Source of the DNA: Staphylococcus phage vB_SurM-PSU4
Length of the DNA: 64,000 nt
Sequence record: OL436245.1
Reading direction: 5' to 3' (one strand)
The position numbers and the translations under genes are program-made. Within the stretch, counting starts at the first letter, position 1. Each line of letters opens with the position of its first letter. This document shows positions 1 through 64,000 of this stretch, piece after piece. Under the pieces are notes generated by a model. It worked only from the letters and a program-made list of their open reading frames with translations. It made no database searches and was not told the DNA's origin.

Positions 1-1
1 A

Positions 2-334
2 TTAGTTAGACCAACTAAAGACAGTGATTCAAACAGAGAAATTATATCTTACGGAAACAAATCATGGACAGTGATTGGTGAGGGAGAAGCTATAGCAGAA
101 GGAGCTAAATGGGTGTACTTTGAAAGTAAAGTAGTCGGAGACGAACTACCAACAGGTACACATAGACAAGCAGGAATTGCAATTGATGTAGAGCCTAAAA
201 CAGGTATCGGTAAACAGGCATTATTGCCTAGTGAGTTAAATTCACAAGGTACTTTAATGTTCTATGATAATAAACAATTCCAAAACAGAACTGAACAAGT
301 AACTACAACAGAGCGAATGGTTGTAGAATTTTAA
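2..334 (+). CDS. 3' fragment of a structural (tail/baseplate) gene; the reading frame stays open to the window edge
   Basis: No stop between position 2 and the TAA at 332-334 in this frame. The listed GTG at 71 is probably internal. It lies directly upstream of the large tail protein gene. Confidence 0.5.
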
Positions 335-352
335 TAAAAGGAGAGAAAATGA

Positions 353-3300
353 ATGGCAGTTAATTTAAGGACTTCTCCTTATAATGATAGATTTGACCCT
401 AGAAAAGATAGGGTCAAGTTATTGTTTAATCCTGATAGACCATTACAACAAGCTGAATTAAATGAAATGCAATCTATCATAGAATATTACCAAAAGAATT
501 TTGGAGATTCAATCTTCAAAGACGGAGATATTCAATCAGGATTAAACTTTACATTAACACAAGATAATGTCCTAACCTTAAACCCAGGTTATGTATATAT
601 AGGAGGAAGAATTCGTTACTATGATGGTGATGATTCTATTCAATTATCAGGTGTAGGTAAAGAGACAATAGGATTGAAATTAACACAAACAATTATAACA
701 CCTGATGAAGATTCTAGTTTATTAGACCAAACAAATGGTGTACCTAGTTACTTCTCTAGAGGTGCTGATAGGCTCGAAGAAAAATTATCAATAGGACTTA
801 ATGACCCTACTTCAGCACCAATTCATGTTTTCCAAGATGGGAAATTATATATTCGTTCACTTAACCCTGAAGCCGAGAAGTTCCATACTATACTAGCTGA
901 AAGAACATATGACGAATCAGGTTCATATAAAGTAGAAGGATTTAATATATTCTCTGAGGAAAGACCAGAAGATAAAGGTAAAGATACTGTACCTGTAGTT
1001 ATTGATGCAGGTAAAGCTTATGTAGAAGGTTTTAAAGTAGATAAACCAACCTCAACTCGAATATCTGTACCAAAGTCTACAGCAACGAAAAAAGGTACAA
1101 ATGAATCTACAGTATTTAATAAATCTGACAATAAAATCACTCTAGCAAATGCACCTGTTAAATCAGTAGATAGAGTATCTGGACAAGTATTAGTTACTAA
1201 AGAAGAAGTAGGTAGAGCAAGTGCAGGAGATAGTGCAGACTACCTCAAAAATAACACAGCTTTTGAAGTTGTAAAAGTATGGACAGAATCAAGCCCAGGT
1301 AATACACTTAAAGAATATAAACAAGGTCAAGATTATGTGTTAACCAATGGACAAGAAATTAATTGGTCTCCTCAAGGTCAAGAACCTCAAGGTGGTACAA
1401 GTTACTATGTATCATATAAATATACAAGAACTATGCGTGAAGGAACAGATTACAAAGTAGTCAATGTAAATGAAGGTGAAGGTGTATTAGAAAGAACATA
1501 CTTAGACTTCAATCTAAATGGTGTTAAACCAATTGACCAATCCGTTATTTTAGTAGACTATACTTACTACTTAGCACGTAAAGATGTTCTTATGTTAAAT
1601 AAATATGGGGATATTACTAGACTTGAAGGTGAACCTGATATTCTAAGAATGGCAGTTGCACCACAACAAACAGACCCATTAAACTTAAAATTAGGTATCG
1701 TAACTGTATTACCTAATTCAGATGAAGCTTATTGTGAAGAAGATTCTGTTAAACGTTTATCAATGTCTGAATTACAGAAACTTAAAACAAGACTAGAAAA
1801 CGTAGAATATAACCAAGCTGTTAATGCTTTAGACCAAGATGCAATGGAAGGGCAAGACCCTCTTACACTACGTTCTGTTTTCTCAGAAGGTTTTATTAGT
1901 CTTGATAAAGCAGACATCACTAATTCTAATTTTGGTGTATCCTTTAGTTTTGAAGATGCTGAGGCTACATTACAGTTTACTACAGCAGTTAATGAACCTA
2001 GTATTGACAAGAACAAAACAAATGCTCATATATGGGGAAGATTAGTTTCTGCTCCATTTACAGAAGAGAGGGCACTTTTCCAATCACAAGCAAGTGAAAC
2101 AATGAACGTTAACCCTTATAACATTCCAAATAAACAAGGGGTATTACGAATTACACCAAGTGAGGATAACTGGATTGATGAGGAACGTATTACAGTTACA
2201 GACCAAAAAACAAAAACAATGACCGTTAATCGTTGGTGGAGACACTTAGATGACCCTAACAGGTTCGGTTCTAATGAACAAGCAGCATTTAATAATATTA
2301 AATTAGATGCAGGGCAATCATGGGGTAACCAAGGACGAACAGCAGGTGCTGCTTACAGATATGATACTAAATATGGTCGTACTGGTACAATGCTTGAAGC
2401 AGGTGGAACTAGAACACTAGAAGAAGCTATTGAGTTTATTCGTGTAAGAGATATTAATTTTACAGTTACAGGCTTACATCCTAATGCTGATAACTTATAC
2501 GTACTGTTCGATGGAATTCGTTGTCCTATTGTTCCACATACAGATAGAGGGTTCACAAAAGGTTCTGAATCTGGTACAATTAGAACAAATGCTAAAGGAA
2601 GAGCTGAAGGTCACTTTACAATTCCAGCAGGTGTACGTTGTGGTACGAGAGAGGTTACAATAAGAAACGAGGAATCTGTAGCTTCTACTTCATATTCAGC
2701 ACATGGACGTAAGAAAACAGTACAAGATGTTATTATTCGTACACGAGTTACAATTAACTTAGTAGACCCACTAGCACAATCATTCCAATTCTTAGATAAT
2801 AGAACGATAAGTTCTCTAGGATTATACTTTGCTAGTAAAGGGGATAAGAATTCTAACGTAACAATTCAAATTCGTGAAATGGGAGACCAAGGTTTCCCAA
2901 CAAAAGTAATTTGTGCTGAAACAGTATTAAATGCTGACGACATTAAAATCTCTAATGATGCAAGTGCAGAAACAAGAGTTTACTTTGATGACCCAATGAT
3001 GGCTCAAGCAGGTAAAGAGTATGCAATTGTAGTTATTACAGAGAATGATGATTATACTATGTGGATAGGGACAAGAACACAACCGAAAATAGATAAACCT
3101 AAAGAAACAATATCTGGTAACCCTTATTTAGAAGGTGTACTATTCAGTTCATCCAACGCAAGTACATGGTCTGTTCACCAAAACTCTGATATGAAATTTG
3201 GCGTATATACTTCTAGATATGAAGAAAACGGTACTATAGAATTTGACCCTATTGAGAATGTAGAAGCAGATAGAGTAGTGCTTATGTCTTCTTATCTAAC

Positions 3301-3850
3301 TCCAGAAAATACAGGTTGTTTCTGGGAAGCTAAGATTATTTTTGAAGACATGGATGAAGGTGTAACGTTCGATATGCTTACTTGGCAACCAATTGGTAAC
3401 TATCAAGATATTGACTTAGGGGCAAAAGCTAGACAGATTAAACTTAGAGCTACATTTAAATCTAATAGATATATTTCCCCATTACTAAGCTCAAGTGACT
3501 TAACATTTACTACATTCTTAACTGAATTAACAGGTAGTTATGTAGGTAGAGCAATCGACATGTCAGAAGCACCATACAACACTATTAGAATAAGTTATGA
3601 AGCTTTCTTACCACAAGGAACAAAAGTAACACCTAAATATTCTACAGATAATGGTTCTACATGGAAAACGTTCACTGAGACACCAGATGTTAGAAGAGCA
3701 AACACAGAATTCTATAGATATGTTATAGAAGAAAAAGTTAAATCTAGTGGAACATATGATAACTTTAAAGTTCGTTTAGATTTAGAAACACAAAATAGCT
3801 TCTTAAGACCAAGAATTAGAAGACTTATGTGTACGATGAGAGAAGAATAA
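353..3850 (+). CDS. Large tail/baseplate structural protein (adsorption-associated tail protein-like, 1165 aa)
   Basis: 3.5-kb ORF with RBS AAAGGAGAGAAAATG. Its size and its position just upstream of the RBP pair match the ~1150-aa adsorption-associated tail protein of Twort-like Staphylococcus phages. Beta-rich, Gly/Thr/Asn-rich composition. Confidence 0.8.
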   Translation: MAVNLRTSPYNDRFDPRKDRVKLLFNPDRPLQQAELNEMQSIIEYYQKNFGDSIFKDGDIQSGLNFTLTQDNVLTLNPGYVYIGGRIRYYDGDDSIQLSGVGKETIGLKLTQTIITPDEDSSLLDQTNGVPSYFSRGADRLEEKLSIGLNDPTSAPIHVFQDGKLYIRSLNPEAEKFHTILAERTYDESGSYKVEGFNIFSEERPEDKGKDTVPVVIDAGKAYVEGFKVDKPTSTRISVPKSTATKKGTNESTVFNKSDNKITLANAPVKSVDRVSGQVLVTKEEVGRASAGDSADYLKNNTAFEVVKVWTESSPGNTLKEYKQGQDYVLTNGQEINWSPQGQEPQGGTSYYVSYKYTRTMREGTDYKVVNVNEGEGVLERTYLDFNLNGVKPIDQSVILVDYTYYLARKDVLMLNKYGDITRLEGEPDILRMAVAPQQTDPLNLKLGIVTVLPNSDEAYCEEDSVKRLSMSELQKLKTRLENVEYNQAVNALDQDAMEGQDPLTLRSVFSEGFISLDKADITNSNFGVSFSFEDAEATLQFTTAVNEPSIDKNKTNAHIWGRLVSAPFTEERALFQSQASETMNVNPYNIPNKQGVLRITPSEDNWIDEERITVTDQKTKTMTVNRWWRHLDDPNRFGSNEQAAFNNIKLDAGQSWGNQGRTAGAAYRYDTKYGRTGTMLEAGGTRTLEEAIEFIRVRDINFTVTGLHPNADNLYVLFDGIRCPIVPHTDRGFTKGSESGTIRTNAKGRAEGHFTIPAGVRCGTREVTIRNEESVASTSYSAHGRKKTVQDVIIRTRVTINLVDPLAQSFQFLDNRTISSLGLYFASKGDKNSNVTIQIREMGDQGFPTKVICAETVLNADDIKISNDASAETRVYFDDPMMAQAGKEYAIVVITENDDYTMWIGTRTQPKIDKPKETISGNPYLEGVLFSSSNASTWSVHQNSDMKFGVYTSRYEENGTIEFDPIENVEADRVVLMSSYLTPENTGCFWEAKIIFEDMDEGVTFDMLTWQPIGNYQDIDLGAKARQIKLRATFKSNRYISPLLSSSDLTFTTFLTELTGSYVGRAIDMSEAPYNTIRISYEAFLPQGTKVTPKYSTDNGSTWKTFTETPDVRRANTEFYRYVIEEKVKSSGTYDNFKVRLDLETQNSFLRPRIRRLMCTMREE

Positions 3851-3855
3851 TAAAA

Positions 3856-3882
3856 GGGCTATCAAGCCCTTTTTCTTACATA
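3856..3882 (+). terminator. Rho-independent terminator
   Basis: Hairpin AAGGGCT-ATCA-AGCCCTT followed by TTTTTC, immediately after the stop at 3850. Confidence 0.6.
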
Positions 3883-3908
3883 CAAAAAATACTTAAGAGG
3901 TGAAAGAA

Positions 3909-4079
3909 ATGCCTACAGAAAAAAGAGATTATTATTCAGGTGCATTATTATTTGTACCTACACGAGAAGAAAGAACAACAAAAAAGCTTAAAGAAGATTT
4001 GAGAAGTGAACTAGACGAAGTTAAAAAAATAAAAGAAGAATATATGAAAGAATTAAACAAATTGAGAGAAGGTAAATAG
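3909..4079 (+). CDS. Small hypothetical protein (56 aa, charged, coiled-coil-like)
   Basis: ATG at 3909 preceded by AAGAGGTGAAAGAA. In-frame stop TAG at 4077-4079. Absent from the ORF track only because it is under 60 aa. Confidence 0.4.
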   Translation: MPTEKRDYYSGALLFVPTREERTTKKLKEDLRSELDEVKKIKEEYMKELNKLREGK

Positions 4080-4082
4080 AAT

Positions 4083-6065
4083 ATGGCATTTGAATTTAAT
4101 AGCTTAACTGAAAAGCAATATTTATCTGATATGACTAAGGAAGTAAATAAGGTAGGAGAATACCTAAAGAATGAACTAACTAAAGAAGATGTAGAGACCG
4201 TAGATTCTCCTGACTTTGAAGATATTTTAAAATATATAAATGTAACAGGAAATTATTATGTAACAACCTCTAAAAACCAACCTAAAGATTCAAATTGGAA
4301 TGGTTTTGTTTTCTTTGAAAAGAGAAATAATAACTCCTACAAAATATATTTTAATCCTTATAATAATGAAAACTTATATTTAAGAACCTACCGTAATGGA
4401 GTACTATCTGATTGGAAAAAGTTTGTATTGGACGAAGAAACAAATAATTGGCAAAAATATAAATTTACCAATGAACAAGGTCAATATACTACACAAGAAG
4501 ATATAGATATTAGAGAATTAAATAATAGTAAAACAATATATGTTAAGAACTTAGTAGACCCTCCAAAACCTGAAATGAATGAAGGATGGTTAGAGACAAA
4601 AGTTCATGAGAATGGTAATACAAGTATCACAACATTCAATCCTGTTAATTCTACTACAACATATACAAAAATGCAAAAAAGAGCTAGGGAAGTACAAAAC
4701 CCTAACTTAATTAAAGATGCTTTATTTACAAAAATACCTCAGAGGTACACAGAAGAAACAGTAGATAAAGCTTGGAGCTCTCAAATAATTGGTGTATCAA
4801 GAGGCATAGATTTTGATACAGGAGTTAAATTTCAAGGTCAAAAAACAGTAGGTATTTCGGATACTACTTCATATAATCATCCATTAATAAGAAGTAATTA
4901 TTTAGAAGTAGGTAAAGATGTTAAAGTGGGAGACGAAATTACGTTCTCTTCTTACGTTATGGTTGATAATGTAGATGCTATGAAAGATAACTGGGTTTAT
5001 ATACAAATTGCTAAATATGATAGTATAAATTCAGACATAAATAATCAAATAGGTAGTGCTACAACGGTTAATGGAACTAATGCTATAGAAATAATTAAAC
5101 CAGGTGAGTGGGTAAGAATAACCAATACACAAACAGTTCCTTCAGGAGTTAAGTACATTACAGGTAACTTAAGAGGGAATTTAACTAGAACAGCCCCATC
5201 AAACAGTTGGACAGCTTATTTCGCACTACCTAAATTGGAAAAGGGAGATAAAGTTACCCCATTTATTACACATGTAGATGATAAGAAACAATTTGATGAA
5301 ATCTATACAAATTGGTTAGAAAACCCTGATGAACAATCTATATTAAATAACTACCCAACAGATATTAACAATGATAACTATTTCAAATATACGTTTTGGA
5401 AGAACGAAGTAGGAAATATGACTTTACAAGATTTAATACAAACACTACCTCAAGGTTTCCATACTTTTTACGCTCAAGGTGGTATAGAAGGGACTCCAAA
5501 AGGTAATTCTGTAAGAGGGACAGTTCAAGTAGATAATGATAATGGAGATACAAAATCAGGTCGTAAGTTTATTAATGCACAATTTACAGATTACGATGGG
5601 TTAAACTATAATTTGTATTACGATGATAATAGATTCAGTGAAGCAGACAGTCAAGAAGGGTGGTCTCCTTTAAGAAAGACAGAACAAGCAACATACTTGT
5701 GGGATGGTACCCTAGACTTAGGAGAAATAGGAGCTAAAGTTAAATTATCTGATAGTATACACAATTATGAGTTTTTAGATGTAACTTATTATACAAATGC
5801 AGCAGGGCATCTTGCTACTAGAAGAGTTAGAGTTTCTCCTGATTTCTCTGAATACTATTATATAAGAGACTTTAACTTAAGTAATAGTTCTACAGGAACA
5901 GGATTCGGTGCTTTCGAGGGCTATTTTATTGTATCTAATGATAATCCTATAGAGGCTGTATCTGGAATGTCTAAAAATTTAAGTGTTACAGATAAAAAAG
6001 TAAATAGATTTAATGAAAAAGGTGATATATCAATAAAACGTATAACAGGAATTAATACATTGTAG
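4083..6065 (+). CDS. Receptor-binding protein 1 / tail fibre (660 aa)
   Basis: Its N-terminus (MAFEFNSLTEKQYL...) is paralogous to that of the 466-aa ORF at 6493 (MAVEFNRITETDTFL...). The arrangement of a long RBP, a small gene and a shorter RBP matches the Kayvirus RBP locus. Confidence 0.75.
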   Translation: MAFEFNSLTEKQYLSDMTKEVNKVGEYLKNELTKEDVETVDSPDFEDILKYINVTGNYYVTTSKNQPKDSNWNGFVFFEKRNNNSYKIYFNPYNNENLYLRTYRNGVLSDWKKFVLDEETNNWQKYKFTNEQGQYTTQEDIDIRELNNSKTIYVKNLVDPPKPEMNEGWLETKVHENGNTSITTFNPVNSTTTYTKMQKRAREVQNPNLIKDALFTKIPQRYTEETVDKAWSSQIIGVSRGIDFDTGVKFQGQKTVGISDTTSYNHPLIRSNYLEVGKDVKVGDEITFSSYVMVDNVDAMKDNWVYIQIAKYDSINSDINNQIGSATTVNGTNAIEIIKPGEWVRITNTQTVPSGVKYITGNLRGNLTRTAPSNSWTAYFALPKLEKGDKVTPFITHVDDKKQFDEIYTNWLENPDEQSILNNYPTDINNDNYFKYTFWKNEVGNMTLQDLIQTLPQGFHTFYAQGGIEGTPKGNSVRGTVQVDNDNGDTKSGRKFINAQFTDYDGLNYNLYYDDNRFSEADSQEGWSPLRKTEQATYLWDGTLDLGEIGAKVKLSDSIHNYEFLDVTYYTNAAGHLATRRVRVSPDFSEYYYIRDFNLSNSSTGTGFGAFEGYFIVSNDNPIEAVSGMSKNLSVTDKKVNRFNEKGDISIKRITGINTL

Positions 6066-6079
6066 AAAAGGAGAGATTT

Positions 6080-6493
6080 ATGATGACTAAAACAATTGAA
6101 CCTAGTTTTAGAAATGTAGACTATAGAAATAATGATAATATAACCTTAAACGTTGATACTGAAACAGGGATTATTACAGGGTATACAACATTCGGAGGTA
6201 TAACAGGAGAAGATGACCCTAGAAGTTTTTACTTTGAAAATGCAAGCCTACTTTTACCCGATAATTTCTTTAAAGACTATGATACAGATAGGTTTGTTTT
6301 ACTTACAGAACCTTACGAGGTTAGAGAAAATACCGAATATGGGGAAATTGTAAAACGTAGAGAAGAAGAACAACGTAAAAGAGAAGAACAACAACAACAA
6401 GTTGAAACAGTATCTAGAGAAGAATATGATAAATTAGCTAAAGAATTAGAAGAACTTAAAAAATTAATATTAGGTAAGGGAGAATCTAAATAA
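6080..6493 (+). CDS. Small protein between the two RBPs (137 aa), with a C-terminal Glu/Arg/Gln-rich coiled coil; possible fibre assembly or chaperone role
   Basis: RBS AAAGGAGAGATTTATG. C-terminal sequence REEEQRKREEQQQQ. Its position mirrors the small ORF between the RBPs of Twort-like phages. Confidence 0.65.
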   Translation: MMTKTIEPSFRNVDYRNNDNITLNVDTETGIITGYTTFGGITGEDDPRSFYFENASLLLPDNFFKDYDTDRFVLLTEPYEVRENTEYGEIVKRREEEQRKREEQQQQVETVSREEYDKLAKELEELKKLILGKGESK

Positions 6494-7893
6494 TGGCTGT
6501 AGAATTTAACAGAATAACAGAAACTGATACCTTCCTTAAATACACAGAAGAACTTAATAAAATAGGTGGGGAGTTGTCTAAATCAGGCAATATCTTCACC
6601 CAAGTTAATGACTTAAAATCTTCTTTAGGAAACTCACAAAGATACAAACTAACAACAGATACAGGATTAGCTTTAAGCAAGACAATAAGATACTTGTCAG
6701 ACTTAACTCAAGCAGGTACTTATTATGTGACAGCATCTGTATTAGCAACATTACCAGATAAACCTAAATCTCTAATTACAAGTGATTCTATTATAGAAAT
6801 AAAACCTACAAGAAGAGAAGCTGAAGTTATTCAGCAAATCACAACATTAGGTAAAAACTTAGAAGATGGTAAAGTTGTTTATAGGTTTATTACACAAGAA
6901 GGTAACTCAGAGTGGGTATACTTTAATGCGTTATCTAATAATAGATATTTTAGTAAGTCTTTAGACTTATCAAATACAGCTGAACCTGGTACTTATTTCT
7001 TAACAAATAATAGTACTGGTTTACCTGAAGAAATTAAAAATCCTGAAGGTGTTGTTAAAATATTTGTAGATAACAATAATAATAAATACTATGAATATTA
7101 TAATAATGAATTAGGAATGTTCTATACAGGGTATAAAACTTCATCTCAATCATCAATAGGTTGGAAGACAAATAAAACAGATGCAAGTGAAATACAGAAC
7201 CTCTTATTAGGGGATGTAGGTGTTACAGAGACAGGTAAAGAGTATTCAAACTTTGGTCTATTTGTTTATAAGTCAGATAATATTGATTGGGAAACAGCAG
7301 TATTAAATAAGTTAAAAACAGGTAAAACAATGTTTACCTTCTATTGTCAAGGTGGTGTAGATAAATCACCTGCTGGTAAGTATAGTAGCCGAGGAATGGT
7401 AATTTCTGATACACCAGAAGGTGGTTACGGTATTTATTACGCAATTACCAATGGTGGGAGATTATTTACAGGAGCTATAAGTAGTTCCACTTTCACCCCT
7501 CCAAATACTACACCAAGTGGAAATGTCCTATGGCAAGGTGCTTTAAACTTTAAAACAGTTAATAAAACTCAAAAAATGAGAGACACAATTAATAATTATG
7601 AATATGTTGAAGTATATACTAAAATGAGAACCTTTAAAGAAACTAAAGGAAAAGACCTTATTCAAAATATAGCACATAAATTCTATAGAGATGGAGAAAC
7701 TTATTTTGTATGTACAGGCTCTATACTAGGTGGAGAGTTTGATGGAAGTAAAAATGTTCCTTCTCAAGATGTATACAGAGTAAGTTTAGAGTTTAAAGGA
7801 GATACCTTCCAACTTAAAGATAGTGCAATAAATAGTGATAAAACTCAATATGTAACCAGAATCATTGGTTATAATATGATAGATGCCTTTTAA
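6493..7893 (+). CDS. Receptor-binding protein 2 (466 aa)
   Basis: The ATG overlaps the upstream stop (TAATGG). N-terminal paralogy to RBP1. Thr/Gly/Asn-rich beta-type C-terminus. Confidence 0.75.
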   Translation: MAVEFNRITETDTFLKYTEELNKIGGELSKSGNIFTQVNDLKSSLGNSQRYKLTTDTGLALSKTIRYLSDLTQAGTYYVTASVLATLPDKPKSLITSDSIIEIKPTRREAEVIQQITTLGKNLEDGKVVYRFITQEGNSEWVYFNALSNNRYFSKSLDLSNTAEPGTYFLTNNSTGLPEEIKNPEGVVKIFVDNNNNKYYEYYNNELGMFYTGYKTSSQSSIGWKTNKTDASEIQNLLLGDVGVTETGKEYSNFGLFVYKSDNIDWETAVLNKLKTGKTMFTFYCQGGVDKSPAGKYSSRGMVISDTPEGGYGIYYAITNGGRLFTGAISSSTFTPPNTTPSGNVLWQGALNFKTVNKTQKMRDTINNYEYVEVYTKMRTFKETKGKDLIQNIAHKFYRDGETYFVCTGSILGGEFDGSKNVPSQDVYRVSLEFKGDTFQLKDSAINSDKTQYVTRIIGYNMIDAF

Positions 7894-7911
7894 TAAAGGG
7901 CATCTTTTTTT
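7881..7911 (+). terminator. Terminator overlapping the 3' end of RBP2
   Basis: AGATGCC...GGCATCT stem followed by a T7 run. Confidence 0.55.
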
Positions 7912-7938
7912 GACTTAATTTAACTTATATGGTATAAT
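7910..7938 (+). promoter_or_regulatory. Sigma-A-like promoter (TTGACT, 17-bp spacer, TATAAT)
   Basis: TTGACT at 7910-7915 and TATAAT at 7933-7938, upstream of the helicase gene. Confidence 0.6.
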
Positions 7939-7975
7939 AAATACATGGTGGGTATGAATATTGAAAGGAGAACAA

Positions 7976-9721
7976 ATGAAATTATATTTGCAAAATATTT
8001 ATACTTACGTGGAATTTGGTGGTAACGAAGAAACGTTAAGGGAGGTTTTTAGGAAGAGGGTGCATACACATATAGGTGTAAGAGCACAAGGTTATCAATT
8101 TGTTAAAGCATTTAAACTTAAGAAATGGGATGGATATACAGACTTCTATGAATTCGATAAAGATAGATTTCCTAGTGGGCTTTTAGAACAAGTAAAAGAA
8201 TTATTATACGATTTACAGAATAGGTATACATTCCAATTTGATGTTGTAGATGAAAGAAGTGAAGCTTTCTTAGAACCAGAAGATATAACTAAAGAAATAA
8301 AGTTATTAGATAACAAGATAGGAACAATTACGCTAAGAGATTATCAACAAGAAGCTGTAGAGGAATCTCTAGTTAAGTATGATGGGCTTGTAAATATAGC
8401 GACTAATGGTGGAAAAACAGAAATCGCTAGTGGTATTATACAAGAACTTCTACCTTACTTAGAAAAAGGAGAAACGATTGCTTTCTTCACACATAGTAAA
8501 GAGATATTCCATCAAACAGCAGATAGAATGAAAGAGAGACTAAACATTCCTATAGGTAAAATAGGTGCAGGTTCATTTGATATAAAACAAGTAAACGTGG
8601 TAATGATACCTACAGTTAATGCAAACCTTAAAGACCCTAGCGAGGGTGTAACTTTAACTCAGAAACAAATGATATATAAGAAAGTTTCTTTACATGTATT
8701 ACCTAAACTATCTACAACACCTAACAAAAGAACAATGTTATTCTTAATGTTAGAACAAATGAAAGTTAAAACAAAAGCAGACCAAGCATTTAAAGAAGAA
8801 CTAACTAAAATATATCAAGAACATAAATCAGATTCAGAATTAATGATGAAATTAAATACGTATAATGTTAAGTATCAAGAAATCCTTAGAAAGAAAAATG
8901 AAAAGAAGTATGATAAGTACTACAAGATGAAAGACTTCTTACAGAGTATTGTATGTTTCATTGGTGATGAATTCCATCATGCTAAATCTGATACTTGGTA
9001 TACAAGTTTATTACAATGTGAAAATGCTTTATACAAAATAGGACTAACAGGTTCTATTGACCACAGTGACCCTCTAACAGTACAGAGATTAAAAGCGATA
9101 TGTGGAGAAATACTTATTAAAGTATCTAATGATTATCTAATAGAAAGAGGAATATCAGCTAGACCAACAATCAATTCAATACCTATAGCTAACCCAACTG
9201 ACTTAGAGGAAGAAAATCAATACCAAGTAGCATATGATAAAGGTATTGTGAATAATGAATTTAGAAATACATTAGTTGCAAAAATAACAGAAAAGTGTTA
9301 TCATGATAATAAAGGTATTTTAATTATTGTTAATTTCTTACAACATGGTAATAATATATCGGAATTACTAGAAAGTTATGATATTCCTCATGAATTTATT
9401 TACGGTGATTTAGAAACAGATAAACGTAAACAGTATTTATCTGATATGAAGTCAGGTAAACTTAAAGTTCTTATTGCTACTTCACTTATAGATGAAGGTG
9501 TGGATATTTCTGGAATTAATACTTTAATTATTGCAGCAGGAGGAAAATCCTTAAGACAGGTATTACAAAGAATAGGTCGTGCTTTAAGACGTAAAGAAGA
9601 AGACAATACAACACAAATATATGACTTTATAGATATGACTAATAAATTCCTCTATAAACATTATTTAGAGAGAAGAAGTATTTATGATAACGAAAACTTT
9701 GAAGTAAGAGAAATAAAATAG
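7976..9721 (+). CDS. SF2 DNA helicase (DExH)
   Basis: Motif I TNGGKTE, motif II DEFHH, motif VI QRIGRALRR. ATG at 7976 follows AAAGGAG; the track's TTG start at 7961 is less likely. Confidence 0.85.
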   Translation: MKLYLQNIYTYVEFGGNEETLREVFRKRVHTHIGVRAQGYQFVKAFKLKKWDGYTDFYEFDKDRFPSGLLEQVKELLYDLQNRYTFQFDVVDERSEAFLEPEDITKEIKLLDNKIGTITLRDYQQEAVEESLVKYDGLVNIATNGGKTEIASGIIQELLPYLEKGETIAFFTHSKEIFHQTADRMKERLNIPIGKIGAGSFDIKQVNVVMIPTVNANLKDPSEGVTLTQKQMIYKKVSLHVLPKLSTTPNKRTMLFLMLEQMKVKTKADQAFKEELTKIYQEHKSDSELMMKLNTYNVKYQEILRKKNEKKYDKYYKMKDFLQSIVCFIGDEFHHAKSDTWYTSLLQCENALYKIGLTGSIDHSDPLTVQRLKAICGEILIKVSNDYLIERGISARPTINSIPIANPTDLEEENQYQVAYDKGIVNNEFRNTLVAKITEKCYHDNKGILIIVNFLQHGNNISELLESYDIPHEFIYGDLETDKRKQYLSDMKSGKLKVLIATSLIDEGVDISGINTLIIAAGGKSLRQVLQRIGRALRRKEEDNTTQIYDFIDMTNKFLYKHYLERRSIYDNENFEVREIK

Positions 9722-9737
9722 AAAGTGGTGGGTTAAT

Positions 9738-11282
9738 GTGGATAAGCAAGAAGTACTTAAATATTTAAAAGAAAACAGTAAGCAAAGATTATTTAATATA
9801 AGAACTAAGAAATTACTAGCTGAAAAATTAAGTATCTCTATACCTATATTAAATAGTAGACTAAAACAACTAGAAGAAGAGAATAAGATTAAAGTAGAAA
9901 AGAAGAAACAAGGTTTAGATATTATTATTAATACAGAAGTAGACCTTCAATATTTTCTCAATACTAATGAAAATATTATCGAATCTGATAGTGATTATGC
10001 AAAAGACTTGAGGTCTAGGGTATTTTACAGAAAAGAGAATAAGAGAACACCTAAAGAACAAGTTGTCTTTGATTCGATTACAGATGAGGAAAGAAAAATA
10101 ATTCAAGAAATGAACTTTAGAATGAGATATAGTAGATTTCCAACCAAAGAAGTCTTTGAAGTATCCTCTGACCCAGAGAAACATTTTAAGACTTATATAC
10201 TCTCGAAAATATATGATAAACTTTGTACAATACACTTAAAGGTTAGAAAAAGAAAGTTTAAAGAACAAACAGAGAAAGCAATTAAGAATAATGAATCACC
10301 AGAATACATTTCTTCTTTAGAAGCTAAATCTAATTATTATGCAAAACAAGTTGTTAAGTACGAAAGACAACAAACTCTTAATGATGATTTCTTTGGTAAC
10401 ACAACTTATGGTTATTTCCTATACCTGTATCATCTATCTTATGAAATAGATATAATTAAATTTATGATAAATGTATTTAGTACACATAGTTTTATGTTTG
10501 AGCAAGGTAAAGAAGATAAACCTGTACCTCAACCTGTAGAGTTTACAGAACAAAGAAAGATAGATAATTATTATAAATATCTGGATGCAATTAGAAATCG
10601 TATGAATAGTGATAATAGACAACTCACTAACTACACACAACGAATGAATAGTGAAGTTGAATATAATGAAGATACAATCTTACAACAATTAAAGCTATTA
10701 TTAATTAAAGACTATCATCATTTAACTTATGATATTAATACAGTATTTAATGTAGCTATGGATTTAGAAGATTATCAAATGGGTTTAATCGAGCAGAAAC
10801 AACAACACTTACTTAATTATTACCAAACGTTCAAAGAAGAAATAAAACAATTTGAACAAGAGGACAAAGAAAAGATAGATAGGTTTGTTAAGCTACTAAT
10901 TATAGATAGTTATGCACCTAAAACAATTACTAATACTTATAGATTATCTATGTTCCCTCTACAAAGAATGTATTTAATTGATTTAATTCTTTCAGAACAA
11001 ACTAGAGCTTTATCTGTAGCACATCTAAGAAGGATAGGATTAATCCGACCTCTTAATAACAACGTCTTAGAGATTGAAGGTTTGACTGATACTGAAGCAG
11101 ATATACGATTAGGAGCAGACTTTGTAAATGCACATAATGATATTATAGACTATAATACTTTAAGGATGTTTGGTTACTACACAGGGTTAGATATAGATAT
11201 GAGAGAAATAAAACACATACTGGAAAAATATAATAAAAAACATTTGATTCCACTTACAAAGTATGGTATGTTAAATATATAG
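9738..11282 (+). CDS. Putative replication initiation / DNA-binding protein (Rep-like, 514 aa)
   Basis: GTG start. The N-terminal ~60 aa look like a winged helix. It sits between the two helicases, as the Rep gene does in Twort-like phages. This functional call is by synteny only. Confidence 0.6.
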   Translation: MDKQEVLKYLKENSKQRLFNIRTKKLLAEKLSISIPILNSRLKQLEEENKIKVEKKKQGLDIIINTEVDLQYFLNTNENIIESDSDYAKDLRSRVFYRKENKRTPKEQVVFDSITDEERKIIQEMNFRMRYSRFPTKEVFEVSSDPEKHFKTYILSKIYDKLCTIHLKVRKRKFKEQTEKAIKNNESPEYISSLEAKSNYYAKQVVKYERQQTLNDDFFGNTTYGYFLYLYHLSYEIDIIKFMINVFSTHSFMFEQGKEDKPVPQPVEFTEQRKIDNYYKYLDAIRNRMNSDNRQLTNYTQRMNSEVEYNEDTILQQLKLLLIKDYHHLTYDINTVFNVAMDLEDYQMGLIEQKQQHLLNYYQTFKEEIKQFEQEDKEKIDRFVKLLIIDSYAPKTITNTYRLSMFPLQRMYLIDLILSEQTRALSVAHLRRIGLIRPLNNNVLEIEGLTDTEADIRLGADFVNAHNDIIDYNTLRMFGYYTGLDIDMREIKHILEKYNKKHLIPLTKYGMLNI

Positions 11283-11297
11283 GAAAGGAGTACTAAG

Positions 11298-12743
11298 ATG
11301 AGTAAAACGATTAAAGATTCTATCTTAAGTAAATCTATTAAAGATATTGGGTTTGCGAAGGATGTTCTTACAACTTTACCTGGTAAGCTATTTACAGATA
11401 ATGATAATATGAGTACAATATTTACAGTTCTTAAAAGAAATGCTGTGACTAACTCTGAACCATTATCTCAGCAAGCATTATCAGCTAAGATTGAAGAACT
11501 ATTAGATAGAAGTAAAAAAGACCCTGAAGAAGTAACACAAACAATCCAATATTTAGATGGCTTATATAATGTTGAAGTAGATAGTCAAGATAAAGGATTA
11601 AATAAAGAGATAGAGAGATATGTTAAAACAGAATTATCTAAAAATGCTCTAGCTAAATTCTTATCTGAAAACAAACAAGAAGATTCAGAGAACTTGAATG
11701 AACTTATAGATGAGTTAAAACAAATAGACATTAAAGATATAGCAGGAACAAATGGTTCTTTTATTGACTTCTTTAATGATGTAGATAAAAAACGTGAACT
11801 ATTAAATACAATCAATCAAAATAAATTCTCTACAGGTTATCATGCTTTAGATAGAGAAATCGAAGGTGGGATTGCAAGAGGGGAAGTTGGAGTATTCATT
11901 GCACCTACAGGTAAAGGTAAATCTTTCTTTGCTTCTAACTTAGCAAGAAATTATGTTAAGCAAGGACTTAATGTTTTATATGTAGCATTAGAGGAATTAG
12001 AAAACAGATTAGTACTAAGAGCAGAGCAACAATTTGCTGGTATAGATAAGAAGACTTTAATGAACTCTGAGATGCAACTGAACGAAGACTTATTTGAAGG
12101 TATCCAAAGTATTTATAAAAGAGATGGACATATGTTTGGTGATTATTATATTGCTAAATACCAACCTAATGAACTTTCAATTGGTAACTTGGAACAATTG
12201 ATTATAGATACAACGATTAAAAAAGGTAAAAATATAGATGTAGTTGTAATTGACTATCCTAAACTTATGAGAAACCAATTTGATAGATACTATGATATAA
12301 GTGAGTCAGGTGGTAAGATGTTTGAAGAAATACGAAGTCTAGCACAGAAATATGATTTTGTATGTTGGACACTAGCTCAAACAAATAGAACTGCATATAG
12401 TGCAGAAGTAATTACAAGTGAACATGTAGAAGGTTCTAGGAAAATACTTAACACTGTAGAAGTAGCTTTAGTTCTTAACCAAACAAGTGAGGAATTTAAA
12501 TCTGGATTTATGAGACTTTATCTAGATAAAGTTCGTAACGGTACAAGAACAGGAGACCCATTCGTACATCTGAAAGTAGAACCAGAGAAAATGAGAATTA
12601 GAGATGAGACTGAAGATGAATTAATTGAACATAAATCCTTAATTAATGATTCAGACAGCAAACCGAATAACAGTAAATTTGAGAAGACTGAAAATAAAAG
12701 AGAAGCTTTAAATAATAAATTCGGAGGTATGTCCATTGGATGA
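11298..12743 (+). CDS. DnaB-like replicative helicase (RecA-fold C-terminal domain)
   Basis: Walker A IAPTGKGKSF, Walker B VVVIDY, and TLAQTNR. Strong RBS GGAAAGGAG. Confidence 0.85.
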   Translation: MSKTIKDSILSKSIKDIGFAKDVLTTLPGKLFTDNDNMSTIFTVLKRNAVTNSEPLSQQALSAKIEELLDRSKKDPEEVTQTIQYLDGLYNVEVDSQDKGLNKEIERYVKTELSKNALAKFLSENKQEDSENLNELIDELKQIDIKDIAGTNGSFIDFFNDVDKKRELLNTINQNKFSTGYHALDREIEGGIARGEVGVFIAPTGKGKSFFASNLARNYVKQGLNVLYVALEELENRLVLRAEQQFAGIDKKTLMNSEMQLNEDLFEGIQSIYKRDGHMFGDYYIAKYQPNELSIGNLEQLIIDTTIKKGKNIDVVVIDYPKLMRNQFDRYYDISESGGKMFEEIRSLAQKYDFVCWTLAQTNRTAYSAEVITSEHVEGSRKILNTVEVALVLNQTSEEFKSGFMRLYLDKVRNGTRTGDPFVHLKVEPEKMRIRDETEDELIEHKSLINDSDSKPNNSKFEKTENKREALNNKFGGMSIG

Positions 12744-13008
12744 TTTTAAAAAGATTTATAAAAAAGCAAGACGTATATTCACAAGACACAAAGCAACATG
12801 GGAAGATAAAGGGAATATTAAAGCTTTTTATTTAAAAGGTACAAGTATAGGAGTAATTGACTTAGATGAGTCGGCTAAACTACAAGGTAAAGAAGGGAAC
12901 CCTTCAGGTTATAAATACAATGTTATGTCTGATAAAAAGCCTGCAATACCTTGTAATTCTCTAGATGAGGTAATAGAAGCTATAGAAATAAAATTAAAAG
13001 AAAAATAA
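12736..13008 (+). CDS. Hypothetical protein (90 aa)
   Basis: ORF overlapping the upstream stop. Coding-like composition. Confidence 0.55.
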   Translation: MDDFKKIYKKARRIFTRHKATWEDKGNIKAFYLKGTSIGVIDLDESAKLQGKEGNPSGYKYNVMSDKKPAIPCNSLDEVIEAIEIKLKEK

Positions 13009-13011
13009 TTT

Positions 13012-13050
13012 AAACTACCTATTGACTTAGGTAGTTTTTTATTGTATAAT
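13012..13050 (+). promoter_or_regulatory. Fused terminator and promoter: hairpin AAACTACCT/AGGTAGTTT with TTGACT in the loop, a T-run, then TATAAT
   Basis: TTGACT at 13022-13027, 17-bp spacer, TATAAT at 13045-13050. The stem is followed by TTTTTT. Confidence 0.55.
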
Positions 13051-13082
13051 GATATTATAAACAAATAAAGGAGAAGTTATAT

Positions 13083-13421
13083 ATGGATATTACTTACATA
13101 AAAGAATTACCAGAGGAAAGTATCGAAAGTTTGATAGAAACATTAGAAGGTGCAATTGATATTGTACTAGACGAACAAAAAGGTGAAGAGGATGAATACA
13201 ATTTAGTAAAACTAGAAATGACAATTAAAGTATTAGAAGGTATTAAAAAAGGAGAAGACTTTGTTGATACATGGTATACAGAAGGATGGGAATATGCACA
13301 CTTTGTACCTAGAGTACTAGATGAAATGGGGATATTCCACTTGGAAGAAAAACTAAATAACAGTTCAGAAACAATTGTATGCACAATGTATTTAAATATT
13401 GACAATGACCAAGTATTATAG
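13083..13421 (+). CDS. Hypothetical acidic protein (112 aa)
   Basis: RBS AAAGGAGAAG. Confidence 0.6.
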   Translation: MDITYIKELPEESIESLIETLEGAIDIVLDEQKGEEDEYNLVKLEMTIKVLEGIKKGEDFVDTWYTEGWEYAHFVPRVLDEMGIFHLEEKLNNSSETIVCTMYLNIDNDQVL

Positions 13422-13459
13422 TATACTTGGTTTACAAACAAAAAAAGGAGAGATTTATA

Positions 13460-13741
13460 ATGAGAAATTTTGACCCAATAATTAACTTTAGATTTTTTAA
13501 TAGTAGTAAACCAGAAGGATATGTAGTATTTCTAACAAGTGAGTCAGAAAATAAAGGGATGACAATTGAAGTAGCAAGTCCAGAAGATAGAGTGTTTGAG
13601 CTTGAATATAAACCAAATACAATTATTTTAACAGATAACAATAATAAAATAACTACTTATGTAAATGATGTAGATACTTCATCTGACGAACTAGAAAAAC
13701 ATATACACAAACTTGTTGAAGAGGATTTGGAGGATAAATAA
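13460..13741 (+). CDS. Hypothetical protein (93 aa)
   Basis: ATG at 13460 follows AAAAAAGGAGAG; the track's start at 13427 has no RBS. Confidence 0.55.
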   Translation: MRNFDPIINFRFFNSSKPEGYVVFLTSESENKGMTIEVASPEDRVFELEYKPNTIILTDNNNKITTYVNDVDTSSDELEKHIHKLVEEDLEDK

Positions 13742-14766
13742 TGAAATTTATATTTTTTACTGATAGTCATTTTCATTTATTTACAAACTATGCAAAACCT
13801 GATGAATATTATGTAAATGATAGATTTAAAGAGCAAATAGAGGCATTACAGAAAGTGTTTAATATTGCTAGAGAAGAAAAAGCTAAAGTTATATTTGGAG
13901 GAGATTTGTTCCACAAACGTAATTCAGTAGATACTAGAGTGTATAACAAGGTCTTTGAAATATTTGCTAATAATCAAGACATTAAAGTTTATATGGTTAG
14001 AGGTAATCATGATGCTGTAAGTAACTCACTATACACTGATTCAAGTATAGATATATTTGAAACTTTACCTAATGTAGAAGTAGCTAAAACATTAAGAAGT
14101 GAACCTTTAAGCTCAAAGGTACAGTTAACGATGTGTGCTTATGGGGATGAGACAGAAGAGATTAAAGAATTTATTAAAGATAGCTACCAAGAAGGTAAAG
14201 TAAATATTCTAGTAGGACACTTAGGTGTAGAGGGTTCTCTGACAGGAAAGGGTTCACACAGACTTGAAGGTGCATTTGGTTATCAAGACTTATTACCTGA
14301 TAATTATGCTTTTATTCTATTAGGTCACTACCATAGAAGACAGTATTTCATTAATCCTAATCATTTTTATGGGGGTTCTTTATTACAACAATCCTTCTCA
14401 GATGAACAAGAGTCTAATGGGGTACACTTAATAGATACAGATAAATTAACTACTGAATTCATACCTTTAGATACACGTAAGTTCATTACAATACAAGGAG
14501 ATAATGTTCCTGATAATATTGATGAGCTTGTAGAAAAAGGAAACTTTATTCGTTTTATAGGGACACCTGAACAAGCTAAACAAATTAATTTAAATAAAGA
14601 ACAAGAAGATAATATTGAAGTTCAAGTTAAAAAAGAGTATACCGTAGAAAAACGTATTGATAGTGATGTATCAGATGACCCATTAACAATTGCAGAAGCA
14701 TATGCTAAACAATTCACACCAGAAGCTAAGAAAGAAATAATAGAATGTCTTAAGGAGGTTCTATAA
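13741..14766 (+). CDS. Mre11/SbcD-like recombination exonuclease (calcineurin-like phosphoesterase)
   Basis: Motifs DSHFH, GGDLFH, GNHD, GHLG and GHYH. Confidence 0.85.
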   Translation: MKFIFFTDSHFHLFTNYAKPDEYYVNDRFKEQIEALQKVFNIAREEKAKVIFGGDLFHKRNSVDTRVYNKVFEIFANNQDIKVYMVRGNHDAVSNSLYTDSSIDIFETLPNVEVAKTLRSEPLSSKVQLTMCAYGDETEEIKEFIKDSYQEGKVNILVGHLGVEGSLTGKGSHRLEGAFGYQDLLPDNYAFILLGHYHRRQYFINPNHFYGGSLLQQSFSDEQESNGVHLIDTDKLTTEFIPLDTRKFITIQGDNVPDNIDELVEKGNFIRFIGTPEQAKQINLNKEQEDNIEVQVKKEYTVEKRIDSDVSDDPLTIAEAYAKQFTPEAKKEIIECLKEVL

Positions 14767-15128
14767 TGAAAAAATATATTAATGGTTTAGAAGAATATAA
14801 ATTGGATAAAGATGATTTAACTCAAGACTTAATTGACTATGTAGAAAATACAAGACCTAAAACGAATTATTTAGATATTAGAAATGTATATCAAGAAGAC
14901 TTATTCTTAAATAAGTCTATCTTACAATTTGAAGAATCAGACGGAAGTAGAGTAAATATATGTAATGTTATAGATTTAGAAGATGGAATGAATAAAATGA
15001 AAAAGATTTTCAAAGATAGTGGTTTTGAGAAAAACTATTACAATAGAATTATAGAATATGATGATTACTATAAAATTGATTATGGTTCTCACCGATGTTT
15101 CTTTATTGTGACTAAGGAGGTTCTATAA
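14766..15128 (+). CDS. Hypothetical protein (120 aa)
   Basis: Translationally coupled between sbcD and sbcC (ATGA overlaps). Confidence 0.6.
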   Translation: MKKYINGLEEYKLDKDDLTQDLIDYVENTRPKTNYLDIRNVYQEDLFLNKSILQFEESDGSRVNICNVIDLEDGMNKMKKIFKDSGFEKNYYNRIIEYDDYYKIDYGSHRCFFIVTKEVL

Positions 15129-17038
15129 TGGTTCGATTTAAAAAAGTTGAGATGCAAAACTTCATGGCAATTAAGGAAGCTACTTTAGAATTAGATAATA
15201 GAGGTTTGATTCTAATAGAAGGTGAGAATAAAACAAATGAATCCTTTCATTCTAATGGGGCTAGTAAATCATCTTTAGTATCTTCTATTACTTATGCTCT
15301 TTATGGTAAAACAGAAAAAGGTTTAAAAGCAGATGATGTTGTAAATAATAAGATAGGTAAAAACACATATGTTAAACTTTACTTTGATATTGGAGAAGAC
15401 CATTATCGTATTGAAAGATACCGTAAAGATAAAGAAAATAAGAATAAAGTTAAACTATTCCTAAACGATAAAGATATTACAGGTTCTACAAATGATGTGA
15501 CAGATAAACAAATACAAGAATTATTTGGTATAGATTTTAATACTTACCTTAACTCTATCATATATGGTCAAGGGGATATTCCTATGTTTTCTCAAGCCAC
15601 TGACAAAGGTAAAAAGGAAATTTTAGAATCTATTACTAAAACAGATATTTATAAAGAAGCTCAAGAAGTAGCTAAAGAGAAATATAAAGAAGTAGAAGAA
15701 AAACAAAACAACCTAGAACAAGAAATTGAAAAAGTAGGTTATAAAAAAGAATTAACTGAACAACAATTCCAAAAAGACTTAGCACAATATCAAGAAGTTA
15801 AAAAGAAACAAGAAGAAGAACAAAAATATATTGAAGAACAAACAAATATTATAACTCAAGAGAGACAAAGATACAGTGAAGCTATAGAAAAAGTAAAGGA
15901 GCAGATACCAAAAGTTCATACTGAAGAATATATCTTCACAGACAAATACAACCTTTGTTCTGAAGGTATAGATAAACTAAATAAAGCTCTCAAAGAAACA
16001 CTTGAACCTGAACAAGAGGATTTAATAGAACAGCAAAAAGCAATACATTTTAATACTGTTATGACTAAAGATAACTTAGAGAAATTAGATACAAGTGATA
16101 CTTGTCCAGTATGTGGTTCACCTATAGATAACTCTCATAAGATAAAAGAGCAAGAAAAGATGAATGAGACAATATCTAGTCAAGAGAAACAAGAAGAAGA
16201 ATTGCAAAAACAAATAAATCAGTATGCAGAGAAAATAATAACTGTTAAAGATAAGATAGATGAATTGAGACAATTACAGGTTCAGGAAGAACAACAAAAA
16301 GAACAACTCGAAAAAGAGAATAGAGAAAAACTACAAAACCAACAGCAATACTATGATAAAATTTCTCAATTAGAAAGAGAAATGAATCGATTACAAGTAC
16401 CCCAAGCAAATGATTATTCCTATATTAAGGAACCTAATCAAGAAGAACATCAAAAAGAAATAAAAGAATTAGAAAAAACTATTGACAACTATAAGGAAGA
16501 TATAGTACAATTAGAAAGTAAGAAACAAAGATATAACCAAGCAGTTAATGCTTTTAGTAATAAAGGTATTCGTTCCGTAGTCTTAGACTTCATTACACCT
16601 TTCTTAAATGAAAAAGCAAATGAATATTTACAAACTTTATCAGGTTCAGGAATAGAAATAGAATTCCAAACACAAGTAGAAAATGCTAAAGGAGAACTTA
16701 AAGATAAGTTTGATGTTATTGTTAATAATAGTAAAGGTGGAAGTTCTTACAAGTCTAACTCAGCAGGAGAACAAAAACGAATTGATATTGCTATAAGCTT
16801 TGCAATACAGGACTTAATAATGAGTAAGGAAGAAATATCAACAAATATTGCACTCTATGATGAAGTATTTGATGGTTTAGATGCAATAGGTTGTGAGAAT
16901 GTTATTAAACTACTTAAAGATAGATTGAATATTGTAAGTACAATATTTGTCATTACTCATAATGAAAATCTTAAGAGTTTGTTTGATAATACAATTAAAG
17001 TAATAAAAGAAGAAGGAATATCAAGACTGGAGGATTAA
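15128..17038 (+). CDS. Rad50/SbcC-like ATPase
   Basis: N-terminal P-loop NGASKSS, a central coiled coil with a CPVCGS zinc hook, an SAGEQ signature motif, a DEVFDGLD Walker B/D-loop and an ITHNE H-loop. Confidence 0.85.
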   Translation: MVRFKKVEMQNFMAIKEATLELDNRGLILIEGENKTNESFHSNGASKSSLVSSITYALYGKTEKGLKADDVVNNKIGKNTYVKLYFDIGEDHYRIERYRKDKENKNKVKLFLNDKDITGSTNDVTDKQIQELFGIDFNTYLNSIIYGQGDIPMFSQATDKGKKEILESITKTDIYKEAQEVAKEKYKEVEEKQNNLEQEIEKVGYKKELTEQQFQKDLAQYQEVKKKQEEEQKYIEEQTNIITQERQRYSEAIEKVKEQIPKVHTEEYIFTDKYNLCSEGIDKLNKALKETLEPEQEDLIEQQKAIHFNTVMTKDNLEKLDTSDTCPVCGSPIDNSHKIKEQEKMNETISSQEKQEEELQKQINQYAEKIITVKDKIDELRQLQVQEEQQKEQLEKENREKLQNQQQYYDKISQLEREMNRLQVPQANDYSYIKEPNQEEHQKEIKELEKTIDNYKEDIVQLESKKQRYNQAVNAFSNKGIRSVVLDFITPFLNEKANEYLQTLSGSGIEIEFQTQVENAKGELKDKFDVIVNNSKGGSSYKSNSAGEQKRIDIAISFAIQDLIMSKEEISTNIALYDEVFDGLDAIGCENVIKLLKDRLNIVSTIFVITHNENLKSLFDNTIKVIKEEGISRLED

Positions 17039-17041
17039 TTA

Positions 17042-17680
17042 GTGAAATTAGTAATTAAAGATAGGGAAAATAGTTATTTGAAATGTAGATATAAGAATTC
17101 AGAGGATAAAATTATTAAGGTTAACTTGGATAATTTAATTGAATGGTATCCATTAAGTTTAGCATATGATTTGAAAATAAGTAATACAGGTGATAAAATA
17201 CAACTATGTAGATTAACTTCTACATTACCTAAACACTATAAAGAAACAGACACTTACTTAGTAGATGAACAAGATTATACTGAATACTTTACATTTGATA
17301 GTGTGAAAGAAGATAACCTTAAACTTAAAGAAAGAGCAAAGGAATTTGATATTACATTCATCGATGAAGACTTTGATATAGAAAAAGTATTAATGAACTT
17401 TGCTAAGATTAGAATGATTTTTGAAAAAGTTAATTTAATTGTATTAGAGAAATATAAAGAGACTTTAAATAATAAACAATTAAAGAGATTAATTGATAAT
17501 GATTTAACGACACAAATTGATAGAGCTCTAAGTAAGAGTGATGATACTTTAAACAATGCTTATGATGAATTAGGACAGTTATACAACATGTCTGTTATTA
17601 TGAAGAAAATTGCAAGTATTGGAAAAGGGATAGGATATAAAGATAGACTTGAAAGTCTACAGTATATGTTAAAGGAATGA
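17042..17680 (+). CDS. Hypothetical protein (212 aa); its position matches the gene annotated as putative anti-sigma factor in Twort-like phages
   Basis: GTG start. No recognisable motif. The anti-sigma-factor call is by synteny only. Confidence 0.55.
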   Translation: MKLVIKDRENSYLKCRYKNSEDKIIKVNLDNLIEWYPLSLAYDLKISNTGDKIQLCRLTSTLPKHYKETDTYLVDEQDYTEYFTFDSVKEDNLKLKERAKEFDITFIDEDFDIEKVLMNFAKIRMIFEKVNLIVLEKYKETLNNKQLKRLIDNDLTTQIDRALSKSDDTLNNAYDELGQLYNMSVIMKKIASIGKGIGYKDRLESLQYMLKE

Positions 17681-17684
17681 TTAT

Positions 17685-18746
17685 ATGAGATTTGAAGAAT
17701 TTTTACAAGGTACTTTAGGTGCACCCTTAGAAAGTACAGTAGGGGAATTAAGATATAATTGTCCTTTCTGTTCAGATACAAAGAAACGTTTCTATGTTAA
17801 ACAATCTTTAGATTCTAAGAATGGACAATACATTTGTTTTAATTGTGGTGAAACAGGAAATCCTATTACATTTATGAAACAATATTATAACGTTGATAGT
17901 AGAAATGCAGTAAAACTATTAGAACAAAATAATATTGAAATAGACATGGATAAAACAATTAAGTTTGATAATAGTCTATCAGATAGTGAAAAGTTAATAC
18001 TTCTACTAAGAGGTGTAGAACCTGAAGAATATGAAGTTAAAAAGAAGCCACCTAAACTACCTTTTAATTATAAATTCTTATCTCAAAACTTATATAATAA
18101 AGAAGCTGTTCCTTTTCTAAGGTACCTAAATAGTAGAGGGGTTACACTACAGCAAATTATCGAACATAATATTGCTTATACTATAGAGTCTAAATGTTAT
18201 AAGTCAGATAATATTCAAACCTTTACTTTCTACAATAGTTTAATATTCTTTACGTATAATGCACAAGGTGAATACGTTTATTGGAATACAAGAAGTATTA
18301 TCCCAACCAAGATGAAAACTATTAATGCACCTGCAAGTGATGAACAGTATGGTAAGAAAGATGTTTTGTTTAATTTTAATAAAGCTAAAGACCAAAGAAT
18401 GTTAATTATAACTGAGGGTGTTTTTGATGCACTAACATTTCATCAATACGGTATAGCTACATTCGGTAAAGCAGTATCTGATAATCAAATTAAATTGATT
18501 AAAAAATATGTAAAACCAGACACAGATATTTATTTAATGCTAGATAGTGATGCTTATAAGTACAATGTAAAAGTAGCTAGAGAATTATTTAAGAAGTTTC
18601 CAAATACTTATGTTGTACCTCATGGAGAGGAAGACCCAAACGATTTAGGTACTGAGAAAGCTTTTCAATTAATTAAAGACAAAAGAATTAAAGCAACACC
18701 AGAAGGATTAACAAATTATGAAATTCAACAAAAACTTATAAATTAA
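17685..18746 (+). CDS. DNA primase (zinc finger plus Toprim)
   Basis: Zinc finger CPFCSD...CFNCGE, Toprim motifs ITEGVFDALT and DSDAYK. Confidence 0.85.
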   Translation: MRFEEFLQGTLGAPLESTVGELRYNCPFCSDTKKRFYVKQSLDSKNGQYICFNCGETGNPITFMKQYYNVDSRNAVKLLEQNNIEIDMDKTIKFDNSLSDSEKLILLLRGVEPEEYEVKKKPPKLPFNYKFLSQNLYNKEAVPFLRYLNSRGVTLQQIIEHNIAYTIESKCYKSDNIQTFTFYNSLIFFTYNAQGEYVYWNTRSIIPTKMKTINAPASDEQYGKKDVLFNFNKAKDQRMLIITEGVFDALTFHQYGIATFGKAVSDNQIKLIKKYVKPDTDIYLMLDSDAYKYNVKVARELFKKFPNTYVVPHGEEDPNDLGTEKAFQLIKDKRIKATPEGLTNYEIQQKLIN

Positions 18747-18750
18747 GCTT

Positions 18751-18782
18751 GTTAAATACAAGATATTGTGGTATAATGAATA
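18751..18782 (+). promoter_or_regulatory. Promoter with extended -10 (TTGTTA ... TGgTATAAT)
   Basis: Sequence GCTTGTTAAATACAAGATATTGTGGTATAATG. Confidence 0.5.
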
Positions 18783-18806
18783 TATCGACACAAGGAGGAA
18801 ATGTAG

Positions 18807-19124
18807 ATGGAAGAGAAAGAAAGTATTTTAAATTATATTGATAAAGTTATTCATAGTATGACAATGAAAGATAAACAAGACTATGAAGAAACTTTAAAAG
18901 AAGGTAGAGATATTACTGTTACACGAGAAGAATTAGCATTAGTTGTAACTAACTTAATTCGTAACATTGATACACAAATGACTAATACAGAAGATGGGTT
19001 AGTTGAAGATTTAAACATAATGATTGAATCTATGATTGACACAGGAATTATTACAGAAGATACTGTAGAAGAGATGCAAAATAAAATTTATGAAAATAAA
19101 CAAAAAGTAGAGGAGAATGAATAA
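18807..19124 (+). CDS. Hypothetical acidic protein (105 aa)
   Basis: RBS AAGGAGG. Confidence 0.6.
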   Translation: MEEKESILNYIDKVIHSMTMKDKQDYEETLKEGRDITVTREELALVVTNLIRNIDTQMTNTEDGLVEDLNIMIESMIDTGIITEDTVEEMQNKIYENKQKVEENE

Positions 19125-19519
19125 TGGCTGAAGAAAAACAAATTAGTGAACAAGACTTAAGAATGTGGGTAGAATTTATTACGTTTGGTAAAGTAGAAGG
19201 TAAAGAACCTTCTGAAAAACAAGTAAAACAATTAGAACGTTTATCTAAGAGAACAGTAAACTTAGCTGATGCTTCTACAATTGCACAGTACTTAGTAAGA
19301 CTAGAAACTCAAAGTGATATTAATAACTTAACAGCAATGTTAGACTCAGTATTCTTTATTTTACGTGATAAAATTAATGTAACTACAGAAGATATTGAAA
19401 GAGCTCTTGATGAAAGAGAGAAAGAAATCCAAGAGAAATTCAAAGAAGACCAAGAAGCAGAAGAAAAAGAAAATAAATCTGATGAGAAAGTTGTCCAATT
19501 CAAGAAAGACGATAAATAA
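19124..19519 (+). CDS. Hypothetical protein (131 aa)
   Basis: Start overlaps the upstream stop (ATAATG). Confidence 0.6.
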   Translation: MAEEKQISEQDLRMWVEFITFGKVEGKEPSEKQVKQLERLSKRTVNLADASTIAQYLVRLETQSDINNLTAMLDSVFFILRDKINVTTEDIERALDEREKEIQEKFKEDQEAEEKENKSDEKVVQFKKDDK

Positions 19520-20127
19520 TGGTTAATAGTAAACAAAAAGGTAATACTTTCGAGAGAAAGATTGCTAAAGTCCTTGGTGATTGGTGGGGGTTCAAGTTTT
19601 CTAGAACTCCGCAATCAGGAGGTTCTCATTGGTTAGCTGATAATAATGCGGTAGGGGATATAGTTGCTCCTCCGCAAGCTAACTTTCCATTAGTAATAGA
19701 ATGTAAGCATAGAGAAAATTGGACAATAGAAAATATAATGCTTAATAACAAAGACCCACATACTTGGTGGGAGCAAGTAATCACTGATTCAAATAGAATA
19801 GGTAAAGCTCCTTGTTTGATATTTACAAGGAATAGAGCTAACACATTTGTAGCATTACCATACATTGAAAGTGTATATGAAGATGTAAGAGACACAGGTG
19901 AGCCTATCATGAGAACGGATTTCATTACTGAAAATATAAGAAAAGATAAACAATATTTTGATGTAATGATAATGACCATTGATACGTTGACCAGTTTTAA
20001 GACCTCCTATATTAAATATCACTATGACGATTTTAAGCCTGAACCTTATAAAGTGATAGAAAGTGAAACTACAAAAGATAATAAAGATGAGGACAAGGCT
20101 ATAGAAAATATTATGGATAAATTATAA
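19519..20127 (+). CDS. Holliday-junction resolvase (Hjc-like, archaeal type)
   Basis: N-terminal KGNTFERKIAKVL...SGGS...GDIV resembles the Hjc/PD-(D/E)xK resolvase signature (E-x-K: IECKH). Confidence 0.55.
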   Translation: MVNSKQKGNTFERKIAKVLGDWWGFKFSRTPQSGGSHWLADNNAVGDIVAPPQANFPLVIECKHRENWTIENIMLNNKDPHTWWEQVITDSNRIGKAPCLIFTRNRANTFVALPYIESVYEDVRDTGEPIMRTDFITENIRKDKQYFDVMIMTIDTLTSFKTSYIKYHYDDFKPEPYKVIESETTKDNKDEDKAIENIMDKL

Positions 20128-20142
20128 GGAGAATGTTTAATA

Positions 20143-20454
20143 ATGGCAGTAATTGATATAGAAACAAAAGATTTTGATAATAAAACAAAAGAAGGGTTAA
20201 ACCTAGTTGATTTATGGGCACCTTGGTGTAGCGTATGTAAAATGGTTATGCCTTCTGTAGAAGCTATCGGTGAAGAATCTAATGACCTGGATGTTCTTAA
20301 AGTTAATATTGATGAAGAACCTGATGTATCTTCAAATCTTGGAGTTATGAGTATTCCTACATTGATACTATACAAAGATGGAGAAAAAGTAGATAGTATT
20401 AATGGTTTTGCACCTAAAGAAAAAATTGAGGAAATGATTGAAAAACATAAATAA
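20143..20454 (+). CDS. Thioredoxin (WCSVC active site)
   Basis: WAPWCSVCKM, and a cis-Pro region SIPTLILYKDG. Confidence 0.8.
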   Translation: MAVIDIETKDFDNKTKEGLNLVDLWAPWCSVCKMVMPSVEAIGEESNDLDVLKVNIDEEPDVSSNLGVMSIPTLILYKDGEKVDSINGFAPKEKIEEMIEKHK

Positions 20455-20470
20455 AAAAGGGGATATTTGA

Positions 20471-21820
20471 TTGATTACGCAAATTAAGAAACGTGACGGG
20501 TCTGTTGTGGAGTATGACCTAAATAAAATAACAAATGCTATCCTAAGAGCTAATACAGAAACGAATGAGTTCTTGGAAGATAATATCGATACTTTAGTAG
20601 AAGATGTAGATAGTCTATTAGAAGAAAAAGAAGAGACACTTACAGTAGAGTGTGTTCAAGATACAGTGGAAGAAGTATTGCTTGGTAGTAAGTATAAAGA
20701 TACTGCTAAGGCTTTTATTTTGTATAGAGACAAAAGAGATAGAGAACGTAGACGAGATATATTTAAACCAAGAAAAGAATTAAAACCTTATGAATACCCT
20801 GAATTACTAGAATATGCAGATGCTATTAGAAACAGTTATTGGATTCATACCGAATTTAATTATACAAGTGATATTCAAGACTTTAAACAAAATGTTAAAC
20901 CTCACGAACGAACTGCAATTAAAAATGCTATGTTAGCTATTGCACAAGTTGAAGTTGCTGTTAAAACATTTTGGGGTGACCTATATCATCGTATGCCTAA
21001 ATGGGAAACAGGTGCAGTTGGTGCAACGTTCTCAGAATCAGAAGTTAGACATGCTGATGCTTACTCTCACCTACTAGAATTGTTAGGATTAAATGAAGAA
21101 TTTAAACATATAGACGATATACCTGCATTAAGAGAGCGTGTAGATGAGCTTACTATGCACACTAAATTAAGTAAGAGTGAAGATAATAGAGACTATGTAC
21201 TATCAGTATTACTATTCTCACTATTTATTGAGCATGTATCATTATTCAGTCAATTCTTAATCATGATGAGTTTCAATAAACATAAGAACCTATTCAGAGG
21301 GTTATCTAATGCTATTGAGGCTACATCTAAAGAAGAACAAATTCATGGTCTATTTGGTATTGAAATTATTAATATCTTAAGAGGAGAACATCCTGAATGG
21401 TTCGATGGGGAAATGAAACGTACAGTATATGAAGCATGTGAACATTCATATGAAACAGAGAAAAAAGTTTTAGACTGGTTATATGAAGACGGTGAGTTAG
21501 AGTTCTTACCTAAGCGTACTGTAAAAGAATTTATTAAAAACAGATTAAACAATTCTTTAGAATCAATCGGATTTGAAAAATTATTTAAAATTGATGAAGA
21601 AGTGTTAGCAGAAACAGCATGGTTTGATGATGAAGTTATTAGTACGAAACTAACGGATTTCTTATCTAAACGTTCTGTTAACTATACTAAGTTTACAAAC
21701 ACAGTAACAGAAGATACACTATTCTCATCTAATTCAGAGTTTGAAGAAAATGAAGAAAAATTGTCTAAAGACAAGGTTAATGAGATTTTAAGAATGAGAA
21801 TGTTAACACTAGGTAATTAA
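20471..21820 (+). CDS. Ribonucleotide reductase beta (R2) subunit with an N-terminal ATP-cone
   Basis: Residues 1-95: ATP-cone (IKKRDGSVVEYDLNKI...YRDKRDRERRR). The rest is a ferritin-like R2 with E-x-x-H-x-x-x-Y (ESEVRHADAY) and a second E-x-x-H (EEQIHG). TTG start after a GGGGA RBS. Confidence 0.8.
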   Translation: MITQIKKRDGSVVEYDLNKITNAILRANTETNEFLEDNIDTLVEDVDSLLEEKEETLTVECVQDTVEEVLLGSKYKDTAKAFILYRDKRDRERRRDIFKPRKELKPYEYPELLEYADAIRNSYWIHTEFNYTSDIQDFKQNVKPHERTAIKNAMLAIAQVEVAVKTFWGDLYHRMPKWETGAVGATFSESEVRHADAYSHLLELLGLNEEFKHIDDIPALRERVDELTMHTKLSKSEDNRDYVLSVLLFSLFIEHVSLFSQFLIMMSFNKHKNLFRGLSNAIEATSKEEQIHGLFGIEIINILRGEHPEWFDGEMKRTVYEACEHSYETEKKVLDWLYEDGELEFLPKRTVKEFIKNRLNNSLESIGFEKLFKIDEEVLAETAWFDDEVISTKLTDFLSKRSVNYTKFTNTVTEDTLFSSNSEFEENEEKLSKDKVNEILRMRMLTLGN

Positions 21821-21836
21821 TGGAGGAGAATAGATA

Positions 21837-23519
21837 TTGGCAAACTTTGAATGGTTAAACACAGATTCACGAGTATTCTTAGAGAGAGGATACTTAAGTG
21901 AAGGTGAGACACCTGAACAACGAATTAAAGATATAGCAAATAAAGCTGAGGATATCTTAGGTATTGAAGGTTTTTCAGATAAATTTTATGACTACATGAG
22001 TAGAGGTTTTTACTCTTTATCAAGTCCTGTATGGGCTAACTTTGGTAAAGGTAAGGGATTAAGTATCAGCTGTTTTGGTAGTTATGTTGAAGATAACATC
22101 CCAAGTATTTTAAACTCTGCCAGTGAAGTAGGAATAATGAGTAAGTATGGTGGAGGTACTAGCGGTTACTTTGGTGAAATAAGACCTCGAGGTGCTAAAA
22201 TCACTGATAATGGAGAGACAAGTGGTTCTGTACATTTTATGAAATTATTTGAAACAGAAACAGATGTAGTATCTCAGGGAAACACACGTAGAGGACGTTT
22301 TAGTCCTTACTTACCTATTGACCACCCTGATATTGATGAATTTTTAGAAATAGGTACAGAAGGTAATCCAATCCAAAACATGACACATGCAGTATCTATT
22401 ACAGATGACTGGATGTTAGAGATGATTAATGGTGATAGAGAGAAACGTAGAATATGGTCTAAAGTACTTACACGTAGAACTCAACTAGGTTTCCCTTATA
22501 TATTCTTCCATACTAATGCTAATAAAAATACAGTAGATGTTTATAAAGATAAAGGATTAGTAATTAATAACTCAAACTTATGTTCAGAGATAATGTTACC
22601 TAATAAAGAAGATTGGTCATTTGTTTGTGACTTATCTAGTATGAACTTAGTTAAATATGAAGAATGGAAAGACACTGATGCAGTAGAAACAATGGTATAT
22701 TTCTTAGATGCAGTAATGAGTGAATTTATTTCAGACTTAGAGTCATTGAGAGATTCACAAGATAGAGAAGAAGTAGAAGCTTTTAAACTAATGGAACGTG
22801 CTTATAACTTTGCTAAAGAAAATCGTGCCTTAGGTTTAGGTGTGTTAGGTTGGCACTCATACTTACAATCTAAACTTATTCCTTTTGAAAGTGTAGAGGC
22901 AAGTAGATTAAATTCACAAATATTTGTTTTAATTAGAAAACGTGCATATAAAGCAAGTGAAGAGTTAGCAAACTTATTAGGAGAACCAGAAATTCTAAAA
23001 GGATACGGTAGACGTAACACAACGTTACTTGCTGTAGCTCCAACAACTTCAAGTTCATTCATTCTTGGACAAGTTTCTAAATCAATAGAACCTTTCATGA
23101 GTAACTACTATGTTGTTGATACTGCTAAAGTTAAAAAAACTATGATTAACCCTTATCTAAAAGAATTATTACAAGAAAAAGGTAAGGACACAAAAGAAGT
23201 GATGGAAAGTATTAGAGATAATGATGGTTCTGTTCAACACTTAGATTTCCTAAATCAAACAGAAAAAGAAGTATTTAAGACTTATGGGGAAATCAATCAA
23301 TATAATATTTTAGACCAAGCAGCAACAAGACAATATTATATTGACCAAGGACAATCTCTAAATATTATGGTTAATCCTACTAATGTTACTTCTGAAGAAT
23401 TAAATGAATTATACCTATTTGCTTGGGCTAATGGAATTAAATCATTATATTACCAACATGGTACTAATGCAGCACAACAATTCAACCTATCAAAACTATG
23501 TATTAATTGCGAAGCTTAA
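21837..23519 (+). CDS. Ribonucleotide reductase alpha (R1) catalytic subunit, short (560 aa), no ATP-cone
   Basis: Catalytic NSNLCSEIM motif (Cys/Glu), C-terminal redox pair CINC. TTG start after TGGAGGAG. Confidence 0.8.
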   Translation: MANFEWLNTDSRVFLERGYLSEGETPEQRIKDIANKAEDILGIEGFSDKFYDYMSRGFYSLSSPVWANFGKGKGLSISCFGSYVEDNIPSILNSASEVGIMSKYGGGTSGYFGEIRPRGAKITDNGETSGSVHFMKLFETETDVVSQGNTRRGRFSPYLPIDHPDIDEFLEIGTEGNPIQNMTHAVSITDDWMLEMINGDREKRRIWSKVLTRRTQLGFPYIFFHTNANKNTVDVYKDKGLVINNSNLCSEIMLPNKEDWSFVCDLSSMNLVKYEEWKDTDAVETMVYFLDAVMSEFISDLESLRDSQDREEVEAFKLMERAYNFAKENRALGLGVLGWHSYLQSKLIPFESVEASRLNSQIFVLIRKRAYKASEELANLLGEPEILKGYGRRNTTLLAVAPTTSSSFILGQVSKSIEPFMSNYYVVDTAKVKKTMINPYLKELLQEKGKDTKEVMESIRDNDGSVQHLDFLNQTEKEVFKTYGEINQYNILDQAATRQYYIDQGQSLNIMVNPTNVTSEELNELYLFAWANGIKSLYYQHGTNAAQQFNLSKLCINCEA

Positions 23520-23536
23520 CAATAAAGGAGATTATT

Positions 23537-23899
23537 ATGGAGCCTAAAAAGATTGAACAAGTAGAAAGTTTAGTAGAATTAGAAACTTTAGCTGGAACTA
23601 ATGATAAGTTATTAGTAATGATTAGTGAAGATAATTGTGGTTTTTGTTCTATGTTAGAGTTTGGTATTGGAAGTTATATAGATGCCTTACAATTAGATAT
23701 TCACTCAGTTAACTTAAATACAGACCAAGCTAAAGAAGGAAAAGAAACTGTAGAAAAGTATTTTGATATTAAAGAAGTACCTACACTATTAGGTTTTAAA
23801 GATGGAGAGCTAGTTTCTCAAAAAGAAATAAAAGAACCTACAGAAGGTATTAATAAAATGGATGCTTTAGTAAAAGACTTAGGAATTAGTTTAAGCTAA
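23537..23899 (+). CDS. Thioredoxin-fold protein (CGFC) directly downstream of the RNR alpha subunit
   Basis: EDNCGFCSML CxxC motif. ATG at 23537 follows AAAGGAG; the track's start at 23507 lies inside the upstream gene. Confidence 0.65.
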   Translation: MEPKKIEQVESLVELETLAGTNDKLLVMISEDNCGFCSMLEFGIGSYIDALQLDIHSVNLNTDQAKEGKETVEKYFDIKEVPTLLGFKDGELVSQKEIKEPTEGINKMDALVKDLGISLS

Positions 23900-23904
23900 T
23901 TATA

Positions 23905-23960
23905 TTTTGAATACACCACTACTTATGTTATAATATATGTAACAGGGTAGTGGTGTTTTT
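23905..23960 (+). promoter_or_regulatory. Hairpin terminator (CACCACTAC...GTAGTGGTG plus T6) overlapping a TTGAAT...TATAAT promoter
   Basis: TTGAATACACCACTACTTATGTTATAAT. Confidence 0.45.
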
Positions 23961-23987
23961 TAATATAAAATTAAAGGAGAATTAAAG

Positions 23988-24716
23988 TTGGGTAAAAATA
24001 AAACACTGACTATATATAATAGTGATAGGTACTTTAACATTCATACAAAGACAAAAGATGAATTCCAAGAGTACATAAAAGTAACTAGACTTAATGAAGA
24101 TGAAATAGAAAAAGAAATGAATGAATTAGAAAAGAAGTCTAAGAGATACAAAGCTAAGACAGATAAGAAGTACATGTTATTTAATGAACAGTATAATAAT
24201 GATAGGCTTATAGAAAAGATATGTTCACATAGTAGTGGGGTTACATTTTATACAGATACAGTTGTTCCTTACTATGTATTTAAACAATTATCTAATAATA
24301 AAAACTCTACTGTAGTTTATCAAATGAAAGAAGATTTCACAGATAAACAAATTGATAATATATCTTTAAGTTATATGGGTGTGAAAGTAGTTATTGATGT
24401 AGCTATTACTTTCCCTTATGTTAACCCCTATCTTATTATTAAAGGTCTATATAGTTTGAAGATGAGTGTAGATGAGATTCATTTATCATTTCCTAGACTA
24501 ACAAGTATCCAAGAAGACCAAGAAGAGTATTACTTCTATGATGGGGAAGGGTATGATGTTAAACCTGATTACAAATATGATTTTACAACTAAACTAAGAC
24601 TCCCATTATCGGTATGGAAAATGTATCTCTATATAATAACAAACACAGATAAAGACTACGAAGATGTAACTAAAATAATTACCAAAGTCAAAAAGGAGAA
24701 TAATATAACCTCATGA
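23988..24716 (+). CDS. Hypothetical protein (242 aa)
   Basis: TTG start after AAAGGAGAATTAAAG. Confidence 0.6.
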   Translation: MGKNKTLTIYNSDRYFNIHTKTKDEFQEYIKVTRLNEDEIEKEMNELEKKSKRYKAKTDKKYMLFNEQYNNDRLIEKICSHSSGVTFYTDTVVPYYVFKQLSNNKNSTVVYQMKEDFTDKQIDNISLSYMGVKVVIDVAITFPYVNPYLIIKGLYSLKMSVDEIHLSFPRLTSIQEDQEEYYFYDGEGYDVKPDYKYDFTTKLRLPLSVWKMYLYIITNTDKDYEDVTKIITKVKKENNITS

Positions 24717-25012
24717 TTAACAGAAAAGACTTAGCTAGAAGAATATCTGATAAGACAGGTTATTTTATAAGAGATATAGAAGAAATACTAGAAGCCGAAG
24801 AAGATAGTATAGCAGAATTTATATCAGAAGGACATAAGAAAATCAAACATCATAAACTATTTCAATTAGAGATTAAGACTAGACCAAGTAAGACAGCTTA
24901 TGATGGATTTAATAAAGAATATTTTGAATTACCAGAGAGAAAATATATAGAATTTAAACCTTTAACACAACTAGAAAAAGCAATAGAAGATTTAAACACA
25001 GAAAGCAATTAG
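24713..25012 (+). CDS. HU/IHF-like DNA-binding protein
   Basis: Aligns along its length with bacterial HU (N-terminal helix, beta-arm region ...KLFQLEIKTRPSK..., C-terminal FKPLTQLEKAI matching HU FKPGKALKDAV). Confidence 0.5.
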   Translation: MINRKDLARRISDKTGYFIRDIEEILEAEEDSIAEFISEGHKKIKHHKLFQLEIKTRPSKTAYDGFNKEYFELPERKYIEFKPLTQLEKAIEDLNTESN

Positions 25013-25032
25013 TACTTGCTTTCTTTTTTTAT
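24998..25032 (+). terminator. Terminator (GAAAGCAA-TTAGTAC-TTGCTTTC plus T8)
   Basis: Perfect 8-bp stem and a long T-run. Confidence 0.6.
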
Positions 25033-25077
25033 TTATGCTATACTATATACATAACGAATAAAAGGAGGATAAAAGAA

Positions 25078-25356
25078 ATGAAAATAACAGTACAGGATTT
25101 ATTTGACAAGTATGACTTAGAGAGATACCTAAGAACAACAACAGAGGTAAATATTCAGAATGAAACAATCGAAGAAAGGGTTGCTGAGGAGGTTGATTAT
25201 GCTTTCAATACACAGAATCTTAACAGAAAGGATTTAGTAAATAATATCACTTCAACTGTGTTAGAATACTTAGAGGGAAAAAGTGATGTTACAAAAGGAC
25301 ATATAACTTTAGATGACTTTGCTAACCATGATACAATTGAAATTGAGGAGGAATAA
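25078..25356 (+). CDS. Hypothetical acidic protein (92 aa)
   Basis: RBS AAAAGGAGGATAAAAGAAATG. Confidence 0.6.
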   Translation: MKITVQDLFDKYDLERYLRTTTEVNIQNETIEERVAEEVDYAFNTQNLNRKDLVNNITSTVLEYLEGKSDVTKGHITLDDFANHDTIEIEEE

Positions 25357-25358
25357 CT

Positions 25359-28300
25359 TTGAAAGTTTTATTTTTATTAGATTTCATAAGGGTAGACCAT
25401 TACGACAATAATGGACATTGGAAATACTTGCAAACACAGAATGGTAAAACATTTAAACAAGTTATAGAATCAACAACAAGTTTAAGAAGAGAAGGACAAC
25501 GTAAAGATTATGTATTTGACTACGTATATAATCAAATTCCTCAACCTATTTACAATAACTATGGTAAGGTTATTAAATATGAAGACGTAAAGCTAACAGA
25601 AGCTAAACCTTTCATGGAAGAACTTAAAGCTAGAATAGAAGAAATCAAACCAGATATTATAGTACCTACAGGTAAGTTAGGTATTAAGATGTTATTGAAT
25701 GTAACTAAGTTAGGTTCTGTTAGAGGGGTTCCTAAAAAGGTAGATATAGGGGAGGTTTCTACTTGGGTATTACCGACATATAGTATTGAATATACAAATG
25801 TAAATAAAAACAGTGAAAGACAAGTCTTAGCTGATATGGATATATTAGAAAGATATGTACAAAACGGTGAAGAAGTCTTTAAACCTAAAGAAGTTAAATA
25901 TGAGTTTGTAGATAATATTGAAAGAGTAAGAGAAATATTTACTAAAGAAGTTAAGCAAGATGAGAATGATGGTGTAGATATAACTGCATGGGATTTAGAA
26001 ACCAATTCATTAAGACCAGACTTAGAAGGAAGTAAAGCTCTAGTAGCATCTCTAAGTTGGAAGAATGGTCAAGGAGTAACAATACCTTTATACAAATCAG
26101 ATTTTGAGTGGGCTAATGGACAACAAGATATTGATGAAGTGTTAAGTTTAATGAAAGAATGGTTAGCTGATAAAGAAGATGTAAAAGTTGGACACAACAT
26201 AGGTTATGATGAGAATTTCTTAATGTCTACAGAAAATATACAAGAGTATGAAAATGTAGAAGACACTAAAGTGGGTTGGTATTTAGCAGTATCTCAAGAA
26301 GCTAGTGAGTCTTTAAGACTTACAAATTTAGCTTATGAAGCCACTGATATGGGTGGGTATGATGAACCATTAGAAAACTTTAAAGTATGGTTTGTTACAA
26401 AACTATTAAAAGATTTAGATAAAGAAATGAAAGAGATACAAAAAGAAAATAAGAAGATAGCTAAAAAAGAATATGGTATTAAAGCAAATGAATATAAGAA
26501 GTGGATAGAAGACAATATCGATTTCACTAAAGATTTAGAAGAACAATACACTAACTTAAAGCTTAATCCAGAAGTTATAACAAAAGAACATATTAATGAC
26601 AAAGTATTAGAAGAATCTGAAGAATATGTGAACTTATCTGATAAAGGTAAAGTATATACCCTAGAAACAGCTATTAGTTTGATTAATAAATTCAGAGAAC
26701 AGAAGAATGTTGTTAATGAAGTAGATGGAGGTAAGTTTAGTTACGACTGGTTCCCTATAGAACTAATGCACCCTTATGCTAGTGGAGATGTTGATGTATG
26801 TCGAAGAATTTATTGTGAAGTATTAAGAAAGCTAGAGAAACAAGACAGACCTAAAGCTCTTAGACTTCTAAAGGAAGATTACCCAAGACTAACAAGAACA
26901 TTAGCTAGAATACAAAGCAATGGTTTCCATATGGATAAAGATTATATGAAAAAGAATGATGAAGCTTATAGAGAAGAGATGGAAAAAACTCATGAAGAAA
27001 TGAGAAAACATTGGTCAGTTATTGAGTTTGAAGAAATAAGATATAATCTCTTTGAAAAAGGTTTAGAAGAATTTGAAAACAAACCACCTAAAGATAGAGA
27101 CAAAGAGTTAGCTGAGTATAGAACGAAGTTTAAAGATGGTGGTTGGAAGTTTAGCCCAAGTTCAGGAGAACATAAAGGTGAAATATTATATGACATTTTA
27201 GGTATATCATTACCTTATGATAAACAGTATGTAAAAGATAAACCTTTCAATGCAAATATTCCTGAGAGTGAATTAACGTGGAAAGACTATAGAACAAATA
27301 AAGATGCTATAGACTATGCTTTAGATAAAGAAGAAAACGAAAGTACTAAAGAACTTTTAGAACTAATGCAATACTATGCAACTTTACAAACTAAGAGAAC
27401 TGGGTTTACTTATAAATTACCTAGAATTATAAATAAAGAAACAGGTAATTTACATCCTGGGTATAACATCACAGGAACAGAAACTTCTAGGTTAAGTAGT
27501 AGTAATCCTAACATCCAACAAATTCCTGCACATACAAGTGATGTAGATAAATTTGACTATAAACATCCTATTAAGTCTTCTTTTATTTCCAGACATAAGG
27601 ATGGTGTTATTCTTCAATTTGACTATTCAGCCCTAGAGATGCGTATTATGGGAGCTTACACAAAAGACGAACATATGCTTCAAGCTTTCTTAGACGGTGA
27701 GGATTTCCATAAATCTACTGCAAGTATTGTTTATGGTAAACCTATAAGTGAAGTAACTTCAGAAGAGAGACAAGCTACAAAAGCTGTAAACTTCGGTATT
27801 GCCTATGGACAATCTTCATCCACTCTAGCAAATAATTTAGGTATATCTAAAGAAGAAGGGGAAGAAATATTTAATAAATATTATGCTACTAAACCTAAGG
27901 TTAAAGACTCTATAGACTATGTTCATAATTTTGTTCAGGAAAATGGTTATGTAGAAACAATGAGCGGACATAGAAGATTTTTAGCAGATGCTCAAAGTAT
28001 GGATAAGAAAAAGAGAAGTGAAGCTTTGAGACAATCATATAATACAGTTATACAAGGGTCAGGGTCTTATTTAACAAATATGGCTTTAACCTATATAGAT
28101 GATTATATACAAGGAAAAAACATGAAAAGTGATATTGTAGCTACAGTACATGATAGTATCGTACTAGATTGTCCACCTGAAGAGGTTAGTATTATGTATA
28201 AAGTTGTAAAGACTATAATGGAGAATCTACCTTTTGATTTCTTAAAGGTAGAATACAAGGGAGAAAATATACAATACCCTATAGCATCTGATGCTGAAAT

Positions 28301-28499
28301 AGGTTTTAACTATAATGATGCTGTTGAATATGATGAAGAAGAAGTAAAAGAATTTAATTCTTTTAAAGGTTATATTAATTATTATTTATCTTTACAGAAA
28401 CTTAAAGATTACTTTGAATCTAAGAAGATTAATGAAGAGCAATATAAAGAAGCAATTAGGCAAGTGGAAGAACAGAAACATTTATATCAAGAAATGTAA
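25359..28499 (+). CDS. Family-A DNA polymerase with 3'-5' exonuclease, not interrupted by introns
   Basis: Exo I ITAWDLETNSL; pol motif A DYSALEMRIMGAY; motif B RQATKAVNFGIAYGQS; motif C VATVHDSIVLD. Continuous 1046-aa ORF. Confidence 0.9.
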   Translation: MKVLFLLDFIRVDHYDNNGHWKYLQTQNGKTFKQVIESTTSLRREGQRKDYVFDYVYNQIPQPIYNNYGKVIKYEDVKLTEAKPFMEELKARIEEIKPDIIVPTGKLGIKMLLNVTKLGSVRGVPKKVDIGEVSTWVLPTYSIEYTNVNKNSERQVLADMDILERYVQNGEEVFKPKEVKYEFVDNIERVREIFTKEVKQDENDGVDITAWDLETNSLRPDLEGSKALVASLSWKNGQGVTIPLYKSDFEWANGQQDIDEVLSLMKEWLADKEDVKVGHNIGYDENFLMSTENIQEYENVEDTKVGWYLAVSQEASESLRLTNLAYEATDMGGYDEPLENFKVWFVTKLLKDLDKEMKEIQKENKKIAKKEYGIKANEYKKWIEDNIDFTKDLEEQYTNLKLNPEVITKEHINDKVLEESEEYVNLSDKGKVYTLETAISLINKFREQKNVVNEVDGGKFSYDWFPIELMHPYASGDVDVCRRIYCEVLRKLEKQDRPKALRLLKEDYPRLTRTLARIQSNGFHMDKDYMKKNDEAYREEMEKTHEEMRKHWSVIEFEEIRYNLFEKGLEEFENKPPKDRDKELAEYRTKFKDGGWKFSPSSGEHKGEILYDILGISLPYDKQYVKDKPFNANIPESELTWKDYRTNKDAIDYALDKEENESTKELLELMQYYATLQTKRTGFTYKLPRIINKETGNLHPGYNITGTETSRLSSSNPNIQQIPAHTSDVDKFDYKHPIKSSFISRHKDGVILQFDYSALEMRIMGAYTKDEHMLQAFLDGEDFHKSTASIVYGKPISEVTSEERQATKAVNFGIAYGQSSSTLANNLGISKEEGEEIFNKYYATKPKVKDSIDYVHNFVQENGYVETMSGHRRFLADAQSMDKKKRSEALRQSYNTVIQGSGSYLTNMALTYIDDYIQGKNMKSDIVATVHDSIVLDCPPEEVSIMYKVVKTIMENLPFDFLKVEYKGENIQYPIASDAEIGFNYNDAVEYDEEEVKEFNSFKGYINYYLSLQKLKDYFESKKINEEQYKEAIRQVEEQKHLYQEM

Positions 28500-28510
28500 A
28501 AAAAAAGTTT

Positions 28511-28549
28511 AGGAAACCTATTGACTTAGGTTTCCTTTTATTATATACT
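28511..28549 (+). promoter_or_regulatory. Fused terminator and promoter: AGGAAACCTA-TTGACT-TAGGTTTCCT hairpin, then TATACT
   Basis: TTGACT at 28521-28526 forms the loop of a 10-bp stem. 17-bp spacer, then TATACT at 28544-28549. Confidence 0.55.
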
Positions 28550-28578
28550 TGTATTAGAAATAAAGAGGAGGAGATAAC

Positions 28579-28941
28579 ATGATTGATTTATTAGAAAAAT
28601 ATTTTTTGTCTAAAGAAAACAAAGAAAAATTAACAATCGGAATATTTGAATTATATAACGTGAGAAAAAAAATGGAAGTTATAGACTTTCATGTATCTAT
28701 ACCATACTTGTATATGGGATTTGCAGACAATACTCCAGGAAGTTTAAGAAAAGTAGATATAGATGTTTACCATATAAGTGATTATAATTTTGTAGTGAAT
28801 AGTAAAGAACTAAGAGGACTTAAAGAGTTAGTAGAATATATTAAAGAAGAAGTTAAAAAAGAATCAGATTATATATTAAATGAACGTAAACAAGAAGAAG
28901 AATTCTTTGAAACTCTTAATACTATATTGGAGGAATTATAA
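28579..28941 (+). CDS. Hypothetical protein (120 aa)
   Basis: RBS AAGAGGAGGAG. Confidence 0.6.
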   Translation: MIDLLEKYFLSKENKEKLTIGIFELYNVRKKMEVIDFHVSIPYLYMGFADNTPGSLRKVDIDVYHISDYNFVVNSKELRGLKELVEYIKEEVKKESDYILNERKQEEEFFETLNTILEEL

Positions 28942-29453
28942 TGATTAACTTTGAAGATTTAAAGGTATATGGTAATGAATTGCTCATTACGAGCCCATTC
29001 AGAGACTTTGAGAGACTTGTTGTTAGGCAAAAAGAAAATGAAGAACCTAAACCAATTGTAGATAAAGTTCATGAGATTTGGGAGGATTATGAAGATGAAT
29101 TTTATCCATTCCAAGTTTACGTACTTGTTAATTTAGATATGAAAGGGTATAAAGATTATACAATACTACCTATCTATGTAGGTTGGGCAAGTTATGTTTC
29201 CGTTCCTAAACGAAAACTAGAATTAGAATCAAATGAAAATATTAATAAATCTATATTAACAACACTTAAGGGTTATGTAGAAGAATTCAATGAAAATGAA
29301 AAGAAAAGGGATTTGGATTATCGTAGATACTATGACTCAAGTAATATAGAAGCTAAACTTTACAGAGATATTGATGCAGAACTTACCTTAACTTGGGAAC
29401 ACGAAGATAAAGAATATAAAGATTTTATTAAAGAATGGAGAAAATTTGATTAA
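28941..29453 (+). CDS. Hypothetical protein (170 aa)
   Basis: Coupled ATAATG start. Confidence 0.6.
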   Translation: MINFEDLKVYGNELLITSPFRDFERLVVRQKENEEPKPIVDKVHEIWEDYEDEFYPFQVYVLVNLDMKGYKDYTILPIYVGWASYVSVPKRKLELESNENINKSILTTLKGYVEEFNENEKKRDLDYRRYYDSSNIEAKLYRDIDAELTLTWEHEDKEYKDFIKEWRKFD

Positions 29454-29465
29454 GGGGAGATATAA

Positions 29466-29594
29466 ATGAATAAATACGATACAGATTATCAAGAAGCACT
29501 AATCAAAGAGAATGAGGAACTAAGAAAAGAAAACAAAGAGCTTAAAGCTCAAATTGAAGAACTAAGTAGATTTTCAGAAGAAGGTGGAAAATAA
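29466..29594 (+). CDS. Small coiled-coil protein (42 aa)
   Basis: ATG after GGGGAG. Absent from the track because it is under 60 aa. Confidence 0.35.
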   Translation: MNKYDTDYQEALIKENEELRKENKELKAQIEELSRFSEEGGK

Positions 29595-29607
29595 TTTAAA
29601 ATAATGA

Positions 29608-29636
29608 TTGACATTACTTTTGAGTCGTGATACAAT
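29608..29636 (+). promoter_or_regulatory. Sigma-A-like promoter (TTGACA, 17-bp spacer, TACAAT)
   Basis: Sequence GATTGACATTACTTTTGAGTCGTGATACAATT. Confidence 0.5.
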
Positions 29637-29665
29637 TAGTATATAAAATTAAAGGAGAGATTTAA

Positions 29666-29917
29666 ATGATTACAGAAAAACAAAACCGTATTATTGAAGT
29701 ATTAGAAAACGAAGGATTAGAAGTAGATGGAAGTCAAGGGTATTATATTGTTGAGGATTCGGAAGGACATTCAATTACAATGGATTTTGTAGAAGATTAT
29801 TACGCAGAGATTTTAGATAATGATTTAATAAAAACAACAGTTAGTTTAGACCAAGAACACTTAATATTAACAGAAGTATTAGATGCTTTAGACTACGACT
29901 TTGAGGAGGTTTTATAA
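29666..29917 (+). CDS. Hypothetical acidic protein (83 aa)
   Basis: RBS AAAGGAGAGATTTAAATG. Confidence 0.6.
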   Translation: MITEKQNRIIEVLENEGLEVDGSQGYYIVEDSEGHSITMDFVEDYYAEILDNDLIKTTVSLDQEHLILTEVLDALDYDFEEVL

Positions 29918-29995
29918 TGGTACTTTTAGATTTTTTATTTGATGAATATGGTGAAGTTGAAAAATAAATATATATATCTAAGTATAGGAGGAATT

Positions 29996-31138
29996 ATGAA
30001 AGAACTAGAGACATGGTTAACACCTATAGATACTTATTACAAACAAAAAAGGTATGGTAGGGTAAAATATGTTAAATGTGTTTGTAAATGTGGAAATATT
30101 AAAGAAATAAGTTACACAAATTATAAAAACGGAAATACAAGAAGCTGTGGTTGTTACAGTAAATTTAAACTTAAAGATAAGTATGGATATAAAAATCGTA
30201 AACAAGGATGTTTAAATATAATAAATATAGGAGGGGAAGTATATTATCCTTTATTTGAGTTTTATGGTTATTATGTAAATACAAACGGAAATGTCTATAG
30301 TGCTAAAACAGATAAAATATTAAAACAGGATACATCTAAAAAAGGTTATCGTTCTGTAGGTTTGTATAATAATATAGGAAGAGCTACTAGACAAAGAGTT
30401 CATAGAATAGTTGCGAGTGTTTTTATTATTAATAATCATAACTTACCTCAAGTTAATCATAAGGATGGGGATAAAGAAAATAATCATGCCAGTAATCTTG
30501 AATGGTGTACTAGTCAATACAACTCTAAGCACGCTTGGGATACAGGGTTAAATAAACCAAGAAGAGGAGAAAAATCTTCAGTAAATAAATTGTCTGAAAA
30601 AGAAGTTGTAGAAATTTATAAAAGTAATAAAACAACTAAAGAGCTATCGGAAATTTTTAATATAAGTCCTAGAACTATACGAGATATTAAACGAGATAAG
30701 ACTTGGACAGACACTACAAAAAACCTTAAAAAAGGAAAGCAACCAGAGAATAAGAAGTTTTCTGAACCAGATATTGTTCATATTTACACTTCTGATGAGA
30801 CTAGTAAAAATTTATCGATACTTTATGATTGCCCTGAACCTACTATTAAAAGTATTCTAAGCGGTAAGTCTTATAAAGATGTAACTAGAAATTTAAAAAA
30901 AGGTAAAAATCCTAACAGATTAACAAAAGAGGAAGTTGAATATATTTATTTAACTAAGTATACTTACAAAGAATTGAAAAATAAGATAAATGTATCAGAG
31001 CCTGTAGTATCTTCAATAAGAAATAATAAAAGTTATACCAAAATAACTAAATATTTACAAGGTAAATCAGAAGAAGATATTGAAAGAGAATACGAAATTA
31101 GTCAAGAGGCTGGCGATGATTATATAGGAGGACTATAA
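29996..31138 (+). CDS. Free-standing HNH homing-endonuclease-like protein: N-terminal Cys cluster, HNH core, three C-terminal DNA-binding repeats
   Basis: HNH motif VNHKDGDKENNHASNLEWCT. Cys cluster VKCVCKCGN...GNTRSCGC. Three ~33-aa repeats ending NLKKGK (NUMOD/IENR-like HTH modules). ATG at 29996 follows AGGAGG; the track's start at 29939 has no RBS. Confidence 0.75.
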   Translation: MKELETWLTPIDTYYKQKRYGRVKYVKCVCKCGNIKEISYTNYKNGNTRSCGCYSKFKLKDKYGYKNRKQGCLNIINIGGEVYYPLFEFYGYYVNTNGNVYSAKTDKILKQDTSKKGYRSVGLYNNIGRATRQRVHRIVASVFIINNHNLPQVNHKDGDKENNHASNLEWCTSQYNSKHAWDTGLNKPRRGEKSSVNKLSEKEVVEIYKSNKTTKELSEIFNISPRTIRDIKRDKTWTDTTKNLKKGKQPENKKFSEPDIVHIYTSDETSKNLSILYDCPEPTIKSILSGKSYKDVTRNLKKGKNPNRLTKEEVEYIYLTKYTYKELKNKINVSEPVVSSIRNNKSYTKITKYLQGKSEEDIEREYEISQEAGDDYIGGL

Positions 31139-31363
31139 ATGAATTACTTAGCTAATGTATTTTTAAATAGTAACTGGTTTATTAAAATGGTAACGATTGT
31201 ATTACTTACAATTGTATTATGTGGTTTAGTGTATGTAGTAAGTGCTTTATCATTATTCTTATCTACAGTACTAAACCTACCAGGTTTAATTGTACTAGCA
31301 TTTTTAGCTAGTGTGAGTATTATTCTTTTAGCAATTGTAAATAATTCTAAGGAGGAAAAATAA
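31139..31363 (+). CDS. Small membrane protein (74 aa, 2 TM)
   Basis: Hydrophobic; ATG overlaps the upstream TAA. Confidence 0.55.
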   Translation: MNYLANVFLNSNWFIKMVTIVLLTIVLCGLVYVVSALSLFLSTVLNLPGLIVLAFLASVSIILLAIVNNSKEEK

Positions 31364-31542
31364 TGACAGTAGCTTTTATGTTTTTGATTGCTTTATTTGT
31401 ATTCCAATTAGTATATAGTTTTCTTTCTATTAAAGAAGCTAAAAACGGAAATGAAATTACAAGTAGTATGTATTTAACTCAATCAGTAGTATGTATGGTT
31501 GGAGTATTAATTATAGGTTCTATGATAACATTATTAAGTTAA
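31363..31542 (+). CDS. Small membrane protein (59 aa)
   Basis: ATG within TAATG after AGGAGG. Hydrophobic. Not in the track because it is under 60 aa. Confidence 0.45.
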   Translation: MTVAFMFLIALFVFQLVYSFLSIKEAKNGNEITSSMYLTQSVVCMVGVLIIGSMITLLS

Positions 31543-31556
31543 AAGGAGAAAAGATA

Positions 31557-32156
31557 ATGGTAAATTACATTGAAGATAAAGTTTGTTATTTAGGAGGGCA
31601 TATACTTTCTCAGGGAATGGTAGAGTATCGTGAAAAACAACATAAACAAGTAGAAGGCATTGTAGGAGTAACTCCTTATAGTCCTCATAAAGATAAATCA
31701 ATTAATGATAAAGCTAACGCAGAACAAACTAAGTTAGCGGAACGCATCTTAAGTAACGATTTTAAAGCTATGCAAGAATCAGATATTTTTGTATTTGATA
31801 TTCTTAATGAAGGATTAGGGACAATTGCAGAGCTAGGTATCTTATTAGGTATGAAACACCAAGCACAACAAACTATCAATAAAGCTAAGCATACTGTAGA
31901 TAATAATAGTGTTATATCTGACGAACATCTTAATGATGCTTATAGATTAGCTGTAGATATTGTAAATAAACCTGTTTTAATTTATTGTTCAGATATTCGT
32001 CAAGGGCATGGTAAACCTTACAATGACCCTGATAGAGCTGAATTTAGTACGAACCAATTTATCTATGGCATGATTTTGTCATTGACCAATGGAGAGGGAT
32101 TTATCTCTTGGGAAGAAGTTTTAAAGAGATTAGAAAAATTAGGGAGTAATGCGTAA
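31557..32156 (+). CDS. Nucleoside 2-deoxyribosyltransferase-family protein
   Basis: GG...SQG N-terminal region, DIFVFDIL...GLGTIAELGI (catalytic Glu in a D-x-G-T-x-x-E-x-G context). ATG at 31557 follows AAAAGGAGAAAAG. Confidence 0.65.
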   Translation: MVNYIEDKVCYLGGHILSQGMVEYREKQHKQVEGIVGVTPYSPHKDKSINDKANAEQTKLAERILSNDFKAMQESDIFVFDILNEGLGTIAELGILLGMKHQAQQTINKAKHTVDNNSVISDEHLNDAYRLAVDIVNKPVLIYCSDIRQGHGKPYNDPDRAEFSTNQFIYGMILSLTNGEGFISWEEVLKRLEKLGSNA

Positions 32157-32464
32157 TGGCAAGAGAACAAGAACCTAGAGTGTTTTCTAAGTTATCGAAA
32201 AAATCAAGGATAGATTATCTTGAAAAACATAATATTGATATGTACAAATTTTTAGAATTGGAAAGTAAAGGAAAAATAGGGTATGAACTTGTTATAGAAC
32301 ATACTAATAAATTAGATAATAGTAATAGTGAGCTAATTATCACAGGAGAACATTCTTCATTAATTATAAGTAGTGATATAATCTTTAATGGAATACTGGA
32401 AGATACAATAGAAACGAAATACCATAGTTTAAAAATAAAAGAAGTAAGGATTAAAGAACAATGA
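32156..32464 (+). CDS. Hypothetical protein (102 aa)
   Basis: Coupled start. Confidence 0.55.
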   Translation: MAREQEPRVFSKLSKKSRIDYLEKHNIDMYKFLELESKGKIGYELVIEHTNKLDNSNSELIITGEHSSLIISSDIIFNGILEDTIETKYHSLKIKEVRIKEQ

Positions 32465-33054
32465 ACATAGAAGCACTAGCATGGATATTATTCTTTTTAT
32501 CTGGGATACTATACATTGTAGGCTATCTTCCTGGATTAAGAGCTATGTATATAGATAAGAGTGTAGAAGGAGTATCACAATTCTTTTGGGAACTGGTATT
32601 AACTACAGTTTCATTTAGTTTCTACACTTTAATTATCACAGGAGCAGATATTGTAAATATTGTTGTAGTAGGTTGTAATATGTTTTTAGCTTTAATTATG
32701 TTAGCTTGGAAGAATATATTAAGATACCAAGCAATCGGAATATTATATACAATACTATATATAGTAATAAACTTAATGGTTTACTTTGTATTTGATATTT
32801 CACTAAGCAGCTTACAGTCTATAGCGACAATAACAATTATTTTAGCATATGTAGACCAGATAATTAGATTTGTAGTAAGGAAAACAGCAGTAGGTACAAG
32901 CCCTTTACTATACTTTATTTTAGGAATGGCTATACTATTTTTAATACTTAATTTGTTATTGACAAATGCTTATATACATGTTATAATAACAGAAGTAGTT
33001 AACCTAATCTTAATTATAATATGTTTCTTTATGTGTATGAAATATCGAGCTTGA
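32461..33054 (+). CDS. Polytopic membrane protein (about 7 TM), possibly a PnuC-like nicotinamide-riboside/nucleoside transporter
   Basis: 197 aa, almost entirely hydrophobic helices with conserved Trp. Size and topology are PnuC-like, and it sits next to a nucleoside-metabolism gene. Confidence 0.55.
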   Translation: MNIEALAWILFFLSGILYIVGYLPGLRAMYIDKSVEGVSQFFWELVLTTVSFSFYTLIITGADIVNIVVVGCNMFLALIMLAWKNILRYQAIGILYTILYIVINLMVYFVFDISLSSLQSIATITIILAYVDQIIRFVVRKTAVGTSPLLYFILGMAILFLILNLLLTNAYIHVIITEVVNLILIIICFFMCMKYRA

Positions 33055-33087
33055 CAAGAATGGAAACAGATGTTATAATAGTTAGGT
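33053..33087 (+). promoter_or_regulatory. Sigma-A-like promoter (TTGACA, 17-bp spacer, TATAAT)
   Basis: CTTGACAAGAATGGAAACAGATGTTATAATAG. Confidence 0.6.
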
Positions 33088-33107
33088 AACTGGAAAGGAG
33101 GAATTTG

Positions 33108-33590
33108 ATGGAAATTTATGTTGATAGTTTAGATTTTGATACTTTTACAATCATTGATAAGAATGGTAATAGGGAAAATATTAACATTAATGATGAATTA
33201 ATGATTGATGAGAATAATATCAACGAAGAGTTTATGAAGCAGTCAGGCAAGTATGCTTATTGGGCTTCATTATTAGAAATTGTAAGACGATATTATGAAG
33301 CAGAGCAAAGAAAGTTAGAAACCATAGGTAGTCAGTTAAACTTAACAGTTAGACAAGCCTATAAGCAAAAAGGTGAAAAGCCTACAAAAGATATGATTGA
33401 GGCTGATGTGTTTATTAATCAAAACTATCAGAATCAATTAAACATTGTAGAGGATTGGTCTTATAAGACTAAACAATTAAATTATATAGTCAAAGCTTTC
33501 GAGCAAAGGGTAAATGCTCTAACGCACTTAGGTGCTGAACAAAGAAAAACAAATAAAAATGGTGGTATTACAAGTCCACTACAATATTAA
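33108..33590 (+). CDS. Hypothetical protein (160 aa)
   Basis: ATG after GGAAAGGAGG. Confidence 0.6.
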   Translation: MEIYVDSLDFDTFTIIDKNGNRENININDELMIDENNINEEFMKQSGKYAYWASLLEIVRRYYEAEQRKLETIGSQLNLTVRQAYKQKGEKPTKDMIEADVFINQNYQNQLNIVEDWSYKTKQLNYIVKAFEQRVNALTHLGAEQRKTNKNGGITSPLQY

Positions 33591-33607
33591 TTAGGAGAGG
33601 AATAAAT

Positions 33608-34834
33608 ATGATGAATTCATTTAGTAATTTTTTATCACAAGAACAACAAAGTACAGAGAGTAATTTCAATAATAACCAACAAGAGAGATACCAACCAAAG
33701 AATAAAACAATTCGTTTAAATAAACAAAACCCTGAGATTATTGTACGTGTATTACCAGGAGTTAAAACACAAGAAGATACAGAAGGTCTTCAATTCTTTA
33801 GTAAATTCCGTAGTATTTTCTTAAACTATGTTAAAGGTGATGGAACAGCTACAAGTTCACCATTCACATTACCATTCACTATGGGAGAATCAGTATTAGA
33901 TTCATTTATTTCTAACTGGAAGAATAATAACGTTAAGATTAATGACTATAATACAAACCCTGCACAACGTTATTTAGTAAACGTAATCCCATTAGTATCT
34001 AATCAAGGTCAATTCCAATATCAAGTAGACCCTATGGGTAATGTTCTTGTAGCACCTATGGAATTAACAAAAACATTATTTGACGACTTATCAGTTAAGT
34101 TACAAGATGAAAACTTAATGCCAACACAAGATTCTAACTTAAATTTTATCTCAGAAAACCATGCCTTTGCAGTTAAACTATATCGTACAGGTCAAGGAAC
34201 AGATACAAGTTATAAAGCAGAAGTTTACCAACGTCAAGATTTAGGTCAATTACCACAAGGATGGGAAAACTTAACAAGTGACATTCAAAAAATGGCTGAA
34301 CCAACAGAGGAAAGTTCACCAGGTTTTGTAAACTTTGTAATCAACAGTATTAATGGTACAGATAAATCAATCAAGAACTTTGATTTTGAAGATGATGGTA
34401 ATACAGCACCAAGTCAAGGTCAATCTGGAGGACAATCACCTTCACAGCAACAAATCGATAATCAAATGCCTTCAAACTTAGGAGCTCCAACTCAAGGTCA
34501 ACCTGTAGAACAACAACAACAGCCTGTTCAACAGTCTCAACCTACTCAACAAGGTAATGTTGATTGGAATAACTTAGCTCAACAACAATCTCAACCAGAA
34601 CAAGGTAATCCATGGTCTGGTGTGGATACAGGTAGTGTAGATGACTCACAAGTACCATTCAATACACAACCACAACAACAAACACAACCAACACAACCAA
34701 CACAAAATCAACAACAAGCACCACAACAGAACCAACAACCGCAACAACAAGCACAACCTAATATTCCTCAAGAACAACAATCACAGAACAAAATGAAGAG
34801 TGTAGATGATATTCTAGGCAATATTGGATTATAA
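33608..34834 (+). CDS. Hypothetical protein with a ~130-aa C-terminal Gln/Pro-rich low-complexity tail; possible ssDNA-binding or recombination mediator
   Basis: Lies immediately upstream of the recA-like gene. The tail is QQQQPVQQSQPTQQ... The functional guess is by position only. Confidence 0.6.
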   Translation: MMNSFSNFLSQEQQSTESNFNNNQQERYQPKNKTIRLNKQNPEIIVRVLPGVKTQEDTEGLQFFSKFRSIFLNYVKGDGTATSSPFTLPFTMGESVLDSFISNWKNNNVKINDYNTNPAQRYLVNVIPLVSNQGQFQYQVDPMGNVLVAPMELTKTLFDDLSVKLQDENLMPTQDSNLNFISENHAFAVKLYRTGQGTDTSYKAEVYQRQDLGQLPQGWENLTSDIQKMAEPTEESSPGFVNFVINSINGTDKSIKNFDFEDDGNTAPSQGQSGGQSPSQQQIDNQMPSNLGAPTQGQPVEQQQQPVQQSQPTQQGNVDWNNLAQQQSQPEQGNPWSGVDTGSVDDSQVPFNTQPQQQTQPTQPTQNQQQAPQQNQQPQQQAQPNIPQEQQSQNKMKSVDDILGNIGL

Positions 34835-34847
34835 GAATTTAATAGTA

Positions 34848-34882
34848 GCACTTAATTGTGCTACTTTATTTTTTAGTTATAT
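34848..34882 (+). terminator. Terminator (AGTAGCAC-TTAATT-GTGCTACT plus T-run)
   Basis: Perfect 8-bp stem, then TTTATTTTTT. Confidence 0.6.
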
Positions 34883-34901
34883 AAGAGGAGGAAAATGATT
34901 T

Positions 34902-36128
34902 ATGGCAAGAAGTAGTAAAAAACAATTTGATATGTCTGATTTAAATACAATTGATTTAGGTAAAGAAATGGGATTGACAATCCTATCAGATACAAACAAA
35001 GCAGATATTAAAAATATATTACCTACAAGAGTACCTCAATATGATAGAATTATGGGTGGAGGGATTCCTTTAGGTAGACTTACCGAGGTTTACGGGATAC
35101 CTGGGAGCGGCAAGAGTACTTTTGCTGTGCACCTAACAAAAACACTAATTGATTTAGGTATTATTACTGTTTGGGTAGATACAGAAGGTACAGCCGATAA
35201 TGCAAGAATGGAACAACTAGGTGTGGATATTACTAAGATATTCTCTATTCAAGCAGGAGAAGGTCAGAGACTTAAAAATACAGTTGAGTTATCTATTGAA
35301 CAAGTAGGTAAGGAATTAGAGTATTGGGTAGATACTTTTAATGAGAAGTACCCAGGTGTACCTATTGTATTTATATGGGATTCACTAGGTGCTACACGCT
35401 CACAAACAGAAATAGATGGCGGTATCGATACTAAACAGATGGGTATAAGAGCTTCTGCCACACAAAAAGTTATTAATGCTATAACACCTAAATTAAATAA
35501 TACAAACACAGGTATTATTGTTGTAAACCAAGCAAGAGACGACATGGATGCAGGTATGTATGGGGATAAAGTTAAATCTGGTGGAGGTAAAGCTTTTGAG
35601 CATAGTGCTAGTTTAAGACTTAAAGTTAATAAAGGAGCACAAGTAAAACAACATAAAGAAACAGCAGGTAAAGAAGAATATTCAGGACATTCTATGAGAT
35701 TGGAAACTAAAAAGTCTAAGTTATCTAGACCTAACCAAAAAGCAAGTTCTGATTTACTTTCAGAATGGGAATTATCTACAGGAGAAGTTATTAACGGTTT
35801 AGACCCTGAGTATACAATTTATCAGGAAGCTGTCGATAAAGGTTTTATTACTAAAGGAGCATGGAGAAACTACGTTACTTTAAATGGTGAAGAAATTAAA
35901 TTACGTGATGCTGAATGGGTTCCTAGACTTAAGGAAGATACTGAGTTGTTTGAAGAGCTATTTAAACGTACTTATGTAGCAAATTTCCCTAAAGGGTATG
36001 CACCATTAAAGAATAAAGATGTAGATATTACAACTATACCTGAATATAAAGCACTAGAAGAATATTATGATGAACTAGAAAAAGAAAAACCTAAAGAAGA
36101 AACAAAAGGAGAGCAGGAAGACCAATAA
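34902..36128 (+). CDS. RecA/UvsX-like recombinase
   Basis: Walker A GIPGSGKSTFA. RecA-like core length. RBS AGGAGG. Confidence 0.8.
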   Translation: MARSSKKQFDMSDLNTIDLGKEMGLTILSDTNKADIKNILPTRVPQYDRIMGGGIPLGRLTEVYGIPGSGKSTFAVHLTKTLIDLGIITVWVDTEGTADNARMEQLGVDITKIFSIQAGEGQRLKNTVELSIEQVGKELEYWVDTFNEKYPGVPIVFIWDSLGATRSQTEIDGGIDTKQMGIRASATQKVINAITPKLNNTNTGIIVVNQARDDMDAGMYGDKVKSGGGKAFEHSASLRLKVNKGAQVKQHKETAGKEEYSGHSMRLETKKSKLSRPNQKASSDLLSEWELSTGEVINGLDPEYTIYQEAVDKGFITKGAWRNYVTLNGEEIKLRDAEWVPRLKEDTELFEELFKRTYVANFPKGYAPLKNKDVDITTIPEYKALEEYYDELEKEKPKEETKGEQEDQ

Positions 36129-36160
36129 AGGTCTTCTTGTTTTAAAAGGAGGTAAGTGTC

Positions 36161-36523
36161 TTGACAAGTAATATGATTGATGATAACCTAGAACGTATTA
36201 AACAGAGTTTAGAAGATGAATCTTATTTAGAAGCAGTACCTGAACCTTATAGAGATATTAAGACAAGGTTCAAATATATTAAAGAGAATGGATTGTATAT
36301 TATCTATGAAGAAAGTGGATTTCCTTACACAGATGCAATGGTAATTTACATTACTGATGTATATGATAGATGGTGTAGGGGTTATTCTATTACTAGATTT
36401 AATGGAGAAAATATCCAAGTACCTAGAACAATTCATTATTCAGATATATATGTACAAGATAAATATAATAAAGTAAAGATTATTGTAGAGGGAGCTAACC
36501 CGTATCGGAGTGAAATGAGTTGA
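36161..36523 (+). CDS. Hypothetical protein (120 aa)
   Basis: TTG start 10 nt after GGAGG. A hairpin (GAAGACC...GGTCTTC) lies upstream. Confidence 0.55.
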   Translation: MTSNMIDDNLERIKQSLEDESYLEAVPEPYRDIKTRFKYIKENGLYIIYEESGFPYTDAMVIYITDVYDRWCRGYSITRFNGENIQVPRTIHYSDIYVQDKYNKVKIIVEGANPYRSEMS

Positions 36524-37173
36524 ATAATGGAAATAGATATGTAATAGATACAGAAGGATTGAGTCATGAATTAGATAGAGACATAGATAAGCTTATGCAC
36601 AACTATAAAAACCTTAGATATGCTCTATATTATAGATTTGCAAACCAAATGGATAGTTATGTTAAGAAAGAAGAACTCTTAGAATACATTAATGAGCAAT
36701 TCATTAAACTTGTTAAAGAATATAATATTCATAGTGAAGTAGACTTCCCTTATTACATTAAAAGTAAATTAACAATGAGAGTTAGAAATAGTTATGTTAA
36801 AAAGAATAGAGATAGGGAAGCTAATGTTGTATTTGGTAATGATGATGATACATTAGAAACGATTATCGAATCAAGTGATAGTGATTTATATATGAATGAT
36901 TTGGTAAGTTATTTATTCGATGGTGTTGATTTCACTGAAGTTGAGAGTGAATTATTACATGAAATATTTACAAATGATGAGAATGTAGATGACCCTATCA
37001 TTGTATCTAATGTAGCTAGTCGAATGGAAGTACCTAGAAAAGATGTCACACGAACATTAACAGAACTAAAAGATTTTATAAGGTTTAAGTTACATGCACA
37101 TGAAAGTAATAATAAGGATATAGATATTGTTAAAGGTAGAGTGAATACTGAAAATAATACGTGGGAAATGTAG
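36520..37173 (+). CDS. RNA polymerase sigma-factor-like protein (phage middle/late sigma)
   Basis: 217 aa. The N-terminal region resembles sigma-70 region 2. It sits downstream of recA, as the sigma gene does in Twort-like phages. Weak call. Confidence 0.5.
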   Translation: MNNGNRYVIDTEGLSHELDRDIDKLMHNYKNLRYALYYRFANQMDSYVKKEELLEYINEQFIKLVKEYNIHSEVDFPYYIKSKLTMRVRNSYVKKNRDREANVVFGNDDDTLETIIESSDSDLYMNDLVSYLFDGVDFTEVESELLHEIFTNDENVDDPIIVSNVASRMEVPRKDVTRTLTELKDFIRFKLHAHESNNKDIDIVKGRVNTENNTWEM

Positions 37174-37246
37174 GAAGAGTACCGTATGAGTGATATATTA
37201 TTACTGAAAACATTAATAATTTAAATAAATTAGGAGATGAAAATAA

Positions 37247-37951
37247 ATGGCTAAAGAAGTATTGAAAGATGTAATCTTTCAAGATGATTCAGTAGATATT
37301 AATAATAAATATCTAGAAATTAAAACAAATGCAGACGGTTATACAGGTACACATAATGGTGTATACTCTTATAAAGTGGTTCAAGAAGACGGTGAATACT
37401 TTGTATACCCAGTAGAAACAGATGGTAAAGGTACACTTATTACACGTAAGAAATCACCAATCATTTATACTGATGGAGATATTGTATATTTTGTAGTAAG
37501 TACAGTTACAGACCCATATGAACACCCAATTATTCGTGAAGAAGATATTAAAGGATTAGACAAAGCTAAACAAGTATTACAAGCTTTCTTAGCATTTGCT
37601 TATGATAACTTTACATTAGGTGTTTATAACGTATTCTTTACAAATACAGAAGATGCTTTCGGTGTTAAAGATAGCTCTGATGAAGATGCAGAGAACTTTG
37701 AAGACTCTGATACACCTTCTGCACGAGCAAGAGAAGAACGTTTTGCTTGGGGTTCAACACGTACTGAAATGAGACCATACCCAGAAGGTGTATCTGAATC
37801 AGTAGCTAAAGAAGAAAAAGAAATCGAAGTAGCTAAAGAAGAAAAAGAAATCGAAGCACCTAAAGAAGAAAAAGAAAACGAAGCACCTAAAGAACCAGAA
37901 AATGTAGACGTAGAACCAAAAGAAAACGAAGCAGAGGCATCTGCTGAATAA
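37247..37951 (+). CDS. Hypothetical protein with C-terminal KEEKEIE tandem repeats
   Basis: The DNA shows three copies of a 30-bp tandem repeat at about 37803-37895. RBS AGGAGATG. Confidence 0.65.
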   Translation: MAKEVLKDVIFQDDSVDINNKYLEIKTNADGYTGTHNGVYSYKVVQEDGEYFVYPVETDGKGTLITRKKSPIIYTDGDIVYFVVSTVTDPYEHPIIREEDIKGLDKAKQVLQAFLAFAYDNFTLGVYNVFFTNTEDAFGVKDSSDEDAENFEDSDTPSARAREERFAWGSTRTEMRPYPEGVSESVAKEEKEIEVAKEEKEIEAPKEEKENEAPKEPENVDVEPKENEAEASAE

Positions 37952-37969
37952 TTGAAAGGATGAAATGTT

Positions 37970-38485
37970 TTGGTAGAAAAGTTAAATTTGTATAAAGGTG
38001 AAGAATTATTAACATCTGGAGAAAAACAAGGAGATATTGCTTCTGTTACAATTACAGACTTAGACTCTAATACGACATATCCTAAAGGAACATATCAAGT
38101 TGCTTTTGAAAATGAATCGGGTGAAAGTGATAAGGTAGATGTTCCTGAATTTAAAACTAAATCTGTTGGTGTAGTTAGTGTATCTTTAGATAAAAACACT
38201 TTAGAATTAGAAACTGAACAAACAGATACCCTAACAGCAACAGTAAGTCCTAATGAAGCAGATAATAAAAATGTAAGTTTCTCTTCAGATAATGAAGACG
38301 TTGCTACTGTAGATGATTCAGGTAGTGTATTAGCAATTAGTCCAGGTACAGCTACTATTACTGTTACAAGTGAAGAAGGTAATAAACAAGCTACTTGTGA
38401 AGTAACTGTAAAAGACCCAATACCTGATGCACCTGAAGATGTAACTGTAGAACCAAGTGAAACAACAGCAGATATTATCGTATAG
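37970..38485 (+). CDS. Ig-like (Big_2-type) domain protein, TTG start
   Basis: Big_2-like segment TLTATVSPNEADNKNVSFSSDNEDVATVDDSGSVLAISPGTATITV. Its N-terminal 70 aa are paralogous to the next ORF. TTG follows AAAGGA. Confidence 0.6.
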   Translation: MVEKLNLYKGEELLTSGEKQGDIASVTITDLDSNTTYPKGTYQVAFENESGESDKVDVPEFKTKSVGVVSVSLDKNTLELETEQTDTLTATVSPNEADNKNVSFSSDNEDVATVDDSGSVLAISPGTATITVTSEEGNKQATCEVTVKDPIPDAPEDVTVEPSETTADIIV

Positions 38486-38501
38486 GAGGAAACTCTAACT
38501 T

Positions 38502-38756
38502 ATGGCAAAAGTATTCAATGTTTATAAAGGTGAAGAAGTAGTACAATATACAGAAGTAGGGGAAGATGGTTCTGCTAAAGCTACTATTAGTGGTTTAGAT
38601 GCAGGAACTGAATATCCTGAAGGTACTTTCCAAGTTTCATTCACTAATGAATCAGGAGAAAGTGATAAAGTAGATGTACCTGCTTTTACAACAGAACAAG
38701 CTAAAGAGTCAGGAGACACTGAACAACCAGAAGAGTCAGGAGAACCTGAAGCTTAA
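38502..38756 (+). CDS. Paralog of the N-terminal domain of the preceding Ig-like protein (84 aa)
   Basis: NVYKGEE...TEYPEGTFQVSFTNESGESDKVDVPAFTT matches NLYKGEE...TTYPKGTYQVAFENESGESDKVDVPEFKT. Confidence 0.6.
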   Translation: MAKVFNVYKGEEVVQYTEVGEDGSAKATISGLDAGTEYPEGTFQVSFTNESGESDKVDVPAFTTEQAKESGDTEQPEESGEPEA

Positions 38757-38767
38757 AAAATATTTTA

Positions 38768-38797
38768 GACCAACATTAATTTGTTGGTCTTTTTTTA
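38768..38797 (+). terminator. Terminator (AGACCAACA...TGTTGGTCT plus T7)
   Basis: 9-bp stem and T-run. Confidence 0.65.
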
Positions 38798-38828
38798 TTG
38801 ACATAAACTATTAACTATGGTATAGTAT
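38798..38828 (+). promoter_or_regulatory. Sigma-A-like promoter (TTGACA, 17-bp spacer, TATAGT)
   Basis: Immediately 3' of the terminator. Confidence 0.55.
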
Positions 38829-38858
38829 ATACATATCAAATAAAAGGAGAGGTTTTAC

Positions 38859-39113
38859 ATGGAAGTAATTACATTTAGAACGTGGAATGATTTAGAAAAG
38901 GTAAGAGAGAAAATGAAAGATGTAAAAGACAATGAAGATATTGCAGTCGTATTTGATAAAGTTTCTACTAAGACACTAAATGTTCAAGCTATTGCAGATG
39001 AAATTAATTTTATTCGAGTAGGTAATGGATATGGTATTAGTGAGTATGGGTTCACAGAACCAGGTGGAGATACTTTCGGTTACATGTATAAGAAAGAGAA
39101 AGAGGAGGAATAA
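38859..39113 (+). CDS. Hypothetical protein (84 aa)
   Basis: RBS AAAAGGAGAGG. Confidence 0.6.
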   Translation: MEVITFRTWNDLEKVREKMKDVKDNEDIAVVFDKVSTKTLNVQAIADEINFIRVGNGYGISEYGFTEPGGDTFGYMYKKEKEEE

Positions 39114-39115
39114 TC

Positions 39116-39490
39116 ATGACAGAGGAAATGGTTTTATTACGAGATATTAAATCAAGGATAAAGTTGTTAGAAGACCATGATATTAAAAATACTTTAAGAA
39201 ATACATGGGATATTAAAGATAAAGCTGATTTAAATAAAGCTTCCATAGACGGTTTGTTTGAATATATTAAAACAATACCTGATTTTGAATACGAAAACTT
39301 TAAAATCATAAATGGAAATATAGAGAAAGTTTTAAAATATCTGGATGATGAGGTCAACCTTAAGGATAATAGAGATGAAAAGATTAAAGCTATAGTTAAA
39401 GATAAACTATCTAAACTAAGAGAATTAAATGGTAGTCCTGAATACAATGATACTGTTATTGATTTAATGAGATTGGTAGATATGTTATGA
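39116..39490 (+). CDS. Hypothetical protein (124 aa)
   Basis: Coupled start. Confidence 0.55.
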   Translation: MTEEMVLLRDIKSRIKLLEDHDIKNTLRNTWDIKDKADLNKASIDGLFEYIKTIPDFEYENFKIINGNIEKVLKYLDDEVNLKDNRDEKIKAIVKDKLSKLRELNGSPEYNDTVIDLMRLVDML

Positions 39491-39705
39491 ATAGAAACTT
39501 CAAGAGATTACTTAATCATGAACACAAAGAAATTAATAAAGCTACCTCTAAACAGATAGCTTTTATTAAGGAGTACAGTCTACATGAAGACATAGACTTT
39601 GACTCTCTAACAATTGATGAAGCTTTCGTATATATTAAAGAGATAGAAGACTTATGGATAGAGATAGAAGCAGAGTGCTACTGTGAAGATGTAGGAGATA
39701 GATAA
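39487..39705 (+). CDS. Hypothetical protein (72 aa)
   Basis: Overlapping start. Confidence 0.5.
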   Translation: MNRNFKRLLNHEHKEINKATSKQIAFIKEYSLHEDIDFDSLTIDEAFVYIKEIEDLWIEIEAECYCEDVGDR

Positions 39706-39782
39706 AAAAAATAAAAAAAATAGCTTTACTTATTTATCTTAGTATGTTAAACTATACAGGAAAGTAATGGAGGAGAATGGTT

Positions 39783-40175
39783 ATGAAGATTAAACAAAAG
39801 AAAGAATTAAACTTACCGCAGTTGATTGAGTGGGGATTTAATAATCCAGAGTTGGTAAAAGGCAAACTATATTTAACAAAAGAACATGACGAATACAGCC
39901 CTTATGTGCAGTTTTCTGTAGATGGTTACGGTGTTAGAACAAGTCAATCTATAAATAATAAAGACACTTTCACAGTCGAAGTCGAGGAAGTAGTTGATAG
40001 TGATACTGTTCTAGACAATATTTATACAGTAAACGTAGAAGTAGGTACTAGTCATACTACTTACTATAAAAGTAAAAGTATTGATGATGTAAAAACCGAT
40101 GAAATTAATATAATTTACACAATACTCAAAGAGGAAGCTATAGTTTTGTGGGATTCTCAGGGAGGTTTTAGGTAA
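39783..40175 (+). CDS. Hypothetical protein (130 aa)
   Basis: ATG after GGAGGAG; the track's start at 39777 is upstream of the RBS. Confidence 0.55.
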   Translation: MKIKQKKELNLPQLIEWGFNNPELVKGKLYLTKEHDEYSPYVQFSVDGYGVRTSQSINNKDTFTVEVEEVVDSDTVLDNIYTVNVEVGTSHTTYYKSKSIDDVKTDEINIIYTILKEEAIVLWDSQGGFR

Positions 40176-40840
40176 TGGGAAAACTTAAAGATATGACAAA
40201 CTATAAATTTAACGGATGCACTGTTTTAAAAAGAGCTGAAAACAAAGGAAAGAACGTTTGTTGGCTGTGTAAATGTTATTGTGGCAAAGAATTTGTAGTT
40301 AGAGCTACTGATATACGAACTGGAAACACTAAATCATGTGGTTGCTTAAATAAAAAGCTGTCAGGGGACAGAGCAAGAAAACATGGTAATAGAGAGAGTA
40401 GACTATATACTATTTGGAACAATATGAAGATGAGATGTATCAATCCGAATAGTATAAGTTTTAAAAATTATGGCGGTAGAGGTATTAAAGTTTGTGATGA
40501 TTGGATTAATTCTTTTGAAAACTTTTATAAATGGGCAATGAATAACGGATACGATAACACTTTAACACTAGATAGAATTAATGGTGATGGTGACTATGAG
40601 CCTAATAATTGCAAATGGTCAACTACGAAAGAACAACAAAACAATAGAGGAAACAATAATATCTTAGTCTATAAGGATAAAGAGCATACGTTAGCGGAAT
40701 GGTCTGAGATAACAGGCATTCCTTATGACACTTTGTGGACAAGAATTAAAAGAGGTTGGAGCGTAGAGAAGTCTTTAACAGAGCCATTGAGGGGTAAAAA
40801 AGAATTAATCTGGACACACGATAAAGGGCTGGTGGAGTAG
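40175..40840 (+). CDS. HNH-family homing-endonuclease-like protein with an N-terminal Cys cluster
   Basis: CWLCKCYCGKEF...GNTKSCGC (the same cluster as in the 29996 protein), followed by RINGDGDYEPNNCKW (HNH_3-type motif). Confidence 0.7.
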   Translation: MGKLKDMTNYKFNGCTVLKRAENKGKNVCWLCKCYCGKEFVVRATDIRTGNTKSCGCLNKKLSGDRARKHGNRESRLYTIWNNMKMRCINPNSISFKNYGGRGIKVCDDWINSFENFYKWAMNNGYDNTLTLDRINGDGDYEPNNCKWSTTKEQQNNRGNNNILVYKDKEHTLAEWSEITGIPYDTLWTRIKRGWSVEKSLTEPLRGKKELIWTHDKGLVE

Positions 40841-41203
40841 ATGATTAAGTTTAGAGCGTATCTAAAAGGAACAGGAATCATTGTAGATGTACAAGAGATT
40901 AATTATAAATATAAAGAGATTGCATATGAAAATGGAAAATACACAGAAGTAGCAGATTTTAAGGATATTATACTCCTCCAATCCACAGGGCTTAAAGACA
41001 AGCATGGTGTTGAGGTGTTTGAGGGAGATGTTGTTAAAACAAAATACGGTGAACATGGTAGACACATTGGTGTAGTCAAATACGGCAGTGCAAAATTTTA
41101 TTCAGAAGGTGTTAAACAGTATTTGTCATGGCATGAAGATTTAAACGGACTTTTTGAAATACTAGGCAACAAATACGAACACCCACATTTACTAAAGGAG
41201 TGA
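40841..41203 (+). CDS. Hypothetical protein (120 aa)
   Basis: Coupled start. Confidence 0.55.
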   Translation: MIKFRAYLKGTGIIVDVQEINYKYKEIAYENGKYTEVADFKDIILLQSTGLKDKHGVEVFEGDVVKTKYGEHGRHIGVVKYGSAKFYSEGVKQYLSWHEDLNGLFEILGNKYEHPHLLKE

Positions 41204-41209
41204 TGGCGA

Positions 41210-41395
41210 GTGGAATTATTAAAACCCTGCCCCTTTTGTGGAGGTCGTGCAGATTTAAGTTATAGTTTCGACAAAGCTTTAGTTGAATGTACTAACACTA
41301 AATGTAAATTACAACCTTCTACATGGTTACACGTTAAAACAGATAGCGTAGATAAGTTAGTTAAGATATGGAACACACGAAATTACGAGGAGTGA
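41210..41395 (+). CDS. Lar-family restriction-alleviation-like zinc-ribbon protein (61 aa)
   Basis: LLKPCPFCGG...VECTNTKCK matches the conserved LKPCPFCGG / C-x-N-x-x-C signature of the Lar (Rac prophage) restriction-alleviation family. GTG start inside a duplicated initiation element. Confidence 0.5.
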   Translation: MELLKPCPFCGGRADLSYSFDKALVECTNTKCKLQPSTWLHVKTDSVDKLVKIWNTRNYEE

Positions 41396-41400
41396 TTAAA

Positions 41401-41610
41401 ATGGCTACAGATAAACAAGTAAAGTATGTTCAATCATTACAAGCACAGTATTATGACAGCGATATATCTGAAGAAGGTATGTTATCAAAAACTGAAATAA
41501 AGATGATGAGTAATGAAGAAGTGAGTAATAAAATACACGAACTCAAAAAAGGGATAGCACAAGATGAACTGTTTAATGAGTGCATGAGTTATGGATTACC
41601 TAATCAATAA
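41401..41610 (+). CDS. Hypothetical protein (69 aa)
   Basis: ATG after GGAGTGA. The track's extended start at 41368 overlaps the upstream gene. Confidence 0.5.
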   Translation: MATDKQVKYVQSLQAQYYDSDISEEGMLSKTEIKMMSNEEVSNKIHELKKGIAQDELFNECMSYGLPNQ

Positions 41611-41624
41611 AGGAGTGATGGCGA

Positions 41625-41966
41625 GTGAGAATAGATGTCAAAAGAGATAGAGTAACAATGTCTGAAAATGAATATAGACAAGTAATGAATGAACTTAATC
41701 AATACAAAAAAGCTTATCAACACTGTGTGGATGATTTAATCGTCTTGCGTGCAAATAATAAACGTTTGGAACGAGAGAACGGGGAGTTACAGGAGTTCTA
41801 TAGAGACCTTAGGGTTAAATGTTATCGCTATCAAGAATCGTTTGAAGTAATAGAAGATAGATACACCACCCTAACCAATCACATACGGACAAAAGCAGAA
41901 ATGAACCCAGGGGTAAGTCGTTATATAGATTTGGTTAACTACATTGATAGATTGGAGCGTGATTAG
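41625..41966 (+). CDS. Hypothetical coiled-coil protein (113 aa)
   Basis: GTG start inside the second copy of the duplicated initiation element. Confidence 0.55.
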   Translation: MRIDVKRDRVTMSENEYRQVMNELNQYKKAYQHCVDDLIVLRANNKRLERENGELQEFYRDLRVKCYRYQESFEVIEDRYTTLTNHIRTKAEMNPGVSRYIDLVNYIDRLERD

Positions 41967-42194
41967 ATGGCATATGGGTATGAAGAAGTAATAAAAAAAG
42001 AATTAGAATTTACTGACTTAGACAACATGGATAATTATGGTGCTATGTTAAAAGAACTGGAAGGTGTTTATCGTAAAGCAAAGGCTTTTGATGAAGTGAT
42101 TAAAAAAGTTAAAACAGAATTTGTTTCACAGGACTTAGCAGACGATATACGTACATTGGTATATGACTATGAGTACGACAAGGAGGATGAATAG
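41967..42194 (+). CDS. Small protein (75 aa), paralog of the next gene
   Basis: MAYGYEEV...YRKAKAFDEVIKK matches MAYAYEKE...YKKARAFDEILS. Confidence 0.55.
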   Translation: MAYGYEEVIKKELEFTDLDNMDNYGAMLKELEGVYRKAKAFDEVIKKVKTEFVSQDLADDIRTLVYDYEYDKEDE

Positions 42195-42195
42195 A

Positions 42196-42414
42196 ATGGC
42201 GTATGCGTATGAGAAAGAAAATATTAGAAAATTAAATAGTTATAACGTTCTATCAGGCGGAACCAACATTACAAAACCAATTGACGAAATACAAGAAGTC
42301 TATAAAAAAGCACGAGCTTTTGATGAAATATTAAGTATAACCCAACTTCAGCACGAAGAAGAATATGCAGAAGATGTTATAAGCGTTATTGATAAATACA
42401 AGGAGGACGAGTAA
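42196..42414 (+). CDS. Small protein (72 aa), tandem paralog of the previous gene
   Basis: ATG at 42196 follows AAGGAGGATG. The track's longer start at 42163 overlaps the previous gene. Confidence 0.5.
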   Translation: MAYAYEKENIRKLNSYNVLSGGTNITKPIDEIQEVYKKARAFDEILSITQLQHEEEYAEDVISVIDKYKEDE

Positions 42415-42663
42415 ATGTATTCTTTAATAGAGCTTGAAAAGGTATATGCCAACCTCAAAGAAGGTATGAGTAAATTTCACGATTTTAAATTCGATACTTT
42501 ACTGATAGTTGCAGCGATAACATTAGGAACTAATCATATTTGTAAAGCTATAAAAAATATCGAAACTAGAAACGATTCTGTAAGAAAGTATATTGATAAA
42601 ATAGATTTTGATGACGATAATATTATGGGTAGACAAGGAGGTTTATATGATAGTTATATATAA
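42415..42663 (+). CDS. Hypothetical protein (82 aa)
   Basis: Coupled start (TAAATG). Confidence 0.5.
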   Translation: MYSLIELEKVYANLKEGMSKFHDFKFDTLLIVAAITLGTNHICKAIKNIETRNDSVRKYIDKIDFDDDNIMGRQGGLYDSYI

Positions 42664-43375
42664 TGAGAAAAGTACACAAAGTAAATATATACCTAGATTG
42701 TTTAAAGAAACTCATGGTATATCAGATATAGAAAAAGAACCTATCAGGTATGTAGACAATGAACAATATATTTTAATCGGTTTCATTTATAAAGAAGGTA
42801 AGTTTGATTACTTTAAGAACAAGAATACTTATTTTATTACTAATATAGGTACAATGCCTCAAGGATTTAATACTGTAGGAGAAGATAAGAAACATTATAG
42901 TATCATTCATCAATTACTTTATTTAGATTTACTTGAAGGCAGTAAAGAACTTAAGAGAGTAGCACTAGAACACGATAATTACTTTAACTTTTTAGAATAC
43001 AATCAAAATATTCAAAGTTTTATTTCGGATAATAACCCAATTAAGCTTGACGAATTAATAGAAAAGTGTTATTATAGTAATATAGGTGATAAACATATCT
43101 ATTTATTATATGAGAATGACCCTAAACTTAAGATATTATTAGCACACGAAGCACTTAAAAATACAAGTGGTTTATTTATTACTGTTTCACAAACTAGAAG
43201 TAATAATGACATCTTAACTATTTATATGAAAGACGTAGACAAAGCTAAAGTGTGTGAAATATTTAACTTAGACTGTCCAGAACATTCAAATATTGTAAGT
43301 ATGTTTATACCTAGTCACATTAACGTATTAGGAAATCAAATAAAAAGATTTATGGAGGAGAATAATGAAGTTTAA
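42646..43375 (+). CDS. Hypothetical protein (about 243 aa)
   Basis: ATG at 42646 follows CAAGGAGG. The track's start at 42608 has no RBS. Confidence 0.55.
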
Positions 43376-44609
43376 CACAGTAGAAGAAGTATATGCAGTC
43401 GTCTTTGGTGTCTTATTAAGAGATGAAGGTAAGATTGTATCATCTAAATTCAATAAGATTATCAATGAGCTAGGATTAGATAGAGTAAGAGCAAAGGAAA
43501 TACAAGAGATTTATAATGAAATCGATGCTGATAATTATTTAGCAGATATTAAAGAACAAGCAATTGATGGTGAGATTACTTTAGATACAGTAGAAGGAGT
43601 TACAGGTGACAAACCTTTTGAAGATAAAAAACTCGTAGATACTGTATCTAGTTATGTTGTAGATAACAAGCGTAGGTTAGCCGAACTAAGAGAGGTTAGG
43701 AAACAACAAGAACCTCATGCTTATACTACAATACTCATGCAAGATTTAAGAGAAGATTTTAAGTCTATTGAAGAACCTATTTTAGACAGAGAACCAGGTA
43801 TTACTATTAAAGAATCTAATGATAAAGAATTAGTTGTATTATTGAGTGATACTCATATCGGTTACCAGTTCAAAGATTCTAAAACAGGTGGATATAACTT
43901 TGAAATCTTAAAAGAACGTATGCAACACTTTGTTAATAAAACAGTGAAAGAAATATTGGAAAGAGATATTCGTAATGTTACAATATATTTTGTAGGAGAC
44001 CTTATCGAACACGTTTCAATGAGAAATGTAAACCAAGCATTTGATACAGAGTTTACTTTATCAGAACAAATTACAAAAGGTACTAGATTATTGATTGATG
44101 TAATCCAACAAATTAGTGATGTAACTGAAGGTAACTTGAAGTTTGGTATGATTGGTGGAAATCATGACCGTTTACAAGGTAATAAGAATGAAAAGATTTA
44201 CAATGATAATGTAGCTTACATTGTTTTAGATACACTACTTAATCTACAAGAATTAGAGTTATTTAATGGTATTGAAATTATTGATAATAGAGATGATGTA
44301 TACACAATTGAAGACCAAGTATGTGGTAAGAATATTATTGTAAATCATGGAGATACACTTAAAGGTAATGTAAACCATATTCCTAAGTTTATTAAAGACC
44401 AAGTGTTTGATATTCTTATTACAGGACACGTTCACCATCTTAAAGTTAAACAAGAAGATTACACAAGACAACACATTACAGTAGGTAGTACGATTGGTTA
44501 TAACACATATAGCAAAGAACTTAACTTATCTCGTACAGCACCTTCTCAACAATTATTATTCTTAGAACATAATTCAGATGATATTGAACTTAAAACAGTT
44601 TATTTGTAG
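43365..44609 (+). CDS. Calcineurin-like metallophosphoesterase with an N-terminal extension
   Basis: VLLSDTHIG, GDLIEH, GGNHDR and TGHVHH motifs. Confidence 0.75.
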   Translation: MKFNTVEEVYAVVFGVLLRDEGKIVSSKFNKIINELGLDRVRAKEIQEIYNEIDADNYLADIKEQAIDGEITLDTVEGVTGDKPFEDKKLVDTVSSYVVDNKRRLAELREVRKQQEPHAYTTILMQDLREDFKSIEEPILDREPGITIKESNDKELVVLLSDTHIGYQFKDSKTGGYNFEILKERMQHFVNKTVKEILERDIRNVTIYFVGDLIEHVSMRNVNQAFDTEFTLSEQITKGTRLLIDVIQQISDVTEGNLKFGMIGGNHDRLQGNKNEKIYNDNVAYIVLDTLLNLQELELFNGIEIIDNRDDVYTIEDQVCGKNIIVNHGDTLKGNVNHIPKFIKDQVFDILITGHVHHLKVKQEDYTRQHITVGSTIGYNTYSKELNLSRTAPSQQLLFLEHNSDDIELKTVYL

Positions 44610-44617
44610 GTGAGCAG

Positions 44618-44944
44618 ATGGAACTAATTAATATTGTTATATATGTTTTATTATTTGTCACAACAGTTAACACAGCTGTTCAAGTAACTACAGGACTAAT
44701 TGAAGAAAGGAAAGCTTTCCAAAGAACAGGAGAGAGCTTTCCTAAATGGACATACAGTTATACAATTATACCTCAGTTGGTATTTATTATTTCAGGGTGT
44801 ATTGTTTTGAGAATACCTACTACACCTTTATCATTTACATTTGACCATGTAATATGGGTAACAGTAGGTGCTTACATCTTATATACTATAAGTACTTTAT
44901 TAGGTAATTTAATTGTATCATTGTTACAGAAGAGAGATAAGTAA
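44618..44944 (+). CDS. Membrane protein (108 aa, 3 TM)
   Basis: Hydrophobic. RBS AGGTGAGCAGATG. Confidence 0.6.
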   Translation: MELINIVIYVLLFVTTVNTAVQVTTGLIEERKAFQRTGESFPKWTYSYTIIPQLVFIISGCIVLRIPTTPLSFTFDHVIWVTVGAYILYTISTLLGNLIVSLLQKRDK

Positions 44945-44974
44945 TTTGACTTATCTCTTTTTTTATGATATAAT
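44932..44974 (+). promoter_or_regulatory. Fused terminator and promoter: AGAGATAAG...CTTATCTCT hairpin with TTGACT in the loop, T7 run, TATAAT
   Basis: TTGACT at 44946-44951, 17-bp spacer, TATAAT at 44969-44974. Confidence 0.55.
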
Positions 44975-44994
44975 AGTTAGTGAGAGGTGAAAGT

Positions 44995-45534
44995 ATGGAA
45001 TTTAGTAACTTAAATATGGAAGAAAATAACCTAACAACACGTATTAGTGAGGGAGTATATTACTTTAAAGATGTTCCACAGTATTACATAGTTTATATTG
45101 AGGAATATGGAGAAGAATATGTGTTAGTTTATAGAGTGCAAGACCCTAAGTCCGATAAACCTACAAGAGCACATAAGAAAGTTTCTATTAATAAAACTGA
45201 TAAACTCTTACCAGGAGGAACAACATTAAGTGACTCTATTAGACATAGTGTAGGAGATAAGTATGAGTATAAAACTGTTTACGAAGACCCTTTATTTGCT
45301 TCTGTAGTTGTTCATAATGGTAGAGATACTATTACAGGTAAGTATGGTAAAGGTTTCTTTGAGCGTAGACCTGAAGGTAAGGTTTATAGTAACAAAGGAG
45401 CAAAACAAACAGGAGGAGACTACACAGGTGTGTTCATTTCCTTAGAAACAGTATCTTGGGTTAAGTCTTATGTTCCATTAGAAAGTGTTATTTCAGAGTA
45501 TCAGAGAATGGTGGAAGATAATATCAATGTCTAA
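44995..45534 (+). CDS. Hypothetical protein (about 179 aa)
   Basis: ATG after GAGAGGTGAAAGT. The track's start at 44980 precedes the RBS. Confidence 0.55.
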   Translation: MEFSNLNMEENNLTTRISEGVYYFKDVPQYYIVYIEEYGEEYVLVYRVQDPKSDKPTRAHKKVSINKTDKLLPGGTTLSDSIRHSVGDKYEYKTVYEDPLFASVVVHNGRDTITGKYGKGFFERRPEGKVYSNKGAKQTGGDYTGVFISLETVSWVKSYVPLESVISEYQRMVEDNINV

Positions 45535-46279
45535 GAAATTTTATGAAGCAGATATCAAGAAGGCAGTATTAAAAGAAAGACATTTATTCTATGATGATGG
45601 GATTACAAGTGATATAGATGATATTCGTATATATAATGAGAAAGCTATAGCACAAGGTAAGTGTATTATGGACTGTTTTGTATTAGATAAAAACGGACAT
45701 ACATTAGGTATAGAAATCAAAACAGAGAGAGATTCCACACAGAGACTGAATAAACAAATGTTTTACTATAGTCAAGTGTGTTCTTATGTATACGTACTCT
45801 GTCATGACAAACACTTACCTAAAGTAGAGAAGATTTTAAAAGACCATAACCATAATCATGTAGGTATCTTAAGTTATATAGAGTTTAAAGGTGAAGTTAT
45901 GATAGGTAAGTACAAGCAAGCAACATATAGCCCGCATAGAAATCCTTACCATTGTTTGAATATTTTATGGAAAAACGTATTACTTATTCTAATGAGGTAC
46001 GTAAGAGACCCTGTTACATTTAGAACAGGATACAATATTAATGCTCAAGGACACTCTTCAGGTGAAGGACATGCGAATAACTTAGCTTTCTCTAAGAAAA
46101 GAAATACAAAACCACAGATTATTAATGGTTTACTCAGTTATTTAGGATGGAATAATGCTTATAAACTCTTTACAAGAACTGTTATTTATGGTTATAATGA
46201 TAGATGGAAGATTGTTGAAGATAACTTCTTTAAAGCATTAAATACAGAAATGGGTGATATACTTGACAAAGAAAAATAA
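45527..46279 (+). CDS. Putative PD-(D/E)xK-family nuclease
   Basis: MDCFVLD...GIEIKTERD fits the D-(x)n-E-x-K core. ATG at 45527 (MSKKFYEAD). Confidence 0.5.
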   Translation: MSKKFYEADIKKAVLKERHLFYDDGITSDIDDIRIYNEKAIAQGKCIMDCFVLDKNGHTLGIEIKTERDSTQRLNKQMFYYSQVCSYVYVLCHDKHLPKVEKILKDHNHNHVGILSYIEFKGEVMIGKYKQATYSPHRNPYHCLNILWKNVLLILMRYVRDPVTFRTGYNINAQGHSSGEGHANNLAFSKKRNTKPQIINGLLSYLGWNNAYKLFTRTVIYGYNDRWKIVEDNFFKALNTEMGDILDKEK

Positions 46280-46721
46280 ACCTTTTGTTAACTATGCTCC
46301 CTTAGGAAATATGTTAGGTGTAAGTAACAAACCCTTATTTTATAAACGAAAGAAAGTAGAAATTAGTGATAGTGCTAAAACAATTAAGTATAAAATAGCT
46401 TTTGTTAAAGTATATAAAAATGTATCATCTAAAGATTTAAGTCTACAAAGAAAATATGCCTTAAATTTAATTACAGATTTCTTAAATATTAAAGAACAAT
46501 TCCTTACAGTAAGACAGCATAAGAAAACGGAAGATATTCTTCATACAGATAGGGTATATTATATAAGAAAAGGGAAGAAGTTGTTAGGTAAATGTAGTAT
46601 TAGAGAACAAAGAACATTTACTCAAACAAACTTAATTATTATCTTTAGATATAGGGTTAGAGTTTCTGGTAGGAAAGCTAGAAGTCTAACTAATGAATCT
46701 AAAGACCAAAAGAAAGGATAG
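46254..46721 (+). CDS. Questionable ORF encoding a very basic 155-aa protein
   Basis: The only ORF covering an otherwise 450-bp gap. No clear RBS. Overlaps the upstream gene by 26 nt. Confidence 0.3.
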   Translation: MIYLTKKNKPFVNYAPLGNMLGVSNKPLFYKRKKVEISDSAKTIKYKIAFVKVYKNVSSKDLSLQRKYALNLITDFLNIKEQFLTVRQHKKTEDILHTDRVYYIRKGKKLLGKCSIREQRTFTQTNLIIIFRYRVRVSGRKARSLTNESKDQKKG

Positions 46722-46731
46722 AATTAGAGTT

Positions 46732-47619
46732 ATGGATAAAACAGAAATGAAAAGTACAATTAAAGAAATGAAAATACAATCATTTTTAAATAAATTAAAG
46801 AAAAAAGAATTTGAAGTATTAGGTGTAAAAGTTATTAGTGATAATATGATAGAAGGTATTGTTAGTGACTCTTATATCTATGATGTATCTGATACAAGTA
46901 ACATAGAATTTACAAGTGTACTTAAAGTCCATGCTTCTGATGTAGATAGACTTAAAGACTTTATGTATATTGCAGAACAAACAGGTTTTGCAGATGTAAA
47001 TATGAACGAACTTTATGGACAACTTAATGTAGGGCAAGGTTTCTTAACTGCTCAAATTCTTAAAGACATGAAGACTTCAGAAAACTTTAGAGTGAGTATG
47101 AGACATCAGTTTGTTAATCCTACCGTAGAATATCAAGACTTCAAGATAGGTAAAGATAATAAATATCGTTTATACCGTATATATGAATCAGGTATTGTAA
47201 CTGATTTTAATGATGAAGATGTAGAATACACACATGGTGTAGAGATACTAACTACAGTACCAGAGTATGACGGAGAAACTTTATTAGGTAAATTATCCTT
47301 AGAAGAATCTCTAACACCTGCAAGTGCTAGAAACTTACTAATGTTGATTAGTGGTAATACAATTTTAAATAAAGAAATAGGTGGAGCTTATTATTCAGGT
47401 GAAGAACTTAGAGTAAACCTATTTAATATTAACTATAAAGGTATGCGTATTATTGTTAATCAAGAAGACCAAAGAGTATCTGTCTTAAGTAGTAATTCAT
47501 TTATTAACTTAGATTTAAGTAAATTAAAAAGTGCAGAAGTTATATCTAAAGCAGATAATACAAGATTTGAGTTAAACTTTAATTTTGGTAAAGAAAAAGA
47601 ACTAACAATTTATATTTAA
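46732..47619 (+). CDS. Hypothetical protein (about 295 aa)
   Basis: ATG (MDKTEMK). The track's start at 46693 is upstream with no RBS. Confidence 0.6.
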   Translation: MDKTEMKSTIKEMKIQSFLNKLKKKEFEVLGVKVISDNMIEGIVSDSYIYDVSDTSNIEFTSVLKVHASDVDRLKDFMYIAEQTGFADVNMNELYGQLNVGQGFLTAQILKDMKTSENFRVSMRHQFVNPTVEYQDFKIGKDNKYRLYRIYESGIVTDFNDEDVEYTHGVEILTTVPEYDGETLLGKLSLEESLTPASARNLLMLISGNTILNKEIGGAYYSGEELRVNLFNINYKGMRIIVNQEDQRVSVLSSNSFINLDLSKLKSAEVISKADNTRFELNFNFGKEKELTIYI

Positions 47620-47622
47620 TGC

Positions 47623-47651
47623 TTGACATCCCTCCTTAATTATTGTATACT
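47623..47651 (+). promoter_or_regulatory. Sigma-A-like promoter (TTGACA, 17-bp spacer, TATACT) overlapping a 12-bp inverted repeat that pairs with the downstream RBS
   Basis: CCTCCTTAATTA at 47631-47642 is the exact reverse complement of TAATTAAGGAGG at 47663-47674. Confidence 0.55.
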
Positions 47652-47681
47652 AAGAATATAATTAATTAAGGAGGTTTTTAT

Positions 47682-47915
47682 ATGTTTATGTATATTTTAA
47701 TATTCATGTTTTGTGCAGGTGTAGGAATATATCTAAGTAAAAAGATAGATGAGAATTGGGAAGATGGTTTATATGACCATTTATATTATGATGATGAAGA
47801 AGAATACTATGAGGAAGACGACTATGAGTCTGAAACTGAAGAAGTAACTTCTGAATATGAAACTAATTCAGAGTCTGAACTAAAGGATTTAGATGATATA
47901 GACCATACTAAATAG
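47682..47915 (+). CDS. Small protein with one N-terminal TM helix and a poly-acidic tail (77 aa)
   Basis: Sequence MFMYILIFMFCAGVGIYL followed by DDEEEYYEEDDYESETEE. Confidence 0.6.
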   Translation: MFMYILIFMFCAGVGIYLSKKIDENWEDGLYDHLYYDDEEEYYEEDDYESETEEVTSEYETNSESELKDLDDIDHTK

Positions 47916-48235
47916 TAATTTCATACACATAATTGTATAGTTAATAGTTATATATTTTGAAAATGGTTTTCACTTTAGAAATAAAAAATGAAAATGATTT
48001 AGAAAAGTTTTCTATTGTATATAGTGTGTATGTACGATATATACAGTTAAAAAATATACTACTTAGTGTACTTTTTTGAAGTGAGAGCTATTATTAATTA
48101 AAAACTGTAAAAAGTTGATATATTAATACTGAAAACTGAAATACTAAACCCTTTAGTATCAAGGATTTAAGGGTCATATTTAACTATAATTTTCAATTCA
48201 AAAAGTTTAACTATTATATTAGGAGAGTAAGGATA

Positions 48236-48976
48236 ATGAGTAATAAGAAAAGTTTAAGAAATAAAAGTGATGCAAAGTCAAAACAAGAGAAACCAAAACG
48301 AGAGAATGTGCAAACGAAGCTCTACAATAATAAAGAACTATCCTCTAAAGTACATAATGCTTTAGATAAAGGATATACTTTAGAAGAAATACAAGAGCTT
48401 TGTCAAGCGTATGATTTTGATATTTCTATACCTTCATTATCTAGATATAGTAAGTCTAGAGAAGAATGTGTTAAGAATGGGTGGGATTTAGGTGAATATC
48501 TGGATAAACGTAAGAAAACAAATGTTGTTTCTATAGAACATAAGGAACAAGATATTTTAGATACAAACCCTAATAGTGAAAACCACCCTTTTAATGCTAC
48601 AATGGATAAGACAAGAGACCTTTTAGATGATGTTAGTTTCTTAGATAAAATTATTAGTAAAGGTGCAGTAGGTTTAGATGAGATTTATACACTAGACCCT
48701 AGTATTGCTATGAAAGCTATTGAAATTAAAGATAAGATTACTGATGGTCAATTAAAAGGAATGTCTTTATTAGGTTTAAGAGAACTACAATTAAAACAAG
48801 TAGCTAAGGAAACAGCTATGACTGAAACAATGTTAGAATATATTCCAGAAGACCAACATGAAGAAGTATTAAATAAAATGCAAGAGGTCGAAGAAGAATT
48901 CTACAGAAACTTAGACTTAGATGATGAAGATAGAAAACTTAAGGAATCATTAGAACGTATTGGTTACTCTATTTAA
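48236..48976 (+). CDS. Hypothetical protein (246 aa) with a basic N-terminus and a possible HTH
   Basis: RBS AGGAGAGTAAGGATAATG. It follows a 320-bp AT-rich intergenic region. Confidence 0.65.
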   Translation: MSNKKSLRNKSDAKSKQEKPKRENVQTKLYNNKELSSKVHNALDKGYTLEEIQELCQAYDFDISIPSLSRYSKSREECVKNGWDLGEYLDKRKKTNVVSIEHKEQDILDTNPNSENHPFNATMDKTRDLLDDVSFLDKIISKGAVGLDEIYTLDPSIAMKAIEIKDKITDGQLKGMSLLGLRELQLKQVAKETAMTETMLEYIPEDQHEEVLNKMQEVEEEFYRNLDLDDEDRKLKESLERIGYSI

Positions 48977-48990
48977 GGAGAAGAGTTTAA

Positions 48991-49431
48991 ATGTCTGATT
49001 TAAAAGAAGTTAAAGAATTAAAACCGATAGATAGTATTGTAGATATAGTAAGATTATTAGAAGAAGGTAATGTTTTAAGAGTAGACCAAGAAGGTACCCC
49101 AGTCTTAATACGTATTAAGAAAGGGAAGTACACAGCTACAGAAACAAGTCTAGATACTAAAAAAGAAACTTTTTATTATAATCGTTATTGGCAGATAAAT
49201 AACTATTCTTTAAATGCTTTAATGAACTATAAAGTGTATTTAGATTCTGAATGGCAAGAACAAGATAACAGATTTAAGATTGGTCAACCTGTATCTTATA
49301 ACCCTGTCGATGGATTTGAAAAAGATATTGCAGAAATTACAAATATTTATATTGACAGTAACAAAGATTACTGGTATACTGTAAGTAATGATTCAAATGT
49401 ATATAAAGAATCAGATTTAAATAAATATTAA
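48991..49431 (+). CDS. Hypothetical protein (146 aa)
   Basis: RBS AAGGAGAAGAG. Confidence 0.6.
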   Translation: MSDLKEVKELKPIDSIVDIVRLLEEGNVLRVDQEGTPVLIRIKKGKYTATETSLDTKKETFYYNRYWQINNYSLNALMNYKVYLDSEWQEQDNRFKIGQPVSYNPVDGFEKDIAEITNIYIDSNKDYWYTVSNDSNVYKESDLNKY

Positions 49432-49446
49432 TTAGGAGTGGGTATT

Positions 49447-49866
49447 ATGGAAATTAAATTAAGTAATAAAGATAAACAAAAGGTAACACCAAAGAAAGAG
49501 TATACACCAATTAGTAAGAAGTCTTTCAAAACTAAAAAGGAAAAAGCAATTTGTGAAGCTTACTATGCAGGTTTTACAATGAGAGAAATTATGAAAGAAT
49601 TTAAGGTGAGTAGTGGTACTGTACAATCTGTTGTTAATAATTATGGTAGATTAAATCGTAGAAAGAGTTTAAAGGTAGAAGAAAGAGTAAGTCATATTTT
49701 AGATAATCCAAAAGTTCTACAGGAATTAATTAATGATTATCAGTTTATGAAACTTAAAGATATTTATGAAAAGTATGATTTATATAAGAATGGTTTATAT
49801 TATATCTTAGATAAATATGATGTACCAAGAAAAGATAAAGAGCGTGAAGAAATCCTTAGTGATTAA
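49447..49866 (+). CDS. Small HTH-containing protein (sigma region-4 / LuxR-like), possible transcription regulator
   Basis: AICEAYYAGFTMREIMKEFKVSSGTVQSVVNN. ATG at 49447 follows GGAGTG. Confidence 0.5.
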   Translation: MEIKLSNKDKQKVTPKKEYTPISKKSFKTKKEKAICEAYYAGFTMREIMKEFKVSSGTVQSVVNNYGRLNRRKSLKVEERVSHILDNPKVLQELINDYQFMKLKDIYEKYDLYKNGLYYILDKYDVPRKDKEREEILSD

Positions 49867-49880
49867 AGGAGAGATTAATA

Positions 49881-50576
49881 TTGCGTAAAAATATACAAGA
49901 TAGAATTAATGAACTTAAACAATCTAAGAAAGTAGATAATCTACCTGAAGGTACTCATGAGAAAATTGAGAACCAGAACTACACTAAGGAATTGATGATT
50001 AATAATTTATTCAAAGACAATACAAGTGATTTTATTAGAGACTTTGAGGAACTTAAAAAGAATGAACAAGCAAACCTTCTATATATACATGTAGATAAGT
50101 ATGCAAGTGAATTCTATGATATTTCTCAAGGTAGTTATATTGCTTTAGGTAAAGAACCTGTAAACTTAGAAGATTATATACTAGAGGTTGAAGATATGGG
50201 AGAAGAACCTATATCTAAAGATACTCTAGACTATGTGAATAACTGTGAACTATTATTCAAAATCGGTGATAACATCATTACACAAGGAGAAATGGTTCAG
50301 AAGTTAGAAGAAGGTTTAAAGGTTAAGGAAGTTGAAGATATTGGAGATAATAAAATTCTTATGAGTAATGCTAAAGTAGATTACTTAGAGATAGTAGACC
50401 AAAACTATTTTGATAATAGAATTGATGAAGTCTTAAGCAGGTACAAAGAGTTAACTAATCCAGATGAAGATATTAAACGAAGTTTAAAGTATAAAGAATT
50501 ACTAGAAGGAAATAAGAAAATGGTGTTTTGCCCTATCATTGACAGAGAAGTTTATATATTTGAGGGTGAAGAATAA
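49881..50576 (+). CDS. Hypothetical protein (231 aa)
   Basis: TTG start after AAGGAGAG. Confidence 0.55.
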   Translation: MRKNIQDRINELKQSKKVDNLPEGTHEKIENQNYTKELMINNLFKDNTSDFIRDFEELKKNEQANLLYIHVDKYASEFYDISQGSYIALGKEPVNLEDYILEVEDMGEEPISKDTLDYVNNCELLFKIGDNIITQGEMVQKLEEGLKVKEVEDIGDNKILMSNAKVDYLEIVDQNYFDNRIDEVLSRYKELTNPDEDIKRSLKYKELLEGNKKMVFCPIIDREVYIFEGEE

Positions 50577-50962
50577 TGAATAAAAGAAAACAAGGTATTT
50601 TACTTTTAATTCTTGTTTTGTTATTGTTTGCAATTGCAAGTATATTCTATCTTATGGATAGAGAATTAAAGAGTAACTATGTAAACACAACAAATGAAAG
50701 GGATAGTATAGAGTATATAGAAAACTTTACATTACAAGAGATTAAAAATGATAGAGCATATTTTGTAGAAAATTTACCGTCCTATATACCAGGTAAAACA
50801 GGAGATAATAGTATTGATTTAGATTATTATAAAACAAGTGAATTAAAAGAAGGATACAAGTTTAAGCTTATGAGAGTTTACAAAGAAAATGAAGACGGAA
50901 GTACAGTAGCAGAGTATAAATTTGTTCAAGATTTTGATGAAGAGAAGAAGAGTGGTAAATAA
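50576..50962 (+). CDS. Membrane-anchored protein with a signal-anchor (128 aa)
   Basis: N-terminal sequence KRKQGILLLILVLLLFAIASIFYL. Confidence 0.6.
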   Translation: MNKRKQGILLLILVLLLFAIASIFYLMDRELKSNYVNTTNERDSIEYIENFTLQEIKNDRAYFVENLPSYIPGKTGDNSIDLDYYKTSELKEGYKFKLMRVYKENEDGSTVAEYKFVQDFDEEKKSGK

Positions 50963-51030
50963 TGGAATCAATGCTTTGGGTACTAATTATTACAGCTATT
51001 GTTGTTTTAATTCTTTGGTGGATGTCGTAA
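50962..51030 (+). CDS. Tiny TM peptide (22 aa)
   Basis: Start within TAATG. Sequence MESMLWVLIITAIVVLILWWMS. An RBS for the next gene follows. Confidence 0.3.
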   Translation: MESMLWVLIITAIVVLILWWMS

Positions 51031-51045
51031 GGAGATAAAGATGTT

Positions 51046-51450
51046 ATGGAGAAGTTTTTTAGAGATTTAGATAGATTACTTTACTTATGTAGTCCTTATA
51101 GTTCTAATGACTTTAACCTTAAAGGTTATGTTTTCTTAGATAATATCCCAAGTATATATGAGTATCAGTTTGGTAAAGAAAGTCAGTTACCAGATTATAA
51201 GATACCTTTTTATGTGTGGAAACGTTATGGGTTCCACACATTTAAATCATATTGGAGTTATCATAGGAAAGTTAAAAAGTTATTAAAGTACTATGATGAG
51301 ATTGATGGTAAAGTAAAAACAGTAGAAGATAATAGTAAGATATGGAGATATTATACAGTATATAATCCTTTGAATATTGATAATAGCAGAAAGACTTTAT
51401 CAGAAGAAGGAAGTATCACATTCAATAATACCTTATATATGAGGGAGTGA
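51046..51450 (+). CDS. Hypothetical protein (134 aa)
   Basis: RBS GGAGATAAAGATGTTATG. Confidence 0.6.
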   Translation: MEKFFRDLDRLLYLCSPYSSNDFNLKGYVFLDNIPSIYEYQFGKESQLPDYKIPFYVWKRYGFHTFKSYWSYHRKVKKLLKYYDEIDGKVKTVEDNSKIWRYYTVYNPLNIDNSRKTLSEEGSITFNNTLYMRE

Positions 51451-51656
51451 AGACTGTGAAAGGATTGTTTGTAAGATTATTATTGATTGCAATAAGCTTA
51501 ATTATTATTTACTTTTCAGCTTATTATATAGCTATAGCTTCGGTATACTTTTATGTAGGAACAATTACACTCGGTTTAATATATAGTATTGCAAGCTTAT
51601 TTTTATGTTTTGCAGGTATAATGATTTTGATTATTGCAATTAGAGGTGATTTATAG
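51447..51656 (+). CDS. Small membrane protein (69 aa, 2 TM)
   Basis: GTG overlaps the upstream stop. Confidence 0.5.
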   Translation: MKTVKGLFVRLLLIAISLIIIYFSAYYIAIASVYFYVGTITLGLIYSIASLFLCFAGIMILIIAIRGDL

Positions 51657-51877
51657 TGGATAAATGTATTCAAAGTATCTTAGGAGACTTAAGATTACTT
51701 CATATGTATACAACTGATGAAGATACTTTCATAGCTTCAGTATTAGACTTAATTAACGAGTTTCAAGAAGAAAGTGATGAAGAGGTTGTATTTTCTTCTG
51801 ATGATGAGTTCGCAAAATTCTTACGTAATAAAGTGCATAAAGAGATATTGTTAGGTAATCGTAATGAAGAATCTTAG
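51656..51877 (+). CDS. Hypothetical acidic protein (73 aa)
   Basis: GTG overlaps the upstream stop. Confidence 0.5.
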   Translation: MDKCIQSILGDLRLLHMYTTDEDTFIASVLDLINEFQEESDEEVVFSSDDEFAKFLRNKVHKEILLGNRNEES

Positions 51878-52022
51878 AGATTTACTTAAAGAAGAAAGTA
51901 GGCAAACAGCAATACACAAGAAGAAAGAAGTAAAGGTAGAAAGTCCTTTTAAGGATATGAAAAAAGAAGAATGGCAAGAGTACTTTCATAAGAAGTATAA
52001 CTACATTAATTTAAGGGATTAA
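51864..52022 (+). CDS. Small basic protein (52 aa)
   Basis: ATG at 51864, stop TAA at 52020-52022. Weak RBS. Not in the track. Confidence 0.3.
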   Translation: MKNLRDLLKEESRQTAIHKKKEVKVESPFKDMKKEEWQEYFHKKYNYINLRD

Positions 52023-52040
52023 TTTCCCTTATTTTTTTAT
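52011..52040 (+). terminator. Terminator (AAGGGA-TTAATT-TCCCTT plus T7)
   Basis: Perfect stem and T-run. Confidence 0.6.
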
Positions 52041-52048
52041 ATTTAGTG

Positions 52049-52077
52049 TTGACAAATAGGGATGAAGTCTGTATAAT
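52049..52077 (+). promoter_or_regulatory. Sigma-A consensus promoter (TTGACA, 17-bp spacer, TATAAT)
   Basis: GTTGACAAATAGGGATGAAGTCTGTATAATTG. Confidence 0.65.
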
Positions 52078-52099
52078 TGTATTTAAGGAGGTTAGGAAA

Positions 52100-52363
52100 A
52101 TGATAATTTTAAAAGCAATAACTATAATATGTTTTATATGGTTAATGGTAAAGGGGCTAAAGGGTAAAGTACCTACTAACTTATATTTACTTGTATTACT
52201 TCTACATTTACTTTTATATGTTTTAACTTTTGAAACATCTAAATTGTTTGTTATAGGTTCACTTGTTTTTTACTATATAGGGATGAAAACATATAGTAAA
52301 GGATTGAGTATTGTAAGCCTGATAGGTATGTTATTACTATTATTTTTAAATTTAGTAATTTAA
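52100..52363 (+). CDS. Small membrane protein (87 aa)
   Basis: ATG after AAGGAGGTTAGGAAA. Three hydrophobic helices. Confidence 0.55.
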   Translation: MIILKAITIICFIWLMVKGLKGKVPTNLYLLVLLLHLLLYVLTFETSKLFVIGSLVFYYIGMKTYSKGLSIVSLIGMLLLLFLNLVI

Positions 52364-52428
52364 GTATTGACAAGCAAGAATGAAGTATGGTAAGGTGAGT
52401 ACATAAATAATTAAAGGAGAGAAAAAAT

Positions 52429-52818
52429 ATGTTAAACAGAAAGAAGAAAATTAAAGCATTAAAATTTAGTAATTTAGTATTGAGTGGGTTAGATTTGTAT
52501 AACAGTATCGTATTCACGAAAGGTGACATGACAAAACATCAACACACAATAAATAAAGTTACGACACTAGGAACAACATTAGTTAACACATTATCTATTG
52601 TGTATTTAGAAGAACAAGAACGTAAGGAACAGTTTAAAGTAAATACACAAAGAGCTAAAGGTTTGTATGTAGACCCAGAACCTGTAACTAAAGGGAGTAT
52701 CATTAAACCAGGACACAGTGAGAAGAAATTAGCTAAACAATTAAATAAGATGACTAAAGATTTAGATAAAGATATTCAAGAATATATTAACAAAATAGAC
52801 TCACAGAGTTATAAATAA
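52429..52818 (+). CDS. Hypothetical basic protein (129 aa)
   Basis: RBS AAAGGAGAGAAAAAATATG. Preceded by TTGACA...TATGGT. Confidence 0.6.
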   Translation: MLNRKKKIKALKFSNLVLSGLDLYNSIVFTKGDMTKHQHTINKVTTLGTTLVNTLSIVYLEEQERKEQFKVNTQRAKGLYVDPEPVTKGSIIKPGHSEKKLAKQLNKMTKDLDKDIQEYINKIDSQSYK

Positions 52819-52822
52819 TTTA

Positions 52823-52848
52823 ATAGGTAGCTTAATTGCTACCTTAAA
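52823..52848 (+). other. Stem-loop (AGGTAGC-TTAATT-GCTACCT) between the ORF and the tRNA, with no T-run; possible processing site
   Basis: Perfect 7-bp stem directly 5' of the tRNA. Confidence 0.35.
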
Positions 52849-52851
52849 TAC

Positions 52852-52928
52852 GCCCTGTTAGCTCAATAGGATAGAGCCATGGTCTCCTAAACCATGTGAT
52901 TGTATAGGTTCAAGTCCTATACAGGGCA
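52852..52928 (+). tRNA. tRNA, anticodon CCU by manual folding (tRNA-Arg reading AGG)
   Basis: Acceptor GCCCTGT/ACAGGGC. D-arm GCTC-AATAGGATA-GAGC. Anticodon arm ATGGT-CTCCTAA-ACCAT (U33, A37). 8-nt variable loop. T-arm ATAGG-TTCAAGT-CCTAT. U8, A14, G18G19 and A21 are present. No encoded CCA. Confidence 0.8.
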
Positions 52929-52952
52929 CTAAAAATAAAAAGGAGTACTTAT

Positions 52953-53195
52953 ATGACAGAACGAGAACGATATAAATTTATAATGAAAGATAGTAAAAAG
53001 ATTTTAAGAACAAAGGAAGATAAGATACCTTATATCAGAGCAACATTATCACAGATAGTAACATTTATATTAAGAACTAAGAATCCTTATTATAAGTTTA
53101 GATTACAGAATAGATTTCTAAGTGTGTATCTGTACTTAGAAGAGATGGATAGTATAGAAGCAAACAAAACATTAAAATATTTAGGGTTAACATAA
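52953..53195 (+). CDS. Hypothetical basic protein (80 aa)
   Basis: RBS AAAGGAG. Confidence 0.55.
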   Translation: MTERERYKFIMKDSKKILRTKEDKIPYIRATLSQIVTFILRTKNPYYKFRLQNRFLSVYLYLEEMDSIEANKTLKYLGLT

Positions 53196-53208
53196 GGAGG
53201 AAATAATT

Positions 53209-54300
53209 ATGGTTTTAATTACAATAGGAATTTGTGTATTATTTTGTTTAGTTTTAATAGGTGGTATTTTCTGGTTCTTTTATGAAAGTAAAGATGTAAA
53301 GGAAGATGTATTTAAAAGAGAAGAGAAGATAAGTATGAGAGTCATTATTGAAGTTGTAAGGGAATGTTTAAAAGAGGAGGGTGCTGAGGTTATAACTCAT
53401 AGTATAGATTACTGTAATTTTAAATATCTTGGTTATGAATTACGCACAACAATTCTTAATTTTAGCTTAAATGATACTTTCATTGTGCAATTTAAGTATA
53501 CAGATGGAAGTGAATATCAAAGTAGTATTATATCTAAGGATATAAGTAAAGAAGAACTAAAGTCAAAATTACTTAAAGAAACTAGAGAGATGTTAAAACA
53601 AACTAAAACGTATAAAGAAGATTTTAATTTATTCTTAGATATTAAAAATAACTTTAAAGATTTAATTGTAGATGAAGAAGAGGATAAGTTACTGTTAGAA
53701 TATAACCACGTACCTATAACCATTCAAGATTTTACTAGAATGTTTGATTCAAAGGAAGAAGTAAAAATTTACCATGGAGATAGACTTATTAAATCTAACA
53801 TGTACTCTAGAGGTATCAGTACTCATATTGTAAATGAAGAATATCTTGATAGCTATTATGAAAGAGTTTATAGTTTAAACGAAGTTAAACCTGCATTAGA
53901 AGAAATTGAAAGTAAGTTACTTTATGAGTTATCTAACTTTACAGATGCTTTCAGAAGTATGATGAACGTACGTATTAATGGATTTAATTTAGATATGGAT
54001 TCTTTAGTTGTAGAAGAGGATTATACAATGAAGTTTGAATACTTTAATGAATTCAATACGTATTACTTTGAAGTTAAACCCTTCCATAAACAATATAGTT
54101 ATAATAAGAATGATTTAGACACAAGACATGGTTCTTTTACAGAGTATAAGTCTTTACTTTACATTATTAAAGATATTTTAGAAGAGAGTAAAAATATTCT
54201 ACCTTTTAAACATAAAGAAGTACCTGATATGGTATACAATAACACTACAGGTAAAGTAGAACTAGATGACTCAAAAACATTACCATTTAAGGAGGTTTAG
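53209..54300 (+). CDS. Membrane-anchored protein (363 aa, N-terminal TM)
   Basis: N-terminal sequence MVLITIGICVLFCLVLIGGIFWFF. Confidence 0.65.
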   Translation: MVLITIGICVLFCLVLIGGIFWFFYESKDVKEDVFKREEKISMRVIIEVVRECLKEEGAEVITHSIDYCNFKYLGYELRTTILNFSLNDTFIVQFKYTDGSEYQSSIISKDISKEELKSKLLKETREMLKQTKTYKEDFNLFLDIKNNFKDLIVDEEEDKLLLEYNHVPITIQDFTRMFDSKEEVKIYHGDRLIKSNMYSRGISTHIVNEEYLDSYYERVYSLNEVKPALEEIESKLLYELSNFTDAFRSMMNVRINGFNLDMDSLVVEEDYTMKFEYFNEFNTYYFEVKPFHKQYSYNKNDLDTRHGSFTEYKSLLYIIKDILEESKNILPFKHKEVPDMVYNNTTGKVELDDSKTLPFKEV

Positions 54301-54301
54301 T

Positions 54302-54502
54302 ATGGATAAAGATAAACTAGATAATTTTATGCTAAAAGAGACGGAAGATTTTAGAGACAATGGTTCCCTATATCGTTCTGTAGGGTTTTTAGAGCTGGAG
54401 TTAACGAAAGAGGACGTTAAGTATCTTAAACGAGCTTTTAAATTTAGAGGTTACAGATTTAAGGTAGACTTAAAGACAAAACAATTTAAAATTACTCGAT
54501 AA
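54302..54502 (+). CDS. Small basic protein (66 aa)
   Basis: ATG after AAGGAGG; the track's extended start overlaps the upstream gene. Confidence 0.5.
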   Translation: MDKDKLDNFMLKETEDFRDNGSLYRSVGFLELELTKEDVKYLKRAFKFRGYRFKVDLKTKQFKITR

Positions 54503-54507
54503 AACTA

Positions 54508-54536
54508 TTGACTCTTCTTTCTTACCATGTTATACT
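54508..54536 (+). promoter_or_regulatory. Sigma-A-like promoter (TTGACT, 17-bp spacer, TATACT)
   Basis: CTATTGACTCTTCTTTCTTACCATGTTATACTT. Confidence 0.6.
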
Positions 54537-54568
54537 TAATGTACAAATTAAGAAAGGGAATGATTAAT

Positions 54569-54880
54569 ATGTTAAGTAAAGAAAATGTAGAAAGACAATT
54601 TGGTAATGCAGTAGAGTGGTTATATGAACAAGGGAAAATGCACTTCCCTAAAAATTTAGGTACAGATAAGGAATTTAGAATTAAAACTTTTGATGGAGAA
54701 ATGATTACATTTGATGTGTTTGATAATGGAATAGGTGTAGGAGGGTTTGTTATCTTTGTAACACCAGAGTTTAGTTATGATAGAGTTAAAGAAGGTAATG
54801 AAGACTTTGCTATTAAATATTTTATTAAGAGCATAGTTTATGATATGTTTTCATTCTATAAGTTACAATCAAGGATGTAA
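54569..54880 (+). CDS. Hypothetical protein (103 aa)
   Basis: ATG 9 nt after GGGA. The track's start at 54527 lies inside the promoter. Confidence 0.55.
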   Translation: MLSKENVERQFGNAVEWLYEQGKMHFPKNLGTDKEFRIKTFDGEMITFDVFDNGIGVGGFVIFVTPEFSYDRVKEGNEDFAIKYFIKSIVYDMFSFYKLQSRM

Positions 54881-54903
54881 AAAAATAAAGGAGGTATATA
54901 TCT

Positions 54904-55947
54904 ATGAGCGTATATAAGTATCAAATAGGTGAAATAGTAAATAATAGCTTAAAAATAATTGACCAAATAAGAATTCCTAATGGTAGAAAGTATACTCAAA
55001 AAGGATATGAAGTATGTTCTGTTCTTTATCCTGAAGCTCCTACGTATACCTTATCAGAAACTTCTATAAAAAAAGGTATTGGTGATGCTTATAAAAGTAA
55101 TAGAAAAATATTTGAAGGAAATTCATTATATAGCTTAAAATGGATTAGACCTTATTTAACAAATATAGAGGAGGCTAAAAAGATAGCACCCAAATCAAGT
55201 CAAAAAGTGTTATTTAAATGCCCCGATTGTAACTATTATAAGAGACTTAGAACGGACTCAATGATAAACCAAGGATTTAGTTGCCCTAATTGTTCAAAGG
55301 GAACAAGCTACCCTGAATTATTTATGTTGTCTTATTTAAAAGTAAAAGGTATTAAATATGAATATCAGAAAATATTTAAAGATTTATCAAATAGAAGATT
55401 TGATTTCTATTTACCTGAATATAATATGGTAATAGAAACTCATGGGAAGCAACATTATAAAAGAGGTATAGGTTATATGGATACTGACTCAATTATAAAT
55501 TCAGATAAAGAAAAATTAAAATTTTGTAATAAACATAAAATAAATTATGTTACCATAGATTGCAGTTATAGTACTTTTAGTTACATTAAGAATAATATTG
55601 ATAAGAATACGCATTTACCTTCTATCATTGAAAATGAAGTTGAGGATATTTTGGAACTTATTAGTTTAAATAAGAGGTATCCTGTTAAAAAAATAATTGA
55701 TTTATACCTACAAGGATATACTAATAGAGAAATAGGAGATGTTACTGGAGTATCTCATCACACTGTGGGGAGAATATTATTAAAAAATAATATAAAGAAA
55801 GTGTATAACAGGAATTACCCTATAGAAAGTATTATAGGTATGTATAGAGATGGTTATGGTACTAGATATATAGGAAGAATATATAATATATCTTATGTAA
55901 CTGTGATTAATATTTTAAAAGATAATAATGAATTTTATAAAAAGTAA
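54904..55947 (+). CDS. Putative homing-endonuclease-like protein: zinc finger, PD-(D/E)xK (Vsr/DUF559-like) core, two C-terminal HTH repeats
   Basis: CPDCNYY...CPNCSKG; FDFYLPEYNMVIETHGKQHY (D...(I/V)E.xG..H pattern); repeats IIDLYLQGYTNREIGDVTGVSHHTVGRIL and IIGMYRDGYGTRYIGRIYNISYVTVINIL. Confidence 0.6.
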   Translation: MSVYKYQIGEIVNNSLKIIDQIRIPNGRKYTQKGYEVCSVLYPEAPTYTLSETSIKKGIGDAYKSNRKIFEGNSLYSLKWIRPYLTNIEEAKKIAPKSSQKVLFKCPDCNYYKRLRTDSMINQGFSCPNCSKGTSYPELFMLSYLKVKGIKYEYQKIFKDLSNRRFDFYLPEYNMVIETHGKQHYKRGIGYMDTDSIINSDKEKLKFCNKHKINYVTIDCSYSTFSYIKNNIDKNTHLPSIIENEVEDILELISLNKRYPVKKIIDLYLQGYTNREIGDVTGVSHHTVGRILLKNNIKKVYNRNYPIESIIGMYRDGYGTRYIGRIYNISYVTVINILKDNNEFYKK

Positions 55948-56079
55948 AATATTTTAACTAAAGGTAGAGGGAGAGCTAAAATATTTTAATAGAAAAAAAG
56001 TAAATGTTAAAGGATACTTAGATAAAGAGAATTATAATGTAACTTTAGATAAGAAGCTACAATTAGGAGGAAAAACATT

Positions 56080-56583
56080 ATGACAAAAGTAAAAGAAATA
56101 GTGCTAGTTTTAGAAAACTGTGAATATATAAAGATTCCAACTAAGCATTTAGGAAACATAATTATTGAAGATGTAGATATGAGAGTAAGACGAACAGCAA
56201 TCAATGCTATTGATAAGATACAAATTGCTAATAGTATATATTTAGAAATTATTAAACCAGAAATAATTAAAACATTAGGAATGTTTAACGAAGATGATAA
56301 AGAAAGTATTAGTTGTTCTCAAAGATTGATGCAACATGAAGATATAACAAGTATAGAAGTTGTATACGATGATTCAAAAGAAGAATACTTTGTTGATTGG
56401 GATTGGGATAATGAGTATATAAATAATTATCAAGATACACAAATGGCTAATAATGGAAATCTACATGTTTTAATTAATCGTAAGAAAAGATTAAAAGAAT
56501 TTCTTGATGATGGATTAGATGAAGTAAGTTATAATTATATTGTAAAAGAAAAAGAAAATAATGAATGGGGATTTTGGGAGTAA
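56080..56583 (+). CDS. Hypothetical protein (167 aa)
   Basis: RBS AGGAGGAAAAACATTATG. Confidence 0.6.
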   Translation: MTKVKEIVLVLENCEYIKIPTKHLGNIIIEDVDMRVRRTAINAIDKIQIANSIYLEIIKPEIIKTLGMFNEDDKESISCSQRLMQHEDITSIEVVYDDSKEEYFVDWDWDNEYINNYQDTQMANNGNLHVLINRKKRLKEFLDDGLDEVSYNYIVKEKENNEWGFWE

Positions 56584-56612
56584 AACGATAGATTTATAGG
56601 AGGAGAATTATT

Positions 56613-57230
56613 ATGAAGACAAGAGAACATTTAGATAGCTCAATCCAACCTGAAACAGGCTGGAGGGTTATCCCACAAAATAGTTTATTTGAAGCGAATA
56701 TAAATGGAATGATTCGTAATAGGAAAAATAAGAAATTGATTAAAGGAACTATGACACGAAAGTATCATCCTAAGCACACTGCTCATGAGATTGTATATTT
56801 CTTACATCCTAAGAAAACAACATATTCAAGAGCACACTTAATCGCAAGTACATTTCCAGAATTGATTAGTCAGTCACGTGGAGATATTAGAACAGGTAAT
56901 GTATGTTTTAAAGACGGAGATAGAACAAACTGTCATGTAGACAATATGTTTATTGGTGCAGGAACAGTTAGAACTAGAATTTATAAACTGAATAACTCTT
57001 ACCTAACACGTAAAGACGTAGAGAGTTACTTAAAAGAACTTACAGGACACAACACAGTTCTTACACATATTGAATCAATGTTTGATGGAGATATGGATAT
57101 GAAAGTTGTTAAAGATAAGTTTGTATTATATAAAGATAATAATACTTTCCAAATCTTTGGTTTAGAAGATAAAGGAATGGTAGAATTTAATCTAGATATT
57201 AAAAAAATTAAAATTGGAGGAAACAAATGA
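56613..57230 (+). CDS. HNH-family endonuclease-like protein (NUMOD4-like N-terminus)
   Basis: NINGMIRNRKNKK N-terminal motif and NVCFKDGDRTNCHVDNM HNH-like core. Confidence 0.55.
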   Translation: MKTREHLDSSIQPETGWRVIPQNSLFEANINGMIRNRKNKKLIKGTMTRKYHPKHTAHEIVYFLHPKKTTYSRAHLIASTFPELISQSRGDIRTGNVCFKDGDRTNCHVDNMFIGAGTVRTRIYKLNNSYLTRKDVESYLKELTGHNTVLTHIESMFDGDMDMKVVKDKFVLYKDNNTFQIFGLEDKGMVEFNLDIKKIKIGGNK

Positions 57231-57514
57231 AACTAGAAGATAAGGTATTAGATAGAGTAGACGTATTGAGTGAGAAGTTAAATGGGTTAGGTACACATGC
57301 TTGGGATTCATTGATTAAATATGAAATTATTACAGGTATTTGTCAGCTTGTAGGAGCTTTCTTGATTTTACTATTTGTATTATTTGCAGTATTATTTATC
57401 AAAAAACAATACAATAAAGCCAAAAGAACAGGTGAAGACAATTTTTTTTTGAAACTGTTTATTCAGAGGAACTTGAATTCACAGAATTTGGAGGTTTTAT
57501 TACAACATTATTAG
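57227..57514 (+). CDS. Membrane protein, 5' portion. The frame breaks at a T9 run; a +1-T reading continues to 57629 and gives a ~134-aa two-TM protein
   Basis: T9 at 57442-57450. The other frame from 57442 to 57629 encodes FFFETVYSEELEFTEFGGFITTLLGIVSLIGLIFSVFLIYYGIMRL... with no independent start or RBS. Confidence 0.5.
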   Translation: MKLEDKVLDRVDVLSEKLNGLGTHAWDSLIKYEIITGICQLVGAFLILLFVLFAVLFIKKQYNKAKRTGEDNFFLKLFIQRNLNSQNLEVLLQHY

Positions 57515-57641
57515 GGATAGTATCCCTTATTGGTCTTATATTTTCTGTATTTTTAATATACTATGGTATTATGAGACTAAGCGTACCAGAAATTTATGCT
57601 ATAAAAGAAATATTATATCAAATTAAATAGGAGAGATAATT

Positions 57642-57974
57642 ATGAATGAAGAAATTAAAATTGATAAAGAGTATATTACTGAACTATTGAATAACGAACC
57701 GTTTAAAGATAAAATAAAAGAACTAGAAGATGAAACAGATGAACTAAGCAGTTATAGAAAAAAACTATTAATTGAACAAGCAAAACTATATGAACAAATA
57801 CATGACTTAATAAATATGTACAATTTCATGGATAATAAATCTTATAGTGTTAATAAAGTTATACATGAAAATAACACTAAGATTAAAAACCTTAAAGGCT
57901 ACTATGATATAAATACAACTAATTTGAATAAAAGAACAGTGTTAAGCTTAAATGAAGAACATACAGAAGAATAA
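57642..57974 (+). CDS. Hypothetical coiled-coil protein (110 aa)
   Basis: RBS AGGAGAGATAATTATG. Confidence 0.6.
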   Translation: MNEEIKIDKEYITELLNNEPFKDKIKELEDETDELSSYRKKLLIEQAKLYEQIHDLINMYNFMDNKSYSVNKVIHENNTKIKNLKGYYDINTTNLNKRTVLSLNEEHTEE

Positions 57975-58059
57975 GTGAAATGAAATACCTGCTTCTATGC
58001 TTGACAGCTATGAAGCGGGTATGTTATATTTAATATATAATCAATTAGGAGGTGTTAGA

Positions 58060-58164
58060 ATGATTACAATTGGAAGTATATTCTCAGGTTTCGTAGTAGT
58101 ATTAGTGTTATTAACTATCATTGTAAGTAGTATTTATTCTTTAGTAGATTTATTTAAAAAATAG
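58060..58164 (+). CDS. Tiny TM peptide (34 aa)
   Basis: ATG after AGGAGGTGTTAGA. Sequence MITIGSIFSGFVVVLVLLTIIVSSIYSLVDLFKK. Preceded by a TTGACA promoter. Confidence 0.4.
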   Translation: MITIGSIFSGFVVVLVLLTIIVSSIYSLVDLFKK

Positions 58165-58168
58165 TATT

Positions 58169-58197
58169 GACAATCTTATAGAAATCATTTATACTAA
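58169..58197 (+). promoter_or_regulatory. Sigma-A-like promoter (TTGACA, 17-bp spacer, TATACT)
   Basis: ATTGACAATCTTATAGAAATCATTTATACTAAG. Confidence 0.6.
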
Positions 58198-58227
58198 GTA
58201 TATACCAAATAAAAGGAGACGATTTAA

Positions 58228-58626
58228 ATGAAAAAATTATTAGGAAGTTTAGTTATAGGTAGTGCATTATTACTAGGGGCATGTGGAAATGAAGAACAAG
58301 TAAGTAAAGAGGAACCAATAAAAGAAGAAGCACAAGTAGAAACAAAGGTAGATGACCCTAACGTACCTTGGTGGGAAGAAGAAGGTGGACAAGAGAAACT
58401 AGAAGAAGTACCTTATGAGGAAAATGGAGCTACTGTAGAATCAGACGAGGAAGAATGGGTAGACCCTAACGCAGAACAAGCTGAAGAAGAGTTATTAGAA
58501 TCTGAAGGTGGAAATTATGGTTATGCAGAAGGCGAGTATGAGAGATGGAAAGAAGGCGTATATCGTCAGGTAGAAGAAAATAGAGAAAAAGAAAGAAAAT
58601 TTCAAGAGAATGGTTATTATGAGTAA
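58228..58626 (+). CDS. Secreted, highly acidic lipoprotein (lipobox LLGAC)
   Basis: N-terminal sequence MKKLLGSLVIGSALLLGACGNEE, a signal peptide with lipobox. The mature part is about 35% Glu/Asp. Confidence 0.7.
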   Translation: MKKLLGSLVIGSALLLGACGNEEQVSKEEPIKEEAQVETKVDDPNVPWWEEEGGQEKLEEVPYEENGATVESDEEEWVDPNAEQAEEELLESEGGNYGYAEGEYERWKEGVYRQVEENREKERKFQENGYYE

Positions 58627-58861
58627 AGAGGTGAACCTGTTGAATAAAAAAGAAAATACGATTTTAACAAATAATGAAGATGGTATGGATATTTACATTG
58701 ATAATAAAAAGAATATTATGTATGTGTCTATGAATGAAAGAATTACAGATAAAGGCATAACTAAATTAAAAGCAGGACTAGAACATAGTACAGATTATAA
58801 GGTAATTGTAATGGAAAAAATTAATAGCATTAATTATATAGGAGGGGAACTAAATGGATGA
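58619..58861 (+). CDS. Hypothetical protein (80 aa)
   Basis: ATG overlapping the end of the upstream gene. Confidence 0.5.
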   Translation: MSKEVNLLNKKENTILTNNEDGMDIYIDNKKNIMYVSMNERITDKGITKLKAGLEHSTDYKVIVMEKINSINYIGGELNG

Positions 58862-59225
58862 TAAAATGATTAATGAAGTAGGAAAGTATTTGAAAGACAT
58901 AAGTAGCCAAGGATTTGAAACATATGTACAAGGGGTTTGGGCTTCTAGTATAGTGTTTACCCTAATAGGTTTAATATGTTTAGCTATTATTCCTTTTGTA
59001 TTTAAATATGTAGACCGAACTATTGATAAGTTAGAGGAGAAAAGTTCCTTAAATGACTCAGACGTATACGTATTAGACTCAAGCACAACAATAGCTATTT
59101 CAGGTTGGTTAATTATAGCAATATTAGCATGTGTAGGACTTTTATTGATTGGTTTTAACATTATAGGAATATTCGCACCTGAGTATATAGCTATCAAAGA
59201 ATTAATTAGTAATATTAAAGGATAA
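58854..59225 (+). CDS. Membrane protein (123 aa, 3 TM)
   Basis: Hydrophobic helices. RBS GGAGGGGAAC. Confidence 0.6.
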   Translation: MDDKMINEVGKYLKDISSQGFETYVQGVWASSIVFTLIGLICLAIIPFVFKYVDRTIDKLEEKSSLNDSDVYVLDSSTTIAISGWLIIAILACVGLLLIGFNIIGIFAPEYIAIKELISNIKG

Positions 59226-59240
59226 TAGGAGGAAAATTAA

Positions 59241-59534
59241 ATGGTTAAAATAACAGAAACAGGAGTACCTAAAGAAGAGATGGAAACAGTTTGTGTATGG
59301 GATGCACTAAATAGTTGTTGGATAATCGAGAGTTCAACTAGGAAACACATCACAAAAATACTAAAACAATATCCTCAAGCAGAGGTTGTAGAACAATATG
59401 AAAATGGCACACCAACATATATTAGAGTAAAATTAGAAGAGGACTTAATTAGCTTTAGAAAACCTGTTAAGAAAGAGACGAGAGAGCAAATGTCTAAATT
59501 AGCACAAGAGAGATTCGGTAAAAAAGACAAGTAG
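59241..59534 (+). CDS. Hypothetical protein (97 aa)
   Basis: RBS AGGAGGAAAATTAAATG. Confidence 0.6.
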   Translation: MVKITETGVPKEEMETVCVWDALNSCWIIESSTRKHITKILKQYPQAEVVEQYENGTPTYIRVKLEEDLISFRKPVKKETREQMSKLAQERFGKKDK

Positions 59535-59553
59535 GGATAAGGAGGAAAAGACT

Positions 59554-59736
59554 ATGGGGTTTGCAATGATTATTAGTATCATAGCTTCTGTATACTTATT
59601 GAGAAATGTATGGGAATGTTATCAAGTTGGTGATAAAGAGCAACTTTGGTTTCAATTAATGTTACTAGCATTTTCACTGTGTGTTGTATATCATTCATAT
59701 CAAGTATGGACAACACCAGTGTACTATTACTATTAA
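59554..59736 (+). CDS. Small membrane protein (60 aa, 2 TM)
   Basis: RBS AAGGAGGAAAAGACTATG. Confidence 0.55.
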   Translation: MGFAMIISIIASVYLLRNVWECYQVGDKEQLWFQLMLLAFSLCVVYHSYQVWTTPVYYYY

Positions 59737-59756
59737 AAAATTAGGAGGAATTTATA

Positions 59757-60686
59757 ATGACAAATAAAACAAGATACCAAACAAAGGTACTAGAATTATT
59801 AGATGATTTACTTACAGAAAAAACACTAAATGACGAGAAGCTTAAACAAAAAGTGAAAGAATATATAGGTTCAAAAGTTGCAAGTATAGATGCAGTATTA
59901 TTCGATGTTGATGGTGATGGTAAAAAGACTGCTTTAAATAATATTATTGAAAAAGTGAAGAATGAGAATCTAGTAGAACTAGAATCACTTTTAGACAAGT
60001 ATGAACTAGATTTTGACCTTGAATATTTATCAGGAGATTTCCAAGTATATACCAAGTTAGATGGTAAAGAGATTGTTATAAATAAAGGTTCAGAAAAAGA
60101 CTTCGTTTTATTTATCGGAGACCTAAATTTTGAAATGAATTCTCAAGAATTAGAAACTTTCCTAGATAGAAATGTACAAAAAGAGATTGGTAGTATTTTA
60201 AATGGAGAAAAGCTAAGTAAAGTTTTTAACTATTTAACTATTGAAGGTTATGCTTTTGATGAGAAAAGTAATAAAATTAGTCTAAAATTTCCTGGAAGAG
60301 ATTTAGAATTTTTTGAGGAAAAAGGTAAGTTATATTTTTCAAACTTAGTAGGGTATATAAAACCTTTAGATATTGAAAAGGAAGAAGATTTAAATTCTAT
60401 TATAAGTGGAAATGCTTTAGCAGAAGATGTAATCGAAGAGGTTCAAAAACATTTAGACTTATGTTACTTTGAATATGAACTCAATTACAATAATGACAAT
60501 ATTACTTCTATAATATTTGAAAGTAGAGAAGCATTTGTTATTATTAAAGTTCTTGAAGAAAGTAATAAGATTACTATTCAAGCACATGATAATGATGGAT
60601 ACACAGTACATTATCAAGAACCATTAGTATATAGAACAATAGAAGAACTAGATTTACTTATATCAGAAATGTTAACTACTCATTAA
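59757..60686 (+). CDS. Hypothetical protein (309 aa)
   Basis: RBS AGGAGGAATTTATAATG. The last long ORF before the repeat-rich non-coding region. Confidence 0.65.
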   Translation: MTNKTRYQTKVLELLDDLLTEKTLNDEKLKQKVKEYIGSKVASIDAVLFDVDGDGKKTALNNIIEKVKNENLVELESLLDKYELDFDLEYLSGDFQVYTKLDGKEIVINKGSEKDFVLFIGDLNFEMNSQELETFLDRNVQKEIGSILNGEKLSKVFNYLTIEGYAFDEKSNKISLKFPGRDLEFFEEKGKLYFSNLVGYIKPLDIEKEEDLNSIISGNALAEDVIEEVQKHLDLCYFEYELNYNNDNITSIIFESREAFVIIKVLEESNKITIQAHDNDGYTVHYQEPLVYRTIEELDLLISEMLTTH

Positions 60687-60815
60687 GTTGAGTAGTTTTT
60701 TTATGTTTAATCAGAGAGCTAATAGGAGCTTGTTTTAGGTAAGTAGAAATAAAGAAGGTAGGATTAATCCTAAAATGAAATAAAGTCCAAGGAGACCACC
60801 TTAGAGTGTCTCTGT

Positions 60816-61180
60816 AAGAGTAAAAAGCATAAGTATGAATAAAGAAATACCAAAACGTAAAAAAGCATAAGTATATATGAAGTTTTGTCCAATCGTAAAA
60901 AGCCTAAGTATGTTTCTAGAATATCCAATTCATATTTAAAGGTAACTTGAAAATGGAAAAAGCATAAGTATAAATGAAGAAATTTCAAATCGTAAAAAGC
61001 CTAAGTATGTTTCTAGAATATCCAATTCATATTTAAAGGTAACTTGAAAATGGAAAAGTATAAGTAGTTTTTAACTTTTATCAAATCGTAAAAAGCATAA
61101 GTAAAAACTAGCTTTAATAGAAACGTAAAAAGCATAAGTAGTTTTTAACTTTTATAAAAACGTAAAAAAGACAAGTAGGA
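60816..61180 (+). repeat. Iteron-like array: at least 9 copies of a ~16-bp motif (GTAAAAAGCATAAGTA and variants), including a ~70-bp segment duplicated exactly
   Basis: Copies begin at about 60819, 60856, 60894, 60958, 60991, 61054, 61087, 61124 and 61161. An identical ~70-bp block sits at about 60889-60958 and 60986-61055 and contains a TTCTAGAA palindrome. Confidence 0.8.
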
Positions 61181-61396
61181 ACTAGGTTTCCTCGCCCTAT
61201 AAAAAATATAGACCGCAAAAAACACTAGGAATATTATTCCCAGTGTATTGTATAATTTTTTTTATAGAATATTTATAACATTATATTCAAAACAAATACT
61301 ATTATAGCAGACTGATATATAATTTCAATACTTTTTTACAAATTAAAAGGGAAATTTTTCACTTTATGACAATTTAAAAAAGTGTAAAATTGGTTC

Positions 61397-61425
61397 TTGA
61401 CAAATCGGCTTTTATCCTTTATCAT
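61397..61425 (+). promoter_or_regulatory. Sigma-A consensus promoter (TTGACA, 17-bp spacer, TATCAT) driving a ~240-nt non-coding leader
   Basis: TCTTGACAAATCGGCTTTTATCCTTTATCATAAT. No ORF of 20 or more codons before 61676. Confidence 0.55.
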
Positions 61426-61586
61426 AATAATTGGAGGGGTCTGTCTGTCTTATATATAGGTTATTCTATAAAAAAGTTATATAATAAATATAGAATTATA
61501 TAAAAAAATTATTCTATTTATTTTTTACCTAATTTCTAGTTTCTACCATATAAATGAAATTTTAAGACCTAAAAAAGTTTTTAATT

Positions 61587-61615
61587 TTGGGGGTTGCAAA
61601 CTGAATTAACTTAGT
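61587..61615 (+). promoter_or_regulatory. Second promoter (TTGCAA, 17-bp spacer, TATAGT) upstream of the 61676 gene
   Basis: GGTTGCAAACTGAATTAACTTAGTGTATAGTATT, followed by the small hairpin GATAGA-AAAAA-TCTATC. Confidence 0.5.
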
Positions 61616-61675
61616 GTATAGTATTAGACAGATAGAAAAAATCTATCTAACTAAAAACTAATGGAGGTAATTTTA

Positions 61676-61978
61676 ATGGGAAAGAATAAAGATATACAAA
61701 ATATAATAGGGGTATTCGATTTATATGGTGCCATAGATAGACGTAATGAAAATTATATCGTATACGGTAAACCACAAGGCGAATATTTGCAGTTACTTAT
61801 ACAGACTAATCAAGGATATATTGAATTCTATCAAAAACAGAAGTTTTTTAAAAAACAGTTACCGCAAGAATATGGAACGATGTTTCATAAATACGGTTTA
61901 ACATTTTTATATATTAATAGAATGTTATATATCATTAGGAATAAAAAAATAATAAATCAAATTGAAATTCTTGATTAA
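61676..61978 (+). CDS. Small early-type protein (100 aa)
   Basis: ATG at 61676 follows AATGGAGGTAATTTTA. Confidence 0.55.
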   Translation: MGKNKDIQNIIGVFDLYGAIDRRNENYIVYGKPQGEYLQLLIQTNQGYIEFYQKQKFFKKQLPQEYGTMFHKYGLTFLYINRMLYIIRNKKIINQIEILD

Positions 61979-62020
61979 TATATTTAAATAAAAAAATTAT
62001 AGAATAGGGGAAAATAAAAT

Positions 62021-62188
62021 ATGAAAACTGTTCAAATTATAAAAAACGTAAAAGTACAAAAAAATAATTTAGTTGTAGGGGATTATATAAAAAGTGAATT
62101 AAATGATACACAATATAATATTACCGTAACTAAAATAATTGAAAAATTAAATGGTTTAACTTTAGTTGATGGGATTGTAGCAAAATAA
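62021..62188 (+). CDS. Small protein (55 aa)
   Basis: RBS AGGGGAAAATAAAATATG. Followed by the hairpin AGTGCTTTAAC...GTTAAAGCACT. Confidence 0.45.
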   Translation: MKTVQIIKNVKVQKNNLVVGDYIKSELNDTQYNITVTKIIEKLNGLTLVDGIVAK

Positions 62189-62191
62189 AAA

Positions 62192-62226
62192 AAGTGCTTT
62201 AACCTTTTACCACGTTAAAGCACTAC
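62192..62226 (+). terminator. Stem-loop (11-bp stem) after the small gene; A-run upstream and a weak U-run downstream
   Basis: AGTGCTTTAACCTTTTACCACGTTAAAGCACT. Confidence 0.35.
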
Positions 62227-62244
62227 CAAATTTAAAAAAACTAT

Positions 62245-62456
62245 TGCAATTATCTTATAACTTGATATAATAGTATTTGTAAGGTAATCAAAAAGGAACT
62301 TAAGCAAATAACGAAAAATATTTAAAATAAGACTTGCATTTACATTAAAGATGTAGTATCATAATAGATGTAAGGGAAAGAAACACAATACACCTTAAAA
62401 ACTTTTTAAAAAAGTTAAAGAAAACTATTGACAACATAGAAACAACATGTTATTAT
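62245..62456 (+). promoter_or_regulatory. Three stacked sigma-A-like promoters with no intervening ORF
   Basis: TTGCAA-16-TATAAT at 62245-62272; TTGCAT-17-TATCAT at 62335-62363; TTGACA-17-TATTAT at 62428-62456. Confidence 0.5.
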
Positions 62457-62534
62457 TAAGATAACAAATAAGACAAGCCACTAGCAAATAAGGAAATTAA
62501 ATAAAAAAATTATTAAAAAGGAAGTTGATTAATT

Positions 62535-62822
62535 ATGACAAAGAAAAATTATTTATATACAGAAACTCACACAGTACAAAATAAAGAAATTGAAGTTTTT
62601 AGAATTAAAAATGACGTGAACGGTAATCCACGTTATGTCGTACACTTTAGAGACCTGGGCATCGGTTTATGGGACTATGACAACATAAACAAACTATACG
62701 GATTTAATAAATATCGTGCCCAATGGTTTGGCGGTGGTGTAGTATTTCAAAGCTATAATATTGAAGATACTCTAAATTATGCACTAGAAACAGTTAAAGA
62801 AAAAGAAGCGGTTAAGAATTAA
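62535..62822 (+). CDS. Small early-type protein (95 aa)
   Basis: Preceded by the conserved leader cassette AATTAAATAAAAAAATTATTAAAAAGGAAGTTGATTAATT-ATG. Followed by the hairpin AAGCGGTT...AACCGCTT. Confidence 0.6.
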   Translation: MTKKNYLYTETHTVQNKEIEVFRIKNDVNGNPRYVVHFRDLGIGLWDYDNINKLYGFNKYRAQWFGGGVVFQSYNIEDTLNYALETVKEKEAVKN

Positions 62823-62871
62823 AACCGCTTCTGAATTAAATAAAAAAATTATATAAAAAGGAATTGATAAT

Positions 62872-63144
62872 ATGAATTTAGAAATAGAAACTAAACCAGT
62901 TAAAACACTAAAAGCAATTAAAGACGATACTAGAAATATTAAAAATAGTATAGCAAGTCATTTAGGATTAGAAAGAGAACAATTTAAATTATCTAATGGA
63001 TTAATAACTTTAAAAGGTTATTCAGAAGAATTTAAATGCTGGTATAATTTAACTAGCACGATTGGTAATTTCCCTAAATATTTAAAATCAGAATTATATA
63101 ATGAATACAAATTATATTGTAATGTAGAATTAAAAACTAAATAA
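62872..63144 (+). CDS. Small early-type protein (90 aa)
   Basis: Preceded by the leader cassette AATTAAATAAAAAAATTATATAAAAAGGAATTGATAAT-ATG. Confidence 0.6.
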   Translation: MNLEIETKPVKTLKAIKDDTRNIKNSIASHLGLEREQFKLSNGLITLKGYSEEFKCWYNLTSTIGNFPKYLKSELYNEYKLYCNVELKTK

Positions 63145-63180
63145 TTAAATAAAAAAATTATATAAAAAGGATATGATATT

Positions 63181-63456
63181 ATGACAAAATATATAATAAC
63201 TGAGTGCGGAGATATCTCAATAGAAAATAAAAAGTTAAAAAATACTATAAAAGAATTAATTAATAAAGAAATAAAAAATATTGAAGATAACACTATTGAT
63301 GAAGATAAAGAATTAGCAGAAAAAACTATAAAAAAATTATCTAATTTAAAACCATATAATAGAGATGGATTAAAACAGTTTAACAATATATTAAATATAT
63401 TATCAGTTTGGGAAGGTGCTTACAATCCATATGAATTAGAATACAAAGAAATTTAA
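63181..63456 (+). CDS. Small early-type protein (91 aa)
   Basis: Preceded by the leader cassette AATTAAATAAAAAAATTATATAAAAAGGATATGATATT-ATG. Confidence 0.6.
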   Translation: MTKYIITECGDISIENKKLKNTIKELINKEIKNIEDNTIDEDKELAEKTIKKLSNLKPYNRDGLKQFNNILNILSVWEGAYNPYELEYKEI

Positions 63457-63596
63457 TAAAAAAGTTATATAATATCCTTAGGATTAATTTCCTAGGGATT
63501 TTTATTTGTTTAAATTTATATAAAAAAAATTATATAATAATTACTGTATAGAATAAAAGAAAAATTGAATAACTTTAATATTGATTAATTTATTTA

Positions 63597-63662
63597 TAGA
63601 ATAACTAAAATATAGAGTAACTAAAATATAGAATAATTAAAATATAGAGTAACTAAAATATA
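63597..63662 (+). repeat. Four tandem copies of a 16-bp unit (TAACTAAAATATAGAR)
   Basis: ATAGAATAACTAAAATATAGAGTAACTAAAATATAGAATAATTAAAATATAGAGTAACTAAAATATA. Confidence 0.7.
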
Positions 63663-64000
63663 TTAGAACCTGGGAATTCTTTAACCACCCCACTGGATAA
63701 CATTATAATTATATTGCCTACCCACCTATTAAACTTTTTAATTAATTATAGATAATCTTATTCAATAGTTATTGTATTGTGTCCGCTTCAATACTTATTT
63801 TATTCTATAATTTTATTATTTAATTGTGGGCTAATCAATGCTAATGATATTATATTGTGTACTAATGAATAGTTAATGAATTGTATTAGGTGGATAATGA
63901 ATTGTAATCAATTGTATAATATTTTTATAGTATTTGAAGCGGTTGTATTCATTTGTTATTATATAAAAAAATTATATAGTTTACTTTAGTCAATTAACGT

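Follow-up and report, generated by a model that had tools for sequence, protein, structure and literature searches.

An ATP-cone located on the radical-generating β subunit (NrdB) of a ribonucleotide reductase (RNR), and not on its catalytic α subunit (NrdA), raises the question of which class of RNR the Staphylococcus phage vB_SurM-PSU4 (OL436245.1) encodes and of how such an enzyme would be switched and reduced. The window analyzed, a stretch of 64,000 nt, contains at 20143–23899 four tightly spaced genes for a thioredoxin (Trx1), NrdB, NrdA and a thioredoxin-like protein (Trx2), as shown in Table 1, and all four open reading frames of the initial annotation were recovered in the same place and on the same strand. 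The intergenic gaps are 15–17 nt, with 16 nt both between trx1 and nrdB and between nrdB and nrdA. Our analysis suggests that the locus is very probably a phage-borne class Id RNR operon of the NrdAi/NrdBi subclass, with the arrangement trx-nrdB-nrdA followed by a trx-like gene of the phage backbone; the β→α order is the one reported for RNRs with β-borne cones (PMC9669993). The hairpin and U-run found 3′ of trx2, which none of 200 shuffled sequences matched in folding, is probably an intrinsic terminator closing the operon. A promoter-like element, TTGAAT-16-TATAAT with a TG extension (23907–23934), was also observed, overlapping this hairpin.

Table 1. Features of the RNR locus in the window.
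Feature	Position	Strand	Description
trx1	20143..20454	+	103 aa thioredoxin, active site WCSVC
nrdB	20471-21820	+	449 aa, TTG start, AAGGGG ribosome-binding site
nrdB ATP-cone, codons 1-95	20471..20755	+	N-terminal allosteric on/off domain; PF03477
nrdB ferritin-like metal-binding core, codons 102-375	20774..21595	+	class Id β (NrdBi); PF00268
nrdB disordered α-binding tail, codons 391-418	21641..21724	+	canonical; …RSVNYTKF…TEDTLF
nrdB C-terminal extension, codons 419-449	21725..21817	+	conserved in one clade of homologues
nrdA	21837..23519	+	560 aa, TTG start, GGAGGAG site; cone-less class Id catalytic subunit (NrdAi)
trx2	23537..23899	+	120 aa divergent thioredoxin-fold protein, CGFC
hairpin + U-run	23913..23962	+	putative terminator 3′ of trx2; MFE -24.5 kcal/mol, z=-6.2

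The Pfam profile search confirmed the proposed cone on β, with a PF03477 match at NrdB residues 4–91 (E = 6.1e-20) that scores 72 bits (gathering threshold 25.8) and spans 87 of the 88 profile positions. The cone is followed by a complete R2 core, as had also been claimed (PF00268, residues 102–375, E = 5e-56), with the E-x-x-H-x-x-x-Y motif at E191/H194/Y198. NrdB aligned over its full length, cone included, to the NrdB of Leeuwenhoekiella blandensis (PDB 5OLK, E = 4e-158, 60% identity), and the further structures matched were 6SF4 (2e-141), 8DQ3 (6e-117) and 6CWO (5.5e-95), with the next group after class Id at 9e-22 and all below it at 1e-9 or weaker. In the alignment, the metal ligands E161/E191/H194/E254/E289/H292 are the same as L. 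blandensis E170/E200/H203/E263/E298/H301, and K165 (in VAVKT), W168, Y198 and T285 correspond to K174, W177, Y207 and T294. A class Id β is marked by Glu as first ligand and by a distorted first helix with Lys174 facing the metals, while Trp177 is kept throughout NrdBi and Thr294 holds Tyr207 off the metal (PMC5794259); all of these diagnostic residues are conserved in the phage protein, one-to-one by the numbering of that paper. The motif tyrosine, which the initial annotation took for the radical site, is thus conserved but is not the radical site of class Id, where the oxidant resides on a Mn2(IV,III) centre and a tyrosyl radical is not seen (PMC6754362).

The α subunit was identified by PF02867 (E = 5e-92) and TIGR02510 (738.1 bits vs a cut-off of 602.25), and its best structure matches were 6DQX (E = 2.9e-212) and 6DQW (E = 1.6e-183), with the next best at 6e-47. 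No PF03477 match was obtained in the Pfam profile search of the 560-aa protein, in agreement with the short, cone-less α described earlier, and the median length reported for NrdAi is 564 aa (PMC9669993). NrdA contains exactly five cysteines, C79, C249, C264, C555 and C558, a set identical to the functional cysteines of class I α. The catalytic motif and C-terminal CxxC proposed for it were both located, as NSNLCSEI, with the N-x-C-x-E finger loop, at codons 245–252 (nt 22569–22592) and as the redox pair C555/C558 in CINCEA (nt 23499–23510), and the YY radical-transfer pair lies at 538–539. The L. blandensis α likewise ends in CxxCEA, and C-x-x-C-E-[AG] ends all 12 distinct NrdAi C-termini listed, which cover 57 of the 65 full-length NrdAi surveyed. 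A conventional class Ia (diferric-tyrosyl) enzyme, as which related phages are annotated in GenBank (‘ribonucleotide reductase of class Ia (aerobic) alpha/beta subunit’) and with which the ExxHxxxY tyrosine of NrdB would agree, is very improbable, since the class Ia equivalog scores are far under their cut-offs (NF006578, 77.6 vs 813 for α; NF006576, 27 vs 346 for β), α carries no cone, β has Glu as its first metal ligand together with the bulge Lys and the Trp of class Id, and only class Id enzymes occur among the nearest solved structures.

The lack of NrdI was the other peculiarity proposed for this locus, on the premise that class Ib is normal in Staphylococcus myoviruses. A tblastn search for NrdI, NrdF and NrdH gave no homologue, either in the window or across the complete 144-kb genome of phage Golestan101-M; however, a class Id system would be expected to have no NrdI, and the premise holds only for some groups, such as Kayvirus. 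Many other Staphylococcus phages, Kayvirus included, do have nrdI-nrdE-nrdF in the same slot, which favors a class Ib (NrdEF) system with its NrdI elsewhere in the genome, but such a system is extremely improbable here: the scores are 148 vs 750 for NrdE (TIGR04170) and 57 vs 355 for NrdF (TIGR04171), NrdA shares 23% identity with phage NrdE, and tblastn gave no match between NrdB and NrdF. With NrdI absent from the regions searched as well, the class Ib assignment is refuted. An NrdI gene in the rest of the PSU4 genome would touch the activase question only and not the class Id assignment.

The Kayvirus class Ib locus (IME-SA118, phage K) nevertheless resembles that of PSU4 in its slot between a resolvase-like gene and the trx-like, IHF and polA genes of the Twortvirinae replication module, in its downstream Trx-fold ‘oxidoreductase’, in its cone-less α and, by analogy for the PSU4 enzyme, in being a Mn-dependent aerobic RNR. 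It differs in belonging to another subclass with no detectable β match, in requiring NrdI and in having no ATP-cone. The flanking genes share 55–62% identity with those of Kayvirus, whereas different nrd genes lie between them, and with nrdI-nrdE-nrdF in this slot in Kayvirus the difference amounts to a cassette swap. Relatives were detected in at least 581 IMG/VR contigs and 63 GenBank phage records; of the latter, which carry this cassette, 61 are named Staphylococcus phage, and those inspected are Silviavirus, Sciuriunavirus and Baoshanvirus; by comparison, 322 Staphylococcus phage records contain an NrdI. Among the 85 loci surveyed, the cone is present in 79 and an NrdA gene in 83, mostly directly adjacent.

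An unusual RNR with regulation through β had been proposed, of which the cone on β stands and regulation through it is the expected mechanism, but the arrangement is already known as NrdAi/NrdBi (class Id). Bacterial enzymes with this arrangement were reported and put to experimental test in 2018 (PMC5794259, PMC6187632), and the subclass, which is abundant in viral contigs, has been reported from “viruses and bacteria”. The model is the L. blandensis enzyme (PDB 5OLK, 6SF4; Rozman Grinberg et al. 2018 eLife, PMC5794259; JBIC 2019, PMC6754362; Front Mol Biosci 2021, PMC8350387), which shares with the phage enzyme the N-terminal cone on β, the short cone-less α, the β→α order and the lack of NrdI, whereas it comes from a flavobacterium and not from a phage, and in the phage a thioredoxin gene lies directly upstream. 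Facklamia ignava has a Grx::ATP-cone::NrdBi, a class Id β of Bacillota lineage likewise carrying a cone and linked to a dedicated redoxin, with a Mn2(IV,III) cofactor and dATP-induced β tetramers (Rozman Grinberg et al. 2018 JBC, PMC6187632). Its redoxin is a glutaredoxin fused to β, whereas that of the phage is a thioredoxin encoded by a separate gene; membership of the fusion family was rejected (NF009398, 80 bits vs a cut-off of 649). Staphylococcal hosts are glutathione-free, which a separate thioredoxin fits. [quoted passage not shown]

In the NrdAi/NrdBi enzymes characterised, dATP induces inactive β tetramers, the cofactor is Mn2(IV,III) without a tyrosyl radical, and NrdI is not needed (PMC5794259, PMC6187632, PMC6754362, PMC8350387); regulation through the β-borne cone was shown experimentally in the L. 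blandensis homologue (PMC5794259). By homology with these enzymes, the phage NrdB (β2) would hold its oxidising equivalent on a Mn2(IV,III) centre and not on Tyr198, and this centre would be assembled without NrdI, from Mn(II) with superoxide or H2O2 as the reduced oxygen species. The cone would act as the master switch, where ATP would keep β as a dimer that forms active α2β2, and dATP, two molecules of which are bound per cone in the L. blandensis type, would cause the cones to pair by their last two helices, giving a β tetramer and then α2β4/α4β4 complexes in which no radical transfer would take place. The cone–cone contacts of L. blandensis consist of hydrophobic M80/I92/I93, of D73 and D/E76 bridged to K89, and of an internal D73–R95 bridge. 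In the phage cone, the hydrophobic residues are L71/I83/L84, which are conservative substitutions and not identities, and the salt-bridge residues D73/E76/K89 and R95 correspond to D64/E67/K80 and R86. In addition, K7, R8, K19, Y85, R86 and R93 of the cone are invariant among 83 homologues. Identity with L. blandensis NrdB is 65% in the core and only 44% in the cone, the latter counting against a direct transfer of the mechanism, and the F. ignava enzyme indicates that cones of the NrdBi subclass can differ in ATP stoichiometry (PMC6187632).

On the α side, NrdA (α2) would reduce NDPs by a thiyl radical on C249, with electrons given by the C79/C264 pair, which would in turn be re-reduced by the mobile C-terminal pair C555/C558. 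The latter is probably reduced by Trx1, as judged from characterised homologues, and possibly by Trx2 or host thioredoxin too. Two flanking small CxxC proteins, one a thioredoxin and the other of thioredoxin fold, had been claimed and are supported by profile scores above cut-off for both. Trx1 was matched by PF00085 (E = 8.7e-24) and TIGR01068 (102.1 bits vs 96.8), the solved structures closest to it are thioredoxins (E about 1e-29), and its gene is preceded by the ribosome-binding site AAGGAG; its active site is WCSVC and not the canonical WCGPC, with WCGSC or WCGPC in relatives. The true start of trx2 is the ATG at 23537, 7 nt downstream of AAGGAG, in line with the coordinate given in the initial annotation. 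Trx2 scored 26.8 bits vs 23.5 for PF00085 with a weak PF20207 match, its family profile matched about 105 thioredoxin chains in the PDB over the whole domain (best E = 4.5e-8), and C34, P82 (the cis-Pro position) and G90 are invariant in the family; its AF2 model is too poor to use (pLDDT 45). Neither the window nor the complete Golestan101-M genome encodes a thioredoxin reductase (TrxB), so the reduction system is not self-contained as had been supposed but needs host TrxB and NADPH, by which Trx1 would be recycled.

Of the two dedicated reductants proposed, Trx1 alone looks cassette-associated; Trx2 is homologous to the Kayvirus ‘oxidoreductase’ located 3′ of the class Ib nrdF (36% identity, E = 3e-15). 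Trx1 was found in Baoshanvirus and Sciuriunavirus and is absent at the same position in Silviavirus SA11 and Kayvirus. Trx2 is encoded by a backbone gene that class Ib Twortvirinae have too, and it is uncertain whether it acts as a reductant of the RNR. A PolA-type DNA polymerase gene lies 1.4 kb 3′ of trx2, and T7 gp5 with E. coli thioredoxin is the model for a thioredoxin as polymerase processivity partner. By this analogy, the Trx-fold proteins, Trx2 above all, might not be RNR reductants but act in the replication module independently of redox chemistry, e.g. as accessory or processivity partners of the polymerase. Trx2 orthologues indeed stay beside the IHF and polA genes with class Ib or class Id RNRs alike, their motif varies from CGKC in Kayvirus and CAKC in Silviavirus to CAKS in Sciuriunavirus, where the second cysteine is Ser, and Silviavirus still has a class Id RNR without Trx1. 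We consider this role unlikely, however, as the first cysteine and the cis-Pro position of Trx2 are invariant, many unrelated phage contigs have a Trx or Grx gene close to their class Id nrd genes (immediately upstream at loci L019–L022 and L032), and the C-terminal CxxC kept by α needs a redoxin.

The operon is thus an ordinary new member of the known class Id RNRs, and the part left unexplained is the extra tail of NrdB. In the alignment, the α-binding tail of NrdB coincides with the ends of the 5OLK and 6SF4 chains, both of which finish in …DDLF, whereas in the phage …DTLF is followed by about 31 further residues past the normal terminus, the point at which all characterised class Id β chains stop. 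Residues 391–422 have an AF2 pLDDT <50, and N404, Y405, which occupies the radical-transfer Tyr position, and F418 are invariant among the 83 homologues. The extension consists of an acidic linker, SSNSEFEENEEKLS, and a basic amphipathic helix, KDKVNEILRMRMLTL, for which AF2 gave a helix at 433–447 (pLDDT about 55–65). It was observed in 54 of the 83 top NrdB homologues, with the consensus S-P-x-S-[ED]-[FIL]-E … K-x-x-V-N-x-x-L-R-M-R-M, and a tree constructed from residues 1–418 only cleanly separated the sequences that have it from those that lack it. The members bearing it are phage or prophage in every context inspected, and no description of a C-terminal extension of about 30 aa on a class Id β was found in the papers examined.

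It is possible, though doubtful, that the extension is a new functional element in a class Id lineage confined to phages, and it could make α–β docking or regulation differ from that of the model enzymes. It might serve as a second α anchor, as a mask over the α-binding peptide or as a docking site for the phage thioredoxin, and any of these roles, if true, would mean that α–β association or activity switching is altered compared with the L. blandensis model. A further reading is that the cone of the phage clade is no longer a dATP off-switch but a relic or an ATP-only activator, with regulation taken over or modified by the extension. Consistent with this, the extension is conserved and clade-specific, the NrdA positions separating the clades with and without it cluster at 407–437 and 520–552, near the YY pathway residues, and the cones of L. 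blandensis and F. ignava do not behave alike (PMC6187632). However, this loss is rather improbable: the cone clears the Pfam threshold by a wide margin, no variation is seen in its phosphate-binding K-R, in K19 or in the residues of its last helix, its interface is conserved, and cone exchange between lineages (P0050) suggests a functional module.

Locus L013 suggests that some phages of this lineage may pair a class Id β with an NrdI-type flavodoxin as superoxide source, which we consider less likely than the proposed function of the extension. Finally, 469 codons of nrdA are missing in Golestan101-M, the closest relative, suggesting that the phage may grow without the enzyme, at least in culture.

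Profile searches revealed an ATP-cone at residues 4–91 of NrdB (PF03477, 72 bits against 25.8) followed by a complete R2 domain at residues 102–375 (PF00268, E = 5e-56), while NrdA matched the RNR barrel (E = 5e-92) and gave no ATP-cone match, which bears out the initial annotation of a cone-bearing β subunit paired with a cone-less α subunit. The structure of Leeuwenhoekiella blandensis NrdB (5OLK) aligned to NrdB residues 2–418, cone included, at E = 4e-158, and was followed by the other class Id β structures and then by a lone match at 9e-22, all those below being 1e-9 or weaker. NrdA matched the class Id α structures 6DQX (2.9e-212) and 6DQW (1.6e-183), the next best being 6e-47, and passed TIGR02510 (738 bits against 602). 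Class Ia and class Ib identities were both rejected, as the equivalog models of either class were all far under their cut-offs. The only cysteines in NrdA are the five that function in class I α; NxCxE and the YY pair are also present, and C-x-x-C-E-[AG] ends all 12 distinct NrdAi C-termini listed, which cover 57 of the 65 full-length NrdAi surveyed. Cones on β are almost confined to the β→α operons of the NrdAi clade, whose α subunits have a median length of 564 aa (PMC9669993). Judged by its sequence, the operon encodes an NrdAi/NrdBi RNR of class Id whose ATP-cone sits on β; given its close characterised relatives and the earlier report of this subclass from viruses and bacteria, it belongs to a known and characterised kind, and nothing in it alters the current picture of RNR regulation.

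When the NrdB alignment was placed on the numbering of the L. blandensis papers, the two proteins were 60% identical overall, 44% in the cone and 65% in the core. The ligands E170, E200, H203, E263, E298 and H301 are all conserved in the phage protein, which also keeps the bulge Lys174, the NrdBi-invariant Trp177, and Tyr207 with its partner Thr294. At the cone–cone tetramer interface, M80/I92/I93 become L71/I83/L84, conserved or conservatively replaced, and D73, E76, K89 and R95 correspond to D64, E67, K80 and R86. By analogy with the characterised homologues (PMC5794259, PMC6187632, PMC6754362, PMC8350387), β would store its oxidant as Mn2(IV,III), with neither a tyrosyl radical nor a need for NrdI. 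With ATP, β would be dimeric and the α2β2 complex active; dATP on the cone would pair cones through their last two helices to give β4, and thereby α2β4 or α4β4 complexes incapable of radical transfer, while a redoxin would re-reduce the C-terminal cysteine pair of α. The tyrosine previously named as the radical site is indeed conserved, but it is not expected to bear a radical, because class Id β would keep the oxidant as Mn2(IV,III).

The four operon genes lie on the same strand with 15–17 nt between successive genes, and a resolvase-like gene upstream ends 15 nt before trx1 (see table). Directly 3′ of trx2, direct folding gave a strong hairpin with a trailing U-run (-24.5 kcal/mol, z = -6.2). 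The 5′ arm and loop of this hairpin overlap a promoter-like element, and the region may form a terminator/promoter junction before the next gene.

Coordinates of features in the window and in related loci
Feature	Record	Position	Strand	Details
trx1	window	20143-20454	+	103 aa, WCSVC, Shine-Dalgarno
nrdB	window	20471-21820	+	449 aa, TTG start, Shine-Dalgarno
NrdB extension	window	21725-21817	+	aa 419-449: acidic linker, then basic amphipathic helix (KDKVNEILRMRML)
nrdA	window	21837-23519	+	560 aa, TTG start, Shine-Dalgarno
trx2	window	23537-23899	+	120 aa, CGFC, true start ATG 23537, Shine-Dalgarno
Promoter-like element	window	23907-23934		TTGAAT-16-TATAAT with TG extension
Next gene	window	23988		
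PolA-type DNA polymerase	window	25359-28499		one intact 1046-aa ORF
tRNA-Arg (CCT)	window	52852-52929		sole tRNA in the 64-kb window
Equivalent of P0001 intein site	window	about 21043-21048		
Equivalent of nrdA break	window	22569-22592		NSNLCSEI
Equivalent of Golestan101-M deletion	window	21965-23371		
Golestan101-M deletion site	L006	about 48025-48028		
Trx2 orthologue, Sciuriunavirus	L002	6681-6992		UHP46, CAKS
NrdI-family flavodoxin gene	L013	5633-6046		Logan SRR32478201_10858, PF07972
nrdA interruption	L003	5129-5958		
nrdA interruption	L009	8112-9908		
nrdA interruption	L011			
nrdA interruption	L012			
Golestan101-M polymerase	L001	9800-14351		

The lack of NrdI noted earlier is predicted by class Id membership, and was confirmed with tblastn, which detected no NrdI, NrdF or NrdH in the window or in the whole 144-kb genome of vB_SsapH-Golestan101-M (Golestan101-M, a Baoshanvirus), the closest complete relative (about 95% identity across the operon, 86–95% across the window). 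The queries were Kayvirus NrdI, NrdE and NrdF and E. coli NrdH, NrdI and NrdE; the NrdE query matched nothing but the NrdA of the window, at 23%. The class Id literature states that these enzymes have no known flavodoxin-like activase. One phage-like contig (L013) has, about 1 kb upstream of a cone-NrdBi/NrdAi pair, a gene for an NrdI-family flavodoxin. The idea that phage class Id enzymes generally pair with NrdI was rejected, since this was the sole case in 85 loci by HMM search. A search with E. coli TrxB returned no thioredoxin reductase from the window or the Golestan101-M genome, so electrons must come from host TrxB/NADPH and the proposal of a self-contained reduction system fails.

The proposal of two dedicated reductants is plausible for one protein only. 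Trx1 passed the thioredoxin equivalog model and resembles bacterial TrxA (E about 1e-29). Its gene is present in Baoshanvirus and Sciuriunavirus and absent at the same position in Silviavirus. A trx gene also lies directly upstream of cone-bearing nrdB in several unrelated viral contigs (L019–L022, L032), making Trx1 a plausible dedicated RNR reductant. Trx2 narrowly passed PF00085; its thioredoxin fold was supported by a family profile against PDB sequences, which matched about 105 thioredoxin chains (best E = 4.5e-8), and an AF2 model built from four sequences (mean pLDDT 45) was set aside. Trx2 is homologous to the Kayvirus ‘oxidoreductase’ that follows the class Ib nrdF (36% identity, E = 3e-15), and its gene stays beside the IHF and polA genes in phages with either RNR class; it is a backbone gene, with a putative link to this RNR. 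The orthologue motif is CGKC in Kayvirus, CAKC in Silviavirus and CAKS in Sciuriunavirus, where the second cysteine is a serine, so a dithiol mechanism is not conserved for this backbone protein, and a redox-independent role is conceivable.

The phage nrdB is 100% identical to that of IMG/VR contig UViG_3300010165_000001, and relatives occur in at least 581 IMG/VR contigs. The cone was found in 79 of 85 surveyed loci, and an NrdA gene in 83, mostly directly adjacent. A total of 63 GenBank phage records contain the class Id cassette, of which 61 are named Staphylococcus phage, one Mammaliicoccus phage, and one is labelled Silviavirus; the inspected carriers belong to Silviavirus, Sciuriunavirus and Baoshanvirus. 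Most of these are annotated ‘class Ia’, with H1, H6, H12, H15 and other GenBank relatives labelled ‘ribonucleotide reductase of class Ia (aerobic)’ and the SA11 copies labelled hypothetical proteins. By every test applied, these homologous genes are class Id. Searches of the open-access literature gave no account of Staphylococcus phages with a class Id RNR. The main value of the analysis is to correct an annotation: in dozens of phage genomes from Staphylococcus and Mammaliicoccus, ‘class Ia’ is the label on class Id genes whose products would be Mn-dependent, NrdI-independent and switched through β.

NrdI occurs in 322 Staphylococcus phage records. In Kayvirus, the flanking genes are 55–62% identical to those of the window and the RNR slot holds nrdI-nrdE-nrdF, a cassette swap, Ib against Id, inside a conserved replication module. 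At a single locus, therapeutic-type Twortvirinae alternate between two interchangeable RNR cassettes, either Ib with NrdI or Id with a β-borne ATP-cone, and this alternation is a natural experiment that bears on how a phage profits from feedback control by dATP and from not needing NrdI. The interest of the locus rests mainly on this alternation and on an extension of the β tail.

Solved class Id β chains, and many homologues, stop at ‘…DDLF’, whereas the phage NrdB has 31 more residues after ‘…TEDTLF’. Of the 83 best NrdB homologues, 54 share this conserved extension, down to 61% identity; its consensus is S-P-x-S-[ED]-[FIL]-E, followed by a variable acidic linker and K-x-x-V-N-x-x-L-R-M-R-M-L. 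In a tree of residues 1–418 only, extension-bearing and extension-less sequences split cleanly, which fits a single gain or a single loss. In every neighbourhood inspected, the extension-bearing member lies in phage or prophage DNA, the chromosomal copy of ‘Nosocomiicoccus ampullae’ among them, and an Erysipelothrix protein without the extension belongs to an ordinary cellular nrdB-nrdA pair. However, a rule equating the extension with phage and its absence with cellular genes was rejected, because most IMG/VR viral contigs are without it. AlphaFold rendered residues 391–422 disordered, as an α-binding tail would be, and predicted an isolated amphipathic helix at 433–447 with modest confidence. 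The α positions that distinguish the two clades cluster at 407–437 and 520–552, the second spanning the helix into the YY pair; this gives only a hint of co-adaptation, as clade divergence alone could yield the same clusters. The β tail alone (51 aa) had three weak matches in a library of 1.84 billion representative proteins (two were short fragments aligned through their C-termini, the third a repetitive protein of 2,225 aa), a count that says nothing on distribution because extension-bearing and extension-less proteins share 50% clusters. No paper describing the extension was found in the open-access literature, and it provides a small testable lead on α–β docking in a minimal class I RNR.

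Mobile elements repeatedly target the class Id RNR genes of relatives, whereas the operon genes in the window are uninterrupted. The homologue P0001 (776 aa), near-identical to the phage NrdB, contains an intein of about 327 aa that interrupts the E-x-x-H metal-ligand motif at ESE|VRH (FSESE|C…N|CRHADAY), and the same may apply to P0092 (770 aa) and P0101 (750 aa). Homing-endonuclease insertions (GIY-YIG or HNH) interrupt the nrdA genes of SA11, the N. ampullae prophage and two metagenomic phages, and the break falls in the NSNLCSEI active-site motif in L003, L009 and L012. The Golestan101-M nrdA is shorter by exactly 1,407 nt (469 codons, in frame) and encodes only a 91-aa remnant, through either an assembly artefact or a genuine loss, the latter implying that the RNR is dispensable in culture. 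Another homologue, P0050 (420 aa, on contigs of up to 105 kb), is without the extension; its cone is 96.5% identical to a Sciuriunavirus cone but its core just 66.5%, suggesting that lineages have exchanged the cone module by recombination. The Golestan101-M counterpart of the intact polymerase gene is annotated in several pieces, with HNH and HTH homing-endonuclease genes between them.

Follow-up and report, generated by a model that had tools for sequence, protein, structure and literature searches.

A conserved TAAGTA repeat array at the early-region boundary of Staphylococcus phage vB_SurM-PSU4, a putative multi-site DNA-binding platform

Introduction

Phage therapy against staphylococci relies mainly on Twort-like myoviruses such as phage K, ISP and Team1, and the cis-acting DNA signals of their host-takeover regions are almost uncharacterised. 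Several described systems are close enough to serve for comparison. In phage T5 the injection-stop or first-step-transfer signal is a repeat-rich non-coding region that bounds the pre-early genes in the long terminal repeat (LTR). The iteron arrays of lambda ori, P1 oriR, R6K and RK2 consist of phased 17-22-bp direct repeats in one orientation, located in non-coding sequence beside AT-rich DNA. CRISPR arrays are composed of 24-48-bp repeats with unique spacers of similar length and usually come with a leader and cas genes. A tandem repeat is also described at the right terminus of the kayviruses, with a 35-bp unit (TATTAYTACTACTAAGTACCTTTGTTATGTACTAC) and a 12-bp LTR boundary motif (TAAGTACCTGGG / CCCAGGTACTTA) (PMC6445280, PMC6022877).

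vB_SurM-PSU4 is a Baoshanvirus-like member of the Twortvirinae. We analysed a stretch of 64,000 nucleotides of this phage (record OL436245.1), referred to as the window in the following, in which a first-pass annotation had pointed out an array of short repeats. Literature on vB_SurM-PSU4 or on Baoshanvirus termini was not found, and the searchable literature yielded no description of TAAGTAG repeats or of a module combining array and terminator.

Results

The repeats noticed at 60816-61180 were recovered by pattern search: allowing at most 3 mismatches, GTAAAAAGCATAAGTA is matched 8 times inside 60820-61177, on the plus strand only, and a divergent copy (61050-61066) brings the number of units to nine. 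In the whole window the pattern occurs 10 times as compared to 3.3 +/- 1.7 expected, and none of 100 shuffles reached 10. The array core CGTAAAAAGCMTAAGTA is essentially absent elsewhere in the window. With nine same-strand copies of (C/T)AAGTA(G) in 400 bp the array is also the densest cluster of this motif on both strands of the window, the next densest holding 5 copies.

The spacing had been described as irregular, with 30-70 bp between the repeats. Instead the array is phased: successive cores follow each other after 38, 37, 60, 37, 59, 37, 37 and 37 bp, corresponding to a period of 37 bp and a conserved 22/23-bp insert in two units. An exact duplication of about 70 bp had also been reported and was confirmed. 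The 69-nt block quoted for it occurs twice, the maximal exact duplicate being 70 bp long (60891-60960 = 60988-61057). It sits within a tandem duplication of two units with a length of 97 bp (Table 1), which is recent; relatives without this duplication contain 5-7 units. The TTCTAGAA palindrome in the duplicated block is present as well, but it is not conserved, and because the relatives read TTCTAGTA at this position it is probably incidental. The surrounding non-coding region of about 1 kb corresponds to the gap from 60687 to 61660.

We found no significant single-strand structure for the array (z = -1.45), and an Rfam scan of positions 59000-64000 gave zero matches at E <= 1. Promoter-like matches within the array do not exceed what chance would give (46 in the region, with 39 expected), and the core shows no correspondence to the published promoter elements of K. 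That the array is not CRISPR-like could be affirmed: only 17 bp of each unit are conserved, the 20-bp "spacers" belong to a few recurring types, Rfam gave no match and no cas-like genes were found near the array.

Table 1. Positions of the array and of neighbouring features in the window.
Feature	Position	Strand	Basis or details
Intrinsic terminator, end of upstream early operon	60674-60697	+	Terminator scan: 9-bp stem, then T-run
Entry block	60698-60812	+	Solitary TAAGTAG 60740-60746, palindrome TAGGATTAATCCTA 60759-60772, hairpin 60786-60805
Array	60813-61200	+	Nine units, 17-bp core CGTAAAAAGCMTAAGTA, period 37 bp plus two 59/60-bp variant units
Array cores 1-5	60819-60835, 60857-60873, 60894-60910, 60954-60970, 60991-61007	+	
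Array cores 6-9	61050-61066, 61087-61103, 61124-61140, 61161-61177	+	
97-bp two-unit tandem duplication (37 + 60 bp)	60860-61053	+	Copies 60860-60956 / 60957-61053, 94% identity
Exit block	61190-61216	+	C-rich box CCTCGCCC 61190-61197, A-run with mini-palindrome CTATAAAAAATATAG, GACCGC
Hairpin and invariant TATAATTTTTTT(T)	61222-61264	.	Hairpin 61222-61246, TATAATTTTTTT(T) 61252-61264
Separate 16-bp tandem array TATAGAATAACTAAAA, about 7 copies	63527-63662	+	TRF; directly abuts terminus motif
K-type left LTR terminus motif TTAGAACCTG/GGAATTCTTTAACCACCCC	63663-63690	+	Best window match to K and Stab23 junctions

Upstream of the array lies an early operon (58061-60686) with a K-type early promoter at 58001. 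The sequence of this promoter, TTGACAgCTATGAAGCGGGTATG, matches K LTR 425-479 and Stab23 LTR 227-272. Between the operon and unit 1 of the array the entry block contains a solitary TAAGTAG, which is always located 90 bp ahead of unit 1; both this spacing and the sequence of the entry block are kept in all relatives. The palindrome of the entry block is perfect, and its hairpin was detected in the terminator scan as a minus-strand terminator-like site. On the other side, nearly all relatives keep the exit block where the last unit ends, and it can be aligned with K, Stab23, Twort and BE25. The hairpin behind it is a predicted minus-strand terminator, and according to the terminator scan the array is bracketed by convergent terminators. 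Positions 61202-61291 are 88.5% identical to K LTR 3098-3191, including the annotated terminator of K (3123-3148). RNAalifold predicted zero pairs for the exit hairpin in an alignment in which the Twort and BE25 hairpins are misaligned; its structural conservation is taken from direct reading only. Downstream of TATAATTTTTTT(T) PSU4 retains a remnant of the treI 3' end.

The DNA right of the array carries Tre-type cargo (Pfam Phage_TreK, 5e-42, at 62535-62822), also with nucleotide matches to the K LTR, as well as strong sigma-70-type promoters at 61397 and 62428. The array and its flanking blocks are placed at the end of the early operon and at the start of the variable Tre-type cargo block.

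Alignment with related phages, which had been proposed as a check, placed the array at the syntenic site in about 14 relatives with 3-20 copies each. These include phiSA_BS1/BS2, JDF86, Golestan101-M, RSM-J51Sa, an IMG/VR contig and at least seven metagenomic relatives, and none of the examined relatives was without the array. The arrays of the relatives show the same 37/60-bp phasing, with the unit order shuffled. Roughly 20 homogenised copies are present in phiSA_BS1/BS2, and in some relatives a homing-endonuclease gene is inserted into the array. When comparing 37-64 distinct units from 6-14 phages we found the core conserved and the spacers grouped into about six types, with a pairwise identity of 0.69-0.78 for the core versus 0.50 for the spacers. 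Because the spacers are non-random too, duplication history could account for some of the conservation apparent in the core. Just past the array, sequence conservation between the relatives breaks down. The core is essentially missing from the BS2 LTR. A scan of bacterial genomes gave 80 single chance matches in unrelated bacteria, and phased TAAGTAG triplets, searched for generically in IMG/VR, gave more than 120 scattered matches, which we regard as noise.

The adjoining 309-aa protein is lineage-specific. It has no Pfam domain and belongs only to a PHROG of unknown function; a Foldseek comparison of its AlphaFold model (pLDDT 67.6) with the PDB gave TM-scores below 0.25 and thus no known fold. 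A paralogous relationship to the inserted HNH gene is likewise absent. With neither a domain nor a fold match, this neighbour provides no candidate binding protein, a point that speaks against a binding platform.

Counterparts of the array are found in other Twort-like phages. K contains 4 and Stab23 about 7 CTAAGTAGCTCCC repeats with a period of 23 bp directly upstream of the homologous exit block (K LTR 2952-3045; Stab23 record 5599-5763). In Twort 4 TAAGTA(G) copies are located within 120 bp, adjoining its annotated treI terminator, and Sepunavirus BE25 carries 3 CAAGTAGT copies at about 35 bp. PSU4, K, Stab23, Twort and Sepunavirus all show the same order of elements: array, C-rich box, A-run with a small palindrome, hairpin terminator and TATAATTTTTTT, the latter often followed by the minus-strand gene treI. 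We define the module by at least three same-strand (C/T)AAGTA(G) copies in about 400 bp, located immediately 5' of the homologous block in the early/Tre region, and all of these features are present in PSU4.

The arrays have the hexamer core, the orientation, the early-gene context and the position relative to the homologous block in common. They differ in their period, which is 37/60 bp in PSU4 as opposed to 23 bp in K and Stab23, about 17 bp in Twort and about 35 bp in BE25, and the other arrays have 3-7 copies with core flanks unlike those of PSU4. Across genera only the 6-7-nt motif and its position are common, and about 0.6 shared hexamers are to be expected by chance between any two 36-mers of this composition (estimate). 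That the unit period changes between genera (about 17, 23, 35 and 37 bp) is a further observation at odds with a binding platform. The arrays of K, Stab23 and Twort lie inside the mapped LTRs, whereas the PSU4 array lies outside and upstream of the LTR as predicted by homology. In K no terminator was found between gp008 and the array, and for this reason the K array is probably transcribed.

The prediction of the LTR start in PSU4 is based on the mapped left-terminus junctions of K and Stab23. Positions 63661-63700 are the only strong match to these junctions in the window (score 40 vs 13.3 +/- 3.0), and the first base of the PSU4 LTR is predicted at 63673. The arrangement of 16-bp array and terminus motif is also present in an IMG/VR relative. 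In every relative long enough the terminus motif follows 1.1-4.6 kb downstream of the 37-bp array. An LTR boundary at the 37-bp array, as considered in the first-pass annotation, is not borne out: the K-type terminus motif is located 2.5 kb downstream, behind the different 16-bp tandem array. It is this 16-bp array abutting position 63663, and not the 37-bp array, that is the PSU4 counterpart of the kayvirus junction repeat.

Two placements were discarded in this way. Our first hypothesis, by analogy with the kayvirus 35-bp repeat, took the array for the junction between unique DNA and LTR; it was rejected after the scan with the K, Stab23 and Twort junctions, which put the terminus at 63663, conserved in the relatives. 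An LTR start near 57.6 kb was rejected as coding sequence fills this stretch completely and no terminus-like motif is present there. What had pointed to it were the K-type first-LTR promoter at 58001 and a 97-aa ORF with LTR-borne homologs in Romulus, SPJ2 and Fi4S2.

Discussion

We propose, with a probability of roughly 55%, that the array represents, in the Baoshanvirus lineage, a conserved non-coding module of the early (host-takeover) region of Twort-like staphylococcal myoviruses, which would act as a multi-site binding platform or boundary. We infer both the binding and the role of the complex. The most likely reading is a multi-site DNA-binding platform at the convergent-transcription boundary of the host-takeover region. 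The first-pass annotation had offered a replication origin or a binding array for a DNA-binding protein, or else an LTR boundary; of these the binding array is still the most plausible general reading and the LTR boundary is not upheld.

In such a platform each core would be an independent site for one sequence-specific DNA-binding protein, encoded by the phage or by the host. Once occupied, the array would form a nucleoprotein boundary beside the bidirectional terminator. This boundary may chiefly serve to block or insulate transcription, or to control the early region; the main alternative would be a role as an origin-type loading site. Copy number would drift by unequal recombination or slippage, for which the 97-bp duplication and the copies of phiSA_BS1/BS2 may be examples.

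A replication origin, in which the repeats would be iterons for a phage initiator and unwinding would take place in the AT-rich DNA right of the array, is unlikely, though less so than the explanations discussed below. Like iteron arrays, the PSU4 array is made of phased direct repeats (nine 17-bp cores, spaced at 37/60 bp) in one orientation, beside AT-rich DNA and within a non-coding region of roughly 1 kb that is insulated from transcription. GC content falls to 21-22% at 61300-61750 from 25-33% upstream, with lower values elsewhere (16% at 63100-63400). A candidate initiator would be the product of the gene at 9738-11282, which had been called "Rep-like": it is an HTH DNA-binding protein, encoded between UvsW-like and DnaB-like helicases, but 50 kb away from the array. 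No initiator gene adjoins the array and no TTATCCACA-like DnaA box was found on reading the sequence, and copy number is unconstrained, spanning 3 to 20, which sets the array apart from iteron origins. Its period is 37 bp compared to about 22 bp in iteron arrays, and it is neither conserved (23 bp in K) nor helically phased, 37 bp corresponding to 3.5 turns. There is also no inflection of GC skew at the array. In K, two transcriptome studies put the candidate origin between gp190 and gp191, reported as the only untranscribed K locus (PMC9241854, PMC11598898), which implies that the LTR array of K is transcribed. The window does not contain the K-type origin repeat, and the K intergenic region has no detectable conservation in Baoshanviruses. 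Nevertheless the origin published for K is likewise no more than predicted (PMC9241854, PMC11598898).

The array might also be a functionless minisatellite, born by slippage in a tolerant intergenic spacer and persisting as a recombination hotspot. Its copy number of 3 to 20 including recent duplications, and the insertion of a homing-endonuclease gene without evident harm, would fit such an origin, as would the viability of kayvirus 812h1 without its separate junction repeat (PMC6445280) and the clustering of recombination junctions in LTR and early regions (PMC8065394). We consider this very unlikely, given that the core is maintained while the spacers diverge into several types, that every examined relative contains the array, and that it occupies the same place with respect to the same terminator block in five lineages with little other non-coding sequence in common.

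A role as LTR boundary or packaging signal, i.e. as a junction of unique DNA and right LTR recognised by the terminase, is highly improbable even though the kayvirus precedent is close. Kayvirus unit genomes end in a variable 35-bp TAAGTA-containing tandem repeat leading into the terminus TAAGTACCTG/GG (PMC6445280). This repeat and the PSU4 array are both non-coding, consist of tandem units of about 36 bp and are located near the right end of the unit genome; they also have in common TAAGTA, a hypervariable copy number and a proposed role in replication or packaging (PMC6445280, PMC6022877). In the length of its tandem unit (37 bp) and in its varying copy number (3-20 among relatives) the PSU4 array resembles the 35-bp kayvirus repeat. 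In addition, Tre-type cargo and strong sigma-70-type promoters start right of the array, and conservation among relatives ends just beyond it. The two repeats align only at the hexamer, however, and while the kayvirus repeat runs straight into the physical terminus, in PSU4 2.5 kb separate the array from the homologous terminus motif further downstream. Taking this motif as the start gives phiSA_BS2 a K-like LTR of about 8.2 kb. The equivalents in K, Stab23 and Twort are inside the mapped LTRs and not at termini, and the variable distance between array and terminus in the relatives argues against a function in positioning the cut. As the right LTR edge is outside the window, we searched for a partner motif in four relatives: no direct or inverted word of at least 9 nt is consistently shared by the left junction and the right boundary, although the same search finds the inverted repeat TAAGTACCTGGG in the K control.

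The least probable explanation is an RNA-level element, with the repeats acting in the transcript (the 3' UTR of the early operon or minus-strand read-through) as multiple motifs for an RNA-binding protein or for base pairing: it would fit the K array following gp008 directly and the UCCC-type motifs in the units of K and Stab23, through which S. aureus regulatory RNAs pair with Shine-Dalgarno sequences, but the array of the Baoshan lineage is flanked by terminators on both sides, has no significant structure or Rfam match, and most of its units are without C-rich motifs. The small RNAs reported for the K LTR, among them snc001 at 3114-3628 adjoining the array (PMC9241854), would also be in line with such an element.

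Returning to the DNA-binding platform, its position invites comparison with T5. By analogy only, the T5 injection-stop region and the PSU4 array are both repeat-rich and non-coding, and both are located near a genome end, where the block of genes expressed first has its inner border, in phages with long terminal repeats (that of PSU4 being predicted by homology). There is no sequence similarity between them, and Twort-like phages are not known to take up their DNA in two steps. A more far-reaching proposal, which we regard as quite unlikely, is that (C/T)AAGTA(G) arrays beside the treI terminator are an unrecognised cis-acting control element of the whole Twortvirinae, be it the real early origin, a T5-like stop or boundary signal, or a decoy titrating a host DNA-binding protein during takeover.

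Two easily conflated arrays, the LTR-junction repeat and the internal early-region array, can now be separated, and the predicted LTR start at 63673 would correct the orientation and annotation of such genomes. Short-read assemblies are broken by the array's hypervariable copy number, which could also be used to tell strains apart. The conserved module is newly defined and amenable to binding, origin and insulation assays. If the arrays were indeed a control element of the Twortvirinae, infection would be tuned by their copy number, in which otherwise nearly identical therapeutic phages differ.

A phased direct-repeat array in an intergenic region

Reading the sequence from 60000 to 62400 and applying repeat finders, we found nine direct repeats, all on the + strand, within a non-coding gap (60687–61660) of the phage PSU4. 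The array, its setting of about 1 kb and the duplicated block reported by the first-pass annotation, which was made from the sequence alone, are thus real. All nine units share a 17-bp core, CGTAAAAAGCMTAAGTA. The 16-mer GTAAAAAGCATAAGTA, with at most 3 mismatches allowed, has 10 matches in the window, 8 of them within the array, at an expectation of 3.3 ± 1.7; none of 100 shuffled sequences reached 10. The exact duplicate comprises 70 bp (60891–60960 and 60988–61057) and is contained in a 97-bp tandem duplication of two units. The spacing had been described as irregular; the cores actually start 38, 37, 60, 37, 59, 37, 37 and 37 bp apart. The array is phased at 37 bp and some units contain a conserved 22/23-bp insert.

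The element is unique in the genome and located on one strand only. Neither the rest of the window nor the long terminal repeat (LTR) of the Baoshanvirus phiSA_BS2 (BS2) contains the core, and 185,579 bacterial and archaeal genomes gave single chance matches only. A solitary copy (GTAAAAAAGACAAGTAGGGATAAGG, 59518–59542) with 88% identity to the last unit sits at the 3' end of a 97-aa ORF (59241–59534) and is kept in BS2. In Romulus, SPJ2 and Fi4S2, members of this ORF family belong to the LTR cargo, at two places per record.

Positions of features in PSU4 and in related phages (L-numbers are loci of relatives in their own coordinates)
Feature	Position	Strand	Remark
K-type early promoter TTGACAgCTATGAAGCGGGTATG	58001–58035		left of array
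Intrinsic terminator	60674–60697	+	precedes array
37-bp array	60813–61200	+	nine units
Array core starts	60819, 60857, 60894, 60954, 60991, 61050, 61087, 61124, 61161	+	
C-rich box CCTCGCCC	61190–61197		start of exit block
Terminator hairpin	61246–61222	minus	follows array
Strong promoter-like site	61328–61301	minus	TTGAAA-16-TATAAT with TG
Strong sigma-70-type promoters	61397, 62428		right of array
16-bp tandem array	63547–63662 (with motif: 63527–63690)		TATAGAATAACTAAAA units, ~7 copies; directly precedes terminus motif
Homing-endonuclease insertion	BS2 L002:3336–4250; BS1 L096; Golestan101-M L004; RSM-J51Sa L005; one metagenomic relative L112		
Phage K array	2952–3045		four 23-bp repeats, core CTAAGTAGCTCCC; directly upstream of exit-block homologue
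Stab23 array	record 5599–5763		~seven repeats of K type (core CTAAGTAGCTCCC)
Twort array (LTRs annotated)			four TAAGTA(G) in 120 bp, between gpORF205 and annotated-treI terminator
Sepunavirus BE25 array			three CAAGTAGT copies at ~35 bp, before CCCCTAAAAAAGATAT...ATAGAAC
GTCAACA copies	BS2 L006:3000–3200; K L010:8500–8640; Twort L104:260–350; L097–L099		

Conservation in close relatives

PSU4 is a Twort-like myovirus of Staphylococcus (Herelleviridae, Twortvirinae), and the deposited genomes closest to it, with 91–93% nucleotide identity, are those of the Baoshanviruses phiSA_BS1 (BS1) and BS2, JDF86, Golestan101-M and RSM-J51Sa. The comparison covered six genomes, deposited or from IMG/VR, and no fewer than seven distinct contigs from metagenomes, the latter found via the family of the 309-aa protein encoded just upstream of the array. 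In the window this protein shows 100% identity to one recorded for Staphylococcus phage vB_SurM-PSU4 (PSU4). In every relative examined the array is present at the equivalent place, preceded by a gene of 306–309 aa with its terminator and by a 115-bp “entry” block that is conserved. Strand and 37/60-bp phasing are invariant; unit order and copy number differ. Most relatives have 3–7 units, PSU4 has 9 and BS1 and BS2 have ~19–20 near-identical ones, but tandem repeats of this kind commonly break short-read assemblies, so that copy numbers from deposited genomes, including the 19–20, may be unreliable. One metagenomic contig (L116) stops inside the array and another (L115) ~130 bp past its last unit.

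The 17-bp core is strongly conserved, whereas about six types of the 20-bp spacer can be distinguished (37–64 distinct units), with pairwise identities of 0.69–0.78 in the 5' core versus 0.50 in the spacer. The palindrome TTCTAGAA noted earlier exists in PSU4 but is not conserved, relatives having TTCTAGTA. The observation holds firmly: the element is clearly conserved and no product of chance.

The block after the last unit is conserved in all relatives and consists of a C-rich box, an A-run containing a mini-palindrome, GACCGC, a hairpin and TATAATTTTTTTT. Similarity among the relatives is lost completely past ~61270, where their small genes differ. Convergent terminators flank the array in the Baoshan lineage. 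The K-type promoter lies in the unique right arm of PSU4 and heads the operon 58061–60686, which ends at the first of these terminators. It matches the LTRs of the Twort-like phages K (425–479) and Stab23 (227–272) and has almost the same sequence as the promoter of their first LTR gene. To the right lies Tre-type cargo of the host-takeover region, including an ORF (62535–62822) matching Pfam Phage_TreK (E = 5e-42) with 85% nucleotide identity to K LTR 4149–4680. The array is situated where a conserved early operon meets mosaic Tre cargo.

The gene treI appears to be deleted in PSU4; its terminator hairpin and ~40 nt resembling its 3' end are retained at 61222–61328, where many relatives have a minus-strand gene of 71–112 aa. 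A predicted transcript from the minus-strand promoter-like site to this hairpin would comprise only ~80 nt. The entry block holds a perfect 14-bp palindrome (TAGGATTAATCCTA, 60759–60772); TAGGAT is reported to be a frequent motif bordering kayvirus rearrangements (PMC6445280). In addition, the motif TTAAATAAAAAAATTAT..A.AGG recurs at 61984–62009, 62497–62522 and 62836–62861, each time directly before a small early ORF (62021, 62535, 62872), suggesting a common translation-initiation or promoter-proximal cassette.

The predicted LTR start lies downstream of the array

In kayviruses the unit genome closes with a variable 35-bp tandem repeat, which contains TAAGTA and immediately precedes the right LTR (PMC6445280), which made a boundary reading of the 37-bp array attractive at first. 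Kayvirus LTRs are bracketed by TAAGTACCTGGG and CCCAGGTACTTA (PMC6022877, PMC4111496, PMC7596081). In phage K the last partial repeat unit runs into ...TAAGTACCTG/GGAATTC..., and we verified the kayvirus arrangement in Stab23 as well. We scored the mapped junctions of K, Stab23 and Twort at every window position. Those of K and Stab23 gave a single outstanding match at 63661–63700 (score 40 versus 13.3 ± 3.0), away from the 37-bp array; the Twort junction gave no comparable match. The motif found, TTAGAACCTG/GGAATTCTTTAACCACCCC (also written TTAGAACCTG/GGAATTCTTTAACC), aligns to the termini of K and Stab23 and the first part of their LTRs, and a 16-bp tandem array ends exactly at it. The PSU4 counterpart of the kayvirus junction repeat is this 16-bp array and not the 37-bp array. 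The 16-bp repeats occur in PSU4 and one IMG/VR relative only, the other relatives examined having non-repeated AT-rich DNA.

The terminus motif was found in every relative whose locus reaches far enough, always 1.1–4.6 kb downstream of the last 37-bp unit. Since it lies 2.5 kb downstream in PSU4, with the same order in relatives, the suggestion that the 37-bp array is the LTR boundary is very probably wrong. Because of the homology of the terminus motif we predict that the PSU4 LTR starts at 63673. If the motif marks the start, the BS2 LTR would be ~8.2 kb and K-like, using a conserved right-boundary block that is homologous to the right LTR edge of K and preceded by TreU in Golestan101-M. A start near 57.6 kb is unsupported because this stretch is coding and lacks a terminus-like sequence.

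Further repeats were seen around LTR ends. The predicted LTR has, within its first 250 bp, three copies of the 31-bp repeat ATTGTGGACTAATCAATAGCTAATGAATTAT (63823–63917), located in a non-coding leader that carries early promoters in K. Beyond the window, K, Twort and all Baoshanviruses have four copies of GTCAACA just past their right LTR boundary, and K and Stab23 have an inverted GTTGAC 35–110 bp upstream of the left terminus; this set may be a further conserved cis-element flanking the LTR. In Twort (MT151386) the 17-mer AACCCCAGAACTTTTTC spans the mapped R-LTR start, with a second copy 340 bp upstream in a 520-bp non-coding pre-LTR spacer (L105:498–515 and 830–850).

Counterparts in other Twortvirinae

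The exit block (61202–61291) shows 88.5% identity to K LTR 3098–3191, which includes the annotated terminator between gp008 (+) and gp009/treI (-), and also matches the Stab23 LTR. The repeat arrays of K and Stab23 both lie within annotated LTRs. In BE25 the order continues with a hairpin, TATAATTTTTTT and minus-strand genes. Aligned across genera, the common order is last repeat, C-box, A-run with ATATAGAC, hairpin and invariant TATAATTTTTTT. RNAalifold could not align the exit hairpins of Twort and BE25, which are unrelated in sequence but clear hairpins on direct reading. Hexamer/heptamer, orientation and position are common to all these arrays, whereas they differ in period (about 17, 23, 35 and 37 bp) and in the sequence flanking the hexamer. 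As exit block and upstream repeats recur across genera, the sequence comparison indicates that the 37-bp array represents, in the Baoshan lineage, a module of repeat array plus exit block that is conserved in at least five Twortvirinae lineages.

Possible function of the array

Among an origin, a protein-binding array and an LTR boundary, the three readings first proposed, a binding array is the best general description. The array would act as DNA, providing independent sites for one sequence-specific binding protein, and we put the probability of this explanation as a whole at roughly 0.55. Phasing that is neither conserved nor helical speaks against a cooperative iteron filament and for a function that depends on how many sites there are. 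The array may serve as an insulator or roadblock next to the terminator, help to regulate the early region or titrate a factor; within the overall reading, a boundary or regulatory role is a tentative proposal.

A replication origin, a special case of a binding array and the main rival, is rather unlikely. In its favour, the region is non-coding, insulated and AT-rich on one side, and the “Rep-like” gene at 9738 encodes a DNA-binding protein of 514 aa with a helix-turn-helix (HTH) (phrog_1098; without a Pfam domain). This gene is flanked (7961–12743) by those of two helicases, one a UvsW-like SF2 helicase and the other DnaB-like. However, the array has neither DnaA boxes nor an adjacent initiator gene, a GC-skew inflection is absent, its phasing is not conserved, and two transcriptome studies of phage K put the candidate origin between gp190 and gp191 (PMC9241854, PMC11598898).

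That the repeats are a functionless minisatellite is improbable: the array tolerates large changes in copy number and the insertion of a 302–304-aa HNH/NUMOD4 homing-endonuclease gene, always after the second unit and absent from PSU4, JDF86 and several metagenomic relatives, but the element is constrained in core sequence and in position. A packaging or boundary role is more doubtful still; no partner motif joins the array to the right LTR boundary, while the K control recovers its own inverted repeat. Least probable is an RNA-level element, with no significant single-stranded DNA structure in the array (z = -1.45) and no Rfam match in 59000–64000.

In the literature searched, which did not include the main review (Lobocka et al. 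2012), we found no published description of the module, and it appears to be undescribed. As a set of candidate sites it nevertheless falls into a familiar class, arrays of protein-binding sites within the control regions of phages.

Follow-up and report, generated by a model that had tools for sequence, protein, structure and literature searches.

A conserved leader cassette in the terminal-repeat early genes of a Twort-like staphylococcal phage as a candidate linker for modular gene exchange

In the modular theory of phage evolution (Susskind and Botstein), linkers such as the lambdoid gene-boundary homologies are reportedly short conserved boundary sequences, proposed as guides for the exchange of non-homologous modules. 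In T4-type phages, the promoter-early stem-loop (PeSL) combines a sigma-70 early promoter with a terminator stem-loop, and recombination between neighbouring copies gives rise to excised mini-circles (Arbiol et al., 2010, PMC2839356; Comeau et al., 2014, PMC4122927). The PeSL is the closest analogue of the element described here, an A/T-rich cassette of about 40 bases that includes a ribosome-binding site (RBS) and is situated in the terminal-repeat (Tre) early-gene block of a Baoshanvirus-like Staphylococcus phage (Twortvirinae). The stretch analysed, hereafter the window, comprises 64,000 nucleotides of phage vB_SurM-PSU4 (OL436245.1). Both elements are short conserved regulatory repeats between small, non-essential, mostly ORFan early genes of a hyperplastic region, the staphylococcal one being confined to the terminal repeat and associated with at least 11 ORF families, and in both cases the insertion, deletion and replacement junctions of related phages fall at the repeats. 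The strong sigma-70-type promoter of the PeSL has no counterpart in the cassette, which contains neither a -35 box nor an internal promoter, for whose orthologues in phages K and 515A1 no promoter has been mapped, and which instead appears to be an RBS leader within a polycistronic mRNA. The repeat unit is also unstructured, although some copies adjoin stem-loops or terminators: a U-less 10-bp hairpin precedes copy 2 and corresponds to a 3'-end site of 515A1, and the core of the cassette recurs 5-8 nt before terminators. Further differences are the Gram-positive host, the phage family (Herelleviridae) and the host Chi sites that crowd the staphylococcal region, a feature undescribed for PeSLs.

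Other systems share part of these features. Like the lambdoid linkers, the cassette is a short conserved gene-boundary sequence that can be proposed to guide module exchange, but it is a defined unit of 30-40 nt with a fixed architecture (stops, A/U tract, split Shine-Dalgarno sequence, ATG), is restricted to one genome region and occurs in many copies per genome. The host-takeover module of SPO1 (Stewart et al. 1998) is said to lie in the terminal redundancy and to have unusually strong Shine-Dalgarno (SD) sequences. It belongs to the same virus family and resembles the present region in its terminal-repeat location, its many small early genes in short operons and its use of the host sigma-A polymerase; in contrast, the SD of the cassette is below the genome average and it is the upstream A/U stretch that is conserved. 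We know of no shared leader cassette described for SPO1. In T4, RegA and RegB act on the translation-initiation regions (TIRs) of early genes. A sequence common to the TIRs of many early mRNAs could likewise permit a coordinated shut-off, but the staphylococcal motif also occurs away from start codons. An integron attC-type cassette was ruled out, as there is no attC-like inverted repeat and no integrase among the neighbouring annotated genes.

Phage therapy against staphylococci relies mainly on Twort-like phages (Kayvirus and related). In these phages the genes of the terminal repeat are expressed first, are thought to serve host takeover and vary between otherwise near-identical phages.

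Organisation and distribution of the cassette

[quoted passage not shown] The copies follow the pattern AATTAAATAAAAAAATTAT(AT)AAAAAGGA..., each running up to the ATG of its ORF (62535, 62872 and 63181, respectively). Copy 1 (62495-62534) forms the 3' part of the TreK 5' UTR, copy 2 (62834-62871) is intercistronic between TreK and the 90-aa ORF, and copy 3 (63143-63180), also intercistronic, begins on the final base of the stop codon of the 90-aa ORF. Over the first 29 nt no base differs between copies 2 and 3; relative to them, copy 1 is two bases short (TTATTAAAAAGGA) and its spacer is 2-3 nt longer. A diverged fourth copy at 61980-62020 (ATATTTAAATAAAAAAATTATAGAATAGGGGAAAATAAAAT), with 4 mismatches in 27 positions and an intact core (14/14), leads to the ATG at 62021 of a 55-aa ORF, so that gene-proximal copies (starting at 61980, 62495, 62834 and 63143) abut the ATGs of four consecutive small early genes. 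The cassette is bipartite, a 14-nt core (ATAAAAAAATTATA) being followed by a weak split SD (AAAGGA-NN-TGAT) and the ATG. With up to three mismatches, the 21-mer AAAAAAATTATATAAAAAGGA has 3 matches against 0.15 expected, a number attained in none of 100 shuffles.

The first-pass annotation had reported near-identical leaders before the three ATGs, a likeness to the host-takeover gene families in Twort-like terminal repeats and downstream proteins that are not paralogous. The copies were recovered at the coordinates given above, the total of cassette-led genes rising from three to four, and the region indeed proved to be the Tre early-gene region of a staphylococcal phage. The proteins fall into different PHROGs, i.e., 3164 (corresponding to TreK/PF24229), 12335 and, by a weak match, 34504, and all-against-all BLASTP likewise assigned them to separate families. 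Its partial copies are also real. Two lie in non-coding DNA downstream of the promoter at 61397-61425 (61468-61481 and 61500-61513), one just past the terminator (63519-63538, ATATAAAAAAAATTATATAA) and one, a core only, in non-coding DNA at the window end (63963-63976), all on the plus strand. To these are added a core alone at 63456-63469 (+; ATAAAAAAGTTATA), straight after the stop of the third gene, with 4 nt left to the terminator hairpin, and two inverted copies on the minus strand, namely a relic without SD or ATG at 63800-63825 (AATTAAATAATAAAATTATAGAATAA), with inverted-repeat pairs that are 88%, 88% and 96% complementary, and a core at 61248-61261 directly before a minus-strand terminator (61246-61222).

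A search of the rest of the window for more copies showed the core to be confined to its last part: with up to one mismatch, ATAAAAAAATTATA has 12 matches within 61200-64000 against 0.59 expected from an order-3 Markov model, a ~20-fold excess, and none across the other 61 kb. In phage K there are 9 matches in the terminal repeat and none in the following 51.5 kb. Among the 96 predicted genes of the window, just the last four have the core upstream. Of the 27 unique gene-proximal instances, 17 have the core 18 nt from the ATG and 26 have it at a distance of 18-21 nt. Nevertheless, the unique contexts comprise 106 non-gene ("other") instances against these 27, so most are not gene-adjacent. The core is also phased where no gene follows, lying 5-8 nt before terminator hairpins and ~31 nt upstream of promoter -35 boxes, and this fixed phasing in non-gene contexts is the reason why it may have a function of its own, beyond what a TIR or linker model explains. 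Wherever annotation permits judging, the orientation of all 210 core matches inspected is that of local transcription. The earlier view that the conserved unit is the leader itself is thus correct in that the leader is conserved, but incomplete in that its 5' half is a motif specific to the terminal repeat.

Copy 1 could be aligned with 12 relatives, the phage K orthologue lying downstream of the promoter at 4219, and Stab21, Metroid and HN01 have copy 2 without a single difference. The distant Sepunavirus 80A has kept the cassette while its remaining UTR has diverged. A 28-nt pattern had no exact match among 185,579 species-representative bacterial and archaeal genomes, which ruled out a host origin or mimicry of the leader. 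In IMG/VR, the exact 27-mer is found in two contigs only, both from Staphylococcus Twort-like phages; an 18-mer gave scattered single matches in unrelated A/T-rich viral contigs that are apparently due to chance and are uninformative. No description of the motif was found in the literature searched, the reach of which did not extend to Lobocka et al. 2012 (Adv Virus Res).

Directly before copy 2, a 10-bp hairpin without U-tract (AGAAGCGGTT-N9-AACCGCTTCT; 62804-62832, +) spans the TreK stop. Its folding energy is -15.1 kcal/mol (z = -3.2), it is conserved both where the TreK ORF includes it and where the ORF ends before it, and the same hairpin is the 3'-end site t11 in the RNA-seq of 515A1. 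Its arms form an inverted pair of exact S. aureus Chi sites, at 62805-62811 (+) and 62825-62831 (-), Chi being 5'-GAAGCGG-3' in this host (PMC8022716; PMC11442139).

Transcription and translation initiation

A search for TTGACA-like and TATAAT-like hexamers 16-18 nt apart found promoters at 61397, 62244 and 62428. The last of these, a sigma-A early promoter at 62428-62456 (+; TTGACA-17-TATTAT with TG), should transcribe copies 1-3 and is orthologous to phage K promoter #4 (4219) and to p11_1 of 515A1; a second sigma-A early promoter lies at 62244-62271 (+). The intrinsic terminator closing the TreK operon is at 63474-63507 (+), and no intrinsic terminator separates the sigma-A promoters from the cassette. 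In phage K, gp011 (TreK) and gp012 make up the early transcription unit TU4, which runs from a promoter at 4219 to a terminator at 4874; the cassette has no listed promoter of its own. In 515A1, RNA-seq similarly mapped p11 and p11_1 upstream of the cassettes and no promoter at the cassettes themselves. These data place the orthologous cassettes of both phages within early transcripts begun at upstream sigma-A promoters, and we infer from these two phages, which belong to a different genus, that the cassette of the window phage also lies inside early mRNA. With transcription starting at the upstream promoters, copy 1 would be the end of a ~75-nt 5' UTR and copies 2 and 3 would be intercistronic.

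On the plus strand of the cassette itself there is no sigma-A promoter, no conserved hexamer being present 16-18 nt upstream of any -10-like hexamer. A sigma-A promoter reading was thus ruled out for lack of a -35 box, as the first-pass annotation had already noted, and its contention that the cassette is not just a promoter gains support from this absence, from the mismatch to the Kayvirus late promoter considered below and from the upstream sigma-A promoters of the orthologues. An antisense promoter was also considered, given a perfect minus-strand TATAAT, and was rejected: the sole arrangement that matched (TTCATA-17/18-TATAAT, 10/12) occurs in two copies, and such matches are at shuffle level in the region (37 versus 28 expected).

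With respect to translation, every reading frame is closed by a stop codon within the first 23 nt of each copy, and the segment from about -21 to -40 is very rich in A/U and has essentially no structure. The split SD agrees with AAAGGAGGTGAT, the complement of the anti-SD, in all but the central GG (10 of 12 positions), and its TGAT lies 4-6 nt from the ATG. The energy of the SD duplex, -8.6 to -10.4 kcal/mol, falls short of the average over the 96 genes (-10.6 kcal/mol), which ruled out an SD stronger than usual. The TreK leader folds at -0.2 kcal/mol, with 200 of 200 shuffles folding at least equally well, and when the 96 TIRs are ranked by least structure the four cassette TIRs take positions 2, 9, 10 and 11, a low structure that is partly due to base composition. 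A search with the Rfam covariance models gave no match at E ≤ 1 within 60600-64000; the cassette being unstructured, a structured RNA element or known RNA family was ruled out. The earlier proposal of a shared 5' leader or translational enhancer therefore holds for the first part, since the phage K and 515A1 orthologues make the cassette a leader or intercistronic region with an RBS, but it is not simply a strong RBS. The A/U-rich part might raise translation initiation, although "enhancer" is a conjecture because the cassette SD is weaker than the phage average.

Probable gene exchange at the cassette

In a survey that covered the window and 17 related loci (18 sequences), ORFs of at least 11 unrelated families of unknown function stand behind the cassette. 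One and the same cassette variant is found before different families, and a single family also occurs with different variants. Three alternative ORFs follow the TreK-hairpin-cassette arrangement in different phages, with identity until the cassette and divergence at or just past the ATG. When the window was compared with nine relatives by BLASTN, blocks ended at 62003, 62025, 62542, 62849, 62890, 63165 and 63192 and started at 62824 and 62836, in all cases within a cassette or at most 20 nt from one. Each gene boundary of the region has a cassette, and breakpoints at cassettes are thus inseparable from breakpoints at gene boundaries. Gene 3 (the 91-aa ORF) is missing in Metroid and Stab21, where the junction lies inside AAAAAATTATA; elsewhere it occurs in PG-2021_19 only, after a different gene but behind the same cassette and followed by the same core and terminator. 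This core-then-terminator arrangement, seen in the window at 63456, recurs in Metroid, Stab21, K, SA3 and PG-2021_19. Core-only sites just before terminators look like empty sites, and that at 63456-63469 is read as one. A comparable event has been reported in Kayvirus 812h1, in which a 2-kb indel is flanked by the direct repeat GGAGGTTAATTWATGAA, corresponding to the region from SD to start codon (PMC6445280). The 1585-bp tandem duplication of phiSA_BS2 was rejected as a cassette-mediated event: its junction lies between SD and ATG, outside the A-rich core, with a microhomology of 1 nt.

Modular exchange at the cassette most simply explains why unrelated genes share a leader. In the reading that we favour, with a probability of roughly 0.6, the cassette is a transcribed, unstructured translation-initiation linker that doubles as a homology patch for modular gene shuffling. 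Host sigma-A RNA polymerase would start at 62244 and 62428, read through TreK and the next two ORFs and stop at 63474. Each copy would provide stops in three frames, an open A/U stretch, a split SD and a phased ATG, so that any ORF placed behind it would be translated independently of its neighbour. Since 30-40 nt are repeated at every junction and a core precedes the operon terminator, the copies could also act as homology patches. Recombination between them, either intragenomic or between co-infecting relatives, would insert, delete or swap whole ORFs, which is how unrelated genes would come to carry the same leader. The mechanism is presumably homologous recombination, with or without Chi, and the dense host Chi sites, including the inverted pair directly upstream of copy 2, may stimulate the exchange. 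If this is true, a portable leader serving as exchange point would explain the variability of terminal-repeat genes, and the cassette would offer a rational insertion site with a ready expression signal for payload genes in the early operon. It would also extend the PeSL concept from T4-type coliphages to Gram-positive Herelleviridae, with an RBS leader in place of the promoter-terminator.

Alternative readings and host Chi sites

Several other readings start from the behaviour of the core away from genes. At the RNA level, the core could be a control or processing element, recognised either by a translational repressor or by an endoribonuclease (host RNase Y or J1, or one encoded by the phage). 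If the message were cut immediately 3' of the U-less hairpin, the TreK part would be stabilised and the downstream part uncoupled or made shorter-lived, or the early proteins would be switched off once takeover is complete. This we regard as rather unlikely. It would account for the co-orientation of the core with transcription among the 210 matches inspected (where annotation permits), for its presence in 5' UTRs, between cistrons and, directly ahead of terminators, in 3' UTRs, for the down-step in 515A1 coverage (t11) at the hairpin before the cassette despite the missing U-tract, and for the restriction of the motif to the earliest, fast-declining transcripts. Many copies are moreover preceded by a single G in an A/U context (CTG-AATTAAAT, GGAAATTAAAT), which resembles the reported preference of RNase Y. 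However, the phage K study gives no terminator or 3' end after gp011, some copies lie past terminators or upstream of promoters, where little RNA is expected, and no known RNA family matches. The same core, with its palindrome TTATATAA and A7 tract and its frequent 13-nt tandem arrangement (AATTAWATAAAAA twice), might instead be a DNA site specific to the terminal repeat, bound by a phage early or middle regulator or by a host AT-binding nucleoid protein, and acting in early transcription shut-off or as an organising repeat for recombination, replication or packaging. The strict terminal-repeat restriction (12 versus 0 matches in the window, 9 versus 0 in phage K) and the fixed distances to -35 boxes (31 nt) and terminator hairpins (5-8 nt) fit a DNA site, but a strong strand bias with transcription is unexpected of a palindromic operator and the core does not overlap the promoters, which makes this reading improbable.

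Disfavoured, and in our estimation very improbable, is a -10-only promoter in which TTATATAA/TATAAA serves as an extended -10 for a phage-modified or phage-sigma polymerase and gives each small gene its own start. The model for it is the Kayvirus late promoter, TGTTATATTA, which is A/T-rich and has a long -10 and no -35 (Kornienko et al., 2020, PMC7698491). The cassette has the TTATAT core in common with it, late promoters are reported to drive at least a homing-endonuclease gene in the terminal repeat, and partial copies at 61471 and 63459 (AAGTTATATAAT) match at 8 of 10 positions. However, the gene-proximal sequence AATTATATAA, aligned with TGTTATATTA (TWN upstream, TT downstream), differs at 3 of 10 positions, TG among them, and the matches to TGTTATATTA in the window with up to one mismatch include no cassette copy. 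A start 6 nt downstream would fall within the SD (AAAGGA) and yield an mRNA without RBS, and the orthologous genes belong to early units transcribed jointly from sigma-A promoters further upstream, neither RNA-seq study giving a promoter at the cassette. On these grounds the cassette was ruled out as a Kayvirus late promoter. The repeats might also have no function of their own and be paralogous remnants of duplicated terminator-promoter-leader modules, kept alike by recent duplication or gene conversion. Many non-gene copies do resemble homologous duplicates of entire modules more than independent sites, and the single chance occurrences of the 18-mer in many unrelated A/T-rich viral contigs agree with this. 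We consider it decidedly improbable, as conservation spans Kayvirus, Baoshanvirus and Sepunavirus while the adjacent UTR diverges, the phasing to the ATG is fixed and the excess over the order-3 Markov expectation is ~20-fold.

A broader reading, possible but unlikely, treats the whole terminal repeat as an arena of gene shuffling and early control. The oriented core would punctuate each module ahead of its start codons, terminators and promoters, and the ~100-fold excess of host Chi, often as inverted pairs, would be a second region-specific signal. Chi would turn the attack of RexAB on incoming linear ends into RecA loading beside the cassettes, leading to concatemer formation and to ORF exchange between cassette copies, while a factor recognising the core, either a protein or a complementary RNA from the inverted copies, would jointly shut off the earliest mRNAs. 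A specific spatial association of Chi with the motif is unsupported in phage K, where ~3 of the 20 sites in the repeat lie within 60 nt of a motif against ~2.5 expected, which is not significant. No link of Chi with Kayvirus, Twort-like phages or phage K was found in the literature searched.

The Chi sites are also an observation in their own right. The window contains 5 GAAGCGG sites against 0.54 expected, 4 of them within 62805-63942, and the terminal repeat of phage K has 20 where 0.17 would be expected, with none in the 51.5 kb that follow, an enrichment of the terminal repeat of ~100-fold. The restriction of this cluster to the terminal repeat suggests a strategy against RexAB that favours recombination at the genome ends.

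Anatomy and genomic setting of the cassette

The best-supported account of the cassette, an A/T-rich leader of about 40 bases that includes the ribosome-binding site (RBS), is that it serves both as a transcribed, unstructured translation-initiation linker and as a junction at which small early genes recombine; we give this reading a probability of about 0.6. The three copies reported by the first-pass annotation are present at 62495-62534, 62834-62871 and 63143-63180, each with an ATG at its end. Copies 2 and 3 have 29 identical bases in common; compared with these two, copy 1 lacks 2 nt and its spacer is slightly longer. The 21-mer AAAAAAATTATATAAAAAGGA, allowing up to three mismatches, gives 3 matches vs. 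0.15 expected. A more diverged fourth copy (61980-62020) precedes a 55-aa ORF at 62021, and the cassette is therefore found on four consecutive small genes. These are the last four of the 96 genes in the window (crude gene call, all on the + strand) and the only ones with the 14-nt 5′ core of the cassette within 60 nt upstream, matching at 13-14 of 14 positions compared with typically 8-10 in the other genes. The partial copies named earlier all proved real, and to them can be added a partial copy at 63456-63469, after the last stop codon but ahead of the terminator, together with inverted copies at 63800-63825 and 61248-61261. The downstream proteins had been described as non-paralogous, which holds for all five proteins of the block since they fall into separate PHROGs and separate BLASTP families.

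Megablast searches with 61200-64000 and 20000-40000 matched solely Twort-like myoviruses of Staphylococcus and Mammaliicoccus (Herelleviridae, Twortvirinae), the nearest relatives, at ~90% identity, being the Baoshanvirus phages phiSA_BS1, BS2, Golestan101-M and RSM-J51Sa. A Pfam match (PF24229, E = 5e-42) identifies the ORF at 62535-62822 as the gene of the terminal repeat-encoded protein TreK. Together, these relatives and the identity of TreK place the cassette region within the block of early terminal-repeat (Tre) genes, in agreement with the guess made from the sequence.

The sequence of the cassette is AATTA(A)ATAAAAA-AATTA(T)ATAAAAA-GGA-WW-TGAT-N4-6-ATG. The 5′ half consists of a 13-nt unit in tandem, the cassette holds stop codons in all three frames inside 23 nt as well as the palindrome TTATATAA, and its 3′ half is the complement of the 16S rRNA 3′ end (AAAGGAGGTGAT) save for the central GG. 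A role as a super-strong RBS was rejected because the computed Shine-Dalgarno (SD) duplexes (-8.6 to -10.4 kcal/mol) are weaker than the mean of the 96 genes (-10.6), most of the other genes having the canonical GGAGG. Folding of the TreK leader yields -0.2 kcal/mol, with 200/200 dinucleotide shuffles folding at least as well, and when the 96 genes are ordered from the least ensemble structure upwards, the four cassette translation-initiation regions occupy ranks 2, 9, 10 and 11; the cassette is thus predicted to be strikingly unstructured.

Transcription and possible RNA-level roles

Sigma-A promoters lie upstream of the cassettes at 61397, 62244 and 62428, and the sole intrinsic terminator downstream of them is at 63474-63499. 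A promoter scan agreed with the earlier claim that the cassette has no -35 element. The Kayvirus late promoter TGTTATATTA was considered and discarded: it differs from the cassette at 3/10 positions, no cassette copy is among its window matches at ≤1 mismatch, and a late-promoter start 6 nt downstream of the cassette box would remove the RBS from the mRNA. A non-promoter cassette inside early mRNA also fits what has been published on the orthologous region. In phage K, gp011 (TreK) and gp012 form the early unit TU4 (promoter 4219, terminator 4874), and 515A1 has its promoters p11 and p11_1 upstream of the orthologous cassettes, at which no promoter is listed. The cassette is not a promoter and, by analogy with these phages, would lie within early mRNA. 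The earlier interpretation as a shared leader therefore stands insofar as the cassette is an RBS leader in the early mRNA of the orthologues, but falls short in that the core also recurs away from genes.

The main rival, which we consider unlikely, is that the core acts at the RNA level, in processing or as an operator. Directly before copy 2, at the end of TreK, lies a G+C-containing hairpin with no U-tract (GAAGCGGTT...AACCGCTTC, 62804-62832). The 515A1 study lists a 3′-end site, t11, at this hairpin despite the missing U-tract, whereas the phage K study lists none at the hairpin before the cassette, a discrepancy that keeps RNA processing alive as an explanation. A similar U-less, G+C-containing hairpin (AGTGCTTTAAC...GTTAAAGCACT, 62189-62235) follows the 55-aa ORF, and both hairpins, which directly follow or overlap a stop codon, may be RNA 3′-end stabilisers or attenuators.

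Inverted relics of the cassette at 63785-63835 and 61220-61262 would be complementary to it if transcribed on the + strand. The former is the best pairing partner for the cassette within 60.7-64 kb, with predicted RNA duplexes of -21.5 kcal/mol with copy 4 and -18.0 kcal/mol with copy 2 (shuffle mean -9.2, sd 2.4). In phage K, the reported small RNA snc002 (5022-5067, minus strand) spans a core copy and would be complementary to the gp011-gp012 cassette.

Core distribution and proposed gene exchange

The reading of the cassette as a linker and junction draws on the distribution of the core. With ≤1 mismatch, core ATAAAAAAATTATA occurs 12 times in 61200-64000 (0.59 expected, order-3 Markov) and is absent from the other 61 kb of the window; phage K has 9 in its 8.5-kb terminal repeat and 0 in the 51.5 kb that follow. 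In the window and 17 related loci taken together (about 210 matches), the core points in the direction of local transcription wherever annotation permits judging. It is found 18 nt before an ATG with the SD between (27 unique instances, the spacing being 18 nt in 17 and 18-21 nt in 26), 5-8 nt ahead of a terminator hairpin, just after a terminator with a -35 box following about 31 nt downstream, and in short non-coding stretches downstream of promoters. The conserved unit is thus more than a leader.

At least 11 unrelated ORF families are preceded by the cassette in the window and its relatives, including TreJ, TreK, TreI (minus strand), TreL, two window ORFs and Metroid gene 16. Cassette variants are uncoupled from gene families: AATTAAATAAAAAAATTATAGAATAGGATTTGATTATTATG precedes TreK in Kayviruses and the family of gene 3 (63181-63456) in PG-2021_19, and the family of gene 2 (62872-63144) has three different variants. 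Downstream of TreK, the hairpin and TGAATTAAATAAAAAAATTATATAA are identical in all phages compared and are followed by three alternative ORFs: gene 2 in the window, Metroid and Stab21, TreL in K, MSA6, HN01 and V1SC01, and a third in SA3 and PG-2021_87. Gene 3, beyond the window, occurs in PG-2021_19 only, behind a different gene with the same cassette before it and the same core and terminator after. It is absent from Metroid and Stab21, in which the 5′ core is fused straight to the terminator; the gene-3 module thus has a core copy at either end. Gene 2 in BS1/BS2 keeps cassettes on both sides with different neighbours, and the TreK slot of RSM-J51Sa holds other genes between the same cassettes. 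On these comparisons, the core-terminator arrangement has the appearance of an empty site. When the window is compared with nine relatives by BLASTN, the homology blocks end or start inside a cassette or ≤20 nt away, although, with a cassette at every gene boundary here, a cassette effect is inseparable from a gene-boundary effect. An independent precedent for junctions at SD-to-start repeats is the 2-kb indel of Kayvirus 812h1, bordered by a direct repeat of an SD-to-start sequence (Botka et al., PMC6445280).

Junctions are also found outside the core. Compared with window 62805-63160, Golestan101-M (about 6120-6165) has a deletion between two copies of a different short repeat, AGAATTAAAA. 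It removes gene 2 together with cassette 2 and the second arm of the hairpin, and the shared AGAATTAAAA links TreK directly to the 3′ end of the gene-2 module. In BS2, the tandem duplication is joined at a microhomology of 1 nt that lies between SD and ATG. TreL (63 aa, phage K gp012, 4662-4853) is homologous to the C-terminal third of a 157-aa protein (...DVKTLWALAKNGYMSYQTVRNIFKNESD...) of PG-2021_19 (1963-2436), BS1/BS2 and RSM-J51Sa, and from this homology looks like a fragment re-started behind a cassette.

PeSLs (promoter-early stem-loop cassettes) of T4-type phages are small regulatory cassettes among ORFans in hyperplastic regions that mediate modular shuffling (PMC2839356, PMC4122927). 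The cassette resembles them in location and in its coincidence with breakpoints, but lacks their defining promoter and has a stem-loop merely as an occasional neighbour. We therefore treat it as working like a PeSL but outside that family, by analogy a putative RBS-leader variant of the PeSL principle in Gram-positive Herelleviridae. No description of the cassette was found in the literature searched.

Chi sites and other repeats

The two arms of the hairpin upstream of copy 2 each consist of the S. aureus Chi sequence GAAGCGG, in opposite orientations. The window has 5 Chi sites (0.54 expected), four of them in 62805-63942: 62805-62811(+), 62825-62831(-), 63783-63789(-), 63936-63942(+) and, outside this stretch, 58012-58018(+). 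The phage K 8.5-kb repeat (1-8486) has 20, on both strands and both within and between genes (0.17 expected), with 0 in the next 51.5 kb, and Metroid, HN01 and 184DA have 26-35 per locus. Chi is thus about 100-fold enriched and restricted to the terminal repeat, often as inverted pairs making hairpins or terminators and also within coding sequence. Every cassette has Chi of each orientation within a few hundred bases, and Chi is not significantly closer to the core than Chi density predicts. This layout is compatible with RexAB/RecA-driven exchange and protection of incoming linear ends; possible roles are to protect against RexAB and to stimulate recombination at genome ends. No link of Chi to Kayvirus or phage K was found in the literature searched.

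Just upstream of the cassette region, non-coding 60813-61200 contains about eight 37-nt-periodic repeats (CGTAAAAAGCATAAGTA...), which are probably the counterpart of the variable 35-bp tandem repeat found at the end of the Kayvirus 812 unit genome, just before the right terminal repeat (PMC6445280). At the other end, a 16-nt tandem repeat TATAGARTAACTAAAA (4 copies, 63595-63660) lies within a gene-free region of roughly 450 nt (63560-64000) that is conserved at 77-84% in Golestan, BS1/BS2 and RSM-J51Sa, corresponds to about 2.3 kb without annotated genes in BS1, and may represent either a non-coding RNA or an element of the repeat boundary. The sequence ACCTGGG, at 63668, is similar to what we take to be the terminal-repeat boundary motif of Twort-like phages.
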